This document shows positions 1 to 58,069 of a stretch of DNA of 58,069 bases, piece by piece (position 1 is the stretch's first letter; the number at the start of each line of letters is the position of its first letter). The stretch is from Rhizaria sp. SCN 62-66. Taxonomy: Eukaryota. The stretch is from positions 1-58,069 of the forward strand of contig MEDY01000168.1 in NCBI GenBank assembly GCA_001724265.1. Reading direction: 5' to 3'. Made by a program: the position numbers and the translations under genes. The notes under the pieces were generated by a model. It searched no databases. It was given only the letters and a program-made list of their open reading frames with translations, and was not told the DNA's origin.

Positions 1-183
1 GTAGTCCGCGAGGGTGCGGCCATCATCGAGCTGCTTGCCCTGGAAGATGAGACGCTGCTGGTCCGGGGGGATGCCCTCCTTGTCCTGGATCTTCTGCTTC
101 ACGGTCTCGATCGTGTCGGAGTGGTCGACATCGAGGGTGATGGTCTTGTTGGCGAGCGTCTTCACGAAGATCTGCATCGACAT
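1..183 (-). CDS. Divergent ubiquitin / ubiquitin-fusion protein, 5' part (runs off the window start)
   Basis: Not in the ORF track. Reverse complement from ATG 183 reads [61 protein letters not shown], 49/59 identical to canonical ubiquitin from the second Met. Pyrimidine tract + CAG at 195-197 just upstream. Confidence 0.93.
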
Positions 184-1277
184 GTTGAAGGTGCCTGAAT
201 GCGTAGCAAAGAGAACGAAAGAAAACACATAATAACACGGTGAGCGTCGACACAACACGAGCAGGGAAGCATGACAATTGGGGGGAAGCGTGGGATGGGG
301 GTGACGAGAGGGAGCCACCCACAGCTGCCGACGACTTTCGGAGGACAGCCGCAAGCCGACAGGGCCGTCCACTCACGCCACGCACAACCACGCAACTAGT
401 AGAGTCCATCGACAAAATCCTTGATGACTACGCAATCACTCACAACGCAGCTCTGGCGAGAGCGGCCCTCGGGCGGGAAAGGCCCACCGTAGAAGGCGGA
501 AGCGGGGTGGGAGGTGGGCTCGGAAAAAGGATCGCAGCGCTCCGCCAGACCACCGAGTCGCGATGCCAACATCGTGATATGATATAAAACAGCAACATCA
601 CACAGATAAATTAATTCCATTCGGAGCAGAAGCACAACCGAGTCAGAAGACGCGCGGAAAGAAGAGGACAGAAAGAATGCTCGTCGAAGCGGCAGCGAGG
701 CGCGGGGGCCGAAAAACTCAAATCATTTTGGTATAGTGCGGAGGCGGGGGATTTCACGCCCTCACTATTACGGACCTCACGAACCGGTCTGATCAATTTC
801 GAAAATATTTTAACATACAATGAATCAAATTTAATTTTGAATTTGAACAGTATATCAAGACAAACAAGTTTGACGTCGCATTCTTGCCAAATGCTTTCGC
901 CCACGAAGGCGGTCGCGGCCGGACTTTTTCGGTCTGCCACAAAAATCTTTAGTTGTGTTTCGGGGATTTTACGTCCTCAAAACAAATTTGTTTTCGAAAA
1001 AGAGCGTCACGAGAGAAAGGGAAATATATCTGTGTATTCTTTCTGAAATATGTAGTCAGTTGAACCCGGCTCTTTCAAGCCACGAGCGCCTGATCTTTGT
1101 CCGGCTTCAGGTTCAGGTTGTGTTAGAAAGCGTGAATCTTTGGGCGAAATCGCACCTCAGTCTTTTGTTTTTGCATTAATAATCACTATTTTAATAAATT
1201 CAACAACATAACTACCATAAAGCACCTGTCTTAGGCGCACGCATGTCGCTGCAGTTGCCCACTATTGATTCGTAGCT

Positions 1278-1762
1278 TTACTCGGTGCTGGGAGCAGGCG
1301 GCGGTCCACCGACGCTCGGCCTCGGCGTCGGCGGCGGCGGCGGCGCAACCCCGACTTGCACCGCGGCCCCACCAGAGCCACCGCCAGCGCCGCCCGCCGC
1401 AGCAGCCAGTGCCGCGGCCCTGATCTGCGCCGCGACGCTCTGCTGCCCTTGTTGCGACTGAGACTGCGACATCACCGCCTGCGACCCGACTCCAGCGCCA
1501 GCGCCAGCGCCCGCGCCCGCGCCGCCGGCCGCGATGCCGCTGGCGCCGGACGCGGGCCGGCCAAGTCCCGCGCCGGCCGCGGCTGCCGCGCTGAGCCCCG
1601 CACCGGAGACGCTGGAGCCGAAGCTGGCGTTGGAGGCATTGTTGGGCGCGTTTTGGCGTGCGCGGACCTTGGCCGAACCGGTGAAGTAGGCGGGAGCTGC
1701 AAGGCGCTCCACGACGCTCATTTTGCGGTACACCGGGGGCGCGCCCGCACTCGCACTGCTGG

Positions 1763-1794
<32 letters not shown>

Positions 1795-4700
1795 GACTGA
1801 GGCGCGGGCACGGGCGTGACGGCACTGGCAGTCGCGCCGGGGTTCTGCTGGAAGAACGCGGCTGCGACTTGGCTGCTCACATTGGCACTCGCGCCCGAGT
1901 GACTCTGGTTGTGGCTGTTGCTGGCGGTGAAGTCGATCGACTCCTCGGCCGCGCTGAAGTTGTTGCTGTAGTCGTTGTTCACCGCGATCGTGGCCACAGG
2001 GGCTCGGGCAACACCGCCGGCCAGCGCAGCTGCCGTCGCGAGGTCCATGTCCATATCCATGTCGAGTCTGCTGTCGCCGCCTATGGCCCCGCCCGCGGCG
2101 CCGTCGCCGTCGCCCGCGAGCAGCGCGCTGCGGAACGCCGCCGTCACGCGGTCGTCGAGCTTGCCAGCGCCACCAGCAGCGGCGCCACCGCCGCCGTCAC
2201 CGTTGCCGGCGCCAGCGTTGGTGGTGGAGTTGAGCGGAGTCGATGCAGCGCCGGCAATGTTGAAGCCGTCGAGCGACACCGAGCCCACGGGCGCGCCGGC
2301 GACACTTGCAGTCATCGCGGCCGCGTTGCCGTTGCCGTTACAGTTCGTGTTGGCCGTCGTGTTGGTCGCGTAGCCGTACATTGAGCCCGGCGCGGTCGGC
2401 GGCGCCTCCGTGATGGAGTAAGCGCGCTGCAGCGTCGTCGTCGTCGTCGTCGAGCCCCCCGCACTAGCATTCGCCGAGGCGGCAGCGGCGGCGTTGGCAG
2501 CGGCGGCCGCGGTGGCAGCGTTGGCGGCGGTGGCGGCGGCGTTAGAGGTGAGGGTGTGCGAAGGCGTGTGCGAGTGGACGTGCGAGTAGGCGCGCGTGCG
2601 GTGCTGCGACGACGACGTCGCCGTGACGTGCAGCCGCGAGAAGACGTCGCTCGCAGACGCCCCCGCGGTCGTCGCCGTGGAGGCCGTGGACTGCGCGACG
2701 ACGCCGACGCCGCCGCGGGTCGACGGGGGCGCGGTGGTCGGCGCAGACTCTACGGGCGGCGTCGCCGCGCGCAAAGGCATTGCGCCCACACTGGCACTGC
2801 TGCTGCTGTTGTTGTTATTAGCACCTGCAGTGGCCGTGCTGTTGCCCGCGTTGGCGTTGGCGACGTTGGCGTTAACATCGGTGAACGTGTACATTGTCCG
2901 GTGGTTGGGCCGCGGCGCCGTGCCCGCGACGTTGGCGCTGGAGCCAGTAGTGCCGGCGTAGTTAGGCCGCACTGTGGCGTGGATCAAGCCAACGGGAATT
3001 GCCACAGCGCCGCCACCACTGACTACGCCAGTGCTCGCGCTGATGCCTGCAGCATTAGTGCCAGAGCCAGGGGCGGCTTGCGGCGGCGTGCGCGCGCCTT
3101 CACCGCCAGCGGCGGCGTTGGCGCCGGCGACGCCGCTGAGGCCGCGGTGGTAGCCGCGTGTCTTGGTGGGCGAGATGGACGACGACTCTGTGTCCGCAGC
3201 ATCAGCAGCAGAGGCTGTCGCAGCAGAGGCTCCTGCAGCCACCGCAGTGGCGCCGAGACTAAAGTCGCCGTTGACGCTGCCGTTGGCGTTGCCGGCGTTG
3301 TCAACTGGCGAGCTGCCGAGACTGTTGTTGCGCCCGGCGGCCCTGAGCCCCGCTGCACCAGCGCCGGCACCAGTGCCAGAGCCAGTGGCCGTGCGGGGCG
3401 AGACGCCAGGGCTGGGGCTGGCCGAGCCGGAGAGCCCGCTGCGGCGGCGCGGCTGTCCGCTGGCGTTGGCCAGCGCGGCGGCCGCGGCCGCGGCAGCAGC
3501 GGCGGAGCGCGGGGTGACCGAGCCGCCACCGCCATTGCGGTCGCCGGGGTTGGCGCTGTTGCCGCGCTCGCGGTCGCGGTCGCGGTCGCCGGCGAGGTGG
3601 ACGTGGAGCAGCTGCGCGCGCGAGAAGGCGTGCACGAGGTCCTTTTCGCTCGCCTGCGCCGCCAGACCCAGCCCGCCCGCGCGTCGCGAGTGGCCCCTGC
3701 GCGCGCCGGCGGCGGCATGCTCGGCGCCCCCGGCGGCGCTGTTGGTGTTGCTGGCGCTGCTGGTGGTGCTACTGGCCGCGGAGCCCAGCGCCGAGTAGCC
3801 GCCGCCGAGCGCGATCGAGCCGTGGCCCGGGACACCGCCGCTGCCGCCCCCTGCGGAGGACGAAGATGCGGAAGAGACTGCGACGGACAGCGATCCCGCC
3901 GCGCCGCCAGTGTTGCTGTTGTTGAACACGAGGCCGCTCGACAGCAGCGGCGCGCCGATGGCCGGCGTCGCGGGGCTCTGATCCGGCGTGTAATGGCTGT
4001 TTTCGCGCCGGATGCGCTCGAGCGCCTGCTCCTTGGTGCGGATCATCGCGCTCACAGTTGCGTTCATGTACGACGATGACGGCTGCGGCACCGACTGCGC
4101 CTGCGCGCCGCCCGCGCTCGCGCTGAACGACGCCGACGAGCCCGCGCCCGCGGCGGCGGCGCCAGAGGCAGCCAGGGCCGACTGGCCGCCGAACGCCGCC
4201 GCCGAGCCGTAGTGGCTGTGGCCGTGGCCGTCGTCCACGGACTCCGCGAGCGCGGCGGCGGTGGCCGCGGCCAGCGCGCTGTTGCCGTGGCCCCAGGTGC
4301 CCTGCCGCAGCACCTGTCCGCGCCTGTTGCCGCCCGCACCAGCGGCGCCGGCGCCCACGGCAGACTTGACCTGCTGCTGCTGTACCTGGAGCTGAAGGTG
4401 CATCACCTGCTGCTGCAGTTGCTGCACTTGCGCGCGCGCGGCCGCCGCGTCGCCCTTGGCGCCAGCCGCGGCCGCCGCAGCCTCCTCCTGCGCGACGGCG
4501 GCGGCGCGGCATGTGCGGCGCAGCGCCTTGGCGGCCTTGGCGGCGCGGGCGGCGCGCTCGCCGGCCGCCGCGGCGGCCTCCTTAAGCACGCTGGCGTGCG
4601 CGATAGCCTGCGCGTGCTGCTCCAGCAGCGCGACGCAGGCGTGTGCCGTGGCCGCCAGTGGCAGTGAGCCGCCGAGCAGCGCGGCGCGAGGCAAGTCGAC

Positions 4701-7700
4701 GCCGAGATAGCACTTGACACCGTCGTTTGTCGCAGTGTTGTAGTGCGGCAAGAGAGTCTCCATGAGAGTCCTGCTCCCGACAGCGACGGCGCTGGCCGGC
4801 TGAGCGTTCACAACGCCGTTCTTGCTGTGGAGCGGGACGGGGGCGCGCAGCGAGGCGAGCAGCACGACGACCTGTTTGGCGTCGACGACGACGAGCGGGC
4901 GGCCCAGCCCGTCGACCGCCGCGCCGTCAATGAAGCCGCCCCAAGCGGGCACCGCGGCCAGCTCCACCAGGTCGGCCTCGTGCGCCGCCTCGGGCGTCTC
5001 GTCGCCATCGCCCGCGCCGACGCCGCTGCCTCTCTCGGAGTTCGTCGCGGCGGATGCGGCGGCGAGGATGATGTTCGTGGCAAGCGAAGCCGCGTGGGTT
5101 GAAGAAAGCGTGTGGTCGACCTGCTGCCGCGCCTCGACCAGGGCCACGCGGGCAGACTCGCGCACCGAAGACACCAGGACCCACTGGCGGCGCTCGGCCG
5201 CAGCGGCTGCGGTGGCGCCGTCAGTGTTCTCGTGCTCAGCGTCAGCGTCAGCGTCAGCGTCGGTATCGCTATTGTCGTCGTCTTCCTCGTCTTCGTTGTC
5301 GCCGTCGTCGTTGTCGTCGGCGTTGTTGCTGTTTGTGGTGTTAGAGCGCGTTTGCGCGTCGCGGAAGGCGTAGCTCCCGTCTGCGGTGACCGTGAGCACG
5401 GCGCCACCGAGCGCCTTCTCGACCTTGCACTGGAGCACACCACCATCGCCGTCGCCGTCGCCGTCGGCGTCAGCCTCGGGGCAGTCGCCGGCGGCCTCAG
5501 CCACGCGCTGCAGCTGCTGTTGCTGCTTCTGTGCGCGTGCGAGCGCGCGCGTGGTCATGGCCGTGAGCCGCTTGTGCGCGCGGGCGACCCTGCGCGCGCG
5601 CGTGTTCTCGCGGTCGATGACGCGCGCGGCCGTGTACATCTCGGCCTTGGCGACGCGCATCGCGCCCTCGATCGCGTCGATCTCGGCTTCGAGCGCCACC
5701 GCGGTCGCAGCCGCGGCGGCCAGCGCGGCCTTCTTGGCGGCCAGCGCGGCCGCCGCGGCGGGGGTCGCGGGCGCGGACGCGTCGCTGGCCTCGGTCACGC
5801 TCGCCGACTCGATGTTGACGGTCAGCTCCCCGGGGGTGTTGCTGATGCTGACGCTCGCGCCACTCACGTTGGCGTCGTCGTCGACGGGGAGGTCGATCTG
5901 GTCCATGTACTTCTGGTGCGCGCGCGCCTGCGACTCCGACAGCGCCTCGTAGCGCAGCGCGGCGCGGCGCACGCGGCGCCGGGCCAGGTAGAGCTCCGCC
6001 GCGCGCGTCGCCAGCGCCGAGAGCGCGGAGGCCAGCGAGCGGCCCGCGGCGGCCACGGGCCTGCACGGCAGCAGCGAGCTGAGGTGGCGCAGCGACGCGC
6101 CCAGCGACGGCACTCCAGCGTTGCCAACAACAAGACTTGTACTGCTGCTGTTGTTGATGTTGATGTTGATGTGTGGGTGAGCGAGCGAGACGGGGGGCAA
6201 GGGCACGAGCGCGCCATTGGCAGCCGTGTCGACCGAGCGGGACTGAGACTGAGACTGTGCTTGAGTGACGGGCCACGCGGGGAAAAGTGAGATGAGGTGG
6301 CTGTAAACCATGAGCTGGTGGCGGCGTGCGTCGTCCTCCTGCTGCCGCGCAAACGAGGCCGCGATCGCGCTGCTCAGCGCGTCGCCGGCGCTCTCGCCCG
6401 CGCTCACCGAGACAGCGGTCGCGCCGCTCGTCGTCTGAGTGCCGGCAGCGTTGGCGTTGTTGTTCAGCGCGAGCAGCGGCGCGAGAGCGTCAGCCTCGTC
6501 CTGGGCGGCGAGGAACAGCGCCATCGCCGACGAGAACAGCGGCAGCGCCAGCACGCCGCCGTTGCCGCTGTCGACACCGTTGCTGCTGCAGTCACCGTCG
6601 GCCAAGTACGAGAGGGCGTCGCGCGCGCTGTTGAGGCCGCCGCAGTGGAGACACATGAAGTCCGGACAGCTGCCATTCGCACCCGTTGCAGCAGCAGCAG
6701 CGGCGGCGCCTGCACCGGCGTTGCTCGAGGTCGGCTGCAGCGTCTTCGAGGGACTGGACCCGCTGCTAGCCTTGCCGGTGCGGCCGGAGCTGCTAGAGCC
6801 AGCGCCACGCCGCTGCGACTGGCTAGCGCTCGCGCTCGTGCTGGAGCTGCTGTGGAGGCTCGAGCTCTGCGTCGGCCGGCTGTAGCCAAACAGCCCGCGC
6901 CGCTGTTTCTGCCGTTGCTCGCGGTCGCGGTCGCGTTCGCGCTCACGGTCGCCTGTGCGGCTGGAGGGCCTGGGGTGGTCGCCGCTGAGCCCGCTCGCGG
7001 CCAGCATCGCACCGACACTGCCGCCGCTGGCGCCACTGCGCTTTGACGCCGCACCACCAGCAGCCGCGGGAGCGTTGGGCTTGCGGGAGGAAATTCGCTC
7101 CTCCGCGCGCAGCTTGGCGACGGCGCGCTCCTTCTCGAGCTGCGTCTTGACAGACTCGTACATGCTCTTGTGCTTGGCCGACTCGCGTAACAGCACCTGG
7201 AAGCGCCGCTCCTGCTCCTGCACCCACACCTTGTGCGCGTCGTTGCGGGACTTGATCTCCTTGGCCAGCTGCACGCGCTCGCGCTTGGTCATGGCCACTT
7301 CCTCCTGCAGCCGCTTGATCTTGACCTCCTCGCTGGCGTACATCTGCCGCAGCCGCTCCGTCTCGCGCGCCTTGCTCTGGTCCAGCTGCTTCAGCCGCGC
7401 CTCGAGCAGGCGCACCTTCTCCTGGTGCGCGCGCACCATTGCGGCCGATGCGGCGGCCGCGGCCGCGGCGGCGGCCTGCTGCTCCTGCTGTTGCTGTGCG
7501 GTCGCGCCGCCGCTGGAGAGCGCCCGCTGTTGCTGCTGTTGTTGTTGTTGCTGTTGCTGCTGCTTCGAAGCCATGTCGGCCAGCACACGGGCGCGCTCGT
7601 TCTGGGTCGCGACCAGCTCGGCCTCCATCGCGGTCATCCTAGAAGAGAATACAGGCGATATGAAAAAGGATAAAGGTGGTTCCATACCCATTGAAGGTGA

Positions 7701-10700
7701 GATTGTGTTGAGCCAAGAGAAAAATATCGCTCGATATAATGTACGATATAATTGAAAATGCAGTTGTTCTGCAAAAAATAGTGACGATTAAAAAAATATA
7801 GTTGTGAAATATCTCGTTTTGCGCAGAACTATGAGCGTACCTGTCCTCATACTCGCGCCTGGCGGCCTGCTCTGCGCGCTCCTGCGCGCGGCCCAGCAGC
7901 GCGATGAGGTCCTGCTTCTCGGCGATCTCGGCGCCAAGGCTGCGATGCGCGCGCGACAGCCGCTCCATGGCGCGCGAGTGGTCGAGCTCCTTGATGTGCG
8001 CGATCGTCTTGATTGCGCGCATGTCGTCCTCCAAATCGCTATCGCTATCGCCGTGGCTTGAGCTGGCACTGGCGGGGCTCTCGTCGCCGGAGGCGTTCTC
8101 ATGGTCACTGCCCGTCGCGTTCTCGTTGCTCTCGTCAACGATCGTGATCTTGGCCTTTGACTTGCTGCTCTTGCCGTGCTTCTTGGAGATTGACTTGGAC
8201 CTAGTCTGTAAAGCCTTGCCACCAGCGCTAATGCTGCCGGGGGTTTTGCGCTCAGCGCGCGTGTTGGCCGAGTCGACCAGCGCACGCTCACGCTCGTCCT
8301 CGACCTCAGAGTCGTCACTGTCCTCAGTTGCAGCGTCGTCCTCGTCCTCGTCCTCGTCGCTGCCGCTGTCTGAGGCCGCCTCGCTGTCGCTGTACTGCGC
8401 CACGGCGTTCGCCCTGCTGCTGTTGGCCCTGTTGCCGCCGGGCGAGGCCGCGGCGTGCACGTCTCTGCGCGACGCCGCGGGGCTGTTGCCCGCGGAGGGC
8501 GGCGGCGGCGGGATCTCGGTGCCCGCATCCACGACCAGCACTACGCCCTTGGGGCCGCCGCCGTGCACGGCTACGACACCGTCGTCCACGCTGCGAACCC
8601 CACCATTGGCGGCACTATTAACAGCGGAGTTAGCGGTCGCGTCGTCTTCGCTCTTGCCGTCACTCTTGCTCTTGTTCTTGCGGGACTTGCGCGACCGACG
8701 GGCCTTCTTTGGGCCACTCTCCACCTCCACATCAACGTCAGCGTCAGCGCCAGCGTCAGCATCGCCATCAGCGGCGGAGCTCTTTTTGCTGTTGTTCTTG
8801 CCCTTACTGCGGTCATTGCCGCCAGAGGCGGACTCAGGCTCCTCTGCGCCCGTAATGCGGCGAATCAGCGCCAGCGCCTCGCGTAGAGCCTTCTTTTTCC
8901 GGTCCAGCTTGATCTGCAACGCCGCAATCGTGCGCTGGTTGTCTTCCAACACGCCCAAGTCGCCGGGACTCAGCTCATCGCTATCGATCGCCCCAGCACC
9001 AGCAGCCGCAGAGTCTGCAGAGCCGGCGTCAGTCTTGCTCTCACTGTCCCCAGCGGCGTCTTTGCCGGCGCTCTTGGCGGCGCGCTGCAGCTTGAGCAGG
9101 GCCGCGTCGCGCTGCACCGTGGTACGCAGTAGCGTCTCGCGCGCGGTGGCCAGTTCGCCGGTCAGCTCGCTCACGCGCGCGCGCAGCGTGTCCAGTTCCA
9201 GCGATAGAGAGTAGAGCAGGGACCGGGACGCGGCCGCGCCGGCCCCCACCCCGGCCGCGGCCGCCGTGAGCTCCCCCGCGCCAGCACCGGCACCGGCCCC
9301 GGCCCCGGCCCCGAGGCCGGTCACGGCGCCGGTTCCAGAGGCGGCGCTGGTAACCGCGGGGAAGCCGCCGCGAGTGCCCGTGCTAACCAGACTGCCCGAC
9401 ACGACCACGCCGCCCGCCGCGCCACTGCTGGCGGCGGCGCCGGCTGCGGTTGCGGGACTGAGACTGCCGGCAGTCAGCGCGCCAGCGTTCGGGCGGGCGC
9501 CGGTGCCAGTGATCGGCCGGTCGTCGTACCTGTACGCGCCAGGAGTCGCGCCGGCACTCGTCTGAGGCCGAGAGGAGCTCGCGGCAGCGCCGGGCCTGGC
9601 GCCAGCGCTGGCGTCTGCGGCGAAGACGGGCAGCGGGAGCCCCGCTGCGGCGAGCGCGGCCTCGAGCGCGGCGACGCGCTCCAGCAGCTGCGCGGTGCGC
9701 ACGGCCACGGGGTCGCGCGCGATCACCGCGCGGTTGCGGATGTTGCGCGCGCGGTTGGCGTAAGCCAGCGTGTTGAGGCTCTCCTCCAGGTTGATGTCGG
9801 CGGGGGACACACAGGCAATCATGAGCGTCTTGCTGTTGCCACCTAGCGAGTCCTTGAGGATGCGGGTGATCTTGGACACGCGGTACGGCACGTGCTGGCC
9901 GCGCTTGCTGGGGTCGCCCAGCGCCGAGATGACGTTGCCAAGCGCCAACAAGCCGGTGTTGATGTTGATGGCCTCCTTCATGCGTTGGCCCTGTGAGGAG
10001 GTAAAGACAACAGTAAATGAAATAGTTCACGGATGAGATAATATTGCACATGAGCATATTAGTGAAAAATAAAAATAAGCTTCATTTAAATAGATCGCAA
10101 TACAGTTCAATTGAATGTTATCTTGTTCAAGCTTGGCGTACCTGTGCGCCTGTGCGTTTGAGCCTCTCTGAGCCCGCAAGGTCAACGAAGTGAAACTTTG
10201 ACTGGATAACCTCGTCCGCGACGGCGTCAAACACGCTCGCACTGAGGATACTACTGTTAGTACTACTCGCGCTCGCGGTAGCGGTGCTCAGGGCCGCGAG
10301 GGTGGCAGTAGCAGCAGCGGCGGCCGCAACGGCCTCGGTCTCGGCCGCAGTCGCAGCCTCCGCCGCCGCCGCGGCTGCCTCAGCCTCCTGCTGTTGGCCT
10401 GCATCGTCCGCCGCCGCCGCCGCCGCCTCGGCCGCCGCCTTCGCTGCCGCGCGCGCCGCCGCCGCCGTGGCCGCCGCCGCCGCCGCAGTCTCCCCCGCCG
10501 CCGCGGCGGCCGCAGCCGCAGTCGCGAGCGCGACAGGGTCGGCCGCGCCCGCTCCGCCGCTGCCGGTCAGCAGACTGGATGCGCCGCCGCCGTTGCCATT
10601 GCCGTTATTGCGCGGCAGCCTGCGCTTCTTCTGCGTGAGGTGGAGAGTGAAGATGGCGTGCGAACGCGAAGACGTCTCGTTCATGCGCGTGGGCGCCATC

Positions 10701-11689
10701 GCGCGCGCGGCCGAGCCCCGCTCAAGCGCGGCCAGCGCGGCGGCCGGGGAGGCCACGGTGCGCTCGAGCGCGTTGAGCACGAGTACGCGCCCGTCGGGGG
10801 TTTCGCGCAGCGACGGGCCGTGGCCGTGTGCGTGCGCGTAGGCGCTGCCGGCCGCGGCGCCGGCGTTGGCGCCGTATGCAGACAACGACGAGGAGGACGA
10901 TGACGAGGTGGGCGCGCGGTAAGTCGGGATTTTGCCGGCTAAGGCTGAGGCGGAGGCGGCGGCGCCGGCTGCGGACTCGGGCCGGGGGCCGAACTCGCCC
11001 GCGCCCGTGTCAGCGCCTGCGGAGTCGCCCGCAGCGCTCGCGTATGCCGCGCTGCTGCTGTTGTTGTTGTTAGCGTGCGAGAAGTCGGCGGGGAGCGGGG
11101 CGGCAAGCAGGTCGTGGATCTCCTCGCCGTAGATCTCGAGGAAGGTTACGTGTACACTGTAGGCCGTCTCGCGCGCGCGGGCCGCGATTTCGCGGAAGAC
11201 GTACTCGAACACGCGGGGCACAATGCCTAGCGCGTCGGGCGGCAGCAGCGCGGCGCCGCCGCCAGTGCCCATGGTGTAGGTCTTGCCGGAACCGGTCTGG
11301 CCGTAGGCGAGCACGGTGGCGTTGTAGCCCTCGATGAAAGCGTCAACGAGCGAGCGCACGCAGGTCGCGAACACGGCCGCCTGCGGGGACGACTCGGGCT
11401 GCACGTGGTCAAACGTGAATGTGCGGTCGGGGCCCAGGCGCACCGTGTCGGGCGTGGGGTGCGTGATGATGGGCGCGCACGATTGCTCCAGCGGCAGCAT
11501 CGGGCGCACGCGCACGCATACGCGCACGGACGAATCGTCACCGGGGACCGGGGTCGCGGCAGGCGCGCCGGGGCTGCTGAGGCTGCCGGGACCCACGGAA
11601 AAGGCGGGGGTTACGTCGCTAACGCTGGCACTTTCATTCGGTGTCGGGGGGTAGAGTGACAGCGGGGCTGAGGAAGGCTGGATACTCAT
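1278..11689 (-). CDS. Kinesin-4 family (KIF4/KIF21/KIF27-like) motor, ~3352 aa; exons 11689-10142, 9990-7841, 7638-1278
   Basis: Motor motifs [11 protein letters not shown]-loop [14 protein letters not shown], switch [13 protein letters not shown], switch [13 protein letters not shown]. Splicing restores [30 protein letters not shown] and [20 protein letters not shown] (kinesin-4-like). Coiled coils follow. Both introns are GTACGC...AG and keep frame. Stop is TAA. Confidence 0.93.
7639..7840 (-). other. Intron 2 of kinesin (202 nt)
   Basis: GTACGC...TTCTAG, AT-rich; phase-2 join AG|G = Arg links the two large ORFs. Confidence 0.88.
9991..10141 (-). other. Intron 1 of kinesin (151 nt)
   Basis: GTACGC...CTCACAG, AT-rich; removal restores the motor domain after switch II. 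Confidence 0.92.
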
Positions 11690-12748
11690 TGTGAGAGCGG
11701 GGGCCGGGGGGCGAGTCCCCTGGAGAGCTGGATAAAGCTTACGGCGAAGTGCAAGCGCGCTGAGATGGAAGAAACGGTCTAGGCGCCAGCAAAAAGCGTG
11801 GCTAAATCTGGGTTAGACACGCGGCGGAGTCTGTGCACCGAGCGATAGGGTGAGGGGCAAGTATGGCACGCTCTGCTCGCAGAGGTGAACTAAATCAGGT
11901 TGGTGCGGGCGAAGGGAACATGTGGTGAGCATGTTACAAAAAAGTTATTCGAGCGAAAGTCTATAGTTTACAAAAACGTGTCTATAAATCGTCTCGGTTG
12001 GCTGGGAATCACGCGCGGGACGTATGAATTCAAAATCTTGGTCAAGAAAACGAGCGGTGTATCGATTCGCGGTCGGGCAGCGAGCGTTCGAGGTCGGCCA
12101 TCTCGAGGACCGAAGACGACGAGGGAGTCTAGCAAACCGATATGCAGCGTCTTGCCCGCCCGAGAATTCCGAGTGTTACACCTATTTCTAGTTGTGATAT
12201 TGGTGTAACTGTATTAATCCTTTTTTGCTCATCTTAGAAATGCGCCGATGTGGAGATAACGCCCCTTCTTCCGCGCCTCGTCGACAGCTGCGATTCCACT
12301 GCCTCGTGGTCTCTCGCTCCGCCCATGCTCTGCTGGCCAACGCGTCCCTGATGCCGCCAGCTGCCGGCATATGAAGTTATACTCTATCTATGTGCGCACA
12401 GCGCGCCCGATGGCTTCAGAGGACTTGCGCCACGGGCCGTGAGCCCTCCGCAGCGGCGTGCGTCAGCGAGCTTCCGCCGCCACCTCCACCAACACGGCCC
12501 TCGCTGCTGCCGCTGCCGTTGCTGCTGCGACAACACCTGCTGCTACGACCGCCACATGGACCAGTGCGTGTAGACCTTGTCTTGTTACTGTTCGCGTTGT
12601 TCGCACTCAATGTGCGGCTGTTGAGGGACCTGTCGCCGGTCGCATAGTCAAACCCCTTCGATCGTTTTCTTGACTCGCTCACTCTATCTCTCTTTATATT
12701 TTTCCACCTTCTCCTATTTGTCATCCCAAAGCTAGCCTTGCAGTAAAA

Positions 12749-13459
12749 ATGGGCGGTGTCCTGAGCTGGTTCCAGCAACTCTTCTGGTCGAGCTAGATGG
12801 TACGTCAATCCTCTACCCATCCGCAAGTGAATCCACACGTTTCTCACCACAACTTTCCGTTCACCCTCTTTCAGCAGTGATATTCTTTTTCTCATCCCAC
12901 TTTCTTCCACACTATTCACACCTATTTTTTTTCTCCGCGCGCTGCGTTTTCACAGGAGATTGCCATTCTGGGCCTCCAGAACGCCGGCAAGAGCTCTTTC
13001 GTGCACGTCATCCAGAACGGCACCTTCGAGGACAACATGATCCCCACCGTGGGGTTCAACATGCGCAAAGTCAAGAAGGGCAAGGTCTCGATCAAGATCT
13101 GGGACATGGGCGGGCAGCGTCAGTTCCGCGGCATGTGGGAGCGCTACTGCCGCGACGTGCAGGTGATCGTGTTCGTGGTCGACGCGGCGGACGAGAAGGC
13201 GCTTGACGTCGCGCACGACGAGCTGCGCCGCCTGCTGGGCCACCTCGTGCTGGACCGCATCCCGCTGCTGGTGCTGCTGAACAAGAACGACAAGCCCGAG
13301 GCGCTGGAGCCGGAGCGCGTGGTGGATGTGCTGGAGCTGTCGAGCATCCGCGACCGCGAGGTGGCCTACTACTCCATCTCGTGCAAGAACATCGAGAACA
13401 TCGACAAGGCGCTGCAGTGGCTCACTGAGCACTCCAAGGGCAAGGACGCCGCCAAGTAA
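12749..13459 (+). CDS. ARL8: ARF-like GTPase ARL8, 184 aa; exons 12749-12799 and 12956-13459; in-frame TAG at 12794-12796
   Basis: Spliced product MGGVLSWFQQLFWSS[TAG]M|EIAILGLQNAGKSSF...MIPTVGFNMRKVKKGKVSIKIWDMGGQRQFRGMWERYCR...LNKND...YSISCK matches ARL8 signature motifs. Intron 12800-12955 is GTACGT...CACAG. Stop is TAA. Confidence 0.95.
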
Positions 13460-14014
13460 GCACGCAGGCAAGCAAGCAAGGCAATTTTCAAGCCATACAT
13501 GCAATATGTTGCGTGCTGAATGTATTAAAGGCACTGTAGGACGTCGCCAAATTTCGGCTTCTTGCTTGAGACGTTTTTTTCCGTGCTGACCAAGTGTATG
13601 TATGCTAAAAATAGCATATGCAGACACTCTCAGCCGCCGTTGCTGTCTTTTGTCGCGATTGACACAACTCAGGGAGACTGTGATAGCATGAGTACATGTT
13701 GCTTATCGGAGTCTTTCCTTGCTGTTGTTGTTGCTGTTGTTACGCGCTCTATGATATCGTTACCTATCATTTGATTTTTTTCTTTGCAGTCGTTTCTTTG
13801 TTGGTATTTTTAGTGATTGCCGCGTGTTACGCCAAGCAGTGTCACGTGTTTGTATGTCAATATGTTTATGTAGAGAAGTAGCTGTTTTTAGTCGTGTTGC
13901 TGTTGTTACTCGAACGTACATTTTTTATATTAGTGCGAGTATCAACGGCGTTAGCTGTGCACGTTATTTTTATATAATTAGGTTGTTTGTTTGTCTCTGC
14001 TTGTTTAAATGTAG

Positions 14015-14050
14015 AACGATGAACTACTATCAACGATGAACTACTATCAA
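14015..14050. repeat. Tandem 17-bp direct duplication (AACGATGAACTACTATC x2)
   Basis: Read directly in the intergenic region between convergent genes. Confidence 0.85.
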
Positions 14051-14181
14051 TACAAAGAATAATATTGTATTCGTCCTATGTATTACGAGTTAAGGCTATG
14101 TAAACAAAATGCGAAATCTCTAAGTAGCATTGAGCAAAGTTTCAGGTTTAGTTATGCGCTGTCAGCACTTTTACGGCACTC

Positions 14182-15003
14182 TTAGCCACCGCGCTTCTTC
14201 TTGCCATAGGCTAAATTGGAATCCGCAGTCGCAGACTCGCTAATACTTGCATTCGCTCCTGTTGGCGCCAGCGCCCCTGTGACCGTAGGCGCAAGCGCTG
14301 CTCCTGCCACAGACACAGATGTCCCAGTTGCTGCGGCTGCCTCGGCCTCAGCCTCCCGCTTCGTCGCCGCCCTGACCTCCCTGGCCTTCCACAGCGACAC
14401 TTCGCGCATGTACGCGTCGATCTCGCCCCTCAGCTCCGTTTCCGCGGCGGCGACCGCGCCCCGAGCCCGCACGGCGCGCTCCTCTGCCGCGCGCGCCGCC
14501 GCGACCTTGGGCCCCGCCAACGCGGTCGCCGCCAGCGCCAGGCGCTCCTCCTGGTCGTCGGCGAAAGCCGCCACGGCCTCGGCGCGCCGTTCGCGCTCGA
14601 GGATACTGTGCGTGAGCGCGGCGTTGACTGTCGCCGTGGCCAGCAGCTCCGTCTTGAGCGTGTTGATCGTGTCGCAGAGGAGAACGGCGGGAATGATCGA
14701 GATGGCGCGCCATGGCAACGCGTCCGCGTCCGTCGCTGTCGCAACCTCCGTTGCCGCTGCTGTGCGGGATTCAGAGTCAGAGAAGACGTGAGGGGACACG
14801 TCGCTGTTCTCGTCAAACACAGTGTCAGAGGAGTCGCTACTGCCACAGAGCGCGTTGCCATTCCTGCCGCGGCTGGTCGCAACGTCAGCGGCCGCGTGGG
14901 CGTTAGCGTTGTAGTAAAGGCCCGTTTCATTCAACGGGTCATCGTCTAAGTCATGACTGCTGTTGGCCGTAGCGTAGCGAGAGCGCGTTTTGGCGTTGTT
15001 GTT

Positions 15004-15034
<31 letters not shown>

Positions 15035-15918
15035 CTAACTCTAGGGGTGTTTGCGAGCAGCGTCGGCGTGACAGGAGGGCGGTTGCCACCGCGACTGCTC
15101 GAATGCAAGCTGCTCGTGTCGTTGTGGACCCGGCGGTTGTCATGAGCAAGATCACGGTCACTGCGGTCACGGCGGTGTGCCGTCGCGCCCCTCTCAAGTT
15201 TAACGATACTGCTCATGCCGTTGCTTATCAAGTAAGCGTCGGCGACTGAGACGGAGTTGGACGTCGTACGCAGGGGAATCAGGCCCGCGATGCGCGTTTG
15301 GTGCCGCTTCAGAGCGTTCGTCATCGTATGCTTGACAGTGCCGGTGCTGCTGGTACTGCAGTTGGCCCCGGCACTTTGCGCCTGTGTCTGCCCGTCGCGG
15401 CCACCGCTGTCGTTCCGTGCACCCACACCACCGCCACGGACATCCGTCGCAGTGTTGCTGTGCCGAGAGTGTGAGCTGTGGGCAGCGTTGTCGCCGCCGT
15501 CACGGTCATTTGCGTCAAAGCTCACGAGGTCGGGGTTGGACGTCACCGCGTCGGCGCCGATCCAGTCGATTCTCAGCCGTACCACGGGCACCGGCTGTGG
15601 CGCAGTGGCAGCGCCGGTGCGGGAGCCACCCGAGCTGGAGCCCGCCGCGCTTGCCGCGGGGAGAGAGGAGACTGTGAGCGTGCACGACCGCGCTGGCTCC
15701 GCGTCGGGAACCCAGCTGTAGGCGTACTTCCGGGGGTCGAAGCGGCCCAGGCAGTCAACTAAAGTACGGCCAAAGTCGCTGGAAGAGCGCGAAGAAGAGC
15801 GGGGCGCGGCGTTAAGCGCGGCGAGGGGACCGCGGTACTGCCAGAGCCCGTGGGGCGCGACGATGATGAGCTCGATCATGAACGGGTCCTTGACGGCCTC
15901 GTTCATGTCCAGAATAAT
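14182..15918 (-). CDS. Hypothetical protein with globular N-terminus, low-complexity middle and C-terminal coiled coil (possibly XRCC4-like); 5' end uncertain
   Basis: Long GC-rich ORF ending TAA with a basic tail (GKKKRGG). Acceptor TTCCAG ends at 15919; a short first exon may start at ATG 16054 but I could not fix its donor; internal ATG at 15906. Family call is weak. Confidence 0.7.
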
Positions 15919-16329
15919 CTGGAATGAAGAATTATTAATGACAAAGTCATCTATGTAGCACTTTACGTGCGACATTGTCGGTATGTGCAATGCAAGAGAA
16001 CGTTATCTGGAGATATGTAGTGACAAAGTTGACCGAGCCGTTGAGCTGGGTCATGTTGGCGGGCGACTGCCAGAGAGACGACTGCTTTATTGAACATGAA
16101 GTTTTATCAGCACGAGCTCTTGTTCACTGGATTTAATCAAAATAGCTAACACAAAACCACATTTATTCTTTATTTTGCTTTTTAATTTGATCTTTGACGA
16201 TCGTGATCTTGCACTACAGACACTTCTTTCGTCCGCTTTTCCGAGACATCTCGATTCGTCTACTTGACAGGTCGACGACCACTCCCGCTCTTCCCCAGAC
16301 TTACTGTTTGTGCCGCTCGCGGTGCCCGC

Positions 16330-17364
16330 ATGTCGGCCACTTCCACGACTGGCGCGGCCCCCGCCGCTGCCGTGGCTCCCGTGGTGACCCACATCCAGGA
16401 GCCGCACATCGAACTGTCGAAGCTGCCAGTGTTCACGCCGACCGCGGTGGAGACGCTGCTGGAGCAGACGGGCCACAGCGGCACTGCCTACGACCCCGCG
16501 ATTGCGGATCTGCTCAACAACGTCTCCGCGCACTTTATCTCTACTCTGATGACGCAGGCCGCGTTCCTGACCAAGCACCGGCGCAGCGACACGGTCGAGC
16601 CACGCGACCTCCAGGTCGTCTTGGCCAAGTACTGGGGCAACGCCACGGTGCCCGGCCACTCGCCGTTCCGGTCCTCGCTGCACGCGGCGGCGGCAGAGCG
16701 CGCGCGCGTGCTGTCCGAGTCTGCGCACGCGGTGCGGCTGGCGACGCGCAACGGCACCGCGCTGGGGCAGACGGCGCAGACCCACATCGCGCTGTCCCAT
16801 GCCAGCGCGCTGCACGCCGCGCGCGCCGAGGCCGTGGTCCGCGCACAGCCGTCGATCCGCGAGGGGCTGGCCGACTACGACCAGGCCGCCGCGGGCGCGG
16901 CCGAGGACGCGGCGGCGGCGGGGGCCGGCGCGGCGGGCGCCAAGGGCGGCGCCGGGGGCAAGGGCGGGTCCAAGGTGGCGCGGTACGTGCCATATTTTAG
17001 TTCATTTCTCGTTGAGATCTTTGCTTATTGGATATGTAGTGTTCAGGATTTTGCTCTAATATTCCACTTTTTTAAATGTATACTCTGGTTCGACATGATC
17101 ATATCTCACATTTGTCTCCCTTCTCACTGTTTTGTTTACTCTCGTCATCTACAATCACGCTGAATCATCCGAAGGCCGGCCGGCGCGGCGGGCATGGGCG
17201 GCGTTAGCACGGCCCGCCACGGCCTTACACTCACCACTTCGGGCCCCTCTCCGGCGTCGTCGGCGGCGCTGGCCCCGATGGCAGCGACCGCGGCCGGCTC
17301 CTCAGGGAACAAGAAGATCGGACTCAGTCTATCGCTCACAAAGAAGAAGGAGGGCGCCAAGTGA
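16330..17364 (+). CDS. TAF12: TFIID subunit TAF12 (histone fold), ~280 aa; exons 16330-16982 and 17175-17364
   Basis: YDPAIADLLNNVSAHFISTLMTQAAFLTKHRRSDTVEPRDLQVVLAKYWGNATVPGH matches the TAF12 histone fold (HRKS.T.E..D.Q..L...W...IPG). Intron GTACGT...GAAG keeps frame. Stop is TGA. Confidence 0.85.
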
Positions 17365-17892
17365 GAGCTTTGTCACATGGAGGTTGCGCTAAGGTTTTCA
17401 TGAACATTGCGCTGCGAAGAGTTCGCTTCGAGGCTCTGCATTCTGTTTGAGGCGAGGCTTACTTACGCTTCAAGTTGCGAGCTGCGACTGCAAGCGAGCT
17501 CGGGCCAAGATACTCTTGGATAAAAGTGTAAATTTAAATACAACAACAATTTTGTGATCTTCTATCTTTTATGAATGGGCGGTATTCTGGTGTAAAGTCT
17601 GGATTGATGAGTATTCGTCTGCACAGTTGGCTATTGTGTTTGTGGTCGCTGGAGAGCAAGACAACAAATTGGTCCGATAGACATGACTTCAACCTCGTTT
17701 CTCTCTGGAACGTTCTATCACTACTTTGTCCGTGCTCGTCAACTTGGCAAGGTATATAATCAATTTTTATTATTCTTTTTTGCTATTTCTGGGCAGTGTA
17801 GATTCAAAGTCAAAGTTGGCCGAAGAGTTGACTTGAAGAAGACCTCTTGGTCTATCCACACTACAGGCTCTCGCCTTGTCCTCATCATCACG

Positions 17893-20800
17893 ATGTTTCA
17901 CCGCGGCATGTTTCCTTTGCAGGGACAGTGCGCAAGGATGGCTTTGAGCGCAACGGCACCAGCGTCAGCATCCACTGCAGCTGTCACAAGCTCTGCAATA
18001 GCTGTCGTGTCTCCCGCGTCGTCAGTCTCTTCCCCCACACTCTGCAACATGTCTCCCTCAATGCCAACAAACAGCGCAGCCACCAAGCACACACGTCAAG
18101 CTTACGATAATACCGCCGATAACTCTGCTGGTATAAGTTCGATAGGTGGTGACCGATGCTCTCAAGCTGGTTTCGCCTCTGCTCAGTCACAGGTACAGGC
18201 ACCGTCACAGTAGCCGCAACCGCCACCCGCAGCATCTGCACCGGCACCAGCGCTCCCCCGCGTCACCCTGCTAGGCTTTTCCGTACCCACAGGCGTTGTT
18301 CCAGGTGCCCGTGCAATGCATTTGCTTCAACGCTTTGCACAGCCCCGCTCCACTCCTTGTCCTGGCGCAGATGCAACCACGACATCAAACAGCAGTGCGC
18401 TTAACAGTGCAAATGCTGCCGCGGCGGGAAGCTGGTCCTGCGGCGTTGTCGGGTTGCGGCTTGATAGCAACGAGTACGTTCTCTGTGCGACGCTTGTGCC
18501 GTGCCCACAGTCACTCGTTCACAGTCACTCTGACACGAATGCGACCGTGCACTCTAGTGCAGCGGAGCACGAGCAAAGCACGAGGTTTTTGTGCTTGCTG
18601 ACGCGGTGGCGCTTGCTTCTTATTGCGCCACCGGGGTTCAACACACATGCAAACTCTTGCATGCCAATGCAGCGACAGTCACAATCGCCATCGCAACAAC
18701 AACAGGATCAGCACGCGCTGCTTCGTCCTCTCGTCCAGATCCCCACCAAGGCTCAAACACAGTCAATGGCGCTTGCCCATCAGCGCGAACAGCAACGCGC
18801 ACAACAACAAGCTCTCTTAACGCAACAAGCGCAGTGTGCGCGCGTGTGGTCCGAGCTGTGGCTTTCTACGGCCGTGTCTGCAGCCGTGACAGTAAACACG
18901 AGCGCCAACTCTTGCGACGAGAACTATGCTGCGAACAGTCGCTTCAGCGCGAGTAGTGGTGCTACAGGGGCTTTGCTTGGTGAGCTACGGGCAGTGCCTA
19001 CCAAGTCCCACACTCGCTCTAGCAATCTAAAGAACATGCACTCTTCACCCGGATCTTGCGCAAGCTCCGAATCAAGAGTTGATCTTAGCCACGGCAAGGC
19101 CAGCTCCGACTTAGCAGGTATTCAGTCGAGCAGACTTACACCTAACAATATTGTACCAACACTACAACGTAAGTAGCGCCCGCAACGGCCGTGTTATTGC
19201 GATGAATGCTGGACTCCATCCTTGCCGTCTCTCGGCACAAGTTTGTCGCAAGTGCCGTCTCATAACATCAGCGGAGGCTTATTGCCAGCACTTGCGCCAC
19301 ATGAGTCACATGACGTAGTCTCACTGAGATACACGGTTACCCCGACTGGTAATGTTGTGGTTAATATTAGCCTTGTTGCCTGCGACAAGACTGCTAGTGC
19401 TTGTTGCAGTGCGACTCCGAGGTTTGCGACGAAGACCTTGACGCAAACTCACGCAGATGATGAGAGCAGCAGCGTCCATGACTGCAGGGGCACGCATTTA
19501 GTCTACGCCTATGATTTGAGCAAAAAGAGTGAGCCGCATTAGCACCAGCCGCTAGCGCTTACCCTCACAGTCACCAGCGCTGCCAACCAAGCTCGCGTTG
19601 CGGTGCTTGCGGCTGAAGCTTCCGCGTACAGTGCCGGCTCGCTTTTCCCGCCGTCAACCAAGATGCACGCAACATTATTCCATCGTAGAAACTCTGACAT
19701 TCCCGGCAACCAGAGTGAAAATAACGCCGTCAACAGCAGCAGCATTAGTGTTTCTTCAGGGGCGATCAGTGTTTGCAGCAAGTTTGATGACAATGATGAC
19801 GGTGATAGTGCTAGCGACGAGTCTCGCGACGCCGATGACAGTAGCAACAATGAGAGCATTATCAGCGCTGACGAGAGCCCACAGGTGATTGTTTCACTTG
19901 TATTTAACACTGTTCCGCTGCCAGCGCTTGCGAATCCTCTCAACCAGCCAGCCGGTAATGCTGGTGACACTCGGTCGAGCGCAGCCACAGCCGCATCAGA
20001 GCGTGATGAAGCATTGGCCAAGAACAGCAGCAGTGTTTCAGAACTTGGTCAATTCCAACCCGTCATTGCCAAGGCCTCTTCTGCTGGTTTGTCCCATGCT
20101 GTGTCGGTGCGTACTTGGTTAGGCTCGTCACTTGGAAGCTGGGGTTGGTTATGCACTTTTAAGACTGCTGAGAATGCTCAATTCTTTTCAGACATCACAC
20201 AGGTTTGTTCAATCAACTTTCCGCGATAAAAACATGATAACATATAGGTTAAATAGTTTAATTCAGCATGTTTAAATTTACTTTCTCACGTCAATGTTTA
20301 TGTTCTGTTTTCGCTCAGCATTTGATCGACGCCTCAAGTCGCCGTGCAAGCACAGCCTCAGCCGCCCTGATCAGCAGCCTGCCTGCCTTCGTCCCACTCG
20401 TTGCGCCAGCGCTGCCCACAGTCACAAATGCCGTTTGCAGCTTGCATCACATGATGACGCATTCTCGGCCTGACGAGAGTCGAACTATTGCGTTGCAGGT
20501 TCAGCAAACCAAGAAGTACGAGCAGCGCAGACGCAGCACCAACCATCGAGTGCTCAAGTCAGATACTCACACGACTACTAAGAATAACAGCAGCAGCGCA
20601 GTTAGCAGTTTACACACAAGCAACAGCACTGATGGCGAGAAGCAATCATATGATGAGGAGACTGATGATGATGACGACGTTAAAACTCAACGCATGGCAA
20701 GCACCAAGCCCTCGCGTCCGCGTCCTGGCCACAGGCGCGTGCTGCCAATCCTAAGTCGTACTCAGTCTCCCGCTCTGAGTGACGACACGCTGGGCGAGTT

Positions 20801-23800
20801 CACACTCAGCGAGTCTGCACAATCTCAGCTTCAAAGCCAATTTTTCATGCAGCAACAACAGAGTCGCCTTATGTTGGCCGTGCTCGCAGCCGCCGGAATT
20901 GCGCCTGCAACGGCGCGTTCAGTCGCAGCCCATTCAGCAAAATTGCTTGCTGGCCCTGCGCGACTCGCAGCGGCCCCTGCAACGACCGTGCTGTTTGAAG
21001 GGTTTCTGTCGTATCGCAAAGCGGGGCGGTTCGCGAGCTGGCGCACGGGCTACGCTGTTGTGACCGCGTACGGCTGCGCTGTGTACGAGTCCGTTCCTCC
21101 AGCCACTCACTCCGCTTGCCGTATTTCTAGCAATCCACACACAAACGCAACTTGCGCCAAACAAGTGGTTGCTTCAAGCAGTGGCAGCGGTAAATGCGGG
21201 CAGGCCGACGTTGCCGACGCGGAGACAATGCATTACACGTGCGTTGGCTGCGGCAACACCTCATGCGCGACATTTCTTTCGAAGCACGGCATTAAAACAG
21301 ATACCACTAACGACACCGCTGTGTTTAATGCAGCAGGCCAAGACAGGGGTGCAAGTTTTGTGACAGCCCCCAAGCTCACAATGCCATCGGTGCGCGCTCT
21401 CCACGCTCAACACGTCCTTGCACAAACGCAGCAACTGCCACATCAGCAGCAATCTGCACTGCAGCTGCTTCAATCAAGCAGTACAGACAACGATGAGCGT
21501 ACTGCCTTGCCATGTATTGGCACTGTTGCGTTTACTGAACGTGACGTTGACCATCTTGTTGTTCTTGTCAACAATAGCACAGAAGCAAATATTGACGCAA
21601 CAACTCAATGTGAATCAGGTTCAGCAACGCAAAAGCAATTACACCCGCAGATACGGCCGCAATTGCAACAACAGCAGATTAAACCGAGACTATGGTGGGT
21701 GATCGAGCCCTACATTGTTGCGACGTCAGCAACGTCATCAGCGAGCGCGTACAACGCCGCAAAGCAGCAAACACAACCGCCAACGTTTAAGATGTTATCA
21801 CTACAACTGCACATTTGTCTAGCTCCAGCTGCCACAGACATTGTTGCCACCAGCGCTAAAGCAAGTGTTGCGCACAGCGGCAAGGCGCAGTGGCGTATGG
21901 TGTTTGAGACGCACTTAAGCTTCCCGACACCAAATGTGGCGGAGCAATGGCTGCGTGTGCTGCGCGTTGCTCTTAACCCACCGCCAGCGGCAGTCCCTTC
22001 TACCCAAGCTCCTGCAACCGAAGCACCCCACACAGTCAGCGTTAGTACTTCGCTTAGTCCCAACAAAGCTGAGGCTGGGAGGAGTTCACACGTTTTGCAG
22101 AGTCCAAACGCCGTCTTCAAGCCGATGGCCTTGGTGAACAACTGCTGGCACTCACGTCTTACGGTTCCTACTTACGCAAAAGCTTTGGTTGACACCGCAG
22201 CGCACACTGTGTCCAACATCATCTGCGGGGATGTCAGCACACTCGTTCCATCCTGTCATACATGTGCAGCTGCTATTGACGCATCACTCGCGCATGAACT
22301 ACGCCACGCTTCTTCTAACGACAACATCAACTCTTAGTCGTTAACACCAGTATCAAGCGCACAGTGCGCAGCTCAAAGTTGTTGCAGCAACGATGCAGCG
22401 TGGTTTGTTGCGTCCCCATCTCAGATAGCGGCGACACGTGGCGCTTTAGGCGGATTCGCTTTCACACCATACCTCACAGTTGTATGTTCTCAGTCTGCTT
22501 TGCGCACACGAATTTCTATCAGTCTCTCTGATTGTGATGAAAATTGCACTGACACTGAAGACAACAGTAGTAGTGATGCGAGCACATCTGACTCCGACCA
22601 AGAAAACGATAGCGAGAACGATGGTGACCAAGACGGAAACAGTCCACTTTCGCAACCGTCAGCACCTGCACTTGTTAACACACCGTCCGCTCTATTTGCC
22701 ACTGTTGTGCATCAAGCGCTAAGCTCGCCGCTAAATCACCATTTTGCTGCGCCGCAACCAAGTCCAGAACCGCCGGCGAATGAGCCTTTAGCGGCCGTAT
22801 CAACGCCAAGTTTGATATTGGCAACATTACCACCGCCCGGACTCGAGTCTTCAAAGCCGCACACACTGCACACGCTGGCTACACAAAAGAAAGCATTTGT
22901 TGGTGAGCCGGTAAGTCCGGACGGCGGGTACTGGGGACGCGCAACGCCGCAACAACGGCTATGGCAGCGGTGCGTGCAGCAAGATGCGCCTTTCAGGGCC
23001 TCACAAGTTCAGGATTCTCAGCGAGGGGTTATTGAAAGGGAGGTGAGTTCTGAGTATTCGGATACATTTAGTCAAAGCAGCACACACAATCAAGTTATTG
23101 AAGTCGTGCCAAAAAATGGTGATTGCTTGACAACTGTTGAGGCTAGCGGGCGTAGGCGAGCATTGTCCGATGTCACTTTTGCAGCCGTACATAGCCAGAG
23201 TCCACTGTCTCGTGAGTGTTTTCAGAGTGGCGAGAAGCAAGAGTATTCGCTGCCAACCGTGCACTATGGCGCAAACCGCGAAGTGGCGATCGTGAGTAAA
23301 CCGTTACAAAACCGACGAGCTCGCGTACCAGGTGGTGACACGTTTACACTCTCACGACCGAGTCACGAGGAACAACACGGCCATGTTGCGCCAGTACAGC
23401 CGCTGAGTTGCAAACAAACGCAGAGCGACGACGGGCCATCGCACAGTAGAATGTTACGTTCACAGTCTGTGACCGCTGTCGGCAACCTCAGCCACACTAG
23501 TGGACTCGACAGCGGTACAAACTCGTTGTGTTCGTCTCCTGCCGGGTCCACTGCGTCAAGCAGTATTCTGTCGCCGTCACAGTTTTATGAGCAAACTGCG
23601 TCAATGCTGCCCGCACTCTCATTGCCATCTGCACATCATCATCAGCACTACAATCAGCACGGATTTGACATCCAAAGGCAGCGGGACACCCAGCATCATA
23701 AGCTGCAGAACGAGCCTTGTTGCCGCACCATGATAGAGTTTGCGTCGCCGCCACCTTATCATGCACAGCTCTTCCACCGCCAGTCACATTACTCTCAGAA

Positions 23801-24740
23801 CCAGCAGCAACATAGTCCATACGACTATAAGTACAACGGCGCCACCCACTACCATCAGCAACACGTTCAGATGCACAGACACAGTTTTAGTGAAGGAGAT
23901 TCTCACCGCTTTCACAGCAACAACGGAGGCGCCAGTGCCAATCTTGACCAGCTGCTCGTCAATACCGCTGCTGCGCCACCGACGCCTCTTTACTGGCCAC
24001 AAGCGGGACCGATACAAAGTATTGACGTTGCTAATTACAGCCCACATATGTTTCATCAACACGAGCTGCTATGGGGCCCGATGCCCCAGCCTGTTAGCTT
24101 AGAGGCTGCGTCCCAGACGCCAGCGTGGACTCTCTATCCAGACCCCCGCAGCGTGTGGCATCAGCTCCCACCACCTGTGCCTGCTCGGACTCACTTTGCC
24201 CCCAGTCACTTGACCCACGGCCAGCCGGGAATCCAACAGTACAGTGCCGAGTGTAGTCCGTATGCGCTAAAAAATCACACTTACTCATATCATCATCAAC
24301 ATCAGCATCCACAACCATCGCCACACCATCTCAGCCTTGTCTCACCGACGCAGAGCGTTGCTCACAGTCAGATTCAGACTCCAAATTACGCGCACAGTCA
24401 CTACAGTGTCGGCAATGTGAACGCACGCTTATCACTTTGCGTAACTGTATTTGTCGGTGACACCACTGCAGCTACTACAGCGGCTGCAGCGCTTATGGCA
24501 CTACAAAATGCGGCATTGACAGCGCGCGAGCTGCTCGCAGTGGATGCTGAGACCGACAATGCGACGAGCTATGATGACATCAAAACTGATCCAAGTGAGC
24601 TACTTGCAACATTGCGTGAAAGACAGGCGGACCTCTGGGCTGACTGCACCTTAGCTTTGACTGACATTGACAGCACAAACAAGGTCAATGCGGCAGTCGT
24701 GTTACGAGTTGCACCAGAAACGCATCAGCCAGAAGTATGA
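17893..24740 (+). CDS. Large Ser/Gln-rich protein with a split PH domain, ~2243 aa; exons 17893-20202 and 20319-24740; four in-frame TAGs
   Basis: Six ORF-track pieces join into one frame, separated only by TAG (18211, 19174, 19540, 22335) and one phase-0 intron (20203-20318, GTTTGT...CTCAG). PH motifs LFEGFLSYRKAGRFASWRTGYAVVTAYGCAVYE and LSFPTPNVAEQWLRVLRVAL. Stop is TGA. Confidence 0.78.
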
Positions 24741-26451
24741 GCGCTGACGCGTCCTTGATCAAATTCAGGAGCGTGGACAATATGGCGTTTGTTGATGCAT
24801 GTTGCATGAACAACTCTGTAGCATAAGACCCTCAAAACATGAGTGATATTTGCACAAACGCATTTAACGTTATATGAGCCTCAAACACATTTTACAATAC
24901 TAATACAATCCAACGCACATTTATGTTTATTTTGTGAGACTGGGCGCTGTATTGATACATCATATGAGCACAACCATAATCAAGTGTGGAGAGAAGACTT
25001 GAGTTCTTGTGGAGTGGAGAACAGTGTGAGCAAGACCTGTCAACGGACTGTAATTCAGCTTGTAGCTGATTGTGCAGAGTATCACACTCTCACTGGCGAT
25101 CACACTGATGTGTTCCCAAACACGTAATAACAACGCTCTCAACTCTTCGAACAAGAGTAGTAGTATCTGGTTGAGTTCCCATTAAGCAGAGCGGCACATG
25201 TACAAGCACATGCGACTCTATCAAGAGATCACGTCAACTACAAATATTACTGGCATGAAAGGGTAGCCGAGAAGAGGAACGCAATTATCAGGAGTGTGAA
25301 CACAAAACAATGAGCTCGACAACAAGAGAAACGCGCGTCGCGACGAACTCGTCGGTTTTTTTCTTTCTTTTGGATTTTCTTTGGTTATTGATTTTGATGT
25401 CATGATTTTGCTTCGCTTTGGGAAGTGCTATTTCTGTTACTTTCTTGGTTTCACTTTAAACTGAACTTAAATAGAGTCGACATCACTCTGACCATAACCG
25501 TGCTTTTGATATCGGTCAAGTGCGGCGACACGAGGAGGCTCACAATAGGACGACGACGATGACGCAAAATGATGTTGATGTTGTTAACATTGTTGAAATT
25601 CAGGATGCAGTTAAAAAGTAAGAGAATTCTGTGGCAGGGATTGCCCAAGTTTGCGTTGCGATGGCATGGACTATCGCAACAGCGGGTAAGTGTTGCTATC
25701 TAAACATGAGAGGGACAGTGACTGACGTCAGCGTTCTAGCTGTCACTACTGCTTTCAATACTGTTGTGTTAGCCGTTTGCATCCGTGTTAGTTCGTGCTC
25801 GAGTTGGGATCGTGTTGCAATAGTAGCCAAAGACAGGTACGATTGTTCAAAACAAACGTTCATGTTCGCGAGTTACGAAAGCAATAATAGCGGGAGCTCA
25901 CAAGGAACTTACAAGTGAATGGACATCACGTAAGACGATGGAAAGGCTGTACAAAAGTAATGATAGTTGCGCATGTACAAATGATGATAAACAAACTAAC
26001 GCTTGAGATCGTAAGAATGAAGCACGTAAACGAGTACGTGACGAGAAAAAAATACTATGATTTAGTGCTAGCACGTTTCGCACAAAAAGAATTTAGCGAA
26101 TCACGACTGACAGATGATACAAAAAATAAACTGTTACAAAAAAGAAACAAGTGTGTACAAAGCCACTGCATGGTATACGGGTGCACAACGCTTGCAAGAT
26201 CGTGATGCGAGTGCGGTTGTGTCTCGACCTGCGCCTGAGCCAGTGCATCTGGGTGTGTGAGTGAGGGTGGGCAAGAAGGCCATGCAGTGGTTCTGCGTGA
26301 TAAAAATCAACAGCAGACACGCCATCAAGAAATAGCAGCGGCGACGAATGCTAACTACGTGCACGATTGTGGTATCACGCGTGAGTGCGGAGAAGCAGAT
26401 GAAAAAAAATAAGACGTGATGGTGAACATAGAATGATGGTCGACAACAGTA

Positions 26452-26600
26452 GAGTGGTTGGTTGAGTGAATGTGAGATAGTGATTGGTGAATAGTGTAAG
26501 TGAATGAGGGACAAAGTGAATAAAGGGAGGGACGAGTGAGTGATTGAGTAAATGAGGGAATGCGTGACTGAGGAAGGGACTAAATGAATGAACGAACGAG
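26452..26600. repeat. Degenerate tetranucleotide (GAGT/GAAT/GAGG) microsatellite
   Basis: Imperfect 4-nt periodicity (gagtgaat...gagtgagtgattgagtaaatgagggaat...gaatgaacgaacgagt). Confidence 0.7.
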
Positions 26601-28152
26601 TAATACAAGCAGCAGTAAAACTTGCCACACATGATGGTCTAGCAAAAAAAACTTAAAACAAAACAACAACAGAACATAACAAACAAAAGGAGACACAGCA
26701 TTACCTCAGACATAAAAAGACACAAAAACAGAGTAAGTATTGAGAAGTCATTGGATGCGACGCAGAAGCTGGTGACACCATGACGTGCAGGAAAAAAGCA
26801 AACAAAACAAAGACTTCTCAAAACAAACGCGAAAAAGACTTTAGCAGAATATAAGGACAGAGCACCAATGCGATGAACTTAGAATTGATACCAAGAGGGA
26901 GGAAAAGTGAGATGTGAGAGATAGCATTAGGTCAAAAAGACATGATTTGGGTGGGAGGGAGCGGGGGGATCGGCGGTGAATCGAGGACAGGAGCTAATAA
27001 AAAAGACAATTACAATTAATGATTACGAAAGCGAAAAACATGACGGTGATATGAAATGAAACGATGCCGTTGATAATGCCAGGGCCGCGTCGGCCACGCG
27101 TCCGGCAAATTTGTTTGGTTTGTTGCAATCAGCCGAAGCCAAAGAACAGCGGAGCCCCAGAAAAAGACGGCAGAACATACAGCAAACTCCCCTCAAAGAC
27201 ACCACACACACGCACACACATTCTCACTTATTACTAGTTTGATTGGACAGTAGCCACCGAGAGTCTGCAGTGGTCGATTGCATCCTCAGCAGTTCCGTAC
27301 ACGAGGCACAGACACAACGAAGAATGATAAAATAAAACTAGTGACACGAAAAAAAGAACCTCAAAAAAAAAATATGAAACAATAAAAACAGAGCATAACG
27401 GGAGGACGAGTATTGTGTCATACCCAAGATATACCGAGACTTGATCAATAGTTAAGAATTGCAAACATGCAACACTTGCCATCAAATGCAACTATCGCAA
27501 CGTTCAGCAACAAACGAGAAAACAAATCCAAAAAAGCAAAACATATACACACAAAAATATACAAGTTATAAAACCGAGAGATGCAAATAACGTTAGCAGC
27601 GCACACCAGGTTAGATTGGAGTTAATACGTTTAGACGATGGCTAGAGTTTGCGGTTAACCTTAGCAAGAGCAAACCAAGCACCAAAAAACAACAAGTACA
27701 CACAGCTGAAATTAATAATTATAATGAGCATATCAGATAACAACAGAGACTCAAGTCGAGACACTTCTATCTATAATTTGTACGAGCGGCAATCAGAAGC
27801 CACCGTGATCACAGCAACAGCAACAGCAACAGCAACAAGGGCCAACAAGGCCACCGACAAGCCTTGCCAGAGGCCGGGACAAGAGCACGGTAGAGTCTCC
27901 GTGTCAGCGGCAGATCGATCCAGAGATATTGGCCGCTCTCTATAGCAGCTGAGAAGAAAGCAAAGCTGAGCTGGGCCAGATTACACTGCACACATGGACT
28001 GACGGACTGACACTGATTTGAGATGATATGAACGAAGCTTAGCGCATAAGTTATTAGCAAGCACGCGAGCGCGCGACGCAGCCAGTCAAACTGCACGCGC
28101 CGCCACCCGCATGAATTCGCTTCCCATTAAGAGAACTATACGGAGCGACGGC

Positions 28153-28463
28153 TTAGCCCCGCGCCCGCTTGGCCGGCCGGCCCGGCGGGCGCTTGCCTGG
28201 CGGGCGGGTAGGCTTGCTGTTCACAACATCCAGTTTCTCATGTTCCACAGCAGCAGCAACAGCCGCAGTTGCAGCCGTCGCCGCAGGGTTGGGGTGTTCG
28301 GTGGCCGCGGTGGCGTCGGCGTCGGCGTCAGCAGCGCTGTCGCCGGTATACTTGTCTTCGTCGTTGTCAATCATCGGACTGGAGTGGCTGCTCACCTCCG
28401 TCTCCGCCTCAGCCTCCGCCTCATCGTGGCTGTGGCCGTGGCCGAGGTAGCCGTCGTCGTGCC

Positions 28464-28495
<32 letters not shown>

Positions 28496-30510
28496 ACGAG
28501 GCCCTCGGCGTCGACCTCCGGCAGCAGACTGCCGCCGTCGTCATCTTCGTCCTCGTAGTCGCTCTCGCCGGCGTCGTTGCCAGCTTTGGCACTGACGGCA
28601 TTGCTAGCGTTCGAGTTCGACGCGGCGGCGGCGGCAGCAGCCATCGCCGCCGCCACGGCCGTCGCGGCCGCAGGGCTGTTGCTGGGGGCGTGGCCTTGAC
28701 CGTGACCGTGGCTTTGGCTGTGGTTGCGTGCGGCCGCGGCGACTGCGGCCTCGGCGGCCGCGGTGGCGGCGGCGATCACGGCACCGGGGCTGTTGTTGTT
28801 GCTGGGGTTGGCCGAGTACCCACTCACGTTGCCGCTGTTGCCGCTGTTCAAGCCCACACCTGCGTTGTAGGCGGTGGCGTGCGCGTTAGCGTGGCTGACC
28901 ACGCTCGGGCCGCTGCTGCTGTTGCTGTTGCTGTTGCTGTTGTTGTTGTTGTTGTTGTTGCTGGGCGGCGCGGGCTGGATAGCACCCGACTTAAGCAGCG
29001 GGCGCCAGATGCGGACGCGCGCGTTAATGAACCAGTAGTTGACCTGCTTGATGCTGAGCCCGGACTGCGCCGCCAGCTTGGCTTTCTCATCGTCCGTCGG
29101 GTACGGGTGCGAGAAGTGCTCGTAAAAGAAGTTGTTCAGAGTCGCCACGGCCTAATCAACACGAAAATAAGAAAAACAAATTTAAAGAAATATCGAAATG
29201 TGATATAATATAAAAAACTCAAAACATACGATACTCAAGAGTAAGGCTAGTGATCATAAGTCGACATACCTGACGCGAAAGCATCGCGCGCTTCAGCGAG
29301 CCGCCAGCGCCGCCGCCGCCGGCGACAGCGCCCTCGGCCTCAGCGGCGGCCGCGGCGGCGCGGGCACCGGCAGCAGCGGCGCCCGCGCTGATGTTGTTGG
29401 CCACGTTCACGTGCACGCGCGTGCCTGCGTGCGGTGACGGCACCGAGGGGTAGCGCACCTGACTCGCGGCCACAGCGGCGGCGGCCGCGGCCGAGTTGGG
29501 GTACTTGGCGGGCTGCCCAGTCAACGTCGCGGCGGCCGCGGACTGGGGCACGGGGACCTTGCCGGCTAACAGGGCCACGATGTCGGTCGCGCTCGCTGCC
29601 GAGGCTGGCACACCAGCGTTGACTCCACCGCTGGCGCTGCCGCCGCTGCCGCTGGCGCTGCCGTGGCTGAGTGCGGCCACTGCGTTGTTGAGGCGCGAAA
29701 AGAGGGTCGTGTCGGCCGGGTCCCCCATCTCAGCGCCGGCGCCGGCGCCCGCGGTCTGCGAAGGAGGCTGAGACTGCAGCAGTAGCTGGTCCCCCGCGGC
29801 GACGGCAACGGCTGCCTTCGCGGCGGCCTCGGCCTCGGCCTTGGCCGCCGCGAGCGCCGCCATGCGCGCGGTCGTGGTGCCAGCGGGCCGACCAGACTGC
29901 CGCGGCAGTCCCGCCGCGGCGCCCGAGGCCAGTTGCAGCGGCACTGAGACGCTGGCAGCGCCCGCGGCCGCCGCGGCGGTGGCTCTCGCGAGCGCGCTCG
30001 CGCGCAGCAGGAGCTTGCTTTTGGCGGCTTTGCCCTTTGTCAGCGCGCCGCGGGCGAGCGCGCGCATCTGCGCTTGCGCCTGCGCCTGCGAGGAGGCGCC
30101 GCCGCGCGGCAGCGTCTGCAGCTGTGTGTTCAGCTGCGCCTGCTGCTGCGCACCGAGCCCTAGCGCCTGCGCCTGCGATTGCTGGCCCGCGCGCTGGATC
30201 TGCGCGTTCAGGGTCGCGCGGGCCTGCGCCTGCGCCTGCGTCTTGAGACGCGCCTGCACCTGCGCCTGCGCCTGTGCCTGGGCATGTGCCTGGGCCTGCG
30301 CCTGCAGTTGCAGCTGGGCCTGAGCCTGAGCCTGCGCCCGCGCCTGGGCCTGGGCGATTGCCTGGGCCTGCGTGATGGCTTGGTACTGCTGCAGAGCGAG
30401 GAGTTGCTGCTGTTGCTGCTGCAGCTGCAGCTGCTGCTGGCGCTGCTGCTGCTGGAGCAACTGGTCCTGCTGCTCGTTGTATTGTTGCTGTTGTTGCTGC
30501 TGCTGGAGCA

Positions 30511-30546
<36 letters not shown>

Positions 30547-31233
30547 AGAGGTTGCCCGGGGCGGCGACGCCGGCGCGCCCCGCAGCATTGACAGCCGCGA
30601 CGCCGTTGGGACCGGCACTCATGTGAGGGCTACCGCCGGTGGCGTTGGCAATGCTGTTGTTGCCGTTGCCGTTGCTAGCCGCACTGCCGCTGCTACTGTT
30701 GTCGGCCGGGGTGAACGCGAAGGCAACGACGCGCTGCAGCTGCTGCAGCGTCTGCGTCAGCGTGGCCTGCTGCTGCTGCAGCTGTTGCACCGCGGCGACC
30801 ACGATCGCTGGCGTGCCAGGGACGGAGCCGGCGAGCGTGAGCAGCAGTTGCTGCTGGTGCGTGATCTGGGTCAGCTGCGCAAACGCCTGGCTGGCCGCAA
30901 CCTGCAGCGCGGTGACAATGACCGCGTCGTGTGCGGTGTAACCGCCGCCGCCGCTGCCGCTGTTGCTGCCGTTGTTAGAGCTCGAGCTGTTGTTGCTGCC
31001 GCTACCTGGCGCGGCAGCGGACTGATTAGTCATGTTGCCGGCCGCGCCGGAGTTGGCGAGCGTGTTCAGGTTGGTCGGCGGGGTGCCACAACTGCCGCCC
31101 CCACTGTTGTTGTTGTTGTTGCTGTTGCTGTGGGTTTGAGCGAAGGCCTGGGCAGCGAGCGCAGTCAGGCTCGCCGTCGTGTTGCTGTTGCTGTTGTTGT
31201 TGTTCGTGTTGTTGGCCACTGGGCCGCGACCAA

Positions 31234-31264
<31 letters not shown>

Positions 31265-32440
31265 TTGCAGTTGATGCAGGATCAGCTGCTGTTGCTGCTG
31301 CGGTGACAGTTGCGACAGCTGCGCCAACAGCCCCGCCGCGCTGGCGCCGCCGCCAGCGAGCGCGGCGGCCACGGCGGCCGCGTTGCCGTTAGTCAAACCG
31401 GGAGCGCTGTTGTTACCGGTACCGTTGCCGTTGCCGTAGTAGTAGTTGTTGTTGCTGAGCGTCGTGACCAGAGAGCTCGGCGTCGTGAGCGTAGAGCTGG
31501 GAGCTGACTGCCCAGACTGCCCAACACTCGCTGAGCTGGCTGAGAGGGCCGAGGGCAAGGACAGATGCGCCGAGGCGGAGAGCGGGGGCGCAGCGGCGGC
31601 CAGCAACAGCGCGGAGGCCACCGAGGCCGAGCCCGCTCCCGTCGAAGACGACGACGGGATCGCAGACAGGACGGCAGACGGCAGCGCCGAGGCGGAGGGC
31701 ACTGCGGTGAGGATCGCGGGGGACACGCCCACCGACGCGGCGCCGTCCAGCAGAGCTCCGACAGCGGCACCGTTGCCGGCGACAGAGCCAGAGCCAAGGC
31801 CGGCAGCGTTAAGCAGACGCGGAGAGACGTTCGAGGCGCTGCTACCGAGGCTGCCGAGTCCGACGTTGTTGGCGGCGCCACTGAGGAGCCCGACGCTGTT
31901 AGCGCTGGTGTTGGAGCGCGTAAGCGTGGCGAGCGTGTCGGCGAGCCGCGCGCGCTTGGCAATCTGCTCGATGTTGGCGGCGTCGTCTGCGGCTGAGGGG
32001 ACGAAGGAGCCCGGGACGGGAGGAGCGGAGGAGAAGGAGCCTGAGGACCCCGCGGAGGCCGAGTAAGGGGACGCGGGCACTGCGCCGCCGCTGCCGGACG
32101 CCGCCCCGGCGTTACCAGATGCAGGGGCGGGCGCAGAGGTGAAAGCGTTGGCAGCGCCGTTGGCGGCGGCGGCGGCGGCGAGAGAGGTCATTGAGGGCGT
32201 GAACGGATTCAGGGATGGGCGTGATGACGTGGCGGCGAGAGAGGAAAGCGCAGAGTCGGGCGTCAGTGCAGCGGGCTTGACAGAGACGGCGCTGTGCTGC
32301 AGGCCAGGGGTGCCGCCGCTGTCAGATGATATATCGGCCGGGGGGCGCGAGAAGAGCGGCGCGCGGGCGGCGGCGGGCGAAGGCGGGCTGAGGGAGCTGT
32401 CGGCATAAGGTCGCGGGGTCAGGTGGGGGGGCGCAGCCAT
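28153..32440 (-). CDS. TALE-class homeobox transcription factor, ~1389 aa; exons 32440-29270 and 29151-28153
   Basis: Splicing of intron 29152-29269 (GTATGT...ATTAG) gives [61 protein letters not shown], with the TALE HPYP loop and WFINAR helix 3. Poly-Q and QA tracts. Stop is TAA. Confidence 0.93.
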
Positions 32441-33669
32441 GCGGCGGGGAAACGGGGGCGCGGCGCGACGGGACGGAAACGATGGGAAAGGCCGCGTGGG
32501 AAAGGGAAAAGATCGTGGGGTCGGGCGCGGGTGCGGGGGTAGAGAGGAAAGTGCTTGGCGAGACGTTTGTCAAGCTCTGACTCGTGAGCAGCACTGTTTA
32601 GAGGAAGAATAACGACAGAAAATGCATAGGAGGTGAGATGTGACAGAGGCAGACAGATACAACAAGAGTGAATCTGCTGTTTCAAATTAGTTAAGCTGAC
32701 ATATAGCGACTGCGCGCGGCGTGACGTGAGCGTATTGTCGACCGTTGGTGTGGAAGAATGTTGACAAGGACGATATTCGCGAAACGAGAATAAACGACTT
32801 CCCCAAGTGCGTTACACAAAAACTAAAGACAGATCTGTACAGAAAACCCACTAATGCACCTAAATTAGACCTTTTAGCACTGCCAACCGTGCGCCGGACA
32901 ACGGTCTATGCGGGGCAAAAAGTGGACAACCAGCCAGGTCAGCCAGTGCCTCTGTCTTGGCCCTTGTCGACGAGACAGCAGTGCGCCCTCATCTGCCCAC
33001 GGTCACCAATCGCGTCATTCTGGCAAGCTATTCGCGTTTTTATGCGGTATATCTGCCCTGCACAATGAGCGCGTGGATTGATTTTGATAGCCCTTTCTAT
33101 AGATATATTTGAACAAGTTCCAGCTCTGCTCCCCGATATCTATTTCTCGAGGGAGCTCAGTCGAACGGGCCGCGACCGCTGTGGATAGATGTCGGGAGCA
33201 ATAAAGACTGTGCATTAACCACGTGCGTTATTTATTCAGACTAAGACAATTGTATAGATATCTCACTCGCGACCAGCCTGCTGCCGATAGAAAGGATCGA
33301 CCGTGTTTGCCTCCTGTTGTCCGAACTTATTTTTTTGCACCCCGGACTAGGTCGGCCGGCTTGCTGGACTGACTGACAGAGCGTAACGGCCATAGGTGGG
33401 AGATATATTCAAAGCAGGGATGCCCAAGAGCAAGACGAATCGCAATTTAACTATATGATAACGTTTATTGTAACACATGCTGCCACTGCTATACATCTTT
33501 ATCAACGACAGTTCCGCTTTGCTATATCTCAGAACATCTTCCGACCTGTGCCTCTTGACTCCAACAGCTTGCTTTCTTCTCCAGAGGCATCTAGCCCCTT
33601 ACTATTCATTTGTTTTTACACATCGACCGGACGACAGAATTGCCCGTGCACGCAGCGCGCCACTGCCCG

Positions 33670-36600
33670 ATGCTGTCCGCTCCGTCGCGTCCGTCCGCGC
33701 CGCCCGCGGCCGCGCCCCCCGCGGCCCCTGTGCACCGCGCCCAGTTCGAGGCCCACGACCGTTCTCTGACCGATCTCGCCCCGGCCTCGGGCCTCTCCTC
33801 AGACGAGGCCGAACTGTCCAAACTTCTCACGGGGCTTGCCCGCAGCTCTCGCACCGGCGCACCCGCGTTCCTCACGCTCAGCGCAGCTGGGACCGGGCTG
33901 GCCTCGCTCGGCGCCGTCGCGCGTTTCCCGCTCGTCGAGAACGTCGACGTCTCCAACAACGCGCTCGAAGACCTCTCGCCGCTCGCAGCGCTCACACAGC
34001 TTCGCAAGTTGAACGCGAGCGGGAATAAGCTCGCCGAGCTCCTCCGCGTCCTTCCTCTTTCGAGCACCAGCAGCGGCTGGAGCAACAGCGAGAGCGCGAG
34101 TGCGTCCAACTCACCCGCGCTGTCGAGCATGCGCCTGCGCCCGTCCCAGCCCCAGCAGGCTTCGTCCTCGTCCGCGTCCTTGCCGCCGCGGCCGTCGTCG
34201 TCGCTGTCGCTGCTGACGGACGCGGACTTTTCCCACAATGGGATCCACGTCATCCCAGACCACGTCGCAGCCTTCCCGGCGCTCGCACGGCTTAACTTGC
34301 GCTCCAACTCGCTCGTGTCGCTGCACAACACGGACTTGCTGCCCGCTCTCACGCACCTGGACGCCACGGCCAACGCCATCTCAGACCTGGCCGACTTCCA
34401 GACGTGCCCGCGCTTGTCGGTGCTGCTGCTGGCGCAGAATAGCATCGACCGCCCCGCCCTGCCGCCGCTTCCGGCGCTGCTCGCGCTGGACCTTTCGCAG
34501 AACCGCATCTCCACGCTGGATGCGCTCACGCCCGCGTACCTCCCGCGGCTGCAAGCGCTGAACCTGGCCGGCAACAGCATCGCGCGTCTGGACGAGGTTG
34601 CGCGCCTGGCCGCGCTATCGAACCTCGCGTCGCTCGACCTGCGCCACAACCCCGTCACGCGGCTGCCCAACTACCGCCTCCGCGTCATCTGGCTCTGCCA
34701 CTTGCGCCGCCGCGCGCTGCCATCCGCCTTCCCCGTTGCCATCGCGTCCCCCAGTGCCTCGGCTGCCGCCTCCACGCCCACCAGCGCCAGCGCGAATGCC
34801 AGCGCGAATGCTAGTGCGAGCGCCATGGTCGAGGGCGGGCTGCGCGTGCTACCGGCCCTGGCAGCGGCGCCCGCGCCCCCGGCGTCCGCCGCCGCCTCCG
34901 CCGCCGCGCGCGGGCTGCTGACGCTCGATGGCGTCCCCGTGACGGCGGAGGAGCTCACCGAGGCGCGCGCGCTGTTGGGGGATGAGGACTGTCTCCGCGC
35001 GGTGCTGCATAACCACGTCTTCGCGCTTTCTTCGGGCATGAACAGTAACTGCGCCACGCTCAACAACACCGCGCACACGAACGCCGCTGCCGCGGCTGCG
35101 GGCGCGCAGACTGAGGACGCCGCCGCCGGTTCAGCCGATGGCGGGCCTGCGAGCGGTGCGGGCTTCAGCGCGAGTGTGATGCCCGGCAGCGTTCACACCC
35201 TGCCGGGTCTGCTCTCACTCACGCAGCCGCTGGCTTCGAACGGTAGCCATGTGAGCAACAGTGCGAATATCAGCAACACGGTGAGCGAGAGCGGTTTTGT
35301 GGCCCACTATCCGCAGCTCAACAGCAACGCCGCCCTGGGCAGCACCACGACCCTGGCCGCCGTCATTGCACAGACGATCGCTGACTTTGCCCCGGACCCG
35401 GTCGTCACTAGTGCGATCCGCTCCCTCACTGCGCTCAACGCGAGCAGCATCGCGAGCCACAATAGCTGTTTCAACATGAACAGTCACAGTGCGAATACCA
35501 AGGCGTTCCCGGTGCCGACCGCCGCCGAGGCTGTCGCGCTGGCCGCCGCGGCCTCGACCGCGCGCGCGACCCGTCCACCTGCGCCGCCCGCCGCCTCGGC
35601 CGCGCTGGCCTCGTTCGCGAGCCACATGTCCCCGTCGCCGGCCTCGGCGGCCTCGGTCTCGGTGCCCGCGGCCGCGCTGATCGCCAGCTCCGCCGCCGCC
35701 GCGGCCGCGACGCCCGCCGTGTCGGCCGCGCTGGGGGCCTCGCTGTGGGGCCGCGCGGGCGAAAAGGGGCTGTTCGCGCGTTGGGAACGCGTGGTTGCGC
35801 TCGTGAGCGCGTACGCAGAGGCCAAGAAGAAGACCAAACTGCCGCCCACGGAGGAGCCAGCCAACGCCAACGGCGGGCTGCCGACGGTGCACCTGACGCT
35901 GTCTGACGTGCACCTGGGCCCCGTCGCGCTCTGGGTGCTGTCCCGCGCGATCGCGACGCGGCGCATCCCCGGCCTGACAGCGCTCGACCTCTCGGGCTCC
36001 TTTATGCCGCCCATCCTCGTCCACGGCGCGAACGCCGGCGCCAGCACCAGCAGCAGCACCAACTCGATGAGCAGTGCGAACTTGAACATCGCGAGCAGTG
36101 CGAGCGGGAACAACGCCGCTGCCGGTGCTGCTGCTGCGGGCGGTGTCAGCAAGGTTGCCGCTGCCTCTGCGGCTGCGCTAAGCGCTCTCGCTGCCGCCGT
36201 CGCCGCCGCCGCTGGCTCTGATGGCAACGGCGATGGTTTCGAGTCTGCCGACAGTAATCACAATGGCGGCCCTGGTGACGACGACGACGACGATGCTGCC
36301 GCTGCCATCGTCGCTGCCACGATCTCAGCCGCCGCCTGCGCCGCCTCAATTGCCTCCGCTTGCCCTCCCCAGCGCCTCCGTAACAATAGCGGCATCAACA
36401 ACAGCAGCAGCAGCACCGCACCCGTGGCCGTCTCCGCGTCGTCCCTCGCCGCGACTGTGGCCGCGTCCGCGTCGGCCACGCAGGGGTGGGAGCGCGCGTT
36501 GGGCGGCGCCACGGGCTGGCGCGCGCTCACCTCGGCGCTCGCGCTGCGTCCCTCGCAGACCATGACCTCTCTGCACACGCTCAAGCTCTCACGCTGCGGG

Positions 36601-39600
36601 CTCGGCGGCCCCGCCTGGGGGCTGGCAGCCGCGGAGGCGCTGGCTGCGTTTGTGGCGGCCTCGCGGTCGCTCTCGGTGCTCGTGCTGGCGGACAACGCGT
36701 TTGGCGTGCACCTCGTCGCGCCCACCACCGGCGCCGCGGCGGGCCTCCTCGCCGACGGCAGCGGCTCCGGCGGCGGCTGGGACGGCGACGACCACTGCGG
36801 CGGCGACGGCACAGCCGTCTCTGTCTACGGCGGCGGCGGCGCTGGCGCGGGCGCGGGCGGGAGCCGGGCGATGACGCGGTCGTCGTCGCTGGCGTCGCTG
36901 CTGCACGCCGTGCCCGCGCCCGCCGCCAACACCGTCGCCACGCCCTACAACAGCGGCAACAGCGGCGGCAGCGCTAACCCAGGCAGCGGCACTGGCTCCC
37001 CGGCCCCGGCCCCGGCGCCGCTGTCCGCGTCCTCGTCCGCGCTCGCGCTCAACGCGCGCGCCAACACGGCGAACAGCAGCAGAAGCAACAACGCCAACGC
37101 AGTGCTGGGCTCCGCACCTGTGTCACTGCCCGCGGCCGTGATCGCGCCCTGCCCCGGTCTGCGCCTGCTGTGCGCGGCCGTCCTCCTCTCTAAGTCGCTC
37201 ACCTCGGTGGACCTCTCGCGCTGCCATATTGACGACACGGGGGCGGAGTGCATCGCGGCCGTGCTCGCGGACCGCGGCGCGCGCGTGCGGAGACTCACGC
37301 TCGACGACAACGCCATCCACGTGCGCGGCGCCGTCGCGCTGGCCAAGGCGCTCGAGGGCAACACCACGCTCGTCGCGCTGTCCATCGCCGCGCACACGCC
37401 CGCGGTGCTCGCGCTGCAAACCGTGCCGTCGCCCTCGAGCTCCAGCTCCAGCTCCAGTAACTCTACCTCTAGCGCCAACGCCAACTCTGGCTCTGGCTCC
37501 GGCTCGAACGGCACCGCTACCGCGAGCCTGTCTGCGCAGTCGGCGGCGTTCCCGCCTTTTACGAGCGCGAACAGCCCCGCCTCGTTCAACAACAACGCCA
37601 GCGGCCCCGTCAGCGGCAGCAGCGGCGGCAGCGCGGTGGGCGGCCAGTCGACTGCGGCGCAGTGCCTGGACCGCACCGAGTACGCGGCGCCGCTGCGGCC
37701 GCTGCCGTGCGCGGGCGTGTGCGCGCTCGCCGGCGCGTTGGCAACGCACAACGACACGCTGACCGAGCTCACGCTCTCGGGCGCGCACTGCGGCGACCGC
37801 GGCGCGCGCGCGCTCGCACGGGTGCTGCACCGCCGCGCCGCCAAGAGCGCCGCCGCGGGCCAGAGTTGTGGCAGCGGCAAGAAGAAGAAGACGGCCTGTG
37901 GTGCCGACGTGTCCGCGCGGACGCTGACTGGCGCGCACGTGCACGGCGACGCGCCCCTGCTGCCGCCCCTCTCGCCCTCCAAGTCCCACGGCAGCGTCAA
38001 CTGCGACGCCAGCATCGAGCACCACGGCAGCAACAACGCTGTCTACACTCTGGCGCCGCAGCGCCTGAAGTCTTTGTCGCTGTCTTGCTGCGGTATCGGC
38101 CCCAGCGGCCTCCGCGCGCTCGCCGCCGCGCTCGCCGCGGTGCCGCCCGCGCAGGCGACGCTCACGGTGCTGGATCTGGGCGGCAACCTCTGCGACGCCG
38201 CTGCCGCCGCCACGCTGGCCGCGACCGGGGACGTTGCCGTCGCCGCCGCCGCCGCCGGGACGGACCCTGACGACGCGCTCGCCGCCGCCGCCGCAGCCGC
38301 CAACGCCGCCGCCGCTGCCGCCGCCGGGTCGTCGTCCTCGGGCTACGGCTACGGGTACGGCTCTTCGTACGCCGGCGGCTACAACAGCGGCACTGGGCTC
38401 GCCTCCCCCGTGTTCGGCGCCGTCCCGGTCACGCGCCCCACGACCTCGGCCTCCGTGTCGACCTCCGTGGCAGGCGCGGGCGCTGGAGTCGTCTCCGTCA
38501 CCGGCGCGACCCCGCGCAGCGTCTACGGCACCGGGTCCGCCGTGGCTCCTCCCTCGCTCAACCTCGGCCCCTCGGTCAGCAACACCGCCAACAACGCGGG
38601 CGCCGTGGTGAGCTCGGCGCTGCAGCCACAGCACGGCAGCATCGGCCTCGCGCGCCGCGGTTCGCTGCCGCGCAGCGCCGTTGAGCTGGGCGCGCTGGCG
38701 CTTTCGGCGCACGCCGCGGCCGCGCACGCCGCCGGCGCCGCCTCGCCCGCCGCGCCCCCCGCGGCCACGCCGGCGGCCGCCGTCTCCGCCGCGGGCTCTC
38801 TGCTCGGCGGCGGCGCGCCTTTCGGCTCAACCAGCCCCGCCGCGGGCGCCGGCGCCTCCGGTTCCGCCGCCGCCGCTGCCGCCGCGCTGGCGATGGGCGC
38901 GGCAGTCCCCCGCGCGCGCGACGCGCCGCTGCCGCTGCTGTTCCCTGCGTCCTCCGCGCGCCCGCTGCCGCTGCCCGCGCACCAGCAGTGGCTGCACGCC
39001 GCCCTGGCGCCTCCGACGGCGCTGATCGACCCGCCCGCGCTCGACGCCGCTGCCGCGTGCCTGCTCCGCGCGCTGCCCGCGGCGCCGCTACTGTCTACTC
39101 TCTCGCTCGCGGGGCTGCCCGCGGGCCCGCAGACGATGCTGGCGCTAGCCGCGCTGCTGCCGCTGCACCCCGCGATAGCCACGCTGCGCCTGGGTCCCAG
39201 CACCGCCGCCGCGGCCGACGCCGTCACGGCCGCGGGCAGCCTCCGCGCCGCCGCCGCGGCCGCCGCCGCTGCGGGCGCGGGCCGCGACGCGCTGCTGTCC
39301 CCGCGCGGGGCCGGCGGCGCGGGCGCGAGTGGCGCCAGCCTGGGCCCCAGCGCCGTGGCTGTCGCCGCGTCGGTTACACCCGGCCAGCGAATCCGCCGCG
39401 CGACCTCGGTGCCCGCCGCCAGCTCCAGCTCCGGCGCAGTCCCGGTCCCCGCCGCGGTCGCCGCTGCGGGCGGCGGCGGAGTGCTGTTCGGCGGTCACGC
39501 GGGGCTCAACGTCAGCGGGCTCGACGTCGAGGACGGCAGCGCGAACCCCAGCCCCAGCCCCAGCGACGACGACGATGACAGCGCCGCCGCCGCTGAGGAG

Positions 39601-42600
39601 ACCAAGGACGGCGACAACAACGGCGGAGACGGCGACGAGGAGGAGGAGGACGTCTGCGCGGTCGCCTCCGCGCGCGCGTCGGTGCTGGCCGACGCCGCGA
39701 TCGCGGGAACCGCCGCCTCGGCCGCGCTCGTGGGCACCGAGCCCGTGGTCGTGATCGTGCGCCCGGAGGCCGTGACGCGCGGCGCCGTCGCGCCCACGCT
39801 TGCGGCGCTGCGCGGGCTCGGCCTCACGCTCATCGCCGTAACCGAGACGCGCCTCTCGCTGCAGCAGGCCAAGGCTGCGCTCGCCTACACCGCGGCGGCC
39901 CCCGCGCTCGCGGACGCGGCCTCGGTGCTCTGCGCCGACTCCGCGCTCTCGCTCTCGGCCGCGCTGAGCGCCGCCAGCGCGGCCAGCGCGGCGAGAGCGC
40001 TGACCCCGTCCGCCGCCGCGAGCTCTGCCGCCGCGGTTGGCATCAGCCCCACGGGCGCGGCCGTGGTGACGCATGCGGCGTCGTGCGCGGCCGCCGACGC
40101 CGTCACCGCCGCTGCCGCAGGCTTCCCCGTGCCCACGTGCGGCCAGACCTCGGCCTCAGTGTCGTACGACGTCTACCACCTCGCCGCCGCGCTCGCGCCC
40201 GCTCTCGGCGCGGAGCCCGTCGCGTTCGACTCTAGCGCGAGCGCGAAGCCGAAGACTCCGGCCGCATCGAGCTCTGCCGTTGCCTCCCCAGCCAACACCA
40301 GCTCTGGCTCGAGCTCGGCCGCGCTGCCGGCTGCGGTGGCGCGCGCGCGCTCTCTGTACGCGGCCGCCGCGGGCCCCGCCGCGGAGCTCGCGGGCACGCT
40401 TGCGGCCTCGCGCTGCGTCATCATCCTCGCCTCCGGCCCTGCCGCGGCCGCGATGACCGCCCACGCGCTTGGGCCCTCGGACCCCGCCGCGGCGCGCGCG
40501 CTGGCCTCAGGCGCGCCCTTTCCGGTGCCTGTGTCGCACCCCAGCCTGGGCCCCGCCGCCGCGCTGCCCGCGGCCGCGGCCGCGGCCGCGACCGCCGCCG
40601 TCGCCGCCGCTGCCGCGAGCGCCGCGGCCGCGTGGTGGCGCTCGCGCCCGCTGGCGTCGCTGCCACTGCGCGCGGTCTTCGGCCGCGACCGCGCGCACAA
40701 CGGCCTCCTCGCCACCGCGGGCCCCCGCGCCGCGCGCGCGCTCGCTGCGGCCCTGCTGTCGCAGGACTGGCTGCTCACCGCGCTCACGCCCGTGCCCGCG
40801 GCCATCGCCTTCGTCCAGCCGCTGTCCGCGCGCCGCGGCAGCGCGGCCGCCGCGGCGGCTGCGGCGGGCGCTGCGGCTGCTAGCGGCGCCGGCGCGGCCG
40901 CGTTCACGCGCGCCTACTCGATCTCCCATGTCTCGGCCCTGGGCCACGGCTTCGCGCCCGCGCAGTTGCCGCCGCTCGCGGGCCCCGGCGCCACCTCGGT
41001 CTTTGGGCCCGGCGCCACCGCAGGCGCGGGCGCTGCCATGCCCACTAGCGCGTCGGTCGCGGCGGCGCTGGCTGTGGCGAGCGCAACCGCGGGCACCGAG
41101 GCCGTTGCTCCCGGCGACCGTGCGCTGGTGACCGCCGCCGCGGCGCTTGCGCACTCGATAAACGTGACCACGAACAACAGTGGTGTGAGCGCGGGCGGTG
41201 ACGCGTTTGCACCGCAGCAGCAGCAACAGCAGCCGCAGCAGCCGCTGCCGATCGTGACGCTGATGTCCGACGGCAACAACAGCAACGGCAGCACGGCGCG
41301 CCTCAGCAGCGCCAACGGCCGCGGCGGCAGCGTGCGCTCCTGGATGCATGCCGCGAGCAACAACCTGTACTCGAGCGCCGACTCCGTGCCCGCGGTGGCG
41401 CTGCACCGCGGCGTCCTGCTCTCCGCGCTGCAGCTCACCGCGGTGCCCTCGGTGGCCTCGACGCCGCTGCTTGCCGCACTGGCCGCGCCCGCCGCGGCTG
41501 CCGCGGCCGCGGCCGCGTCGCTGTCGTTGCCGTCGCTGGGCTTCGGCCTTGGCCTGGGCGCTATGTCGGGCGGCCTGCTGGGCTCGCTCCGGTCGCTTTC
41601 GCTGGGCGCGGGCGTGGCGTGGACGAGCGTCTCCTGGGCGCTGCTCTGCCGCGTCATCGCCGCCAGCGCCGTCACCGAGATCGTCATCACGCACGCCACG
41701 CTTCCCTACTGCACCGCCGTCGCGCCGCCGCCCAGCAGCACCCGCGGCGCGGCGGCGGCGACGACCGCGGCGGCGACGGCGCGGCCCGCGCTCATGTCGC
41801 CGCTCAACTCGGCGCATCCGGGCACCGGCAACGGCGGCGGCATGGGCAACAGCTTTGGCTACGGCGACATCATGCGCCGCCGCAACAGCGCGGATTCCCC
41901 GACGAACAACGGCACCACCACCGCCGCGGCCGTCATCGGACACAAGTCATTCTTCGCGCCCCCCTCCGGCCCCCAGCCCAACACGAGCTACTCATACAGC
42001 AACAACAACAACAATAGCACCAGCGACTCTGCGGCTGCTGTGCACGCGATTACCAATCACGTGTCCATGCACGCGCGCGCGTCGCAGGCCTCGCTGTCCA
42101 GTAACAACACCAGCAGCAGCGGCTCGCACTCGTCCTCCCACACCCTTAACCGCAGCAGCTACAACAACAACAGCCGCTCCGACTCGGCCACCAGCGCGCG
42201 CCCGCAGTCGGCCGACCTCAACGCCAACATCGGCGGTGGCGGCAGCAACGCCCGCGGCAGCGGCGGCGGCGCGCGCGGCAGCGGCCGGTCCTCGCGCAAC
42301 GGCACGGGCGACGTCATGGCCTCGCGCCATCGCCGCATGCGCTCGACCGACGTCGAGGGCGCGACAGAGAACGACGCAGACGCCGCAGTCGCCGCTGCTG
42401 CGGCCTCCGCGGCCGCCGCGGGCGCCTCCGCCGTCACCGGGTACAGCTTGAGCGCGCGCGCGTCGCTGCCCAGTCCGACCGCGTTCTCGCGCTCATTCTC
42501 GAGCAGCAACGCCACCGGCAGCGGCGCCGCAGGCGCGGACGACGCGGCGGGGCGGTACTACAGCAACGACACCGTCGTTGCGGGCTTCTCGGCCGGCAAC

Positions 42601-44472
42601 GGTCGCCCTGTGTCGCAACAATACGGCCACAACATCGCCGGGTTCGTCAGCAACGGCTTCGGCGGCGACGGCGGCTACAGCGGCCCCCACCGGCAGCAGC
42701 CGCTGGAGGAGGAGGCCGGGCACGAGGACGACGAGGACGACGACGACGACGTCTACTACGAGGCTGCGCGCGAAGGCCGCCGCCCCGCCGCGCCCGCCGC
42801 GCTTCAGGCCTCCATCGCCGTCGCACCCGGGACGTCGGCGTCGTCGTCGGCCTCCGCGGCCGGCAGCGCTGTGCCCACGACCTTCACGGTCACTGAGCCC
42901 GACGCCGCCGAGCAGTTCTACTGGCTCTCTGAGCCGTCGCTGGGCCCGCGCCCCGTCCGCGGCTCGCTGGCAGACGCCAACGGGCACGCCGCGCACTGCT
43001 TGCACGCGCTGCTCGCCGCCGTCTCGGCCTCTGCAGCGCCCGCAGTGCGGCTCGATCTCTCGTACACGCGCCTCGGCGACGGCGGCGCGTGGGCGCTTGC
43101 GGGTTACTTCAATGCCGCGGCCGCCGCGCGCGAGCAGCGCCGGAGACTCGGCGCCGCCGCGCCCGCGGTGCGCGACCCGCTCGTGTCGCTTAACCTGCGC
43201 GGCTGCGGGCTCGGGCTCTCTGGCCCGCTCACAGTCCCCAACAGCAACAACAGCGCCGGTGGCGCCAGCAGCACCAACGACGGCGCCGCTGCGGCCGCCG
43301 CGGCTGCACTCGCCGTCGCTGCGGCGGCGTCTGGCGCCGCGGGCGGCAACAACGGATCTGTCGCCGCCGCCGCCACGGCCGCCGCGGCGACTGTGCTGTC
43401 GCGCCAGGGATCCTTCAGCGCCGGCCGCGCCGGGCTGGCGAGCTCCCAGTCGGCCGCGAACCTTATCGCCGCCGCCACCCACCCCAACGCCGCCGCCGGC
43501 GCTGCCACCGCGGACGCGTCGTCGTCGCTGTCGACGGGCTCGCCCGCGCCCGTGCTGGGAGTGGGCCTCGCGTCCGCCGCCGCCGCCGCGGCCGCCGCGG
43601 GCGCGTCGGGCGTGGTCTCCACTGCGGGGCTGGTGCTCGACGCCGCCTCGGTCTGCGGCGCTCTCGCCTCACCTCACGCCGCCGCGGCCTACGCGCTGCT
43701 GGTCGCGCGCGACGCTGTGCCGATGCTGCCCGGGCTCGCTGCGCTGATGGCCGCGCTCGCGCTGCCGCTGTCGCCGACGCTGCGCACGCTAGTGCTGGCC
43801 GACAACGCGTTGCCCACGCCCGCCGTCGCCGCGCTGGCCGCCGCGCTGGGCGCCAACCGCAGCGTCGCGGAGCTGGACGTGGGCGCCAACATGCTGCCCA
43901 GCACCGACGCCGCGCGCGCAGCGGTCCGCGCGCTGCTGGCAACGCCGCGCGCGCTCTACACGCTCGTTCTGCCCGATATCGTGCTGCCCCCGGCCTACGC
44001 GCTGGCTAGCGGTGCCGCCTCCGCGGCGGCCACGACGCGGCTGATGACGCCTGCCGCGGCCGCGGCCGCGGCCGCCGAGGCCGCTGCAGCCGCCGACGCC
44101 GCCGCGGAGGCCGAGGAGGACGCGCTGGTCGCCGCGCTGGCGTCCGGCCTGGCCGCCAGCGGCTGCCTCGCGTCTGTCGACCTCGGACTGGCCTTCTCGA
44201 CGGGCGTGGAAGAGCGCCACAAGGAGACCATCGTCGCCGCGCTCATGGACAACAGCGGCGGGTCCAAGCTGCGCCGGCTGTTCGCGCGCGGCCAGCCCCT
44301 GCGCGACCGCATTGCGGCGAGCACCAGCGGCAGCGCCGAGGTCAAGGTCGACGTAGCTGAGGCAGAGCGCATGGCCGAGCTCGAGACCGGGCTCGCGGCG
44401 CTGCTGGCGCGCCACAGGGTCGAGGCCGCGGTTGCAGCGCTCTCGGGCAAGCAGCAGCAACAACAGCAGTAA
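33670..44472 (+). CDS. Giant single-exon leucine-rich-repeat protein (~3600 aa): SDS22-like LRRs + LRRcap, RI-like LRRs, degenerate NDK-like domain
   Basis: Repeats such as LRKLNASGNKL, LLALDLSQNRISTL, LQALNLAGNSI; cap LDLRHNPVTRLPNYRLRVI...LTLDGVPVTAEE; RI-type LTSVDLSRCHIDDTGAECIA and LTLDDNAIHVRGAVALAKAL. First ATG at 33670. Stop is TAA. Confidence 0.9.
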   Translation: MLSAPSRPSAPPAAAPPAAPVHRAQFEAHDRSLTDLAPASGLSSDEAELSKLLTGLARSSRTGAPAFLTLSAAGTGLASLGAVARFPLVENVDVSNNALEDLSPLAALTQLRKLNASGNKLAELLRVLPLSSTSSGWSNSESASASNSPALSSMRLRPSQPQQASSSSASLPPRPSSSLSLLTDADFSHNGIHVIPDHVAAFPALARLNLRSNSLVSLHNTDLLPALTHLDATANAISDLADFQTCPRLSVLLLAQNSIDRPALPPLPALLALDLSQNRISTLDALTPAYLPRLQALNLAGNSIARLDEVARLAALSNLASLDLRHNPVTRLPNYRLRVIWLCHLRRRALPSAFPVAIASPSASAAASTPTSASANASANASASAMVEGGLRVLPALAAAPAPPASAAASAAARGLLTLDGVPVTAEELTEARALLGDEDCLRAVLHNHVFALSSGMNSNCATLNNTAHTNAAAAAAGAQTEDAAAGSADGGPASGAGFSASVMPGSVHTLPGLLSLTQPLASNGSHVSNSANISNTVSESGFVAHYPQLNSNAALGSTTTLAAVIAQTIADFAPDPVVTSAIRSLTALNASSIASHNSCFNMNSHSANTKAFPVPTAAEAVALAAAASTARATRPPAPPAASAALASFASHMSPSPASAASVSVPAAALIASSAAAAAATPAVSAALGASLWGRAGEKGLFARWERVVALVSAYAEAKKKTKLPPTEEPANANGGLPTVHLTLSDVHLGPVALWVLSRAIATRRIPGLTALDLSGSFMPPILVHGANAGASTSSSTNSMSSANLNIASSASGNNAAAGAAAAGGVSKVAAASAAALSALAAAVAAAAGSDGNGDGFESADSNHNGGPGDDDDDDAAAAIVAATISAAACAASIASACPPQRLRNNSGINNSSSSTAPVAVSASSLAATVAASASATQGWERALGGATGWRALTSALALRPSQTMTSLHTLKLSRCGLGGPAWGLAAAEALAAFVAASRSLSVLVLADNAFGVHLVAPTTGAAAGLLADGSGSGGGWDGDDHCGGDGTAVSVYGGGGAGAGAGGSRAMTRSSSLASLLHAVPAPAANTVATPYNSGNSGGSANPGSGTGSPAPAPAPLSASSSALALNARANTANSSRSNNANAVLGSAPVSLPAAVIAPCPGLRLLCAAVLLSKSLTSVDLSRCHIDDTGAECIAAVLADRGARVRRLTLDDNAIHVRGAVALAKALEGNTTLVALSIAAHTPAVLALQTVPSPSSSSSSSSNSTSSANANSGSGSGSNGTATASLSAQSAAFPPFTSANSPASFNNNASGPVSGSSGGSAVGGQSTAAQCLDRTEYAAPLRPLPCAGVCALAGALATHNDTLTELTLSGAHCGDRGARALARVLHRRAAKSAAAGQSCGSGKKKKTACGADVSARTLTGAHVHGDAPLLPPLSPSKSHGSVNCDASIEHHGSNNAVYTLAPQRLKSLSLSCCGIGPSGLRALAAALAAVPPAQATLTVLDLGGNLCDAAAAATLAATGDVAVAAAAAGTDPDDALAAAAAAANAAAAAAAGSSSSGYGYGYGSSYAGGYNSGTGLASPVFGAVPVTRPTTSASVSTSVAGAGAGVVSVTGATPRSVYGTGSAVAPPSLNLGPSVSNTANNAGAVVSSALQPQHGSIGLARRGSLPRSAVELGALALSAHAAAAHAAGAASPAAPPAATPAAAVSAAGSLLGGGAPFGSTSPAAGAGASGSAAAAAAALAMGAAVPRARDAPLPLLFPASSARPLPLPAHQQWLHAALAPPTALIDPPALDAAAACLLRALPAAPLLSTLSLAGLPAGPQTMLALAALLPLHPAIATLRLGPSTAAAADAVTAAGSLRAAAAAAAAAGAGRDALLSPRGAGGAGASGASLGPSAVAVAASVTPGQRIRRATSVPAASSSSGAVPVPAAVAAAGGGGVLFGGHAGLNVSGLDVEDGSANPSPSPSDDDDDSAAAAEETKDGDNNGGDGDEEEEDVCAVASARASVLADAAIAGTAASAALVGTEPVVVIVRPEAVTRGAVAPTLAALRGLGLTLIAVTETRLSLQQAKAALAYTAAAPALADAASVLCADSALSLSAALSAASAASAARALTPSAAASSAAAVGISPTGAAVVTHAASCAAADAVTAAAAGFPVPTCGQTSASVSYDVYHLAAALAPALGAEPVAFDSSASAKPKTPAASSSAVASPANTSSGSSSAALPAAVARARSLYAAAAGPAAELAGTLAASRCVIILASGPAAAAMTAHALGPSDPAAARALASGAPFPVPVSHPSLGPAAALPAAAAAAATAAVAAAAASAAAAWWRSRPLASLPLRAVFGRDRAHNGLLATAGPRAARALAAALLSQDWLLTALTPVPAAIAFVQPLSARRGSAAAAAAAAGAAAASGAGAAAFTRAYSISHVSALGHGFAPAQLPPLAGPGATSVFGPGATAGAGAAMPTSASVAAALAVASATAGTEAVAPGDRALVTAAAALAHSINVTTNNSGVSAGGDAFAPQQQQQQPQQPLPIVTLMSDGNNSNGSTARLSSANGRGGSVRSWMHAASNNLYSSADSVPAVALHRGVLLSALQLTAVPSVASTPLLAALAAPAAAAAAAAASLSLPSLGFGLGLGAMSGGLLGSLRSLSLGAGVAWTSVSWALLCRVIAASAVTEIVITHATLPYCTAVAPPPSSTRGAAAATTAAATARPALMSPLNSAHPGTGNGGGMGNSFGYGDIMRRRNSADSPTNNGTTTAAAVIGHKSFFAPPSGPQPNTSYSYSNNNNNSTSDSAAAVHAITNHVSMHARASQASLSSNNTSSSGSHSSSHTLNRSSYNNNSRSDSATSARPQSADLNANIGGGGSNARGSGGGARGSGRSSRNGTGDVMASRHRRMRSTDVEGATENDADAAVAAAAASAAAAGASAVTGYSLSARASLPSPTAFSRSFSSSNATGSGAAGADDAAGRYYSNDTVVAGFSAGNGRPVSQQYGHNIAGFVSNGFGGDGGYSGPHRQQPLEEEAGHEDDEDDDDDVYYEAAREGRRPAAPAALQASIAVAPGTSASSSASAAGSAVPTTFTVTEPDAAEQFYWLSEPSLGPRPVRGSLADANGHAAHCLHALLAAVSASAAPAVRLDLSYTRLGDGGAWALAGYFNAAAAAREQRRRLGAAAPAVRDPLVSLNLRGCGLGLSGPLTVPNSNNSAGGASSTNDGAAAAAAAALAVAAAASGAAGGNNGSVAAAATAAAATVLSRQGSFSAGRAGLASSQSAANLIAAATHPNAAAGAATADASSSLSTGSPAPVLGVGLASAAAAAAAAGASGVVSTAGLVLDAASVCGALASPHAAAAYALLVARDAVPMLPGLAALMAALALPLSPTLRTLVLADNALPTPAVAALAAALGANRSVAELDVGANMLPSTDAARAAVRALLATPRALYTLVLPDIVLPPAYALASGAASAAATTRLMTPAAAAAAAAEAAAAADAAAEAEEDALVAALASGLAASGCLASVDLGLAFSTGVEERHKETIVAALMDNSGGSKLRRLFARGQPLRDRIAASTSGSAEVKVDVAEAERMAELETGLAALLARHRVEAAVAALSGKQQQQQQ

Positions 44473-45237
44473 GCACAACCGTGAATTGAGTGACGGTAGC
44501 TGTTGTGGATGATTTTTGATACTACTCTTGTTTCCCTTTTTTTCCCCTTGTTTTATCAAGCTTCACGACGATTTTCGTACCGTCAATTAAATACAACATT
44601 TTCGCATTAATTTCGCACGATCAAGTTACATGTACAAATGATGTATTGTTTTTGTTTTGTTTTTGTTGTTGTAATTGCTCTTTGTTACAAAGAAGCGAGC
44701 GCTTGTTTGTGATTTGATGTCAATACTACATCAATCACAAACACTGCTGTTCATGCTATTTTGATTATTAATTATAATTGTTGATATTGCGAGTATCTGT
44801 CATACTAATATTCTTTGCTATAATCATTCACTGGTTTCATATAAATACACATTGTAATCATTATTGCCGAGAGATCAGAATCTTTCGATACCACAGTGCG
44901 AGTGTGATGCCGATGACTACTTCTTGTTTGATTTGTGCTATTGTTAGAAGCTTATCATTCGTTAAAAAAGGGGTATATGATGCTATCAGTGTTTGTGAGC
45001 GCTTAAAAAGAGGCATACTAAACAAAGAAGCATATGTTACTGTGTTACTTGCCTTTTGCTCCACCTAACGCGCGTCGGGCTACGTTTTTATCACACCGTG
45101 TCACGTCATTAGTCATTAGTGCCGCCGATCCAATGCCAGCACACGCCACGCGTCGTATTGACTCGGGGCCAATCCACACATCTCGCCGTTCAATCAGGTA
45201 CAAAAGTGCGGATGACGCAGCGTGCCGATTAAGTGGT

Positions 45238-46559
45238 TTACTGGATCTTGCAGAAGACGTCGTGCAGACGCGATTGCGTGAGCTTGGACGAGTACGTCTG
45301 CGCGTCCGCACAGACGGCGCAGTACTGGTACGAGGTGAAGATGTCCTTGAAGCTGTGCGCCGCGCAGAGGGGCTGCTCGCACTCGGGGTTCCTGCGAGGG
45401 CGGAGAACAAAAGAGAAGGAGCAGTCGTGATGTGAGTGATGGATTGGAGTATACATGACATGAGATGAAAGAAAGACACAATAGTCCAAAGGATTGAGTA
45501 GGTGTAGCGTCAGAATGCATGATCACAACGACATTAGTGCACAACCGAATGACAGATATGACAGGTTGTGTTTGCAACGTACGAGCATCGCGCGATAGCG
45601 CGCGCCTGGCAGCGCATCACCTCGCAGCGACCCAGCGCCTTGGCCCTTTGAGTCTCGCCCGCGAAGTGGCCGCGCGCGTTGCTGCCGCCGCCGCTGCTGC
45701 TGTTAATGCTCTCGCGGGCCCCCAGAGCGCGCGCCCACGCCGGGGCCGCCGCGGAGCCCTCGGGGATCGCGCTCCCGCCGTTGTAGCTGCCGTTGTTATT
45801 AAACCGACTGCTGCCGCTGTGGCCGTCGTCGTCGTCGCCGTTGGTAACCGAGGCCGCGGGCATAAGCCGCGCGGCCGCCGAGGCGACGCGGTGATGCTCC
45901 GCGGCGTCGGCGTCTGCGTGCCCACCCAACGCCGTCAGCGCTTCGCGGACCTGCTTGAGCCGGTTGTAGAGGCGGATGCCGTCTTTGGTGCCGATCAGCG
46001 CACGCAAGTCGTCTTTGGAGAGGGAAAGCAGGTCAACGCCGTTGTAGCCAGAGAGCTTAGCGACAACGGCGGCGTCAAACTGGTTCTCCACGAGCCAGTC
46101 GGCCACGCGCGAGCCGTCGGATGAGCGGGACAACGAGCCAAACGTGTCGTAGCGACGGTCGCCGCTCGCGCTCGACGACGACGACGAAACAGAGTGTTGC
46201 GACTGCTGCTGAAACTGGGCGGCGTAGGCGGTGGCGGTGCCGGCGCTGTAGCCGCCCGCGTGCGAGTTGGTGGACGAGGGCGACGAGAAGGCGCTTGCGA
46301 TGCTATCGAGCGCGGCGGCGGGCGACGTCAGCCCGTCCTCGATCTCGGCAGGGTACGACTTGGGCTTGCGGCCGGACTTGCCGCTGCCGCCGCCGCTGTT
46401 CATGCCCGCGGAAGGGTAGGCGGCGCCCGCGGGGTTGTTCGCCAGCAGGGAGTTGCCGCTGGCGCCTGTGTGGGCTGTGGTGGTGTGGTGCTCGGAGGCC
46501 GGGACGAGGGGGATCGAGTCGGCGCCGGTGGTGTAGGACGAAGAGTGCGACGAAAGCAT
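45238..46559 (-). CDS. SAM-domain + Cys/His zinc-finger + CaaX protein, ~376 aa; exons 46559-45583 and 45391-45238
   Basis: VADWLVENQF...LSGYNGVDLLSLSKDDLRALIGTKDGIRLYNRLK resembles the CP2/EPS8-type SAM domain. Phase-2 intron 45392-45582 (GTACGT...CTCGCAG) joins CEVMRCQARAIARCS to NPECEQPLCAAH...YCAVC. Ends CKIQ-TAA. Confidence 0.82.
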
Positions 46560-47191
46560 CACGGGGATACGTTAGCTGCGGTTTGGGTGGCGTAGACTGA
46601 TGATATGATACTGCGAGGGAACAAGGCTTTGGGGCTGTCGTCACTGAGAATGCAGGACTGACGAGTGAGGGGGGTGTAGTCGAGTTGCGACGGAAACGAA
46701 GGACCTGACGCGATTCGTTAAGCCGGGCGCGGATTATCGGAACGAGTTTGTTGAAAGAAGTCGCAATGCGCGATAGATCTATCCGTGTAAGGCACTATGA
46801 GAGCCAAGACGGTCGTGTGATGTCCGATGAGAGCTGGGGACAGGGTCTTGGAGATGGTTGTCAGACCAGGAAAAGCGGGAGCTATGGGGAGAGTAGAATA
46901 ATAGGAGTCGCAGTGCAGTGCAAAAAGTTAGTGTAGATATCTTGTGGGTGTATCAATGCATATTCGTGAATAGTCAGATTTCGGTTGAAAATGAGCGATA
47001 TTATTGCTTCAAAGATGAGGCTTGAGTGCCTCCGAGAGCGGGGCTGCCGACTCGCGAGCCCACAGTCACCTCTCCCAACTCACTAGATCTACCTTCCGCT
47101 AGATATCTCTATCCTGATCGTCAAGATCTCTTCTGACGGCCTCCACCAATTAAACGGTGTTGGCAACCTTGCGTACCGAAATTATAGTATC

Positions 47192-48060
47192 ATGGATGGT
47201 CCTGTGCCTCCGGAATCCGCGATGATCCCTCCGGCCCAGCATCAGTCCCCTCCAGACTCGGCCACGCACCGCACTTCCCCCTTGTGCGCACCACCGCTGC
47301 TATCGGAGTTCACGCTGCTGCACCCGCGTCTACCCCACATGCTTGCCCGTGACTACCAGCTCTTTATTCACTGTTTGGCACTGAAGCAGTGGCGCGCAAT
47401 GTCACTGGTTGACCTCGCCCCCTGCGGCGCTGACACGTACGCCCTCTGCGGCGTCAACCCACTGCGCCCACGCGCCACAGTCCCAGCGCAGCCATCACAC
47501 ACTCTCCCGCGTGGTAGTAGCGCATCTTCGCTATCCGTTTACCCGTCTGTTGTTGCTTCTAACCCGCTCGGAGAAGCTCACACGAGCACGGACGGCAGTG
47601 TCACGAGCGGTGCAGCTGCTGCCGCTACAGGTGATAGCGACGGTGGCGCGTTCGACTGGCTTGTTACGGTCGGGTCTGAGCAAGCTGTCACCCCCGTATG
47701 GCTCACACAGGTTTTTGGCGCGGTGCAGACTGCTGCTGCACTGCGAGCACGTGAGCTGACGCCCACTAATGCTGCGACTTCGGGCGTAGAAGAGTGTTCA
47801 GCCGAGGTTGAGTCGCTGCTTTTGGCAATCGTTGATGTACGGTTTTGATCTAGTTGCAAACGGTAACCACGTGAATTGTGTCAATTGAATTATTATTTTT
47901 CTATGTTTGTAAAAGCAAAGTTTCTATTTTGTCTTGCTCACACGAAAATCACGACATCTCTTCTCACCTCTATCACTCGCCTGTTTTCATCGTGCGCGAA
48001 CAGCATGGCTCGACATTCGTGATTACACGTGTGTACAACGGCCTATACATTGCAGGTTAA
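47192..48060 (+). CDS. SEN15: tRNA-splicing endonuclease subunit Sen15-like, ~233 aa; exons 47192-47836 and 48004-48060
   Basis: Intron GTACGG...AACAG gives LLLAIVD|HGSTFVITRVYNGL, resembling the Sen15 C-terminal LAIV..DST.VYY....G motif; upstream FIHCLALKQW also fits. Stop is TAA. Confidence 0.68.
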
Positions 48061-50207
48061 TAGTCAGATTGTGTTCTCATATGCACTCGACATGTTCTCA
48101 CAACATGGCTTTCTTCAAGAGACCCCGTTTGTCCATGCATTCGTTGCATGTGTTGCCGATTGAGTCAAATTGACATACGCGTGTACGTTACATTAGTTTC
48201 AGTTCTTTACGTTAGTTACTCAAGTAGTTCCGAAATCGCCTTTACACCTCTAAACAAATAATCGATAATACATCGTTCAAGTAGGCGCGTATGCTTGTTC
48301 CCGTGAAAAATAATTGACAGTTTATTGCAAAGTAATCATGAGATTAAATTCAAAATGAAGCTAAATGTGGGTGTGCGCACTTCGTGGTGTGATAAGTACA
48401 TTGTCACTGCACGTACGTACACAAAAATTATGAAACTAGAGAAAGAAAAAAAAAGAGCAAAAACAAAAAGAGAGCATAACCGAGGCAAGATAGAAGCGAT
48501 ACAGAATGTAGGCCAAATAGAGACAAAGGGAAGCACGAGACACAGATGTTGTCAACAGAGAGAGTACGAATATGTGTACACCAATAGCTATACATGCATA
48601 TATGCGTGAGCAGAGAGAAATCTAAGGATATACTCGGAGAAATGTCGCATGTGTTATGAGTGCTTTGTGCGTATCAGTCGTGTTGCTGGAGAAGTTATCC
48701 GCAGTTACAGCAGTATTGATTGCCCCACATCCTCTCACTACTCATCCCGCAACGCAAGCTTTTGCTGTTCATCCGCAGATATGACAGATAGGTAGTACGC
48801 AGACACATGCCAAGAAGCTGAACAACAAAAGAGTGGCGCAAAGCTGTGGAGGCTGATCGTACGCGAGAAGAAGAGACTTAAAGAGGAACCAAACCAAATT
48901 GGGGTATTGAGTAAAACAAGAACAAGCAAGAGATACAAATTAACGTATTTCTTGCGCGCTGTTGCGTGTTGCGCATTTGCACAGAACACATGTAAGCGAT
49001 AAAAAAACACACTATCTCAAGAAATATATACGAATTGACGAGTTGATTGAGATAAATGTGCAGTGATTGTGAGCAACACAAGGATAATTATTACTAATAG
49101 CACGAGTGGGACGAGATGCGAGCAATTACAATGAAACGCAAGCAAACACAAAAGAAAGTGGTAAAGCCTTAAAACTATCAGGAGACATATGAAACCGACT
49201 GATGATTGATGACACAAAACAAACAAAACGATCGTTAAACTAGCTACTCCTATGTACACACTGAAGTATGCTGGAGTCAGCAGCGACAGTGACACACAAG
49301 CATGACCCGACCGCACGATTCCTACCATAGCACATAACAGTGTCAGCGCCTCTTAAATAAAAAACATGATGGTGGAACACAGACACCGCCAGAGATCGTA
49401 TTCGAAAAACAAAACAAAAGAAAACCACCTAACATATTCTGAAACACATCGACACAAAAACAAAAGAGAAACAATGAACATGTGCATGGGTGTGTGCGTG
49501 CCTCGAATGTAAGGGCAATGCGAAAGGGATTGTTTACTCACAGTCACAGTCATCGTCAGAGTTGCAGGCACAGTTGCAGTCACACTCAAAGCAAAAATGC
49601 ATTGAGAGGTCTGGTGACACCAGTTCGCAGAAGCTCATTGCTTGTTTGTTCTTATTGTTGTTTCCTATTAGAGGTCAGACCAGATTAAAATTCGTCACAC
49701 GACACAAACTTACACTTTCATTGACATTTCAGCACTCATACTCACACGTACACTGTGTAAGTAAGGTGCGATGGGCAGTGACGTAGCAAGAAATTGTGGG
49801 TGGGAATAGAAAGGACAATTGAGGATCAGAATGACGGGGAATAAGTTTGTGGATGATGGAGATTGATTCAAACTGTACACCCGAGTTCCAAAGAACAGAA
49901 AACAAAACAAGTCACTAGATACACATACAAATATGACAGAGTACCAAACTATTATAATGATGAACAACAAATATCATACAGAATAACATAACCATGGATG
50001 AAAACCTTTGTTCTAATATCGATGCAGAATAGGTAGCAAGATTTAAAGTATTGAAGATCGTGCAGAGAAAGAGCTCGGTTTGATTGCACCAAAAGCAGCA
50101 GCGGTGATCGCTATCGTACACAGTAGATAAGAGAGATCTTTCCAGAGAAGGGGTGAGTGAGCACGCATAGCCATTTTGCCGTGAATGTGAATTTCAGGGT
50201 AGTTGAC

Positions 50208-53200
50208 TTACATGATGGTGCACGCCTTGCACGCGTCGTCATCAGTGATATCAATGACATTGCCGTCGGCGTCGACCTAGGGGACGCCACGGAACGTCGA
50301 CGGCTCGTCCTCGTTCATCTCCTTGTCCAGACACTTGATCTCGTCGTCGTCATCGTCGTTGCCGTTGGTGCTTTTGTCGCTCTTGTCGTCGTCCGCAGTG
50401 TCGCCGTCACCGACGCTCGCGGTGGCGCTTGCAGCAGCAGTCGAGTTCTCGTCATCGCTGTTGTTGTCGTCCTTACCGCTCTCGCTCCTGTTGCCGGCCT
50501 TCTTCACGACGCTGTCGCCCTGGCTCGTGCTGTCGTCGGTGTCTGTGTCGGCGGCGGCCGTCGTACTCTCGGCGCCCTCAGTCGCAACGCTGTCGGCCTC
50601 GCTATCCTTCTTCTTTCTAGACTTGTCGTCCTCCTTTTTGTCTCTAGAGAGGATTCCGCCCAGAATGCCGCCGTTGGCCTCGGCCGCTGCAGCCGCGACC
50701 TCCGCTGGGTCGCTGTCGGTGCGCGCGAGGAGTCTCTTGCCCTCGCCTTCGCTCTCGCTCGCGTCACCATCGCTCCTCTTGGGCGTCACCTCGGACCTCT
50801 TGGGCTTCGAGTTGGCCTCGGGCACGGGCACGGACAGGGGGACAGGCTCGATGGACAAAGGCTCAGCATCAGCGGCAGCAGCGGCCGCAGTAGCGGCGGC
50901 GGCTGCCTCCGCTGCGGCCTTGAACGCTTGCTCCTCGGCAGCCTTTTCAGCAGTAACCTTCTCCGCAGCGGCCTTCCCGGCAGCCTCAGCGGCCTTGTCA
51001 GCGGCGGCCTTGTCAGCGGCGGCCTTGTCAGCGGCGGCCTTGTCAGCGGCGGCCTTGTCAGCGGCAGCCTTCTCTGCAGCGGCGGAGGCCTGAGCGGCAG
51101 CAGCCGCAGCTTCGGCCTCAGCATTTGCTTTCGCCTCCGCCGCAACCTTGGCCTCAAGCTCCGCTGCAGCAGCGGCAGCAGCCTCGGCCTCAGCCTTGGC
51201 CTTCGCCTCAGCAGCAGCCTCAGCAGCAGCGTCGGCATCAGCCTTCGCCTTGGCGTCGACCTCGGCATTGGCAGCAGCCGCCGCGGCCGCAGCGTCGGCC
51301 TCCGCCTTGGCGTCGGCGTCTGCCTTGGCCTTGGCTTCCTTGGCGGCCATAGCGGCGGTCGCCGTCGCAGCGTCGGCCTCCTTGGCCGCGCGCTCCTTCT
51401 GCTTCTCCTTGTCCGCGCTGCTGACGCTCTTGGCCTTGTCGTCCTTGCTCTCCTTAGCCTTGCCCTTGCCCTTCTCCTTGTCGTCAGCCTTGTCGCTCTT
51501 GGCCGCGACATTCTTGCCCTTGCTGCTCTTGCCCTTAGCGCTGCCCTTCTTGCCCGCGCCGTCGCCCGCGCCGTCGCCGTCGTCGCCGTCGTCGCCGTTA
51601 GCGGCACCGGCGGCAGCGTCGTCCTTGGCGGCCGCAGCGGCCACAGCGGCGGCGAGCGCCGCGGCTTCCTGCGCGTTGATCTCCGGCGGGGGCGCCGAGG
51701 GCGACACGGGCCCGCGCTCTGTCAAGGCGCTCGCGATGCGGAAGTCGTTGTCCTCCTCCTCTTCGGCGCCCTCGGCTCCGGGGTACTCGTCGTCGTCGTC
51801 GTCACTGAAGCCGGCCCCGGCGAGGATGCCGACGCGGCCCGCGGGCACGGCGCGCGCGGTCGCGGCGACGACGCTGGGTGCGTCGTGGAAGTCCTGCTCC
51901 GCCGCACCGTCGCCGCGAGACACGGAGAGCGTCGTGTCGTCGTTGTCGTCATCCAGCAGCGCGGCTGCCGCAGCCGCGGCGGGCGCCACGCGCGCGGTCG
52001 GCGCCAGCGGCTGGGGCGACTCCACGGGCGCGGGCTCGGCCGCAGCAGCAGCAGGGACAGCAGTTGCAGCAGTGGCAGGGGCCTTGCCCTTGCCCTTTGC
52101 GGGCTTCTTGCCGCCCTTAGCACCCTTCTTGGACGTCTCGGCAGCGGCGGCGGCAGCGGGCTCGGGCTCCGGCTCGGCGGCAGCAGCGGCGACGGCTGCG
52201 GCCTCAGCCACGTCATCCGGCACGGTCGAGGAGCCATTAATGGCAGTGCCCGTCTTGCCCGAGGCGGCGGCGCCCTTCTTGCCCTTAGCAGCGGCAGCAG
52301 CGCCCTTCTTGCCCTTCTTCGCGGGCGTCGCGGCCGGCTCGGGTGCGGCGGCTTCAGGGACCCGGGCCTCGTCGTTTTCGGCGGTGAGAACGTCCGCGGC
52401 GACGACAACGGCAGCGTCTGAGCCTGAGAATCTCTTGATGCTGTCGACCGGCTCCTCGCCAGTCTTGACCTCGGCCTCTGCCTCGGCCTCGGCGTCAGCG
52501 CTGGCGTTGGCGTTGGCCGCGTTAGCGGCGGCCATGACCGCGGCGACGGTGACACCCGCCGCGGCGACGGCGGCTGCGTCAGCAGCCTCGTCGCCGCCGC
52601 GCGAGTTGTTGTAGTGATCCCGCAGGGACTGGCCGGCGTCGTCGCCGTCGCCGCTGCCGCCGCCGCCGCCGCCGGGCTTGACGGGGGAGGAGTTGGGCGA
52701 GTTCTGCAGCGCGGCCGAGGCAGCAACCTCGGCCACGTCGGCAGACAGCGGGACTATAGCAGCCGGGGAGCCGCCGGAGGTCACGGCGGCGACCGGGACG
52801 GGGGCGGGCAGCACAACGTCGTCCACGGTGGACTCGGAGGCGGGCGCAGCGTCAGCGTCGGGCATGGACGCCGCCGCAGCAACGGCCACGTGCTCCTCCT
52901 GACGCTGCTGCCTGTCGTTGTCTCTCGCATCGGCCTTGGGCTCGGCGTTGCCAGAGTTGCCGGACAGCGAGGACGAGTACGACGACGCCTTGTCCTGGCT
53001 GCTGTGTGGCGCGAAGCTGCCGCCGCCGAGCCGGAGCCGGGGCTCGCCGGAGCGCGGGCTGTAGGCGTCGTCGTCAGCCTCGCTAATCGAGAAGTCTGTC
53101 TCGTCGCCCGCGCTGAGCCCGTCGTCGCCGCTCGCGCGGCCGGTGAGCCGACGCAGGCGGCGGCGGCTCGCGCTACTGCGGTGCGCGTCGGGCGTCCCCA

Positions 53201-55553
53201 CGCCGTCATCGTCGTCATCGTCGTCGTCGTCGTACTCGCCGTAGTCGCGGTCTCTGTCGTCACCGTCGGTGAGGTCCTTGCCTTCGTCCTCGCCGTCCCC
53301 AGCGCCCCGCGCGGCCCGGGCGGCGGCGCGCGCGGCCTTGGCTGCGGCGCGCTCCGCCGAGCGCTCGGCGGCGCGGGGCGAGGCTGCCGACACGGGCGCA
53401 ATGTGCTGCTCGAGCGGCGCGTAGTACTCGTGCAGCAGCGCGAACTTCTGGCCCGCAATACGCAGCAACGTGCCGTCGTCGGCGTAGCGGTGCACGACCA
53501 CGGCCGTGGGCAGCCCCGCGGCGACGAGGTGCAGCGCGCGGCGGTACTCGATGTACGTCACGTAAGATGGCACCAGCGCGAAGGCGTCCTCGTCGGGCTC
53601 CGCGTCCGGCGCCGCGGGTACGCGGTTGTTGCTGGCGTCCAGCACCGTCGCCGAGGTGACCGAGACCTGGGTGTAGTCCTCGGCGCAGATGGCGTTGGAG
53701 CAGGCCGCGGCGAGCAGCGTGAGCGCGCGCGTGAGCGCGGGGCCCCCGCCCGGCAGGATGCACACCGTCTCGGCCGGGTGGTCGAGGTTGAACACAACGC
53801 AGTCGTGCGCGATGCCGTAGCGCGCCTGCGTGTAGACGTTGTAGAAAAAACCGTCGTGCGCCAGCGTCAGGTGGCTCGCGCGCAGAGTGCGGTACACCGC
53901 GCGGTCGTCGCACGTGACCGGGAACAGCGGCCCGCCCTGCGTCTGCCCCAGCGCGGGCAGCGCGGCCGCCAGATGCACCACGCCGACGCGGAAGTCGCAC
54001 AGGCGCAGTGCGGAGTCCTTGCTGATTTTCTTGGACTCCTTCTTGGCGAGCGCGGTGGCGTCGGCCTTGCTCATGCCGCTGCCCATGCGCGCGGGCCCCA
54101 TGTCCTGCGTGGAGTCGACGTACATGACGTTCTCGGAGGACAGCCACGCGTTGTAGGCCAGCTCCGCCGGCTGCGACGCCGCCTTGACGACGACCGCGAC
54201 AGAGTCGGCGTCGGCGGCGCCGCTCTTGCCCTTACCGGACGTGGACCCGGCCGCGAGCGTGCCCTTGGCGACAAGCGCGCGTTCGGCGGCGAGCATGGCG
54301 CGCACGGCGTTCTTGCCCTTGCGCATCGCAGCCGCCTGCGCCTGCAGCCCGAGGACCCAGAGAGCAGAGATGCGGTGCGAGCCGGCCTCGAGCGTGAGGC
54401 AGCCGTCGTGCGGCACGCGCCCGCGGTCGGCGCGGGAGCCGAAGACGAGGGACAGACAGTTGCCGTCCGTCGCGTCGTCGGCCGCAAAAGACGCGAACAC
54501 AGGCTCGGTGCGCTTGCCGACTTCGAGGAACTTGACGGCGACGACGGAGAAGCACTCGATGCCGTCAGCCGTGGCCAGGAAGGCCGGGTCCGCGGGCGAC
54601 CAGCAGAGCCAACCGTACTTGTCGCCTGCGGTGAGCCCGGTGACGTTGGCGCCGTCGGACATGATCGAGTCGGCGTCGGGCCCCGCCAGCTCGACCTCTG
54701 CGTCTGCGCGGCGCGACTCGAGGAACAGCGCAGCGTTCGCGCGCGGGTCGATCGTGGACAGGAACAGGTAGCCGGGCGTGCGCGCGCACAGAACGGGCTC
54801 CAGCGACGACGGCAGCGCCGTATCGGGCTTGCCGGAGAGGCGCTCGCGCATGGTGAGCGCCTGGAGGTTGGCCTCGGAGGCGGCGGCGGCCACCTCGGTC
54901 TGGCCGGCCTCAGGCGCGTGCGGCGCGAGGTGCCGCGGCGGCGGGTATCCGCGGGACTTGCTATAGATGTCGTAGCGGAACATGTAGCAGCCGCGCAGAA
55001 GCGCTGCGACCGCTTCGGCGGGGGATATTGCGCTATCATCGCCGGCGAAAAGGTGGTGGAGCTCCTTGACCGAGGCCGACTCTGGGATGCGGCTCGCGAA
55101 GGGCTCTTCGAGCAGGCGCTTGGAGGAGTGCTCGAACACGTTCATGGTGTAGATGCGGAGGTCAAAAAGCCAGCGCTGGATCGTGTCGGTCTTAGCGCGG
55201 ATGACGAGGCCTGGAGAGTCGGGGTCTGTGGTGTTAGTGACAAGCATTGCTGTCTCGCCGCGGCTCAGCGACGTGAGGCCCTCGGGGGCCGGGCGCTTCT
55301 TATTAGTGACCCAGCTCTTGGGATCGGCGTCGGTAACAATGCGGGCGTAGATAAGAGGCACGCTGAAGTCGGGAATGTCGAGTCCGATAGCCTCCTTGCT
55401 AGGAAACATTGCGAAACGAGACCGGATCGGATCATTGTGAACAACTTGGATGGCGAAGTAGCGTTCCTTGAACTTAGTGCCACCAAAAAAGCCCTTTGAC
55501 TTGGCCGGAATGGAGAGAACACCCTCCTTTACGGTCTCATAGCCAGATGCCAT
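50208..55553 (-). CDS. PH-domain protein with Ala/Lys/Glu-rich tail and C-terminal CaaX (CTIM), ~1781 aa; in-frame TAG at 50277-50279
   Basis: N-terminal PH (VKEGVLSIPAKSKGFFGGTKFKERYFAI...IQRWLFDL) and a second PLC-type PH-like block (LEVGKRTEPVF...CLSLVF...LTLEA...LWVLGLQ). The frame continues past TAG as VDADGNVIDITDDDACKACTIM-TAA. Confidence 0.85.
50987..51070 (-). repeat. Coding 15-bp tandem repeat (~5 copies) encoding AAADK
   Basis: (gcggccttgtcagcg)n on the + strand. Confidence 0.9.
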
Positions 55554-56749
55554 TGTCGGCGTCTGGAGAGACTCAAGTCCTGGGGCGGACGGGCGATGTT
55601 GCCAAAGGGGCGGAAGGATGACCTAGGGGAATAGCGATTCGTTAGACAAGCTGAATGGTGGCTCGGTTGTAATACCACCTTGAAATGCAAAAGATATAAC
55701 ATTATACATAAGCACTCAGACACAAAGAAACTCACATCACATCTCGCATCAAACGGTATTTTGATCATTTGTTTCTTCTTCGAAGCAAGACGGCCATACA
55801 GCTAGACGCCGCCATACCAACGGAGAACCGAGTGCGGCGAGGTGGGGTCCAACTCGTTGAGAACGATCTTCAAGTGCGGAGCCCTTAATTCCGACCTGTT
55901 CAGGATTGAAACAAATATCATATTAGTTTCATTTATTCACCAGTGAAACCACATTAAATCATTGTCATCAACATCAGTGTCATCATTCATCACATGACCC
56001 ACTTGCAGAAGTGTCAGGCCACACTTGCAAGCCAGTCAGCACATTACCTTAACAAAACGAACACAAGAATCACCAAAGTTTATTTCTGAGATTGAAATCC
56101 CAATTTAAAGAAGATTGACACGTCGTTGTGCAACCACCTGCTTGACCCGTGACAGTGATGGCACAACTTAAACAAAAAAAAAGTTACTCATCAAAGAAAC
56201 AAGTGCTATCGACACATATTTCAGTTTTTACGACTAGAAAAACGTGTTTTCAGCGATACAAGAGAAACCTGTTGTTGCACACATTGCGCAAAGGAAATGC
56301 ATATGTCAAGTTGCTGCACGCGAACTTGCAATCCTTTACGACAACATTCAGCAACAAACACCACGCTACAACAATTAACGTCTGCTTGTTGAAAGCGTTG
56401 TCCCATTAAATGTTATGCGTTAAAATACTACCATAATATTGAACAAACCTAGGCATTCCGTCGGGTGTGTCAAGTGAGAAGACTGACGCTGCAGTCAAAA
56501 CTCAAACTGAAGGTGTGATTGCTCAGCGCAGAGACTAATGACAATATGTGTGCAGATAACTTACTGTGTTGCCATGCACATAAAGGGACAAACAACATGA
56601 GTTTAAGAGAAACAATACAATAATATGAGATATGAACCGTTTCTAATGTGCATGGAGACCAACAACGCGCAGCGGGGCGCAAACAAATGAAGTCGAGAAG
56701 ACAGAGGGACAACTGAACAGACGAAACAAAATGGGCAGACAGAACACAT

Positions 56750-56784
56750 AAGAACAAGAACAAGAACAAGAACAAGAACAAGAA
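56750..56784. repeat. (AAGAAC)n microsatellite
   Basis: About 5-6 copies, downstream of the last gene's stop. Confidence 0.85.
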
Positions 56785-56865
56785 AAGATTCAGAATAAAA
56801 TAAAATAAGCACTTTGTAAAGGCGGTAATCATGACGTTTTCGACCGGACCAGATTGACAGTGACG

Positions 56866-58069
56866 TTACTGCTCGTCAGGGGAATGATACTCGGGCCTGA
56901 TGTGGCTCGGCAGCGGCATCGGGGTCCGCAGCGACGTCTGTGCACTCGCAGTGGAACCCGCCGCGCTCTCTCTGTAGTTGCCGGTAGACAGGGACGCAGA
57001 GGCCTCGCGCTGCTGGTACGCCAGTGCGGAGCGCGTCCCCATCACGGGCACGCCGCCACTGGGCGCGGGCACGGCCGGGACGGCCGGCACCTGGCCCAGC
57101 GCCTGAGTCTCGATCTGTCCGCGCTGCGCGGTGTGCAGCGCGGACAGCGGCGGCGGCGGGACCACGAGGCGCGCCGGCTGCGCAGTGCTACCGGCAGAGG
57201 CGTTGTGCGTCAACGACGGCGGCGGCGGGGGCGGAGGCACAGCAGCCACAGCGGCTGGGAGAGCTGCAACCGCGGTGGCAACAGCGACAGAGGCAGGAGA
57301 TACAGGAGCAATCTCGGGATCATGAGTCTCATTCCAGTCATCGTTGGTTTCGTTGTAGTCGTGGTAATCGTCGTTGCCAGCGTACGGCACAGCGGGCAGT
57401 GCTGAGCCAGTGAAACGCGGCGGCACAGTTACCACAGGAGAAGACGGCGCAGAGTGTACGCGCGCGTACTTGGCAGCACCACCAAGAGGTGTCATTTCAA
57501 CCGCATTCGGCACCGCCCCGTTGCGATTTCCGCTGTTACCGTTGAAGCTTGAGCTCGAGTTCTGCAGCGCGGCGTAGTTGTCGTCGTAGTCACCATGGGC
57601 AGCAACAAATCCCGTGCTGACGACAGCGATAGCAGGATCAGCGTCGCGCTCCGGTGCGACGTCCAGCGCGAGGTCATTAGCGACGTGCTTGTGGCCCCTG
57701 CCTGCGCCGGAGCTTGCGAACATCTCGATCGCGTTGTACACAGTCAAGTTGTCGTCCGGAGTCGACTTGGAGGCCGGGCCCTTCGGCTTGCCGTTGCAGA
57801 AGCAGAACGAGATGATGAGGAGCACAAACGCCTTGACGCAGATACTGACGGGCTTCATCGCGAAGATCTCGATGACGTTGGAGATCGCAGAAGCCTGAAG
57901 CCACTGCTTGGTGTTGTCGCTGTTGTTTCGGTCGAGCTGAATGCCATACACGATGATCAGCAGCGCAAGGACAATGACGTAGATCCAGAGCAGCACGAAG
58001 CCAAAGAGACGGAGACCGAGCGGGAAGGACCACGACTCGCGGAACCAGACCATGAACAAATCATAGTCA
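56866..58069 (-). CDS. 3' part of a membrane protein, polycystin-1/REJ-like transmembrane segment plus Pro/Ala-rich tail (runs off the window end)
   Basis: Frame is open to the window edge. LLIIVYGIQLD...KQWLQASAISNVIEIFAMKPVSICVKA resembles the YG......WL.S...S....F..QP.K pattern of PKD1-like proteins. Stop is TAA. Confidence 0.62.
   Translation of the reverse strand, partial: DYDLFMVWFRESWSFPLGLRLFGFVLLWIYVIVLALLIIVYGIQLDRNNSDNTKQWLQASAISNVIEIFAMKPVSICVKAFVLLIISFCFCNGKPKGPASKSTPDDNLTVYNAIEMFASSGAGRGHKHVANDLALDVAPERDADPAIAVVSTGFVAAHGDYDDNYAALQNSSSSFNGNSGNRNGAVPNAVEMTPLGGAAKYARVHSAPSSPVVTVPPRFTGSALPAVPYAGNDDYHDYNETNDDWNETHDPEIAPVSPASVAVATAVAALPAAVAAVPPPPPPPSLTHNASAGSTAQPARLVVPPPPLSALHTAQRGQIETQALGQVPAVPAVPAPSGGVPVMGTRSALAYQQREASASLSTGNYRESAAGSTASAQTSLRTPMPLPSHIRPEYHSPDEQ

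Follow-up and report, generated by a model that had tools for sequence, protein, structure and literature searches.

The 58,069-nt contig analysed here (the window) carries a long open stretch interrupted only by TAG triplets, which raises the question of whether these are stops in a decaying gene or codons that are translated. An earlier note, based on the sequence of the window, had described one frame of about 6.7 kb with four TAGs. The four TAGs, at 18211, 19174, 19540, and 22335, are indeed present (Table 1), but the single frame is in fact two genomic frames joined by an intron: 17611-20229, with three TAGs and a TAA (20227) at its end, and 20262-24740, with one TAG and a terminal TGA. 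The intron unites both frames in phase and includes the ATG at 20268, and the spliced ORF from the ATG at 17893 comprises 2,243 codons. This start is uncertain, the frame being already open from 17611, and a further intron may lie ahead of it (17752-17866), as judged from sequence. Translation of both frames confirmed the contexts quoted for the four TAGs and the open linkers between them. The spliced frame contains 4 TAG and no TAA or TGA, whereas about 29 TAG and about 58 TAA plus TGA are expected from base composition; in each exon, stops are frequent in the other five frames.

Table 1. Coordinates of the TAG-bearing gene and of the second candidate read-through locus in the window.
Feature	Position	Strand	Remarks
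Coding exon 1 of the orphan, low-complexity gene	17893..20202	+	770 codons from the ATG at 17893
In-frame TAG 1	18211..18213	+	Context APSQ-x-PQPPP
In-frame TAG 2	19174..19176	+	Context LQRK-x-RPQR; overlaps GTAAGT at 19169
In-frame TAG 3	19540..19542	+	Context EPH-x-HQP
Spliceosomal intron, GT..AG, 116 nt, 30% GC	20203..20318	+	Joint in the X5 contig
Coding exon 2	20319..24740	+	1,473 codons plus the TGA at 24738
In-frame TAG 4	22335..22337	+	Context INS-x-SLTP
Neighbouring gene with read-through TAG	50208..55553	-	TAG at 50277-50279, then 22 coding-like codons

Reads were compared for 4 of the 16 listed runs that contain the stretch, with low depths. A contig from run X5, a cDNA library though flagged by software as probably DNA, omits exactly the 116 nt of the intron, and three short contigs of the poly(A) RNA run X10 match exon 2; the gene is therefore transcribed and spliced. 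The TAG at 22335 is unaltered in the X5 contig, which ends 18 bases beyond it. The bridging rule asks for 31 bases on each flank, and no RNA contig from the four runs spans any TAG to that extent; the three TAGs other than that at 22335 are covered by no RNA contig. The region 19006-19256, including the TAG at 19174, is covered by none of these four runs, and the TAG at 18211 is bridged by no contig listed from them. At 19540, one X7 contig (depth 4) carries CAG (Gln) in place of TAG. This is one of the 11 strain differences listed, the others being 5 synonymous and 5 non-synonymous, with no indel and no new TAA or TGA among them.

If the standard code applied, the locus would be a young pseudogene, or its TAGs would be edited, spliced out, or due to assembly errors. 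Several properties of the gene fit such a reading, namely its GC3 of 0.51 compared to 0.75-0.89 in the true neighbouring ORFs, its lack of a homolog, its high TAG density, and the overlap of one TAG with a donor-like GTAAGT. This last point had been raised as a caveat in the earlier note; the overlap is real, but the sequence after GTAAGT is open and has 56% GC compared to 30% in the genuine intron, so use of this site as a splice donor is unlikely. The same note had argued that a decaying pseudogene should also show TAA, TGA, or frameshifts. The coding frames contain no TAA or TGA and the strain differences no indel, which speaks against decay, as does the unaltered TAG of the cDNA-library contig against editing; A-to-I editing would moreover yield Trp, the lowest-scoring residue at TAG sites in conserved domains (633.0 bits, see below).

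The encoded protein is an orphan. Ser, Ala, Gln, and Pro abound in the spliced product of about 2,243 aa. Neither exon has a Pfam match, and eight sub-stretches together with 20940-22019 gave only weak matches (E above 0.01). A search of 1.84 billion proteins, with 20940-22020 as the only query, returned one protein, 100% identical (itself), and no second copy of the gene was found in the assembly. A single-sequence structure model has a mean pLDDT of 33, with a strand-strand-helix end. By eye and from this end of the poor model, and without Pfam support, 20970..21983 (plus strand) could encode a PH-like domain interrupted by long inserts. A disordered scaffold or adaptor is the most likely role, with low confidence, and a real, weakly constrained protein-coding gene is the best explanation of the locus.

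The window is one contig of a eukaryotic assembly of 34.9 Mb in 714 contigs, and the runs containing it come from bioreactors, wastewater, and activated sludge. A FastTree of 118 RPC2 sequences places the organism in a 15-member clade (support 0.997) that includes Lapot gusevi and Nonionella stella, both rhizarians, and this tree of one gene, with a long branch, suggests that the organism is a rhizarian. The polyubiquitin junction test for Rhizaria found no tandem ubiquitin copies assembled. An SSU rRNA gene on another contig (C706), counted for this organism only if C706 shares its source, is very divergent and contains four group I introns. The available text on sainouroids describes extremely divergent 18S sequences (PMC6133090), and that on Rosculus its abundance in sewage (PMC8827150). 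Membership in Sainouroidea (Helkesida) is thus a lead from the divergent 18S and the wastewater habitat, and only suggestive; no sequence of a named sainouroid turned up for comparison, and in an eRF1 tree the neighbours carry no species names. Because the assembly resembles a metagenome bin, we infer a single-organism origin of the TAG-bearing gene and of the tRNA and eRF1 described below from their shared codon style.

To look at the behavior of stop triplets beyond this gene, we took from 998,628 bases every stop triplet preceded by 60 codons of strongly coding character. This sample, about 3% of the genome, consists of GC-rich genes, with some loci overlapping and some chosen for TAG. Coding continues past none of 53 TAA and none of 42 TGA, TAA being the commonest stop in the sample, whereas the sequence stays coding for 30 codons beyond 10 of 11 TAGs, and beyond the eleventh 22 codons lead to a CaaX-like end. 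No TAG-terminated gene was found in the sample. One of the ten continuing TAGs looks intronic, and a few of the TAA and TGA are intron read-ins. The eleventh TAG belongs to the neighbouring gene on the minus strand of the window, a probable second read-through locus: beyond its TAG, it ends with CKACTIM followed by TAA, presumably a CaaX terminus, and CAIM, CIVM, and CTIM ends occur in other sampled genes. A cruder continuation count gave 32 of 128 TAG, 6 of 139 TGA, and 1 of 103 TAA, and a looser filter passed 46 TAG compared to 22 TGA and 12 TAA, antisense frames and introns being a source of noise in both. A long-frame control ('internal' stops: 30 TAG, 49 TAA, 52 TGA) did not separate the codons, because these frames extend beyond genuine stops into UTRs.

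Among 142 kinase matches, 9 contain TAG only, 1 TAA only, and 4 a mixture, and an exonic TAG is found in 6 of the 142. Stops occur in none of 149 WD40 matches and in 1 of 43 DEAD matches. Three of the nine TAG-only kinase matches were dropped since their TAGs are intron acceptors, as are those dropped in a dynein and a DEAD-box gene (L045 and L187). In-frame TAGs are present in intact conserved genes, namely eRF1, seven kinases (the six above and L129), and a UBE2J1-like gene, the only one among 30 TAG windows submitted to Pfam whose TAG lies clearly within a conserved domain core. UAG is almost certainly a sense codon in this organism. What the earlier note implied, namely translation across the TAGs at a locus that is no decaying pseudogene and has no introns at the TAGs, is supported: transcription and splicing of the gene are seen, and TAG behaves as sense genome-wide. 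The note named neither a mechanism nor an amino acid. The cause of the four TAGs appears to be genome-wide and to lie outside the window, in a CUA tRNA and an altered eRF1.

A pattern search revealed one tRNA with a CUA anticodon, encoded on the minus strand of contig C84 (locus L068, 1490-1562), with a T-run after it. Its cloverleaf is based on ARAGORN and hand pairing; minimum free energy folding was uninformative (z -1.5). The closest of 20 tRNAs compared is the genome's own tRNA-Glu(CUC), with 47/73 identities, ahead of the Asp, Gly(CCC), and His tRNAs (39-40/73), tRNA-Leu (36/83, the variable arm of the CUA tRNA being short), and the two Gln tRNAs (33/73 and 29/74). The CUA tRNA and tRNA-Glu also have in common a UCCCA/UGGGA acceptor stem and the T-arm. 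Judged by these identities (47/73 for Glu vs 33/73 for Gln), the CUA tRNA is probably of Glu type. A wider CUA/UUA anticodon pattern gave 28 hits: the CUA tRNA itself, 10 that overlap tRNAs of other anticodons, one assessed separately, and 16 further hits, none of which is a tRNA. No UUA-anticodon tRNA was found by pattern search, which misses intron-containing or atypical tRNAs.

The search for the eRF1 family (PF03463) returned two genes, one pelota-like and the other the sole eRF1. This eRF1 gene ends with TAA and contains an in-frame TAG within the N domain, aligned to E107 of the human protein, a column in which 99 of 113 homologs have E, 13 have D, one has V, and none has Q. The standard code would require that the only eRF1 be broken, and would leave the CUA tRNA and the absence of UAG gene ends unexplained. 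An assembly error is also at odds with the recurrence of this TAG in a metagenome contig (L188), whose eRF1 copy is 100% identical over 1,626 bases. Together with the pattern of strain differences (5 synonymous, 5 non-synonymous, and 1 TAG/CAG, with no indel), these observations largely refute the standard-code reading, which we regard as very improbable. L188 may share its source with this assembly; a metagenome scan for the eRF1 DNA of a close relative returned nothing beyond this identical contig.

The eRF1 itself has unusual substitutions compared to the 113 homologs: T32S (T in 113), G57S (G in 112), and T58K (T in 112), as well as L126M and K130Q, while E55, L69, and S70 are kept. S at position 32 was found in none of the 113. 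The nearest relative (P0004) shares T58K and L126M, is devoid of T32S, and has V at E107, suggesting that the E107 site is relaxed in the lineage, which counts against Glu. GTS, (TAS)NIKS, and YxCxxxF are given as the stop-recognition motifs of eRF1 in the text available of PMC5304391, and the eRF1 found here is changed within such motifs. In the parts available of two other papers, T32A is lethal in yeast (PMC4381064) and turns human eRF1 UGA-specific (PMC4482090). T32S may weaken the recognition of UAG only.

Which amino acid UAG specifies is a harder question, to which constrained and loose sites give different answers. In kinase L129, the TAG of YYAP-TAG aligns with the invariant APE Glu of Nek7; the other 26 of 27 APE motifs in the sampled loci have E and 0/26 have Q, with the reservation that the L129 site was found through a pattern built on the Glu motif. 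Ten of the 11 hits of this pattern are due to chance. Pfam scores summed over eight TAG sites rank E first (655.5 bits), followed by Q (650.2), K (649.8), S (644.5), Y (638.0), L (635.3), and W (633.0), with E as top residue at five sites, K at two, and Q at one. The margin of E over Q is 5.3 bits, of which 3.5 come from the APE site and 1.8 are left without it. In the UBE2J1 column, 118 matched homologs have mostly D or N, with E in 7 and Q in none.

Glutamine, inserted through this tRNA or another one, would be the expected meaning if the loose sites were followed. The CAG/TAG strain difference at 19540 points to Gln, and in paralogs Q stands opposite TAG at four or more sites (a ubiquitin-like copy and three other pairs), as do D at two or more (one of them also a Q site) and K, T, and W at one or more each. 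NEK1 also has Q at the TAG site of kinase L103, and the flanks of 41 TAG sites (46 sites, minus 9 judged intronic by eye, plus the four of the gene) have log-likelihoods of 13.1 for Gln, 13.1 for Tyr, and -3.6 for Glu. The Gln-looking contexts of the four TAGs in the earlier note are informative only in part. Nevertheless, the sole CUA tRNA found is of Glu type, with no tRNA in the 16 further anticodon-pattern candidates, and Q is absent from the eRF1 (0/113), APE (0/26), and UBE2J1 (0/118) columns. Moreover, CAG to TAG is a single transition, and Gln origins would be expected in loose proteins even if UAG meant Glu. In our reading, the residues at loose sites reflect the mutation by which TAG arose, CAG being one transition away, and the meaning of TAG is to be read from the constrained sites and the tRNA. 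We therefore consider Gln improbable and take Glu as the probable meaning, with termination left to UAA and UGA.

UAG is rare. At most 30 UAGs occur in 106,206 codons (long frames of the window and of contigs C4 and C42): 20 in frames with GC3 below 0.7, 7 at 0.7-0.8, and 3 above 0.8. About a third of these 30 are intronic or in UTRs. Its GC3 of 0.51 puts our gene in the class in which UAG gathers, though its TAG density is several-fold above the sample mean and still several-fold above that of its own GC3 class. GlnRS can mischarge amber suppressors, and ambiguous decoding, with mostly Glu and some Gln, or with residual termination by eRF1, would agree with the mixed E/Q signal of Pfam, paralogs, and flanks, with the single tRNA gene, and with the retention of E55, L69, and S70 in eRF1; UAG within eRF1 could then provide negative feedback on termination. 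UAG is also far rarer here than in published UAG-only codes, where it makes up 6.5-31.8% of synonymous codons in the portion available of PMC11687900. On the other hand, the stop-test sample contains no TAG-terminated gene, and at the observed rate a chance UAG in eRF1 would not be improbable. We consider ambiguous decoding about as improbable as Gln; the rarity of UAG suggests early-stage codon capture in a GC-rich genome.

The most far-reaching form of our reading, to which we give a probability of roughly 0.7, is an undescribed nuclear code of a GC-rich wastewater rhizarian, with UAG as Glu, UAA and UGA as stops, and one tRNA-Glu(CUA) gene, at an early stage: UAG would account for less than 1% of Glu codons, and eRF1 synthesis would need read-through of its own UAG, at a residue of the stop-binding pocket. 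In the mechanism that we propose for UAG as Glu, a C36-to-A change would have turned tRNA-Glu(CUC) into the CUA tRNA, which would be charged with glutamate and read UAG but not UAA, and UAG recognition by eRF1 would be lost or weakened through T32S, G57S, T58K, L126M, and K130Q. Reassigned in the rhizarian nuclear code, UAG would make the four TAGs sense codons; recently captured or inefficient, it would be rare and gather in weakly biased genes, often via CAG-to-TAG mutation. If true, a new translation table would be needed. Standard annotation would truncate genes, eRF1 included, in this and related wastewater protists. As a candidate tRNA and eRF1 are both identified, loss of UAG alone by a release factor becomes directly testable. 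To our knowledge, UAA and UAG nearly always change meaning together.

In the accessible parts of the sources, Glu is encoded by UAR in peritrich ciliates (PMC11687900), by UAR in Blastocrithidia, with UGA as Trp and UAA also a stop (PMC12153298), and by UAG in Oligohymenophorea sp. PL0344, with UAA as Lys and only UGA as stop (PMC10553269); as far as these sources show, UAG=Glu was previously known only alongside UAA reassignment. PL0344 resembles our organism in reading UAG as Glu through CUA tRNAs derived from tRNA-Glu, but its UAA means Lys; in our organism, UAA is the most frequent stop, and the pattern search gave no UUA tRNA. Peritrichs and Blastocrithidia share the tRNA-Glu(CUA) and the depletion of reassigned codons in highly biased genes; there, UAA is also Glu, whereas here UAA is not sense and UGA terminates. 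The Blastocrithidia model, as far as the text available goes, invokes AT pressure, whereas the coding DNA here is GC-rich. We found no account of a code in which UAG is Glu and both UAA and UGA terminate in the open-access literature, as far as its available text goes (subscription papers and theses being outside the scope).

In NCBI table 15, UAG is glutamine. Among UAG-only codes, the available text of PMC11687900 lists UAG as Gln in Iotanema spirale, Hartmannula sinica, Trochilia petrani, and Protocruzia tuzeti, as Leu in three TARA phyllopharyngean MAGs, and as Ser in Scotinosphaera. From what is given there, these share with our organism the decoupling of UAG from UAA and a single type of CUA suppressor tRNA, but our organism differs in lineage, in the residue (if Glu holds), and in using UAG far less. 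A Gln-type tRNA(CUA), as would be expected for an Iotanema-type code, is not seen here (33/73 and 29/74 vs 47/73 for Glu).

The closest case is the rhizarian exLh (Sainouroidea), in which UAG is Leu, UAA and UGA are stops, and a CUA tRNA is predicted (Panek et al. 2017, PMC5304391, text available in part). No other non-standard rhizarian code was found in the open-access literature, as far as its available text goes. Both are rhizarian nuclear genomes in which UAG alone is reassigned and UAA and UGA are kept, with a CUA tRNA found here and predicted there. However, the summed score of Leu in our data is 20 bits lower than that of Glu (635.3 vs 655.5), the tRNA is of Glu rather than Leu type, and, according to the same partial text, the exLh eRF1 has L69A whereas ours retains L69 and carries T32S and T58K. 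The poor score of Leu and the Glu-type tRNA suggest that the reassignment is independent of that in exLh and, if our reading is true, a second code change in Rhizaria. Should the organism be a sainouroid, one small clade would contain two meanings of UAG, Leu and Glu.

The only eRF1 gene of the assembly carries a UAG of its own at the position of human E107, a residue in the stop-binding pocket region. In yeast eRF1, alanine at the equivalent position leads to less read-through (PMC4381064). If UAG decoding is leaky, a feedback loop acting through this codon is possible. Relatives of this organism are present in public metagenomes, namely P0004, P0127, P0128 and P0129, with 86-88% identity over the eRF1 and RPC2 queries, and the T58K change in eRF1 is common to P0004, the nearest eRF1 relative, and the assembly studied here.

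Features in the window (contig MEDY01000168.1) and at loci (L) on other contigs (C) of the assembly (G000)
Feature	Location	Strand
KIF4/KIF21-like kinesin gene, multi-exon	window 1278-11689	minus
Arf-family GTPase exon	window 13001-13459	plus
TAF12	window 16264-17364	plus
TALE-class homeobox gene	window 28153-32440	minus
LRR protein, 3,620 codons, one frame	window 33610-44472	plus
SAM-domain protein	window 45534-46562	minus
eRF1 gene, own UAG at E107	L032:1177-1830 (G000:C63)	minus
Nek7-like kinase	L129:1279-2250 (G000:C182)	
Divergent kinase family	L107, L108, L109 (G000:C148, C49, C9, respectively)	
Diverged ubiquitin copy fused to second domain	L137:1498-2090 (G000:C681)	
Monomeric ubiquitin genes	L135 and L142 (G000:C3:10811-15519)	
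SSU rRNA gene, 4.4 kb, four group I introns	L123:1501-5945 (G000:C706)	

The TAG at 7639-7641 in the kinesin gene was rejected as a stop, as it corresponds to an intron acceptor.

Several in-frame TAGs occur at each locus of the divergent kinase family; by eye, a region resembling SEL1-like repeats follows each of these kinases. The Nek7-like kinase has a polyQ-rich insertion of about 130 residues immediately past its APE motif. Judged by eye from the sequence, the first insertion of the SSU rRNA gene (around 2090-3000) seems to include a stretch resembling a His-Cys-box homing endonuclease.

The diverged ubiquitin copy shows TAG where its parent has CAG, and its fused domain presumably resembles a phage tail-fibre intramolecular chaperone (peptidase S74). 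The monomeric ubiquitin genes, which start with MSMQIF and end with GG-HPQ-stop, stand in tandem with internally deleted copies, and we take their extra Ser to recall the cercozoan polyubiquitin insertion.

Follow-up and report, generated by a model that had tools for sequence, protein, structure and literature searches.

Introduction

Nuclear codes that read UAG as sense while keeping UAA and UGA as stops are described for the rhizarian exLh, where UAG is Leu, and for Iotanema spirale, where it is Gln (PMC5304391). In phyllopharyngean ciliates UAG is Leu or Gln, UAA is a stop, and a suppressor tRNA(CUA) is present; the UAG-only codes listed in the same report assign the codon to Leu, Gln or, in Scotinosphaera, Ser, and not to Glu (PMC11687900). 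UAG is Glu in Oligohymenophorea sp. PL0344, where UAA is Lys, UGA is the only stop, and ten tRNA(CUA) genes occur (PMC10553269). In peritrich ciliates and Blastocrithidia, both UAR codons are Glu, and tRNA-Glu(CUA) is derived from a tRNA-Glu gene (PMC11687900, PMC12153298).

The gene considered here lies on the minus strand (50208..55553) of a 58,069-nucleotide stretch, referred to as the window. Its reading frame contains a TAG near the end, beyond which coding-like codons lead to a CaaX box. Judged from the sequence of the genome, UAG seems to have been reassigned from stop to sense in this organism, most likely to Glu, with UAA and UGA kept as stops; we regard this as the probable explanation.

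The host and the window

In a eukaryotic assembly (G000) of 34.9 Mb and 714 contigs, the window corresponds to contig C168. The runs containing this genome are labelled as bioreactor or wastewater metagenomes. Among the best 120 matches of one host MAP kinase, the protists that could be resolved were all rhizarian (six of seven lookups gave a species); the genera are Chlorarachnion, Norrisiella, Mataza, Paulinella, Bigelowiella, Amorphochlora, and Spongospora. The other named matches within these 120 are from plants and animals, some of them ranked higher. The host ubiquitin starts with MS-MQIF. This recalls the insertion between rhizarian ubiquitin monomers described in PMC12930898, as judged from the monomer start, the junction itself lying outside the sequence seen. 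The host is likely to be a GC-rich member of the Cercozoa, as placed by one marker and no tree.

Public MAP kinases P0127-P0130 are 80–88% identical to that of the host and represent relatives. An unusually divergent ubiquitin occurs in several copies, one on the minus strand of the window (1-171) and others at L141, L142, and L145, some of them broken at contig ends; near-copies with deletions are located on contig C3. The window also carries a kinesin encoded in several exons, which has a KIF21A-like domain as well as a very long low-complexity tail (1278-11812, minus strand), a small Ras/Arf-like GTPase ending in TAA (12959-13429, plus strand), and a leucine-rich-repeat protein in a single frame of 3,625 codons (33595-44472, plus strand). 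A Gln/Ala-rich protein (28153-32569, minus strand) has a homeodomain-like segment, WFINARVR, putatively of the TALE type.

The C-terminus of the gene at 50208..55553

The frame of this gene opens with ATG at 55553 and runs for 1,758 codons to the sequence FRGVP, which is followed by the TAG at 50279-50277. Behind it lies a tail of 22 coding-like codons (50211..50276), VDADGNVIDITDDDACKACTIM, which ends in CKACTIM and is closed by TAA at 50210-50208. When the TAG is read, the single-frame gene encodes 1,781 residues, and the CTIM motif (50211..50222), directly 5' of the TAA, is the extreme C-terminus; it holds this position only if the TAG is read. The initial annotation had placed a CaaX box 22 codons past the TAG, and this arrangement is confirmed. 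A second Cys (50229..50231), three residues N-terminal of the CaaX Cys, may be a site of palmitoylation.

The coding character of the tail was assessed by a log-likelihood score of coding versus non-coding sequence under a 3-periodic Markov model, trained on the long ORFs of this genome. The tail scored +7.6, and 17 of its 22 codons end in G or C. This exceeds the value of the 22 in-frame codons that follow each of the 102 TAA or TGA ends used as a null (maximum 6.5, mean −12.8). The earlier description of the extension as coding-like holds; a CaaX-like motif was found at the end of none of these 102 extensions. Immediately past the TAA at 50208 the score becomes negative, and this TAA seems to be the real stop. 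It should be mentioned that kinase L067 of this genome has the C-terminus CCTIM, followed by TGA.

A C-terminal CTIM probably directs farnesylation under the CaaX rules. If UAG is a sense codon genome-wide, the CaaX tail is an ordinary C-terminus, and this is considered to be the best reading. The protein would then always end in CTIM and would probably be farnesylated and membrane-anchored, and the adjacent Cys might carry a second lipid. Standard-code gene calls truncate such proteins: both public copies from this gene (P0121 and P0122) are cut at FRGVP and are without the CaaX tail.

The remainder of the protein comprises a PH-like N-terminus, an uncharacterised middle, and a long low-complexity region rich in Ala, Asp, Glu, and Lys, ahead of the C-terminal CaaX box. 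In the ESM Atlas, the ten best matches of the N-terminal region (55104..55553) all belong to the PH clan, with a best score of 0.88, and a Pfam scan of the same region gave no match; the PH-like domain is taken as a lead only. An AlphaFold prediction without an alignment was unusable (mean pLDDT 33.9), and a PDB sequence search with residues 231-420 returned nothing. As for orthologous C-termini, a word-index search and HMMER against 1.84 billion representatives each returned only the query protein, and the metagenome contigs yielded no orthologue.

The TAG site in other public runs

Four public runs were compared at position 50279; X3 and X4 cover it, and the RNA run X7 and X8 do not. In X3 the TAG is kept, on a contig that spans 49756-50532 with zero differences at a depth of 4.5; this run may duplicate a sample taken in the campaign to which the possible source belongs. 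In X4 an A>T change at 50279 gives AAG (Lys). No further difference occurs on the contig, which is 1,078 bases long (depth 12.5), and the CaaX box is intact. A stop is thus not conserved at this site, which is TAG in X3 and AAG in X4, and the Lys codon indicates that a stop is not required there.

The TAG might belong to a 3' splice acceptor, or the in-frame TAGs in general might be assembly errors or nonsense alleles. The sequence around 50279 (CCCCTAG/G) does resemble an acceptor, its AG is preserved by the AAG of X4, and RNA run X7 has no contig over the site. Moreover, when phase-0 TAGs with coding sequence downstream were collected, the upstream side was non-coding-like in 48 of 66, so that acceptors account for the majority of them in this genome. 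Against this, the 45 bases upstream of the TAG at 50279 score +9.4 as in-frame coding sequence, and each 60-base block is positive over 600 bases upstream, whereas acceptors give −0.8 to −21. The single strong donor upstream, at 50476, would shift the frame. Assembly errors would not prefer TAG over TAA and TGA, a nonsense allele in the sole eRF1 gene (described below) would be lethal, and in-frame TAGs were seen again, the one at 50279 in X3 and the one in eRF1 on public contig L189. Splicing or artefact is therefore very unlikely.

In-frame TAG codons and stop usage across the genome

Elsewhere in the window, the plus-strand gene 17611-24740 contains four in-frame TAGs (18211..18213, 19174..19176, 19540..19542, and 22335..22337) within long frames that lack TAA and TGA; the last of them links ORFs of 691 and 800 codons. 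This gene is AT-richer and is without a Pfam match. TAG seems to be commoner where the codon bias of a gene is weak.

Stop usage was examined in 1.02 Mb, about 3% of the genome, consisting of tiles of eight large contigs and loci around the searched families, and thus not a fully random sample. Among the stop triplets that close a coding-like frame, 16 of 50 TAGs, 2 of 117 TAAs, and 1 of 94 TGAs have more in-frame coding sequence behind them. Strict transitions from coding to non-coding sequence occurred at TAA 59 times, at TGA 38 times, and at TAG 4 times; on inspection, two of these four TAGs were intronic, one was followed by coding-like codons, and one may be a gene end. At 15 of 28 Ras-family loci a terminal Cys prenylation motif was found, before TAA in 10 and before TGA in 5; the remaining 13 either continue into an intron, are long, or have no such motif. 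Over the whole sample, protein ends with a Cys motif lay before TAA in 15 cases, before TGA in 6, and before TAG in none. Within this sample of about 3%, UAA and UGA end genes and UAG practically does not, as is expected of a UAG-only reassignment. TAA is the main terminator, so that codes of the UAR=Glu or PL0344 kind, with UAA as sense, do not fit. A search for tRNA(UUA) with a narrow pattern gave two matches versus one in the control, neither of which looked tRNA-like.

In-frame UAG was found in intact conserved genes: eRF1, a Ubc6-like E2, a ubiquitin-like domain, and four kinases. Seven of 43 candidate TAG sites lie inside Pfam domains. TAG was present in 11 of 142 kinase matches, where four sites are in the domain and one is in a coding-like insert; the other six were removed on inspection as acceptors or intron sequence. 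Of 43 matches in the DEAD family, one contains a TAG, and contig C303 has two TAGs. Dynein genes were discarded as a source of TAG columns, nearly all TAGs there being splice acceptors; inside their coding-like sequence no TAG occurs in about 35,000 codons. Altogether, some 20–30 credible sense TAGs were counted in about 216,000 coding-like codons, and the codon is used roughly once in 10,000 in GC-rich genes. In a control in which each stop was read as sense, "internal" sites numbered 35 for TAG, 33 for TGA, and 10 for TAA. The TGA and TAA sites resemble shadow frames or intron edges; a test on length only does not, therefore, discriminate.

These counts bear on the isoform toggle of the initial annotation, in which partial decoding of the TAG would yield soluble and membrane-anchored forms. 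Programmed readthrough specific to this gene, under the standard code, would suit a TAG near the C-terminus with a functional-looking tail behind it. It presupposes a codon that otherwise serves as an ordinary stop in this genome, a role that TAG does not appear to have: in-frame TAGs are present in many unrelated genes, none of the 21 Cys-motif ends lies before TAG, and a cognate tRNA exists. The bases at +4 vary among the TAG sites, and the site itself is a Lys codon in X4. The codon behind the TAG at 50277 is GTC, which is not a known leaky-stop context. Gene-specific readthrough is extremely unlikely. Decoding of the TAG is upheld. The toggle is not, given the near-absence of TAG as a terminator in the sample, the GTC context, and the Lys codon of X4, although some leakiness may occur.

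A tRNA with the anticodon CUA

A single-copy gene for tRNA(CUA) was found at G000:C84:76008-76080 by a pattern search in which ARAGORN called one of six candidates. Compared with 24 other tRNA types, it matches tRNA-Glu(CTC) best, with a score of 68 and the next at 52. It is identical to tRNA-Glu(CTC) at 47 of 73 positions and to tRNA-Gln(CTG) at 31 of 72. In the first five acceptor pairs it agrees with both tRNA-Glu types but not with the tRNAs for Asp, Gln, or Lys, and G73 is shared with tRNA-Glu(TTC). In addition, the tRNA has U11-A24, U13-G22, A46, no residue 47, and a variable loop of four bases, and a T-run terminator lies behind the gene.

When set against the architecture of tRNA-Pyl, the gene can be parsed as a cloverleaf of the ordinary kind, its stem being of the Glu type; the "Pyl" label given by ARAGORN follows the anticodon. 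Its structure rests on ARAGORN and a manual parse, as unconstrained folding gave no cloverleaf (z −1.5). U11-A24, U13-G22, A46, and the lack of a residue at 47 constitute the Glu identity set of E. coli, in which C36 is also a strong determinant, as given in PMC9976931. C36 is the base changed in tRNA(CUA); it should be mentioned that these identity rules are those of E. coli and not of the host. The gene is flanked by GC-rich, host-like ORFs. An origin from an AT-rich ciliate contaminant was rejected in view of these flanking ORFs and of the kinase L057 on the same host contig.

Release factor eRF1

The genome has one eRF1 locus, in which a TAG stands in frame at human position 107 (L031:1594-1596 on G000:C63), in the N-domain, with a gapless alignment to homologues. 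The same TAG is present on public contig L189, which may share its origin with this assembly; a metagenome scan for eRF1 loci of relatives returned only L189, matching this genome's own gene. Among 117 homologues the TAG column is Glu in 106, Asp in 10, Val in 1, and Gln in none; the Val belongs to the closest relative, P0004. As reported in PMC4381064, an E107A change in eRF1 halves readthrough, so the position occupied by the TAG is one with a function. The placement of this codon within the N-domain of eRF1 itself may represent feedback or coincidence.

Several residues of the stop-recognition motifs are altered. T32S and G57S occur in none of the 117 homologues, a set that says nothing on other variant-code eukaryotes, and T58K in one, P0004, which retains T32 and G57. 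L124M and K130Q are likewise each absent from the 117. According to PMC5304391, T32 is the residue in contact with the G of UAG, and in the eRF1 of Iotanema it is replaced by Gly (T32G); no match to the eRF1 positions was found in PMC12440015. The stop-recognition motifs of this eRF1 are thus changed, and a causal role of the changes is putative.

TAGs in conserved genes, the scarcity of TAG ends, the tRNA(CUA), and the eRF1 substitutions together argue that UAG is a sense codon genome-wide, although a very rare one, and we hold this to be very probable. Decoding of the TAG was the claim of the initial annotation for one gene; the evidence reaches wider, and the reassignment is likely to extend over the whole genome and to have a tRNA(CUA) of its own.

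The amino acid probably inserted at UAG

The call of the amino acid is based on about ten informative columns. Pfam bits summed over seven TAG sites were 435.8 for Glu, 434.2 for Gln, 433.8 for Lys, 432.9 for Asn, 432.0 for His, and 431.6 for Asp, with Tyr (422.9), Leu (420.8), and Trp (418.4) at the low end. Glu is ahead of Gln by 1.6 bits and of Leu by 15 bits, with Gln and Lys within 2 bits. Leu, Tyr, Trp, Phe, and Cys were excluded by the column scores. BLOSUM scores over ten hand-picked sites, five of them from one three-member kinase family, were 15.5 for Glu, 14.0 for Asp, 12.3 for Gln, and 8.2 for Lys. As to individual sites, the TAG of the Ubc6-like E2 aligns with Asp in yeast Ubc6 and Ser in UBE2J2, that of kinase L075 with Asp in both of two paralogues, and the column of kinase L047 holds Glu 10, Ala 9, Asp 8, and Gln 1 of 39. 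Two TAG sites pair with Lys.

Kinases L074, L075, and L076 are paralogues with helical-repeat C-termini and have five in-frame TAGs together. In L074, a Gln-rich linker contains a single in-frame TAA as well, and this member may represent a pseudogene or an allele. The ubiquitin-like domain with an in-frame TAG (L039:1333-1935, plus strand, on G000:C681) is fused to a Peptidase_S74 domain; it may derive from a mobile element or be a relaxed paralogue.

UAG might instead be Gln throughout the genome, as in the Iotanema/Hartmannula type, if GlnRS charged tRNA(CUA) despite its body. The TAG column of L039 is Gln (CAG) in the organism's own ubiquitin in each of 8 alignments, Gln stands at the TAG in the paralogue closest to L076, several TAGs lie inside polyQ, and Gln trails Glu by just the 1.6 bits given above. 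However, CAG>TAG is a transition, so that Gln neighbours would be expected even if UAG were Glu, and few acidic columns would be expected were it Gln. Gln is absent at eRF1 position 107 and nearly so in the L047 column, dominated by Glu, Ala, and Asp, and tRNA(CUA) has a Glu acceptor stem and far fewer identities to tRNA-Gln(CTG) than to tRNA-Glu(CTC). The Gln reading is distinctly improbable. The columns and the tRNA body together indicate that UAG is probably read cleanly as Glu.

A possible course of the reassignment

In the proposed course, UAG would have been lost as a terminator, and a copy of tRNA-Glu(CUC) in which C36 changed to A would have captured the codon. The resulting tRNA(CUA), charged by GluRS, would decode UAG and could not pair with UAA, and T32S, G57S, and T58K in eRF1 would weaken the recognition of UAG. 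TAG may now arise from time to time from GAG, CAG, or AAG, staying very rare.

The reassignment might be incomplete, with UAG read mostly as Glu, perhaps also as Gln, while a weakened eRF1 competes and some chains stop. In that case the UAG in the eRF1 N-domain might exert negative feedback, and the protein of 50208..55553 could be partly without its anchor. The codon is extremely rare (none in the dynein codons), yet it occurs in the 430-codon eRF1 gene; tRNA(CUA) is present in a single copy with a weak anticodon stem, T32S retains the hydroxyl group, and the columns are mixed among Glu, Asp, Gln, and Lys. On the other hand, TAG is not in regular use as a terminator, the codon at 50279 is AAG in X4, and feedback through the eRF1 TAG is a post-hoc coincidence, Val being present there in the closest relative. 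Incomplete reassignment is quite unlikely. An early stage of a code change, in which UAG is no longer a terminator and tRNA-Glu(CUA) competes with a partly blinded eRF1, would make eRF1 self-limiting through the UAG in its own mRNA, and CaaX tails proportional to suppression; this is fairly unlikely.

Discussion

A code with UAG as Glu and UAA as stop was not found in the open-access literature searched, and a prior description elsewhere is possible. No second nuclear code change in Cercozoa was found in the open-access literature searched, and term searches of two 2026 cercozoan genomics papers gave no mention of one. If the preferred reading, UAG as Glu, is true, this genome would provide a Glu version of a UAG-only code with UAA as stop, and few nuclear codes separate UAG from UAA. 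It would also bring the code changes in Rhizaria to two, of apparently independent origin. With a rare codon, a single-copy tRNA, and a close relative (P0004) whose eRF1 has T58K but neither T32S nor G57S, the lineage would be a good one for distinguishing codon capture from an ambiguous intermediate, and it suits a test of the predicted role of eRF1 T32 in the reading of UAG.

The code resembles those of exLh, also rhizarian, and Iotanema in that UAG is sense in the nucleus and UAA and UGA are stops. As in Iotanema, eRF1 is changed at T32, to Gly there and to Ser here. Unlike in exLh, Leu is excluded, lying 15 bits behind Glu over the seven sites. The tRNA(CUA) of exLh and Iotanema was predicted only, whereas here it was found, on a Glu body. 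UAG is far rarer here than in Iotanema, where it makes up about 8% of Gln codons (PMC5304391).

With the phyllopharyngeans, the present genome shares a UAG-only reassignment in an uncultured organism and a tRNA(CUA); theirs is a ciliate code for Leu or Gln. As in PL0344, UAG appears to be Glu by way of a tRNA-Glu-like tRNA(CUA), but UAA is the commonest stop here and one tRNA(CUA) was found. A tRNA(CUA) that seems to come from tRNA-Glu is also the feature common to peritrichs and Blastocrithidia, in which, unlike here, UAA is Glu as well. Finally, the change in Blastocrithidia is AT-driven, whereas this genome is GC-rich.
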